Notes: generated from the letters alone by a model not told the origin. 20,000 nucleotides of DNA from an uncultured virus (IMG/VR IMGVR_UViG_3300031224_000010) (IMGVR_UViG_3300031224_000010), one strand, 5' to 3'. Positions 1 to 20,000 are shown, counted from the stretch's first letter. Numbers and translations: made by a program.

Positions 1-779
1 TGCCGGTACCGGTCATAAGCTGTGGCCATGCGGGTGTCGTACTGGTTGCGGGCGTAGGCCGGGCCGTTGTAGCGTTCGGCAAAGGCGGGCCAGTCCCGGT
101 CTTTCAATGCGGCGTGCAAGGCTTTGTCCTGTTTGATGAAGCGAACAAAGGCTTCCAGGTGTTCACACTCGCTTCGGTGCATTGCTTCCGAATAGTCAGC
201 GGCGGAGGCGTACCCCAATCCCTGCCAGTGAAAGCCCATGATCTGGAACAGGCCCCAACTGGCTGACTCGATGGCAGTGGATCGGTCGATAGCGCTGGCC
301 CGTTTCAATCGTCGCCATTCACCATCGCCGCCAACGTATCCGCCTGGGTCTTCATTGACGATGGCCGGGAACTTGGCCGCATTGTGGGCGCGTGCTGAAT
401 TATCCAGTCGGCGGAACATGACGTGACGCTCGAAGAGAATGACCGGACGGCCAGACGGCAGGAAGCCGCTTTCCTTGCTCTCCACTTCGGTTACCGCCTT
501 GATGGCAGCCAGCTGAACCCCGAGTTTTCGAGCGGCGGCCTTCAGGTCTTTTTCGCAGAGCTCCTTTCCGGAGTTTTGGGTGCTGTTCGGGTTCAGCCTG
601 CCCAGTGTTGCCGGCCCGGCGACACCGTCGACCATTAACCCCTGATCACGCTGGAAGCGGATGACCGCCTTTTCGGTGGCGTCGCCAAACCACCCATCCA
701 CTTCAATGGCGACACCCGTTGATTTCAGGGCCTGTTGAAGTGCGGCCACATGCTGTCCTACGTCTCCGATCCGGATCAT
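1..779 (-). CDS. Modular endolysin: N-terminal peptidoglycan-binding domain plus N-acetylmuramidase (DUF3380-like); 3' end runs off the window
   Basis: Not in the ORF track; translated by hand from ATG at 779, which overlaps the upstream TGA: MIRIGDVGQHVAALQQALK...DGWFGDATEKAVIRFQRDQGLMVDGVAGPATL (PG-binding), then AVTEVES...PVILFERHVM...SASWGLFQIMGFHW...FAERYNGPAY. Confidence 0.92.
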   Translation of the reverse strand, partial: MIRIGDVGQHVAALQQALKSTGVAIEVDGWFGDATEKAVIRFQRDQGLMVDGVAGPATLGRLNPNSTQNSGKELCEKDLKAAARKLGVQLAAIKAVTEVESKESGFLPSGRPVILFERHVMFRRLDNSARAHNAAKFPAIVNEDPGGYVGGDGEWRRLKRASAIDRSTAIESASWGLFQIMGFHWQGLGYASAADYSEAMHRSECEHLEAFVRFIKQDKALHAALKDRDWPAFAERYNGPAYARNQYDTRMATAYDRYR

Positions 780-1192
780 CAGCTGTTTGCTCCTATCAAG
801 GTCAGTGCTGCGCTGAAAAGCTCTTTACGCAGGGCGAAACCAAGCGCTGCGATGCCAATAAGCACCCAGATTGCGCCCGCGAAAAACCAGACCTTTCGGG
901 AAAGCCCGGAAACGATTTTACCCAAGCCATCGATCGCTTCAGCGGTGGTTTTATCGCTTTTTTCTATGTACTCCTTGTTCTGCTCGAGGAACTTCTCCAG
1001 CGCTTCCTTGGTTTCTTTTTGCTGCTCCTTTTGGCTCACAGTGAACTCCCGCAGGTCGCCGCGGATGTCAGAAACGGCGTTCTCCAGGGCGTTTACCCTG
1101 GGGTGGAGATCTTCCAGTTGTCTGAGTCTCGCCGCCCAGTCGAGGGCGACCATTTCTTGCAGTTGCATCGCTTCGGTCCGTTGTTCAGGCAT
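779..1192 (-). CDS. Coiled-coil protein with one C-terminal transmembrane helix, in the holin position (holin-like candidate)
   Basis: 137 aa; amphipathic N-terminus, hydrophobic VWFFAGAIWVLIGIAALGFAL; lies between X and the endolysin and is translationally coupled to the latter. Confidence 0.6.
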   Translation of the reverse strand: MPEQRTEAMQLQEMVALDWAARLRQLEDLHPRVNALENAVSDIRGDLREFTVSQKEQQKETKEALEKFLEQNKEYIEKSDKTTAEAIDGLGKIVSGLSRKVWFFAGAIWVLIGIAALGFALRKELFSAALTLIGANS

Positions 1193-1201
1193 GCCGTCTC
1201 C

Positions 1202-1408
1202 TCAGTTCCACAGCTGGACGGTCGGTTGAGTGGGTTGCCGGTCTGCCTCTGGCAGTTTCACCAGGGTCCCCGCGGGAATGGTAGGGCCAAAGCTCGCAAG
1301 CCCCGGATTGGCTTCATAGGCGGCTTCAGTGACGCCAGCAGTGTGGCCATAAACCCGGTAGCAGATGCGGTCCAAGGTGTCGCCCTGTATCGCCCTGACT
1401 TCTATCAT
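1202..1408 (-). CDS. X: P2 gpX-like tail/baseplate protein
   Basis: MIEVRAIQGDTLDRICYRVYG...EANPGLA...PAGTLVKLP; position after L. Confidence 0.93.
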   Translation of the reverse strand: MIEVRAIQGDTLDRICYRVYGHTAGVTEAAYEANPGLASFGPTIPAGTLVKLPEADRQPTQPTVQLWN

Positions 1409-1869
1409 CAGATCAGCTCCACGGTGGTTCGGGCCCTGCCTCGAATGTCTGAAAGCGCCCAGGCAGCATCACGCCGGTAGTCGTCGTCCGTCATTTCCAG
1501 GGCTTCAGCGCGGTCGTGCCCGGCGCCGGTGCTGTCATAATCTCGGTACCGCTCTACCAGGTTGGACTTGGCCAGTGACCAGACCGCACGCAAGTAAAGG
1601 GATTTGTGATAACCGGCAGGCTGCCAGGTGGGCTGGGGCGTATCCTCGATGGCGTCAACACCGGCATCCTGCTGTTCCTGCATCCACTTGGCCAGCAGCT
1701 GGTTGGCTTCGTACATCGCCGCCTCAAGGGCGTGAACGGCGCGGCTGTCAGTGACCGTGCCGTCGATCCGCATCGCTTCCCGGAAGTTCTGAAGTTGAAG
1801 ATCAGGAAAGAAGCTGGCGTTGGTGATGGTGATGGTTTCGGTGGTACCACCGGCTGCAATCAGGCTCAT
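1408..1869 (-). CDS. L: Head completion/stabilization protein
   Basis: ITNASFFPDL...FREAMRIDGTVT...YLRAV...ERYRDYDSTGAG...RTTVELI; GGAGG RBS. Confidence 0.93.
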   Translation of the reverse strand: MSLIAAGGTTETITITNASFFPDLQLQNFREAMRIDGTVTDSRAVHALEAAMYEANQLLAKWMQEQQDAGVDAIEDTPQPTWQPAGYHKSLYLRAVWSLAKSNLVERYRDYDSTGAGHDRAEALEMTDDDYRRDAAWALSDIRGRARTTVELI

Positions 1870-1885
1870 GTTGCCTCCGTGTGAG

Positions 1886-1962
1886 GGCGGTGGACGGGGC
1901 CGTAGAGCTTGTGGCGTAGCCTTGGCTCAGGGCCCCGTGCCGCCTGGCGTCGGGGTGCCGAC
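1886..1962 (-). promoter_or_regulatory. Structured intergenic leader between M and L (long bulged hairpin plus small hairpin)
   Basis: Arms GGCGG/CCGCC (1886-90/1940-44), ACGGGGCC/GGCCCCGT (1894-1901/1931-38) and GAGC/GCTC; second hairpin GTCGG-GGTG-CCGAC at 1949-1962. Confidence 0.6.
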
Positions 1963-1972
1963 TCGGGTCCGG

Positions 1973-2806
1973 CTATTCGCCGGAATTCTTCAGTTCTTTC
2001 CTCAGCGCCTCGATGTCCTTCTTCACGCCGGCGCGATCGTTCAGTTTCAGGGCGCGGTCGAGGGCATCCAGCGCTTGATCGGGTTTGCCGCTGTCACGCA
2101 GGCGGTACCCGTAAGCCTTGTAGAGCTTTGCCTTTACCTGGTCGTGCATGTCGGATTCCCCGAACATGTTCACAGTGCGCTCAACGGCTTGGATGAATTT
2201 TCCATCGGGGTCTTCACCCTCGGTTTCCAGCGCTGACACGGCCACTTCTTCAGCCACCAGGTTGGCGGTGGTCCGTTGGTAACGGTCCGGTGTTTCCAGC
2301 CCGTTGGCCACGGCGTAATCAGCAATATCCAAGCCGGTTTCCAGATCACCCACGTCCAGGTACCAGACCATCAGCGTCATCAGGACTTCGTCCTGGTGCC
2401 CGGGTGCGGCCTGCAGTACGCCCTTTACATACTCTTCGTAGTTGGGCAGCAGTTCGCGTTTGGCCTCTACCTTGCGCTCGATGCTCTGGATGTCGTGCAA
2501 TCGCCGGGTGTCCTCGATGATCGCTGCCAGGTGCAGTTCGTAAGCGTCGCCCGTGGGGCGATCAGGTGTTGATGCCGATGCTTCCTTTTCAACCAGTTTG
2601 CGCTGGTAGCGCTTGGCGGCCGGGCTAAGCGGTCCGCCGCCCGATGGCTGTTTCTGGAACGGGTTCGGCTTTGCTTCGCTGCCCCGTTTTGCGGCCTGCT
2701 CTTCCCGCTTTCCCTGTGCCTTGCGGGCTTTTTCCTGTGCTTCGGCCCTGGCCGCCTCCCGGGCGGCCTGGACTTTTTCGAAGCGCTTCTTGGCTGGACT
2801 AACCAT
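1973..2806 (-). CDS. M: Terminase small (endonuclease) subunit
   Basis: LHDIQSIERKVEAKRELLPNY...QDEVLMTLMVWYLDVGD...DMHDQVKAKLYKA...AGVKKDIE; position between N and L. Confidence 0.92.
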   Translation of the reverse strand: MVSPAKKRFEKVQAAREAARAEAQEKARKAQGKREEQAAKRGSEAKPNPFQKQPSGGGPLSPAAKRYQRKLVEKEASASTPDRPTGDAYELHLAAIIEDTRRLHDIQSIERKVEAKRELLPNYEEYVKGVLQAAPGHQDEVLMTLMVWYLDVGDLETGLDIADYAVANGLETPDRYQRTTANLVAEEVAVSALETEGEDPDGKFIQAVERTVNMFGESDMHDQVKAKLYKAYGYRLRDSGKPDQALDALDRALKLNDRAGVKKDIEALRKELKNSGE

Positions 2807-2816
2807 TACGCCCCCT

Positions 2817-3824
2817 TTACACCAGTGTTATGTTCTCGACCACGGCGCCGGCGCCGAAATCTTCCACTACGTAGGCCTCGTTTGAAGACTCGTAGTTCTC
2901 GATGCGGTTGCGCTTCGGGTTGTCCATGACGTGACGGCGGCGGCCGCCGTTCTGGTAATAGATGGACAGGTTTTCCATGGTGGTGACCATCATGGTTCCG
3001 TCCGGAATGAACGGTACCTGCACGCCCTGCAGGCCGCCAATGCGCATCTGGCTGACGATCAGATCCAGTGCCTGCTGTTCAGTCGGATCGTTATCCTTGT
3101 TGATCAGCGGGAAGTACTTGTCGCTCATCAGGGTGCGGCCAACCAGCACCACCAGATCCTGGCTTTCCCGGTGCCACGGATCCAGCATGCTGTGAACCAC
3201 GTCGTAAACCAGGGCGTCCAGGTTCTTGTAGTCACCGGTTGAGCCAACAGTGACTTCGCCAGATGCTGCCACTACCTCATCCATTACCCGCTCTGGGGAA
3301 GTGGTGCGGTAGTGCTGGAGCCAGCCTTTGTTGACGTCTTCCAGAAGCGGGTTGGCTACCCGGTCTGTCTCGGATGCAGCGCTGAGGCCGTTGAAGCCGA
3401 TCATGATCCGGTCTAGGGCCTGCTGCTTCACGATCGCGTCGCGCAACATGGCCTGGAAGTTGGGGAACTTGGCCCAGGCGTCGATTTTGGCGTAGGGCAC
3501 GGCGGTGTCGAATTCGGTCAGGAAGCACTCGTAACCGTTCGCGCCCAGGTCACTCAGATCGCGCGGTGTGCGATCCTTGGCTGACACATCGGTGCGCCCG
3601 GCAATGGTGGATCCCACGCCCAGGCCGATCTTCTCGCCTTTGACTTCGTCCACGCCGATCACGTTGATCCGGTTCAGAAAGCCGCTGGATTCCTGAATTC
3701 GCTGTTCCAGCCGCTGCTGGACGGACGGTTCCACCGCGAAGGTTTCGGCGGCGGACTCTACGCCATTGAGCTCCGCGATCCGGCGGCGGAGCTTGTTGAA
3801 CTGTACTCTGGATTCGTTGCGCAT
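2817..3824 (-). CDS. N: Major capsid protein, P2 family (335 aa)
   Basis: Start moved to MRNESRVQF (ATG 3824, GAAGGAAG upstream); FAVEPSVQQRLE...IDAWAKFPNFQ...ALDRIMIGFNG...ENYESSNEAYVVED. Confidence 0.96.
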   Translation of the reverse strand: MRNESRVQFNKLRRRIAELNGVESAAETFAVEPSVQQRLEQRIQESSGFLNRINVIGVDEVKGEKIGLGVGSTIAGRTDVSAKDRTPRDLSDLGANGYECFLTEFDTAVPYAKIDAWAKFPNFQAMLRDAIVKQQALDRIMIGFNGLSAASETDRVANPLLEDVNKGWLQHYRTTSPERVMDEVVAASGEVTVGSTGDYKNLDALVYDVVHSMLDPWHRESQDLVVLVGRTLMSDKYFPLINKDNDPTEQQALDLIVSQMRIGGLQGVQVPFIPDGTMMVTTMENLSIYYQNGGRRRHVMDNPKRNRIENYESSNEAYVVEDFGAGAVVENITLV

Positions 3825-3837
3825 AATCTGACTTCCT

Positions 3838-4665
3838 TCAGCAGTCGGTGAGGATAGCGTTCTGACCACCGGTGGCCGGCGTGCGGGGACTGTGTTGGTG
3901 AGGCGTGGTTTCAAGCTGGTTCTTCAGCTCGTTGAAGCTCTGCTCAAGGGCTTCATGAGACTGCTTCAGCTGTGCGTACTCGTGCTGGACTCCGTCCATA
4001 GAGCTGCGCAGATGCTGGCCTTCGGACACGAACAGCTCCAGGGTTTTCTCCAGATCGGCCCGGAAATCCGAGAAGCGGGCGGCCGTGGCGTCGCGGTGTT
4101 TGCTGAACAGGGCTTTTACCTTGGTCAGCATGGATTCACCGCCTTGATCACCGCTGCCCTGGTCGCTGACTGCTTCAGAGAAATCCAGCTCTGCTTCAAC
4201 GGCTTCTGAGAAGAGGTTTTCCGCACGCTGCTTCCGCGCATTCAGCGGGCTGTTTTTGGCCCTACTGCTGAACTGGAGCATTTCGGTGCCCAGGGATGCG
4301 GGGGAATCAGTCACGGCCAGACCTACCAGATAGGCTTCGCCGGTGTCCGAGAACTCGGGATCGACCTCGATGGAGGTGTAAATCTTCTGCCGGTCCTTTG
4401 TCATTTTGACTAGGTCTTCGGTGGGATCGATCTCCGCGAACAGCTCCAGCTTGCCTGCGTCATTCTCTTCGGCCTTCACTGCAGTCACGTCACCAAAAGC
4501 CTTGAAAGGCCCATCGGCGAACATGCCGCGCATGTGTTCAAGCCAGACCCGGGCGCCGTATTTCTCCCGGTTGAAGTTCGCGGCCATCTGTTCGATCCAG
4601 GCGCGGCTGATTGCCCGTCCGTCGGTAGTGGCACCTTGAGTGGCCACTCGAAACCATTTTTTCAT
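3838..4665 (-). CDS. O: Capsid scaffolding protein/protease (275 aa)
   Basis: Start moved to MKKWFRVATQGATTDGRAI (GGAG RBS); KIYTSIE...YLVGLAVTDSPASLGTEML; ends LTDC. Confidence 0.95.
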   Translation of the reverse strand: MKKWFRVATQGATTDGRAISRAWIEQMAANFNREKYGARVWLEHMRGMFADGPFKAFGDVTAVKAEENDAGKLELFAEIDPTEDLVKMTKDRQKIYTSIEVDPEFSDTGEAYLVGLAVTDSPASLGTEMLQFSSRAKNSPLNARKQRAENLFSEAVEAELDFSEAVSDQGSGDQGGESMLTKVKALFSKHRDATAARFSDFRADLEKTLELFVSEGQHLRSSMDGVQHEYAQLKQSHEALEQSFNELKNQLETTPHQHSPRTPATGGQNAILTDC

Positions 4666-4753
4666 GTTGCTCTCCAATCGGGGGTGCGAGATGCTGTCTT
4701 TCGCGTGTGCCACCAGATTCGGGCCCCAGCCCGACAAAGCCAACCGCCGCCGA

Positions 4754-4774
4754 TTGTTACGCCGCTCCTCACAA
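4754..4774. promoter_or_regulatory. Putative Ogr-family activator box in the divergent O/P late promoter region
   Basis: TTGT-N13-ACAA dyad (TTGTTACGCCGCTCCTCACAA); P2-family late promoters carry TGT-N12/13-ACA activator sites at this position. Confidence 0.6.
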
Positions 4775-4819
4775 ATGAACATGCGATAGCGCCACCCCCG
4801 CAGCCTTTAGGCTGACGGC

Positions 4820-6583
4820 ATGGATAAGACTGTCGAATCGGATTACCGCGATCACTTTGTGAAGGCACGCACCCTCTACTGGATGGGATGGCGAGCGCAG
4901 CGCATTGCCGATGAACTGGGCATCAGTCCTCAGCTGTTTCACAACTGGAAAAAGCGGTTCAGCTGGGACGAAGCCGGGCCGATCCAGCGGGTGGAGAGCT
5001 CGCTGGAAGCCCGCATGGTTCAGCTGGTGTTCAAGGATGAAAAAGAGGGGAAGGACTTCAAGGAAATTGACTTGTTGGGCCGGCAGATCGAACGGCTGGC
5101 CAGGGTGCATAAATACGAAGAGTCCGGGCGCGAATCAGACCTGAACCCGAACATCCAGGAGCGCAACAAGGCACCGCGAAAGGCCAAGAACGATATCGGC
5201 GATGAAGGGCTGGAAGAGCTGACCAGCGCTTTCGATAAATCGCTGTTTGACTACCAGCACAAATGGAAGGTGGCTGGGCTCACCCACCGGATCCGCAATA
5301 TTCTGAAGTCCCGGCAGATCGGCGCCACCTGGTACTTTGCCCGCGAAGCGATCGTGGACGCCTTCCACACTGGTAAGAACAAGATCTTCCTGAGTGCGTC
5401 GAAGGCCCAGGCTCATGTTTTCCGGCAGTACATCGTTCAGTTCGTCAAGGACACCGCCGGCGTTGAACTGCGCGGTGATCCCCTGGTGTTGCCCAACGGC
5501 GCCACCCTGTATTTCCTCGGTACCAACGTGCGAACAGCCCAGAGCTATCACGGCGATCTGTACATGGATGAGTACTTCTGGATCCAGAGCTTCCAGCAGT
5601 TCCGGAAAGTCGCATCCGGTATGGCCATGCACAAGAAGTGGAGCCAGACCTACATTTCCACGCCTTCCGCGATCACCCACGAAGCCTATCCGTTCTGGAC
5701 TGGCGAGCAGTTCAACAAGCGCCGGGCCAAAGATAAGCGGGTGTCCATCGACACATCGCACGCCGCGCTGGCTGAAGGAAAGGCATGTGATGATGGGCAG
5801 TGGCGCCAGATTGTGACGGTAGAAGATGCCATCGCCGGCGGCTGTGACCTGTTCGATATCGACCAGCTGCAGATGGAGTACTCCGCGGACGAATACTCAA
5901 ATCTGCTGATGTGCCAGTTCGTTGACGACACCCACGCCGTGTTCCCGCTCGCCAAGCTTCAGCGCTGCATGGTCGACAGCTGGGTGGAGTGGCGCGAACT
6001 AAAGCCATACGCCGAAAGGCCGTTGGGTGATCTGGAAGTGTGGCTGGGCTATGACCCATCCGGCGGCGGGGACGATGGCGACGGCGCCGGCCTGGTGGTG
6101 GTTCTGCCTTCAAAATCCTCCAATAAACCTCACCGGGTGGTGGAGAAGGTCCGCCTTCGTGGCCTGGATTACGAGCGTCAGGCAGAAGAGATACGCAAAC
6201 TGACCAAACGCTATAACGTGTCGTTTATCGGCATGGACACTACCGGCCTGGGTGAAGCCGTGGCGGAGCTGGTGGAAAAGTTCTTCCCGTCGGTAACCCG
6301 TTTCAACTACTCGCCGGATGTGAAGGCCCGGCTGGTGATCAAAACCCAGAACATCATCGACCATGGCCGGCTCCAGTTCGATGCCGGCTGGAGCGATATG
6401 GCGCAAAGCTTCATGGCGATTCGACGTGCCATGACAGATTCACAGAGACAGCTCACCTACAAGTCCGGCCGCAGTGAAGACACCGGCCATGCCGATCTGG
6501 CATGGGCGGTGATGCACGCGTTGTCGAATGAACCCCTCGAAGGGCCCACCGAAAAGGGTGGCAGCATGATGGAGATTTACTGA
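4820..6583 (+). CDS. P: Terminase large (ATPase) subunit
   Basis: N-terminal HTH, ILKSRQIGATWYFARE Walker A, LYMDEYFW Walker B, GYDP nuclease motif, GHADLAWA. Confidence 0.97.
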   Translation: MDKTVESDYRDHFVKARTLYWMGWRAQRIADELGISPQLFHNWKKRFSWDEAGPIQRVESSLEARMVQLVFKDEKEGKDFKEIDLLGRQIERLARVHKYEESGRESDLNPNIQERNKAPRKAKNDIGDEGLEELTSAFDKSLFDYQHKWKVAGLTHRIRNILKSRQIGATWYFAREAIVDAFHTGKNKIFLSASKAQAHVFRQYIVQFVKDTAGVELRGDPLVLPNGATLYFLGTNVRTAQSYHGDLYMDEYFWIQSFQQFRKVASGMAMHKKWSQTYISTPSAITHEAYPFWTGEQFNKRRAKDKRVSIDTSHAALAEGKACDDGQWRQIVTVEDAIAGGCDLFDIDQLQMEYSADEYSNLLMCQFVDDTHAVFPLAKLQRCMVDSWVEWRELKPYAERPLGDLEVWLGYDPSGGGDDGDGAGLVVVLPSKSSNKPHRVVEKVRLRGLDYERQAEEIRKLTKRYNVSFIGMDTTGLGEAVAELVEKFFPSVTRFNYSPDVKARLVIKTQNIIDHGRLQFDAGWSDMAQSFMAIRRAMTDSQRQLTYKSGRSEDTGHADLAWAVMHALSNEPLEGPTEKGGSMMEIY

Positions 6584-7569
6584 TGAGCAAAAGCATTGAA
6601 GCGTTCACTTTTGGTGAGCCGGTACCGGTGATGGACAGGTACGACATGCTCTACACCGGCTGCTGGATGGCCGGCCAGGATTACTACGAACCACCGGTCG
6701 ATATGGCTGCACTCGCCAAGTCCTACCGATCCACCGCTCACCATGGCAGCGCATTGCAGGTTAAGCGCAACATTCTGGTGAAAACCTTCCAGCCCACTCA
6801 ATACCTGAGCCGGCAAGACTTCGCGCGCATGGCGATGGATTACCTGGTGTTCGGCAACCTTTACGGCGAAAAACTGGAAAACCGGATGGGGCGACTGATC
6901 CAGGTGAAGCCGATTCTGGCGAAATACTGCCGGCGAGGCGTGAAGCCCGGATCCTTCTGGTGGGTTCATGACTGGATGAACCACACGGAATTCGCAATGG
7001 GGAGCGTCGTTCACCTAATGGAGCCAGACATTGACCAGGAGCTGTACGGTGTTCCCGATTATCTGGGCTCGCTTCAGTCCGCCTGGTTGAACGAATCCGC
7101 CACACTGTTCCGCCGCAAGTACTACCAGAACGGAAGCCATGCCGGTTTCGTGATGTACATGACGGACGCCACCCAGAGCGCGGATGATGTCGACAACCTG
7201 AGAAATGCACTGAAGGAAAGCAAGGGCCCGGGCAACTTCAAAAACCTGTTCGTCTACGCCCCCAATGGCAAGAAGGACGGCCTGCAGGTGATCCCGGTCA
7301 GCGAGGTAGCTGCCAAGGATGATTTCTGGAACATCAAAAATGCCACCCGCGATGACCAGCTGGCCGGGCACCGGGTTCCGCCCCAGCTGATGGGCATAAT
7401 TCCCACCAACACATCCGGCTTCGGTGACGCAGAGAAGGCGGCCCGCGTCTTCGCCGCCAACGAACTGGAGCCCCTGCAGGAACGCTTGTTGGAGATGAAC
7501 GACATCGTGGGCAAGGAAGTGATCAAGTTCAAACCTTACACCCTGGGGGAACTCTCCCCCGACACCTGA
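6583..7569 (+). CDS. Q: Portal protein (PBSX/P2 family)
   Basis: EAFTFGEPVPV...YYEPP...LYGVPDYL...LNESATLFRRKYYQNGSHAG...HRVPPQLMGIIP. Confidence 0.97.
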   Translation: MSKSIEAFTFGEPVPVMDRYDMLYTGCWMAGQDYYEPPVDMAALAKSYRSTAHHGSALQVKRNILVKTFQPTQYLSRQDFARMAMDYLVFGNLYGEKLENRMGRLIQVKPILAKYCRRGVKPGSFWWVHDWMNHTEFAMGSVVHLMEPDIDQELYGVPDYLGSLQSAWLNESATLFRRKYYQNGSHAGFVMYMTDATQSADDVDNLRNALKESKGPGNFKNLFVYAPNGKKDGLQVIPVSEVAAKDDFWNIKNATRDDQLAGHRVPPQLMGIIPTNTSGFGDAEKAARVFAANELEPLQERLLEMNDIVGKEVIKFKPYTLGELSPDT

Positions 7570-7596
7570 CAGATTTCGGCGACTGCGTCAGCCTTT

Positions 7597-7621
7597 GGCC
7601 ACCTTCGGGTGGTCTTTTTTT
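7597..7621 (+). terminator. Rho-independent terminator of the P-Q operon
   Basis: GGCCACC-TTCG-GGTGGTC followed by T7. Confidence 0.85.
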
Positions 7622-7667
7622 GTGCCCGACATACGCCCCCCGGCGGGGGTGCTCACGCCCACAGCTC

Positions 7668-7694
7668 GCGGTCACCCCACCCCACCTGCGGGCT
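7668..7694. other. Candidate cos (cohesive end) site
   Basis: GCGGTCACCCCACCCCACC-TGCGGGCT; 12/19 match to the reverse complement of P2 cos (GTGCTTTCCCCGCCTCGCC); expected position downstream of the portal; IHF site nearby. Confidence 0.55.
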
Positions 7695-7746
7695 CTTGGT
7701 ACTGCGATTATTCAAGGCCCACGGATAACCAACAAGGGTACGCACG

Positions 7747-7759
7747 TAAGTCATTGATT
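7747..7759 (-). promoter_or_regulatory. IHF binding site next to cos
   Basis: Reverse complement AATCAATGACTTA is a perfect WATCAANNNNTTR match. Confidence 0.6.
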
Positions 7760-7786
7760 GTTGGTTGCTGGGAGCCTGAGAAAGTA

Positions 7787-8070
7787 GGGGGGCTTCGGAA
7801 AAGTGTAACAACGTAACAGGGCCGGATATTGGCTTTTATGCTGCTGATATATATAGGGTTTTTCTGTTACACCTAAAGTGTAATAAAACGTAACGAAAAC
7901 GTTACATCGTTGATTTTATTAGGGTGCCTATAGGCATTCCGTTACAGTTAGATAGTGTAACAACATTACGTTTTTATCTTCTAAAGTGTAACAACTTAAT
8001 TCTAGGAATATCAAGTAGATAGATACAATTATTACACTTATTACGTTTGTTACACTTTTCCGAACCCCCC
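7787..8070. repeat. AT-rich dyad-symmetric iteron array, putative replication origin
   Basis: Perfect 18-bp inverted repeat TTCGGAAAAGTGTAACAA (7794-7811 / 8047-8064) with G6/C6 ends; 13 YGTAAY motifs; central palindrome TGCCTATAGGCA at 7925-7936. Confidence 0.7.
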
Positions 8071-8217
8071 AAACATTCTGAGCCAGCACGCCCCGCACGC
8101 ACGCCCGCACACGCGTATATCACTCCAGAATATCCACACTTTCATAAACAGAAAGACTCCATCCTTGGCTTCGTGGCGATGGTGTGTGGCGGGCGGCAAT
8201 ACCTGGTCTTGGTCTCA

Positions 8218-8370
8218 GTCACCGGCGGCAGCACGTCGACAACGCTAACGTATGTTATTGATTACTGGAGCGGGGAATGTGCGCTTGTGAGCGGGGGGAT
8301 TCTGCTGGGAGAGGCTTTAAGATGCTGAATATAATAGAGATAAGCATATCGGTGACGTGGCTCAAGCCAC
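8218..8370. other. attP-like segment
   Basis: Inverted GTCACCG/CGGTGAC (8218-24, 8350-56), GAGCGGGG direct repeats (8268, 8289), IHF-like site (8251-63), AT-rich patch; located downstream of xis-int. Confidence 0.35.
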
Positions 8371-8402
8371 TCCTGGCCGGGTTTTCTGCGTGGTGGGGCC
8401 AT
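8262..8402 (-). pseudogene. int: Truncated integrase: about 15 N-terminal codons fused to unrelated sequence (46-aa ORF)
   Basis: Hand translation: ATG one base after the xis stop gives MAPPRRKPGQEWLEP..., resembling the basic start of lambda-type integrases; stop after 46 aa; no catalytic domain. Confidence 0.55.
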
Positions 8403-8403
8403 A

Positions 8404-8643
8404 TTATTGCAACTGTTCTGCCAGATCCTGAAGTAATCCTAGCTCCTGCGGGTTCTCCGGCAAACCCCGGATCCGCCGTTCCATGGTTTCGAAGTAGGTA
8501 TCCAGATCAATTCTCCAGCGCCGGCCGTCGCGGAACGCGCCCGGGATGTCCGGGCAACGCCTGCGAATGGTGGCGAGCGACGGCGGCTGGTTGTCTTCGC
8601 AATAAACCACCTCGATGAAGGTCTGTATTGAGACCGGTCTCAC
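8404..8643 (-). CDS. xis: Excisionase-like winged-HTH protein
   Basis: PPSLATIRRRCPDIPGAFRDGRRWRI resembles lambda Xis (PRSLETVRRW...KDGREY); last gene of the early operon. Confidence 0.7.
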   Translation of the reverse strand: MRPVSIQTFIEVVYCEDNQPPSLATIRRRCPDIPGAFRDGRRWRIDLDTYFETMERRIRGLPENPQELGLLQDLAEQLQ

Positions 8644-8969
8644 TGGGTTACCGCCTCCCGCCGAACGTGCCGGCTTTTCCAGCGCTGAAAGTGTGCCTTG
8701 ATCTGCCGGAACTTGGTGGCAGCCCGCACGTTATGGTCCAGTTCCGCCCGGCTGCTGATCTGGCATGCGGTGGTGATCAGGTCCCGGGCATCTTCTTCGG
8801 TGTGGGTACCGTCCGGAATTTCGACGTTGCCTTTTACGCTCTGGGCCCGGTCGAGGTACAGCTGGAAGGCTGGATCCTGGCAGAGCATGGCGGCCGAGCG
8901 GGCCAGGTGGCCGCCTTTGAGGTCAGCCATTTTCCTGTTCGCCAATTCGTTATTCTGGGTGCCGGTCAT
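8640..8969 (-). CDS. Conserved phage hypothetical protein
   Basis: 109 aa, 4-bp overlaps on both sides; LCQDPAFQLYL...CQISSRAELDHN motif. Confidence 0.8.
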   Translation of the reverse strand: MTGTQNNELANRKMADLKGGHLARSAAMLCQDPAFQLYLDRAQSVKGNVEIPDGTHTEEDARDLITTACQISSRAELDHNVRAATKFRQIKAHFQRWKSRHVRREAVTQ

Positions 8970-9568
8970 AAACCCTCCAGTGAAACCCGCTTTCTGTCTT
9001 CCAGGTATTCCCGGTTAACCTGCTGCCACCGGTCGTAACGCTGCTGGCTGAAGCCCGGGCCTTTCATGCGGTTGATGGTTTTCTGGTTTTTGGTGACCTG
9101 CCGGATTATTTCTTCCGGCGCGTACTGGTATTGCCAGAGTTCCAGGGCGTCATCTGGCTTGGAACCGTGCCAGGTCTGGCAGATCCAGCCCACGTCGAAT
9201 ACCTGGGATGTGCGCTGGGCGGACATTACGTCCGCTCGGAGCTGGTGATAGGCGCCCTGGATCTGCTGCAGGTTGTAGCTGGGCAGGTCGAATGTTCTGC
9301 TCTCCATCCACTTGGCCCCATCCACGGATTGGCACAGGGCGCGAACGCCAACTGACCAGTTGCGCGGGTACTTCAGTAAGTGGCTGGCCAGGTCGTAGCC
9401 CATGGGTATCCAGCCGAACTGCGTCCGCTTCTCTGCCGTGGTGTATTGCTGGCTATCGTCGGGGCTGATCATGCCCTCCCAGGTCCACAATCGGCACTGG
9501 GAGAACAGGCGCTGGTCGCGGGCGTGGGCGCTGTGCTGCTTTCTGCGGTTGTTACGCTTTTGGCTCAT
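8966..9568 (-). CDS. Hypothetical early protein (200 aa)
   Basis: Coupled ATGA overlaps within the early operon; Trp-rich. Confidence 0.8.
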   Translation of the reverse strand: MSQKRNNRRKQHSAHARDQRLFSQCRLWTWEGMISPDDSQQYTTAEKRTQFGWIPMGYDLASHLLKYPRNWSVGVRALCQSVDGAKWMESRTFDLPSYNLQQIQGAYHQLRADVMSAQRTSQVFDVGWICQTWHGSKPDDALELWQYQYAPEEIIRQVTKNQKTINRMKGPGFSQQRYDRWQQVNREYLEDRKRVSLEGL

Positions 9569-9885
9569 TGCGGAATCTCCCCGATTTCGGCCAGGGCTTT
9601 GCGGCCGGCGCGAAGCATGGCTTGCCGGTGGGACTTCTTCTCGATGCCGCGAAAATTCATCAGGTGCAGCACGCTCAGTACCTTTCGGATGGTGCCGGCG
9701 GGGTCGCGTTCGGCATCGTTGTTCAGGCTGATGGCGCAGTCGCTGGCGCTGGTGTTGATCAGGGCGGTCATCTGCTGTTCTGTCCGGTCAATCAGGCCCC
9801 CGAGTGGGGCGCGGACTGGCTTCCGGATGCCGTCTTCCCGAAGCCCTTCTTCGAAGTCCTGCCTGGTTGCTTCTTGGATGCTCAT
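9565..9885 (-). CDS. Hypothetical early protein (106 aa)
   Basis: ATGA overlaps; AAGGAG RBS. Confidence 0.8.
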   Translation of the reverse strand: MSIQEATRQDFEEGLREDGIRKPVRAPLGGLIDRTEQQMTALINTSASDCAISLNNDAERDPAGTIRKVLSVLHLMNFRGIEKKSHRQAMLRAGRKALAEIGEIPQ

Positions 9886-10256
9886 GCCGCAGTCTCCTTC
9901 AGCTCGACTTCGATGGGTTTGTTCATGGTAATCAGGTGATCCAGGTAGCGGATGAAGGTTTCCAGCCTGGCCATCCGCTCGCGGTAGTCCTCGTGCATCT
10001 CCGTCAGGTCCATAAACTCATAGAAATACAGGCGGATATCCAGACCGCCCAATGGTTCTGGCAATTCGAAGCCCTCGCGCCACACCGTGTTCACCGGCAT
10101 GATCTGCACATCAGCAGTAGAGGTGTGCCCATGAAAATCAACGTGTGCCTGAACGATCTTTCTGCGGTTCAGGATCATGCCCTGCAGGAAGATTTCCTCT
10201 AATGCCAGGTGCAGGTTGTCGGTCATCTGTTCTTCGGTTAGCGTCAGCGTATTCAT
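9882..10256 (-). CDS. Hypothetical early protein (124 aa)
   Basis: Start moved to MNTLTL (GGAG RBS) to remove the overlap with the upstream gene. Confidence 0.75.
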   Translation of the reverse strand: MNTLTLTEEQMTDNLHLALEEIFLQGMILNRRKIVQAHVDFHGHTSTADVQIMPVNTVWREGFELPEPLGGLDIRLYFYEFMDLTEMHEDYRERMARLETFIRYLDHLITMNKPIEVELKETAA

Positions 10257-10288
10257 ATTCTTCTCCGTCTGGCCTTTCCGGCCTGTAT

Positions 10289-10507
10289 TTATCGGTAATT
10301 CCGCGTCTTCACTTCCAGCAGCTGCTGGCAATCCACGCAGGTGGCGCAGCCGGGCAGCGCTTCCCGCCGTTTGGCGGGGATCTCGGTACCGCACTCTTCG
10401 CAGTAAGGATCGTTACTCGTGCCCTTTGGCTGGTTCCGCTGGTTCTCCAGGGCCAGCTCCAGGGACTGCTCGATGTAGTCACCGGCGATATCGGCTTTAT
10501 CCGCCAT
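10289..10507 (-). CDS. DksA/TraR C4-type zinc finger protein
   Basis: MADKADIA...CEECGTEIPAKRREALPGCATCVDCQ. Confidence 0.92.
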   Translation of the reverse strand: MADKADIAGDYIEQSLELALENQRNQPKGTSNDPYCEECGTEIPAKRREALPGCATCVDCQQLLEVKTRNYR

Positions 10508-10997
10508 GGCGCAGGGCCTCCGTGGCGTCTGGGTTCAGGTCCATGGCCGGGACCAGGCGAACGGATCCGGCTTTCACGCAGGCCTGGGCCTGCTCGGGGG
10601 AATCGAACACCACCACCATGGCCACGCGGTGGTGGCAGCGGCCGTGGTCTTCGTTGATCACGGTCAGCTCTCCAAGGTCGTGCACGCGGCCGGTGGGTTG
10701 ATTTGCAGGTTCGTTGTTCATGGGCGCTTCCTTATTTGGCGGTAGCCGGTAACGGATCAGTTTCAGGCCACGGTCGGTGATCAGGGTTTTGGTGTAGGGC
10801 GTTTTACCCCTGGTTGGGTGCTCATAGGTGCCGGTCTTCACCACGAAGATGCCTTTGCCGCGGAACGGTCCGGCGGGCATGTTGTGTTTGTCCAGCATCT
10901 TCAGCCTGCGAAGCTCGCGGGCCAGTGTGTTGCGGCCGGTGTCCAGCAGGGCGGCGGCCTGGTCGAAGGTGTGTTCCACGGTGGTTTCCTCCCTCAC
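10497..10997 (-). CDS. Antirepressor KilAC(ANT)-like domain protein with an extra C-terminal domain
   Basis: TFDQAAALLDTGRNTLARELRRLKML...GIFVVKTGTY...TKTLITDRGL. Confidence 0.75.
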   Translation of the reverse strand: MREETTVEHTFDQAAALLDTGRNTLARELRRLKMLDKHNMPAGPFRGKGIFVVKTGTYEHPTRGKTPYTKTLITDRGLKLIRYRLPPNKEAPMNNEPANQPTGRVHDLGELTVINEDHGRCHHRVAMVVVFDSPEQAQACVKAGSVRLVPAMDLNPDATEALRHGG

Positions 10998-13702
10998 AGC
11001 TCTTTCTCAAAGATCCAGCACCGGACGCTGTCGCTGCCAAGACTGTTGCCCTGGCTGCGAATCACGGAACGGACGGTGCGGCTGGATTCGATGAACTTGC
11101 GGCTGCGCGATGTTTTCAGGTGGCGCTTTAGCTCGCTCATCGGTGGTATGCGCAGCTTCTCTTCTGCACACACATGCTCGAAGTGCTTCAGGTTGACGGC
11201 GATCAGCTTGGCTTCGTCACCGTAGTGGTTCAGCACCGGGTAGCTGTTCAGACCCTCGATGTAGTCAACCGCTTCCCAGAACTCCTGCACCATCGGGTGG
11301 TCCGCATTCACGGACGTTTGGCGCTCCAGGGCCATTTCCTGAACCATCTCCCGCGCGGGCTCAAGGTAGGATTCGGGCAGCAGCTTCAGGCCATCCGGCC
11401 CCAGGCAATCCACCAGGGCCAGAAGCTGCCCGTGGTTTTTCGCAATCCGGTGGATGCGGATGTCGGGCATCTCGGCCAGGGCTTTTTCGTACTGGGGGGC
11501 GCGCTCAGTCACCAGGCGCATTACCTTAGATTCGCCGGCGGTGGCCTGCAGCACGAAGCCGCTGACCTTTTCCATGGGCGTGCGTTCCAGCTTCTCGGCC
11601 AGGGCCTTGGTGGTCTCGTTGTGGTTTTCGCGGGTGACGTTCAGGTGCATGATGCGCTGCAGCACGGCATCGCTGGCGTTTACCTGGGCGTTCTGGCTGA
11701 TCACGATGGCGCCACGGAAGGGCGGTTCGTAGGTGTCGTTGCCGCCGTTCTTCTGGCCACGGCTGCGCACGCTGCGGCCGTTGTAGGCGGTTTTCAACTC
11801 ATCCCAGTCGAACTGTTTCTGCTTTCCGCCGGCGCCGTCCTGGTCGCGGTCGGACTCAATCAGCACAACCGGCAGGTTGGACACCTGGGCGAAGTTCCGG
11901 GCCCGGGCGGCTAGGGTGGCCTTGCTGGGGTCGAAGCCTTCGTAATCCTGCCGGCCTACCAGCTTCCACAGGAATTCGATCAACGTGGATTTACCGGAGC
12001 CGGCTTCGCCCACAATCTCGATGAAGGGAAAGCTTTTGTGTGCCTTGCGGATCTGCTCGGCGAACAGCGTGCCCAGCCAGTAGGACAGGGCGATCACACC
12101 CTTGGGGCCGAAACAGTTGGCCAGATCCTGAGCCCAGCCGCGCTGGTAGTCTGCGGAGTTCTTATTGATGTTCAGGGCTACCGATTCCGACAGCGTTTTC
12201 ACGCTCATGCGGCCGATGTCGTAGTAGTCTTCGTTGTTCAGCTCGTGTATCTGCCCGGCGTGAACGGCCAGCTCCGGGAATACCCAGGTTTCGTGCTCTT
12301 TGCTGTAGCCGATGAAATCGATGGTCTCGACAGTTTTAATGCCGGAGATTTGCTGCTTCAGCAGGCGGTCCAGCTGATGGCTGGAACCGGTCCACACGGC
12401 ACCGGGCGCCACGCCCAGCAGGCGCTTCTTGAATTCGCTGGCGCTGGCCAGCTGGCCGCCGCTGAAGGTGTTCTTAACCGGCCGCCCGTCGTGCGGGAAA
12501 TCCACACGGTAGTAGTACCAGCTTTCATCGGTGATCTTGTTGGCCAGGTAATACAGGGCGGTGGGGTAGCAGTTGGCGATCTCGATGACCGCGTTGCACT
12601 GTTCCAGGGCCCGGGTAACGATCTGCTTGTCCGTCAGCGGCTCGTCGCTTTCCTCCAGGTCGCTCATCGCCTTGTGGAATTCGTCCATGTTCAACTTGAA
12701 CCAGAACAGGCGGTTGTTGAACCCGAAAGGGAATTCTTTCCGGTTGGTGTGCGTGTAGATGCGGTTGGCTTTCTCGCCAGCGCTGCGGGCAATGACCAGG
12801 TCGCCCTGGTAAAGGAATTCGTCGGTGGTCGGCTCGCCGTGTTCGTTGACCAGCTCGCCTCGCTGCCAGGCGTCGTTCCAGTCACGCTTGAACTTGCCTT
12901 CCCGGGGGATAACCGCAGCGCCTACCTTCAGGCCCTGTGACCGGGCGATGTTGGCAAACTTGCCAATGTAGCGAACACCGGCTTCGTCACCGTCCATGGC
13001 CCAGATGATGCGGGGCATGTCTTGGCCCGCTTTTTCCCGGGTGGCTGTCAGGGTGTCCAGGAACTTATCCGGGTAGTTGTTGCAGCTGAACGCGGCCACG
13101 GCGGGTATGCCGGCGTGGTACAGGGCGATCGCATCGAAGATGCCTTCCACCACCCAGAGCTCCTTGCCCTGGGACAGATCCAGCCCGGGCGGTGCCCAGG
13201 CCAGGCCTTTGAAGTTGGCGCCCCGGTTGAAGTGGGCTTTCATTTTGCCGAACCGGTGGGGCTTGTCGATCAGCCGTTCCCAGTGGTCGCGGTCGTTGAT
13301 CTGGAAGCGCACGGTGGCGCTGCTGATGTTGCGCTCGTAATCCCAGTAGGTTTCCTGGTTGTACCAGCCCTTCACCACAGCCAGATCGAAGCCGCGGCCG
13401 TGCTTCATATACGCATCGGCCACTTCGGTACCGGTGGGCTTTTCGCCTTGCTTCAGGTCGGTTCTGGCGTAGCGCTCTGTCCAGCTGTCGAACAGATCCG
13501 GGAACAGCTCCTTTACGTGGTGCTGTTCACCGCAACGGCTCTCACGCCCGCACTTCACCATCCATGGTTCGTCGGTGCCCACGAAGGCTTCACGCTTGCC
13601 ACAGGAGTGGCAGCGCAGGCGGCGCAGGAACTTGCCGCGCTCCAGGCCTTCGTAGTCACTCTGGAGCCGTAGAAGGATGTCGGCCCTTAGTTGGTCTTGC
13701 AT
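10994..13702 (-). CDS. Replication primase-helicase (Zn finger + TOPRIM + P-loop NTPase), 902 aa
   Basis: CHSC...CGRESRC zinc finger; VVEGIFDAIAL and AMDGDEAG TOPRIM motifs; GEAGSGKS Walker A; VVLIESD Walker B. Confidence 0.9.
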   Translation of the reverse strand: MQDQLRADILLRLQSDYEGLERGKFLRRLRCHSCGKREAFVGTDEPWMVKCGRESRCGEQHHVKELFPDLFDSWTERYARTDLKQGEKPTGTEVADAYMKHGRGFDLAVVKGWYNQETYWDYERNISSATVRFQINDRDHWERLIDKPHRFGKMKAHFNRGANFKGLAWAPPGLDLSQGKELWVVEGIFDAIALYHAGIPAVAAFSCNNYPDKFLDTLTATREKAGQDMPRIIWAMDGDEAGVRYIGKFANIARSQGLKVGAAVIPREGKFKRDWNDAWQRGELVNEHGEPTTDEFLYQGDLVIARSAGEKANRIYTHTNRKEFPFGFNNRLFWFKLNMDEFHKAMSDLEESDEPLTDKQIVTRALEQCNAVIEIANCYPTALYYLANKITDESWYYYRVDFPHDGRPVKNTFSGGQLASASEFKKRLLGVAPGAVWTGSSHQLDRLLKQQISGIKTVETIDFIGYSKEHETWVFPELAVHAGQIHELNNEDYYDIGRMSVKTLSESVALNINKNSADYQRGWAQDLANCFGPKGVIALSYWLGTLFAEQIRKAHKSFPFIEIVGEAGSGKSTLIEFLWKLVGRQDYEGFDPSKATLAARARNFAQVSNLPVVLIESDRDQDGAGGKQKQFDWDELKTAYNGRSVRSRGQKNGGNDTYEPPFRGAIVISQNAQVNASDAVLQRIMHLNVTRENHNETTKALAEKLERTPMEKVSGFVLQATAGESKVMRLVTERAPQYEKALAEMPDIRIHRIAKNHGQLLALVDCLGPDGLKLLPESYLEPAREMVQEMALERQTSVNADHPMVQEFWEAVDYIEGLNSYPVLNHYGDEAKLIAVNLKHFEHVCAEEKLRIPPMSELKRHLKTSRSRKFIESSRTVRSVIRSQGNSLGSDSVRCWIFEKEL

Positions 13703-13717
13703 GCGGGGCGCTCCGGA

Positions 13718-14056
13718 TCAGGCGTTGATTCGATTGATGGTGTTGTGCTGCGAGTCCCGCAGCTGCAGGAGCTCGTGCACTGAAAAGATGTTGGTGCGGC
13801 CGCTGGCGTCGTGGATAACCACGGTATTGCCGGTAGTGAGGCTGACATCGACGTAGGCCGGCGGCTTGCCGGTGGCTTCCAGATCCGCCCATGCCTTGGT
13901 GGTGACCAGTGCCGCCCGCCGCCGACTGCATTGGTACTGCTCCATCAGGCTGTCGATGGTCATATCCACACACTCGCGGGCGTCGTAGTGGCCATTGCGC
14001 AGAGCCAGAAGCTGGGCATAGGCGGAGTCGGTCATGTTTTGTGCGATCGCGTTCAT
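13718..14056 (-). CDS. Hypothetical protein (112 aa)
   Basis: Start moved to MNAIAQ (AAAGGA RBS, ATGA overlap with the ogr-like stop). Confidence 0.75.
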   Translation of the reverse strand: MNAIAQNMTDSAYAQLLALRNGHYDARECVDMTIDSLMEQYQCSRRRAALVTTKAWADLEATGKPPAYVDVSLTTGNTVVIHDASGRTNIFSVHELLQLRDSQHNTINRINA

Positions 14057-14616
14057 CGTTGTGGTTCCTTTTTCTTGGGTTGGAACTTCTCGTAGGCCAG
14101 CTCCATTTCCTGCTGGCATTGCTCCCGGACTTCCGGGGATAACGGTATCTCTCGCAGGCCGCCGTCCGGGTCCAGTGACAGGCGGTCGGTGTGAGTAATG
14201 AACACCACGCCCCGGTACCCGCAATGGTCTGCGTCCTGGCAGAACACGTAGAGCTGACGCTGGGCCCGGATCATCTGCACGCTGGTGCGAACACGGCACA
14301 CGCCCTGGCAGTGCGGGCAGAGAATTCTAAGAAAGCTGTTTCGAATGCCGGGCTGAAGTTTCTGGTGGCCTTCCTCCGGCATTGTCGGGTGCCTGGCTTC
14401 CAGCACCGGGCCGTAGGAGACCTGAACGGACCCCCGGTAGCCGCACTCAAGGTTCCGGCACTGCACCAGAGCGTCCGATCCGCGCTCCTGTATGCTGCGA
14501 CTGGACTGAATGGAACACGCCTCCCCGCAGGATGGGCAGTTCAGGTGCAGGAAGTTCCGGGTCAGCCGGCTCATGGTTGCCGGGTTTTCCGCTTGCTGTG
14601 CGCTGTCGCTCGCCAT
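14053..14616 (-). CDS. ogr: Ogr/Delta-like late transcriptional activator with two zinc-finger domains
   Basis: CPSC...VQCRNLECGYRG and CPHC...VRTS...LYVFCQDADHCGYRG; start MASDS (alternative MSRLT at 14574). Confidence 0.82.
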   Translation of the reverse strand: MASDSAQQAENPATMSRLTRNFLHLNCPSCGEACSIQSSRSIQERGSDALVQCRNLECGYRGSVQVSYGPVLEARHPTMPEEGHQKLQPGIRNSFLRILCPHCQGVCRVRTSVQMIRAQRQLYVFCQDADHCGYRGVVFITHTDRLSLDPDGGLREIPLSPEVREQCQQEMELAYEKFQPKKKEPQR

Positions 14617-14633
14617 GGTGATTGCTGCGCCCC

Positions 14634-14831
14634 TTAGTGCCGTTGTTTTGTGCCTGGGTGAACCAGGTGGATGCGGCTGTTCCGATCCTCGATGGTTTTC
14701 AGGAACCGGAGCCCTTCTGCCATCGGCAGCCCTGCTCTGATTACGTAGGCGTTGATGCGCCACTTGGTGTCCCTTTCCTGTCTGTCGAACCACTCCATCA
14801 GCTCTTTTTCGGTGTTGGTTTGTTGGTGCAT
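14634..14831 (-). CDS. Hypothetical protein (65 aa)
   Basis: GAGGA RBS; fits the early operon. Confidence 0.65.
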   Translation of the reverse strand: MHQQTNTEKELMEWFDRQERDTKWRINAYVIRAGLPMAEGLRFLKTIEDRNSRIHLVHPGTKQRH

Positions 14832-14925
14832 TCAGTCCTCGGTGGTGATTAAGGGATTCTCTGGGGATTCCCTACGGAAGCTGTTAAAAGCCAAAACTCC
14901 CTGGCGTCGTTAATTCATTGCGAAA

Positions 14926-15252
14926 TTAGAGCGTTCGGCGCTCGTACCTCTGGCGCAGCTCTTCGCCGCCCGGAATGCCTTCTTCGTCCAGGAAGCGATC
15001 AATGGCCCGGCGGCGCTGGCCGGGGACTTGACTGGCTTTCAGGATTTCTTCGGCAGAGGGAACACCGGCCTGTTCCAGGAACTGCTGGATGGCATGGCGC
15101 GCAGCGGCCGCACGGCGGCGGGTGCCGTCAGACCCCAGATTGCGAGCCCACCACAGAAGGCGGATGTGGTCTTCCGTGCTCAGGCGGATGCTGAACTTAT
15201 GCTCGCGTACCGCTTTTGGCGGCGTGTGCTGGGTGTAGCCAATGTCCGTCAT
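14926..15252 (-). CDS. Putative ribbon-helix-helix DNA-binding protein
   Basis: KFSIRLSTEDHIRLLWWA...AAAARHAIQQFL pattern; AAGGAG RBS. Confidence 0.6.
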   Translation of the reverse strand: MTDIGYTQHTPPKAVREHKFSIRLSTEDHIRLLWWARNLGSDGTRRRAAAARHAIQQFLEQAGVPSAEEILKASQVPGQRRRAIDRFLDEEGIPGGEELRQRYERRTL

Positions 15253-15300
15253 GTATTGCTCCTTGGCGCCGATGCAGTTACCGGGCCGTTACTCCGGGAA

Positions 15301-15504
15301 TCAGCTGGAGGTGCTTTCCTGATAACTGGCAAGGCCCTGGAGGAAAAAAATTCGAGATTGAGACGCCATGGATCGCCCCTCTGCCAGAGCGGCTTTTTCA
15401 AGGCCTGCTCTCTCTTCCGGTAGAAGGCGCAGAGCAATAGGCTTGGCAGTTAGAACGCCAGACGGTGCTCGGTGGCTGTAGCCGGGTTTTTTTGAATCCT
15501 TCAT
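15301..15504 (-). CDS. Cro-position regulator, Arc/RHH-like (67 aa)
   Basis: First early gene, divergent from cI; KPIALRLLPEERAGLEKAALAEGRSMASQSRIFFLQGL; start moved to MKDSK. Confidence 0.7.
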   Translation of the reverse strand: MKDSKKPGYSHRAPSGVLTAKPIALRLLPEERAGLEKAALAEGRSMASQSRIFFLQGLASYQESTSS

Positions 15505-15513
15505 GGTGTATTC

Positions 15514-15538
15514 TCTGTGTAACGATGTATTACACAGA
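15514..15538. promoter_or_regulatory. Operator-like palindrome in the cro/cI intergenic region
   Basis: TCTGTGTAA-N7-TTACACAGA, perfect 9-bp arms. Confidence 0.7.
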
Positions 15539-15604
15539 ATGATAGACCCCAATGCGCAAGAATGTAAACAAAACGGGAATTTAAAGTTCCTATCGTTATC
15601 CAGA

Positions 15605-16282
15605 ATGAGCGAAAGACTTTTAAATAGTGAACAGATTATTCACAGAATGAGAGAGGTTATCGGCGCCAGGAATGACGGGCTTGTCGGCGAGTTTGTTGGA
15701 GCTTCGAAGCAGGCGGTCTACAACTGGAAAAACCGTGGATCTATTCCAATTGAGTACTGCGTCAATTTTTGCGTGAAGACGGGACGGAGCATGGACTGGC
15801 TTATTTTTGGTTCTGAACCCGGAATGTCAGTGGCAGTAGCCGCGTCTAATTATGGGATCACCGCCGATGAGGACTACAGCGAAATCCCGGTGTACGACAT
15901 CGAGGCCAGTGCAGGCCCTGGGTCCATTTTTGACCAGGAGCTGATAAGCACCTATTTAAAGTTTCGGAAGGACTGGCTAACACGCGAATGCCTGCATGTT
16001 CATAACCTGGTAGCGATTCGCGTTACCGGTGATTCAATGGACGGCACTCTAACCACGGGTGACACGGTTCTTATTGATCGGTCCAGGAAGAAGCCTGACG
16101 GCGTATTTGCCATAAGGATCGGTGACTCGCTGCGCATTAAGCGCCTGCAGAAGATGACTGACGGAACTCTCCGGGTATCCAGCGACAACCCGGTTTATCA
16201 GCCTGAGCATATCCACCCTGAGAACATGAACCAGGTGGAGATTGTTGGGCAGTGTTACTGGCGAGATGGTAGGGTTTTTTAA
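15605..16282 (+). CDS. cI: CI-like repressor (HTH + S24 peptidase)
   Basis: GASKQAVYNWKNRGSIP HTH; ASAG cleavage site; GDSM catalytic Ser; IKRL catalytic Lys; start moved to MSERLL. Confidence 0.92.
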   Translation: MSERLLNSEQIIHRMREVIGARNDGLVGEFVGASKQAVYNWKNRGSIPIEYCVNFCVKTGRSMDWLIFGSEPGMSVAVAASNYGITADEDYSEIPVYDIEASAGPGSIFDQELISTYLKFRKDWLTRECLHVHNLVAIRVTGDSMDGTLTTGDTVLIDRSRKKPDGVFAIRIGDSLRIKRLQKMTDGTLRVSSDNPVYQPEHIHPENMNQVEIVGQCYWRDGRVF

Positions 16283-16344
16283 GTTTTAGTAGTAGTCGCC
16301 CTTGAAGCCGGGGGCGGCAGTATTTGACGAAGGGAGCAGTAACC

Positions 16345-16896
16345 ATGGCTATGACGAAGTGCAAAGAGTGCAAGGCAGAGGTATCCACCAAGGCAAAAAA
16401 ATGCCCGAACTGCGGCGTATCAAGCCCCGGTGTTAGTGGCAAGGACATGCTGGCAGGACTGGGCGGAATTGTTGTTCTGGTGTTGATTACGATTGTGGCG
16501 TGTTCACCAGACGATAAGCCGACCGAGAAACCTGCGACTAAAAACCCGAAGTTAAGCGAAGAAGACCAGGCCGCTGCTAAAAAGGCGGAAATGGAAGCCT
16601 GCCGGCAGGATCTACAGTGTTGGGGTGAGGAGCACTGGGCAGCTGCTACTAACCGATGCGAGCGGGAAATCGAGCGCCAGGCGCAATATGAAGTTAAGTG
16701 GACTGACTCCTACCCGGACACCAAGCTGACCCGCCGTGGGTGGTTGGACAAGGAGGCTGGCACTTTGACCTTCTACGGTGACCGGGTTCAGTTCTCTAAC
16801 CGCTATGGCGCCTTTCAGAACTATACCTACCGCTGCGACTACGACCCGGCCGCCAAAAGAGTGATCAACCTGCAGATGGAGCCCGGCAGGATCTAG
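16345..16896 (+). CDS. Zinc-ribbon + membrane anchor + periplasmic domain protein (lysogenic accessory gene)
   Basis: CKEC...CPNC, hydrophobic LAGLGGIVVLVLITIVAC, Cys-containing distal domain; GGAG RBS; co-oriented with cI. Confidence 0.75.
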   Translation: MAMTKCKECKAEVSTKAKKCPNCGVSSPGVSGKDMLAGLGGIVVLVLITIVACSPDDKPTEKPATKNPKLSEEDQAAAKKAEMEACRQDLQCWGEEHWAAATNRCEREIERQAQYEVKWTDSYPDTKLTRRGWLDKEAGTLTFYGDRVQFSNRYGAFQNYTYRCDYDPAAKRVINLQMEPGRI

Positions 16897-16898
16897 CC

Positions 16899-17504
16899 CT
16901 ATCTTCGAGCGGCTCGCTTGAAAGGGTTGATGATGAACGTCATCCCCACGGGCCGCTCCCGCTCCGGATCGTCTGGCAACAGCTTAAAACCTATCCTGCA
17001 CTCAAAGTCAAACCAGGGGCAGTACGGCATCATGGCATAGAAGCCGGTGAACAAGCGCCAGCCATCCTTTGCCCAGACGACCTGGCGACCGTACTTTCCG
17101 TTGTCGACAACCAGTCTTCCTTCGTGCCTCACGTAATCGCAAGCGCCCTGCACGCAACTGAACAGTGCCATCCTGCTCAGGCCGTTGGCCGGGTTGCGGA
17201 TCGCCAGCCAGTACCACTGGCTCCAGAAGCCGGTGGGGTTTTTGTAGAAGAACGGGTTGTAGGCTTTGCTGGTGCCGTAGGCGCGGTTGCCCAGGGTGCC
17301 GTAGTCCGGGTTATCCCAGGGCGCGAAAAGCCGGGGCAGGCGCATCATTTCCCAGCCGGGGAACTCCGGGTTGCCGTGGTGACCCTTAGGCCTTGCGAAC
17401 GGTAGGGCGACCAGCACCACTGCCGGGCCAATTATGGCCACCAGCACGCGGAGGATGGCCAGGGGCAGGTCGATCAGTAACAGCCAGAACCAGACGTAAA
17501 ACAT
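16899..17504 (-). CDS. Aromatic-rich phage membrane-anchored hypothetical protein at the end of the tail operon
   Basis: N-terminal hydrophobic segment; WDNPD and WYWLAIRNPANG motifs; GGAG RBS directly after D. Confidence 0.75.
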   Translation of the reverse strand: MFYVWFWLLLIDLPLAILRVLVAIIGPAVVLVALPFARPKGHHGNPEFPGWEMMRLPRLFAPWDNPDYGTLGNRAYGTSKAYNPFFYKNPTGFWSQWYWLAIRNPANGLSRMALFSCVQGACDYVRHEGRLVVDNGKYGRQVVWAKDGWRLFTGFYAMMPYCPWFDFECRIGFKLLPDDPERERPVGMTFIINPFKRAARR

Positions 17505-17513
17505 GGGGTACTC

Positions 17514-18500
17514 CTATTGGGTTAGGGTTTCTGCGTTGATGGAAGTGATAAGGCCGCTGTCGCTGAGGCTATGGCTGGCGCGGGTTATAACCCATTGACG
17601 CCCGTTGATCTGGGGCTTCAGGCCGTTCACGCTCATGCGCCATTCCGGGCCCACGTCGGGGCGGCCAACGGCCAGGGTTAGGCTGAATTCGGCTTCACCC
17701 CGCGCCAGCCGCTGCAGTTCCGCGTTGGCGGCGGCCAGGGCTTCGTCTTCGTTGGGGTAGGTGCTGCGTAGGCGCTTTACGCGCTCGTCGGTACCGGCCA
17801 TGGCCTGCACCTGCCGACCTTCTTCCAGGTTGTCCCAGAAGGCCACCACGCCGGTGTAATTGTCGCGGTCTATCTCCCGGTAGCTGTACTGATCACCTGA
17901 TTGTGGGGTTACCGATATCTTGGGCAGGGCATTGCCACTGGCTGTGCGGGCCTCTCCCCTGGGGCTGAACAGCAGCCGCCCGGCCTTTACGGCACTGATG
18001 GCGTCGTGCCTCTCTGCCAGGCGGCTTAACAGGTTGAGGTCGGATTCGTCGGTCTGGTCCAGGTGCTCGATGCTGATGGCGCTCAGGCGCTGTGAAATTA
18101 CTGGCTCCAGGCTGCTGCTGGCAGCGATCTCGCTGACGATATCCCCCAGAGAAAGATCGTGCCACGAGCGGGTTTTACGGGTTGGCAGATCGTTGCGCAT
18201 ATCGGCGCTGCGGGCGGTAATGCTTATCTGGTTTGGCGGGCCTGTGAAGCTGGCCTCGTCCACGATGAACACGCCTTTTTCGGTCAGCGTCTGGCCCTTC
18301 CAGCCCATGGCCATTTCTATTTCCGCGCCCTTCGGCGGGATATCCACCAGGTGGTCGTGGTCGCTGATGGCTATCGTCAGGGTGTCCGCCTCGTCTCCTG
18401 GCGTTTCATCCAGCGTCATGTCGATCAGGCGGCCGTTCACGGTGGGGGTTATGTTGGTGCCGTTCACCACCAGGCGGTAAGAGGGGGCTCGGTGCTGCAT
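17514..18500 (-). CDS. D: Late control D / baseplate hub protein
   Basis: RLIDMTLDETPGDEADTLTI...KGVFIVDE...HLDQTDESDLNLLSRLAERHDA...VKAGRLLF. Confidence 0.95.
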   Translation of the reverse strand: MQHRAPSYRLVVNGTNITPTVNGRLIDMTLDETPGDEADTLTIAISDHDHLVDIPPKGAEIEMAMGWKGQTLTEKGVFIVDEASFTGPPNQISITARSADMRNDLPTRKTRSWHDLSLGDIVSEIAASSSLEPVISQRLSAISIEHLDQTDESDLNLLSRLAERHDAISAVKAGRLLFSPRGEARTASGNALPKISVTPQSGDQYSYREIDRDNYTGVVAFWDNLEEGRQVQAMAGTDERVKRLRSTYPNEDEALAAANAELQRLARGEAEFSLTLAVGRPDVGPEWRMSVNGLKPQINGRQWVITRASHSLSDSGLITSINAETLTQ

Positions 18501-18979
18501 CAGCCGATCATCCCGCCGCCGCTGCGGCGCGGTGCGTACAGGCCAAGGCCGATGCCGGCATCGCGGCTGGTACCGGCTTGATCCCGGAAGGCCTGGAAGT
18601 TGTCTTCGTCTACCCGTACCAGGTCTATGCTGAAGTCAATCTTGCGGGGTACGCCGTCGGCAAAGAACACGGAGCTGGTTTCGCTCACACCGGTGATGGC
18701 CCAGAAGCCGTACACCCGGCCAGAGCCTTCAATCAGCGGCCATGCTTTGCCTTCATCCGCCATAATGCGGACGTCGTCCAGCGTAACTCGGCCGCCGGTG
18801 AGCTCCGGGTACAGTGTGCCCGACAGGCTGATGGTGTCTTCCCCCGGCCCCAGGTACTGGTAACCCGGCCGCTGGCCTACGCGGGACTGGCTGGCGTGTC
18901 GCCACTGGCTGGCGCGCTGCAGCTGCTGGTAAGGCAGGGATTTTACCTCGAACACGAACATGCCCAGGGTCATCATCAT
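18500..18979 (-). CDS. U: Tail protein gpU
   Basis: MMMTLGMFVF...LPYQQLQR...QYLGPGEDTISLSGTLYPELTGG...PRKIDFSIDL. Confidence 0.95.
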   Translation of the reverse strand: MMMTLGMFVFEVKSLPYQQLQRASQWRHASQSRVGQRPGYQYLGPGEDTISLSGTLYPELTGGRVTLDDVRIMADEGKAWPLIEGSGRVYGFWAITGVSETSSVFFADGVPRKIDFSIDLVRVDEDNFQAFRDQAGTSRDAGIGLGLYAPRRSGGGMIG

Positions 18980-18995
18980 GGCTTAGCTCTCTCAG

Positions 18996-20000
18996 TTAGT
19001 CCCGGTCATACAGGGCGCTGCGGGCGCGGGTGGCTTTGGCTCTGTCACGCTCTGCCAGGATGCGTTGAACCTCTGCGGCGATCTCCTGAGCGCTCTGGCC
19101 CTGGGCAGCATTAACGTTGATGGTGATGCTGTCGCCCGCTGGCTGCTGCTGCGTGGCGGCCGCTCCGGTTACCGGTGGGCGGTTGTCGAACTGGACATCA
19201 CCGGCCGCGGCCGGCAGGGCGCTTGCCCCGATGGCAATGCCCGCACCCGCCTGGCGCACGCGCTTGCCGAAACTGTCCACTTGCTTCAGGGCCTTGGGTT
19301 CCTGTTTTTGCAGGCCCTGGCGGTAGCCCTCCAGGGTATCCCGCCCGGCACCCATGAACACACGTGATGGTGACTTGATGCCCAGCACGCCCTTGAACCA
19401 GCCGATGGCTTTCTGGCCGGCGCCGGTGATGGTTTCTTTTACCTTGTTCAGGCCGCCCATGATGCCGCCCACCAGTCCGTCCAGAATCTGCTTTCCGAAG
19501 CCGGTGAAGCTCTCGGGCAGGTCTACACCGAACCAGCCCAGTACGCCTTTGAACGCTTTGTAGAAAAGCCCCAGCGGCGACCAGTTGAGGATCAGCTTGC
19601 CGACACCGGCTATGCCGTCGCTAAACGCGCCTTTAATGTTTCCCCAGAGTCCGGACAGGACGCCAGCCACAGCGCTGGCCGCGTTGCGGATTCCCGACAC
19701 CAGGCCAGCGATCATCTTGCCGCCGGCGCCGGTAAGGTTGGCTGGCATGTCTACGCCCAGCCAGCTCATAAGGGCGGAGAAGCCTTTGTAGAGCAGGCCT
19801 ATCGGCGACCAGTTCACCAGGAGCTTGGCAATGCCGCCCAGGCCATCACCGAACGCGCCTTTAATGTTTCCCAAGAGTCCGGACAGGACGCCAGCCACAG
19901 CGCTGGCCGCGTTGCGGATTCCCGACACCAGGCCAGCGATCATCTTGCCGCCGGCGCCGGTGATGGTTTCTTTTACCTTGTTCAGGCCGCCCATGATGCC
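18996..20000 (-). CDS. T: Tail tape measure protein, C-terminal part (5' end outside the window)
   Basis: Gly/Ala-rich amphipathic repeats, NWSPLGLFY, LGIKSPSRVF, DSITINVN; directly upstream of U. Confidence 0.93.
   Translation of the reverse strand, partial: GIMGGLNKVKETITGAGGKMIAGLVSGIRNAASAVAGVLSGLLGNIKGAFGDGLGGIAKLLVNWSPIGLLYKGFSALMSWLGVDMPANLTGAGGKMIAGLVSGIRNAASAVAGVLSGLWGNIKGAFSDGIAGVGKLILNWSPLGLFYKAFKGVLGWFGVDLPESFTGFGKQILDGLVGGIMGGLNKVKETITGAGQKAIGWFKGVLGIKSPSRVFMGAGRDTLEGYRQGLQKQEPKALKQVDSFGKRVRQAGAGIAIGASALPAAAGDVQFDNRPPVTGAAATQQQPAGDSITINVNAAQGQSAQEIAAEVQRILAERDRAKATRARSALYDRD
19416..20000. repeat. Perfect direct repeat of at least 51 bp in the tape measure gene
   Basis: 19416-19466 identical to 19950-20000, offset 534 nt; cut by the window edge. 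Confidence 0.9.
19624..19961. repeat. 110-bp direct repeat in the tape measure gene
   Basis: 19624-19733 vs 19852-19961, one mismatch, offset 228 nt. Confidence 0.9.

Follow-up and report, generated by a model that had tools for sequence, protein, structure and literature searches.

A probable natural integrase-attP deletion derivative of a P2-family phage of Marinobacter in salt lakes

How a temperate phage with an intact repressor and an intact excisionase-like gene comes to carry only the first codons of an integrase is the question raised by the window, the whole 20,000-nt stretch of uncultured viral DNA (IMGVR_UViG_3300031224_000010) analysed here. The initial annotation had described intact cI and xis genes, an ATG one base after the xis stop opening a 46-aa frame read as an integrase stub, an apparent breakpoint at the dyad GTGGCT-CA-AGCCAC beside a GTCACCG motif, and the absence of a recombinase from both usual int positions. 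These observations hold: the xis-like TAA stop lies at 8404-8406, followed in the minus-strand sense by the single base 8403 and the ATG at 8400-8402, the repressor (259 aa) and the 79-aa xis-like frame are complete, dyad and motif are both in the sequence, and the interval between cI and D encodes Zn-ribbon and DUF7338 proteins according to Pfam, PHROG and NCBIfam. Four readings of the stub had been offered, and the first, an int-deletion derivative, is the one upheld below. With a probability of roughly 85%, the window derives from a P2-family (Peduoviridae) phage of Marinobacter with a phiCTX-type layout, from which the integration module has been removed by a single 1342-bp deletion.

The phage has a P2-type virion module comprising the gpQ portal, the gpP terminase, gpO, gpN, gpM, gpL, gpU, gpD and the baseplate proteins V, W and J, as recognised by PHROG and Pfam (matches including phrog_68 at 2.6e-152, phrog_70 at 3.3e-149 and Phage_P2_GpU at 1.8e-44). 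The terminase and portal genes (4820..7569, plus strand) read toward the presumed cos region at about 7655-7690, and the portal is followed by a 700-bp non-coding stretch that includes an AT-rich region (Table 1). The best match of the primase-helicase is a protein of Halomonas phage vB_HboP_4908 with 58.9% identity, and the nearest named relatives judged by this enzyme are phiCTX/RSA1-type phages; a nucleotide search of named phages with the window returned short, distant matches only. The phiCTX-type phages (Halomonas phage vB_HboP_4908, Ralstonia RSA1/RSY1 and Burkholderia KS5) share the order of the window, with a LexA-like repressor, a divergent early operon, the primase-helicase, a DksA-like gene and the integrase placed last beside the genome end, but they keep the integrase, whereas the window keeps 13 of its codons. 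The integrase is likewise the last early-operon gene beside cos in the related contigs L006, L007 and L013-L016, as in the Halomonas phage. A 24,524-bp IMG/VR record (G001), matching window positions 1-17170 at 99.87%, contributes 7.3 kb more with lysis and tail genes, bringing the phage DNA examined to 27.3 kb; related contigs measure 32-35 kb, placing about 5-7 kb of the genome outside.

Table 1. Features of the window, with positions counted from its first nucleotide
Feature	Position	Strand	Basis or remark
gpL-like adaptor, small terminase, major capsid, scaffold	3-4782	-	PHROG/Pfam
Large terminase (gpP)	4820-6583	+	PHROG/Pfam
Portal (gpQ)	6583-7569	+	PHROG/Pfam
AT-rich iteron region	7776..8082		At least 7 AAGTGTAACAA-like words, in either orientation, between 36-nt inverted repeats (86% complementary)
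Retained attP P arm	8100..8362		Aligns to L006/L007 downstream of the core
46-aa fusion ORF	8262..8402	-	13 integrase residues and 33 residues from the attP P arm
Dyad GTGGCT-CA-AGCCAC	8357..8370		GTGGCTCAAGCCAC; spans the junction
Deletion junction base	8363..8363		Last attP core base (first anticodon-loop base), or codon-14 G as in L021/L011
Integrase head remnant, codons 1-13	8364..8402	-	MAPPRRKPGQEWL; first 39 nt identical to the 415-aa integrase gene of L007, L006 and L020
xis-like gene, 79 aa, intact, last complete early-operon gene	8404..8643	-	Weak PHROG excisionase match (phrog_629, E 5.9e-4)
Early operon	15437 down to 8262	-	Ogr/Delta zinc-finger, primase-helicase, KilAC-like, DksA-like, several unknowns, 79-aa xis-like gene
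Primase-helicase, 902 aa, phiCTX/RSA1 type	10994..13702	-	phrog_1139 (1108 bits), Toprim domain
cI/LexA-like repressor, 259 aa, intact	15503..16282	+	Peptidase_S24 5.6e-20, Phage_CI_repr 1.7e-9
Zn-ribbon protein	downstream of repressor, before D	+	Family search
DUF7338, gpD (17514-18500), gpU, tape measure	right part of window	-	PHROG/Pfam

GC content falls to 0.38-0.40 at 7700-8149, and the iteron region found there is a candidate replication origin for the primase-helicase, situated outside the deletion. It is kept at 67-78% in the integrase-bearing relatives L013-L016, and its words are distinct from the TGTCGAC arm-type repeats treated below. Contigs L006 and L010 stop at window positions 7671 and 7673, within GGTGGGGTGGGGTGAC, a possible cos end. 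Contig L007 leaves its match to the window at 7687, and its positions 8298-9602 resemble an IS200/IS605-type TnpA (139 aa) and the start of a TnpB, with the reading frames judged by eye.

Searching IMG/VR with the xis-like protein yielded 14 loci, and the missing gene was found among them. At the deletion point L007 has an intact 415-aa frame starting MAPPRRKPGQEWLS (also MAPPRRKPGQEWLSRYPGLY), the same gene is frameshifted in L006, and a frame of 411-416 aa follows xis after one or a few bases in 14 of the 15 relatives scanned, the frame of L015 being truncated at 290 aa. The search of relatives with Xis proposed at the outset has delivered full-length int directly after xis and a mapped breakpoint. 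The xis-like gene, whose product is without match in Pfam and NCBIfam, immediately precedes the integrase in every relative examined, with one base between it and the integrase ATG. The 46-aa frame of the window reads MAPPRRKPGQEWLEPRHRY... (also written MAPPRRKPGQEWLEP...) and has no family match in Pfam or PHROG, yet its first 13 residues recur identically in the full-length integrases of seven relatives (L007, L020, L021, L022, L009, L011 and L012). Judged by this identity, the start of the frame is the true N-terminus of a 415-aa tyrosine integrase still present in near-identical contigs, as the initial annotation had supposed of the stub.

The 415-aa protein is a divergent tyrosine integrase on the strength of indirect homology, leading from phrog_1 (E 9e-11, residues 4-402) and from the integrase of Burkholderia phage KS5 (BLASTP E 2e-16, 28% identity) to PF00589, which the KS5 integrase itself matches at 1.5e-15. 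Direct searches with the L007 protein gave no PF00589 at E<=0.01 in Pfam, where only Phage_int_M appeared (E 0.0018), nothing in NCBIfam, and nothing significant in a PDB sequence search, whose best row was lambda integrase at E 0.59. All 11 aligned integrases share D362, L363, R364, H383 and Y392, and R361 is nearly invariant, with RDLR (361-364), H383 and Y392 pairing with the HDLR, H and Y of the KS5 enzyme. The first catalytic Arg of KS5 pairs with Gln258, in an alignment only 28% identical, and this replacement may, with some uncertainty, explain why PF00589 misses the family. Residues 256-261 (MSQQPID) around Gln258 form a motif invariant in all 11 family members. A PF00589 search of G001 gave no match, a result that carries no weight because the intact integrase of this family also escapes that model. 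The family escapes both PF00589 and NCBIfam, making calls of "no integrase" unreliable for the relatives of this phage.

The integration target was located by comparison with host genomes. Among species-representative genomes, the integrase was recovered at seven loci (72-95% identity), mostly in Marinobacter; the integrase stop lies about 90-115 nt from a tRNA-Cys(GCA) gene on the opposite strand at six of the seven, and in six integrated prophages adjoining tRNA-Cys the integrase is whole (query residues 1-408 or more). In L006 and L007 the integrase is followed by three TGTCGAC repeats at 11-nt spacing and then by an attP core of 44 nt identical to host tRNA-Cys positions 31-74, which in L007 occupies 7580-7623, 90 nt past the integrase stop (7487-7489). 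Integrase and then core follow in this order in the seven free-form contigs scanned and in L034. ARAGORN and Rfam left the 44-nt tRNA piece in attP uncalled, and its identity to the host gene was seen by direct comparison. The identity of attP and tRNA stops at one same base, the first of the anticodon loop, in seven free forms (L006, L007, L013-L016 and L021), and the attL/attR repeats of two prophages (G002 and G003), one of them about 31 kb long in a Marinobacter oulmenensis record, start at that very base; prophages of the relatives are thus flanked by direct att repeats, at a tRNA gene adjoining the integrase.

The TGTCGACR word has six strand-matches in L007 at four distinct sites, two of them palindromic, against 0.52 expected, and none of 200 shuffles reached six. 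In the integrase group of 72% identity the repeats become TGGCGAC, a change in step with the enzyme that fits integrase arm-type sites. The P arm retained in the window holds one such repeat, TGTCGACG, at 8234-8241 on the minus strand. Contig L034 has the GTCACCG arm allele of the window beside an intact core, so the parental attP of this lineage is known. Between its integrase stop and its P' repeats, L034 also contains about 1.1 kb of cargo (584-1690) with frames of 159 and 196 aa, which had no NCBIfam match. Contig L021 (35,167 bp), a free attP form with a 94%-identical integrase and no host flank, is binned in a Pseudohongiella MAG and looks like a whole phage genome placed in the bin of another genus.

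Against this background the deletion could be defined to the base. L006 and L007 are 99.5-99.8% identical to window positions 14645-8364, continue with about 1.34 kb more at exactly that point and resume at 8373-7671, the flanks of the deletion being 98-99.8% identical to both contigs, which establishes the window as the int-deletion derivative that had been listed first. Relative to L007, the window is without 6281-7622, a segment of 1342 nt in which lie the integrase gene from codon 14 to codon 415, all three P' arm-type repeats and 43-44 of the 44 core nucleotides. Retained are xis, cI, the P arm and every replication and virion gene in the DNA examined. The att core is thus absent relative to near-identical phages, as in lambda b2-like deletions. 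In the integrase sense the window reads CAGGAGTGGCTT-G-AGCCACGTCACCG at the joint; with a slash for the break, L007 reads CAGGAGTGGCTT/TCCCGC... on the left and ...GGAGTTGCAG/AGCCACGTTGCCG on the right, leaving 0-1 nt of microhomology. The right end lies at most 1 nt from the boundary of attP/attB identity, the window retaining at most one core base. The left end falls inside CAGGA-GTGGCTT-TCCCG in the 5' end of the integrase gene, to be compared with GCGGA-GTTGCAG-TCCGC of attB. This sequence is one of only three GGA-N7-TCC sites on that strand of the 9.6-kb L007 locus. It shares 10 of 17 positions with attB, and about 0.5% of all L007 windows score as high.

The dyad at the breakpoint is the sole match of its kind in the window, with 0.07 expected at up to one mismatch and at least one match in 14 of 200 shuffles. 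Sequence comparison identifies it as a by-product of the junction rather than a pre-existing site, because its GTGGCT half belongs to the attP arm next to the core and its AGCCAC half is complementary to int codons 11-13. The GTCACCG motif stands at 8350-8356 (minus) and 8218-8224 (plus) and occurs nine times in the window against 3.0 expected, a count reached in none of 200 shuffles, with copies scattered through coding DNA. It shows no sign of function at the joint, since the junction-proximal copy reads GTTGCCG in the integrase-positive contigs L006 and L007.

The window shares its joint with three other IMG/VR contigs (G001, L008 and L010), the four coming from different samples, and a metagenome scan for it returned one contig. 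Window positions 7700-9000 occur in 20 runs, 19 of which are salt-lake metagenomes of 2019 that may belong to one campaign, one run possibly being the source. The Logan contigs of four runs (X1, X2, X12 and X19) were compared with the intact form, L007:5600-8290. The deleted joint 6280->7623 lies in one contig in X1 (depth 220.5, flanks 220-252) and in X2 (depth 146.1, flanks 147-151), with a unitig of the integrase body (1355 nt, 6251-7604 in both) at depths of 9.48 and 18.2, respectively; in X12 the joint is represented by loose ends on both sides, with the integrase-body unitig (1273 nt, 6251-7523) at 63.7 and flanks at about 97-154. Deleted and intact forms coexist in these three runs, and the deleted form is the majority, making up from about half to more than 90% of this phage by unitig depths that are rough and not copy numbers. 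The suspicion of a misassembled junction voiced in the initial annotation is thereby answered by independent Logan assemblies of three further runs. In all three runs the integrase-body unitig starts 30 nt before the branch point, demonstrating that the integrase body is joined to its own head, and none of the rows listed is a loose end at the integrase break. The Logan contigs listed for X1 and X2 include no core-to-arm contig of the integrase-positive form. Among 191 Marinobacter genomes the joint is absent, the three best alignments stopping at the breakpoint.

Another joint, L007 7623->8174, occurs at depths of 261.7 (X1), 87.7 (X2) and 7.5 (X12) and consists of the tRNA-Cys core end with a 26-nt copy of the iteron flank, followed by unrelated DNA. 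It may represent another element using the same tRNA-Cys site; an IMG/VR scan for its 24-nt word returned phage relatives and no element with the core beside the word.

The deleted lineage has diversified, with 22 differences over the 17170 nt shared by the window and G001 and a recombinant patch of 19 differences at 8379-8514 in L010. Within 8295-8575, nine SNPs set the four deleted contigs apart from L006 and L007. They were considered as proof of a single origin of the deletion, an argument that was dropped because the integrase-positive L034 shares five of seven arm alleles with the deleted contigs; the integrase-positive minority in X1, X2 and X12 is likewise without other xis alleles. 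These SNPs therefore mark the parental lineage, not the deletion, which may have arisen more than once. The fourth run, X19, taken from lake water in 2017, is dominated by a contig (depth 75.4) with a different joint, L007 5969->7407, which skips 1437 nt between two GCCGGCA words and removes the end of a 109-aa gene, the whole of xis and integrase nt 1-1165, keeping the attP core. Its minor form (depth 7.91) matches L034. The xis-int deletion of X19 is a second, independent event in the same module.

Concerning the origin of the 1342-bp deletion, the odds are slightly better than even that the phage's own integrase made or started it. The enzyme would act at the attP crossover boundary and at the attB-like sequence in its own 5' end, either by recombination within a circular genome or by aberrant excision between attR and the pseudo-site, the latter leaving a headless integrase in one host chromosome. 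The perfect dyad, a left end in an attB-like site and a right end at the crossover boundary agree with such an event; a precise exchange is contradicted by the 5-7-5 alignment of the pseudo-site, which gives a product one base too long, and the mediocre pseudo-site score also speaks against the integrase. In the work of Parkinson and of Davis and Parkinson in 1971, many lambda att deletions reportedly end at the crossover point and depend on Int, and in Streptococcus thermophilus phage Sfi21 site-specific spontaneous deletions are said to remove int/attP and yield non-lysogenising derivatives. A search of the literature on Marinobacter P2-like prophages and Int-promoted deletions found nothing about this phage, nor about any comparable deletion in phages of Marinobacter.

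A serious competitor, at somewhat less than even odds, is the same deletion made without the integrase, by illegitimate or microhomology joining (replication slippage or end joining), with the end at the core boundary being coincidental. The extra base over a precise exchange, the minimal microhomology and the unremarkable pseudo-site score are all compatible with this route, and the X19 deletion, lying at a classical 7-nt direct repeat, is plain microhomology, indicating that deletions here need no integrase. Coincidence would however have to place one end within 1 nt of the identity boundary, a single position in about 1.3 kb that is the same in seven free forms and two prophages, put the other end in one of the three GGA-N7-TCC sites in 9.6 kb, and generate a perfect 6-2-6 dyad expected 0.07 times per window.

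A bolder proposal, which is speculative and rather unlikely as a whole, is that the target look-alike GGA-N7-TCC within the first 15 codons of the int gene lets the enzyme excise its own gene together with the attP core, and that forms without integration are favoured in salt lakes in an ongoing shift away from temperate life. If true, a temperate phage would become a non-integrating one in a single step, and this would be ongoing in the wild.

Whatever its origin, the deleted form would, judging from the genes and sites that it retains, be unable to integrate site-specifically, and homologous recombination into a resident prophage would be the only way left. The closest known case is that of the lambda b2-type att deletions. 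In PMC4951002, turbid plaques and abortive, non-integrated lysogens are described for lambda b2. Like lambda b2 and att-defective lambda, the window phage is temperate in type, with its repressor intact and the attachment site lost, at least partly, by deletion; it differs in that the integrase gene is lost as well, in its P2-family background, and in the setting of natural salt-lake populations where the deleted form is the majority with no laboratory selection. By this analogy the deleted form would be expected to grow lytically and to be repressed without stable lysogeny, unless it is episomal.

The episomal state, a plasmid-like prophage maintained by the iteron region and the primase-helicase, is compatible with the deletion and improbable. 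The intact cI, the large primase-helicase with the iteron-rich AT region, and the abundance and diversification of the deleted form would suit it. The iterons and the primase, however, are no plasmid adaptation because integrase-bearing relatives have them in common, and the joint is found in none of the 191 Marinobacter genomes. The search for par genes suggested at the outset found no partition, protelomerase or plasmid-maintenance gene in the 27.3 kb of window and G001, which lends no positive support to an episome.

It is far less likely that an integrase supplied in trans, for example by a resident sibling prophage, integrates the deleted form. Integrase-bearing siblings do coexist in the same runs, and the P arm remains with one arm-type repeat; the deletion has nevertheless taken the core overlap, the segment identical to the tRNA and all three P' repeats, leaving no normal attP. 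Because no core, P' arm or integrase is left, normal integration would be impossible even with the enzyme provided, and this reading of the initial annotation is disfavoured.

Less credible still is a split-integrase switch, with a recombination site inside the 5' end of int, the catalytic body residing in the chromosome and a whole gene existing only in the integrated state. A phage copy reduced to the head and broken at a dyad suggested this arrangement, and a headless integrase would arise once if excision went astray between attR and the pseudo-site. In viruses of the SSV1 type, attP lies inside the integrase gene, which is whole in the free virus and becomes split on integration. The proposed switch would mirror that arrangement, whereas here attP lies outside the integrase frame, downstream of int, and integration leaves int whole, as in the six prophages; the anticodon loop, outside int, is where the att repeats of two prophages begin. 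Several free forms carry a whole integrase with attP after it (L006, L007, L013-L016, L021 and L034), the integrase body is contiguous with its own head in X1, X2 and X12, and the window is without the core needed for such an exchange, so this reading is abandoned. An assembly artefact at the palindrome, suggested by the dyad at the joint, is practically negligible in view of the four IMG/VR contigs from different samples, the metagenome contig and the independent Logan unitigs at depths of 146-220.

The exotic split-integrase reading is accordingly replaced by a natural int-attP deletion mutant with a known parent, a Marinobacter host, the tRNA-Cys anticodon loop as target and breakpoints defined to the base. 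Temperate phages that have lost att and int by deletion are an already known type, to which this phage adds a new natural case. Two independent deletions have struck the same module, one of them breaking at the crossover point, and both genotypes, deleted and intact, occur side by side in the same samples in ratios that can be measured. Together these features offer a field case in which the loss of integration by temperate phages, and the capacity of an integrase for self-deletion, can be tested.
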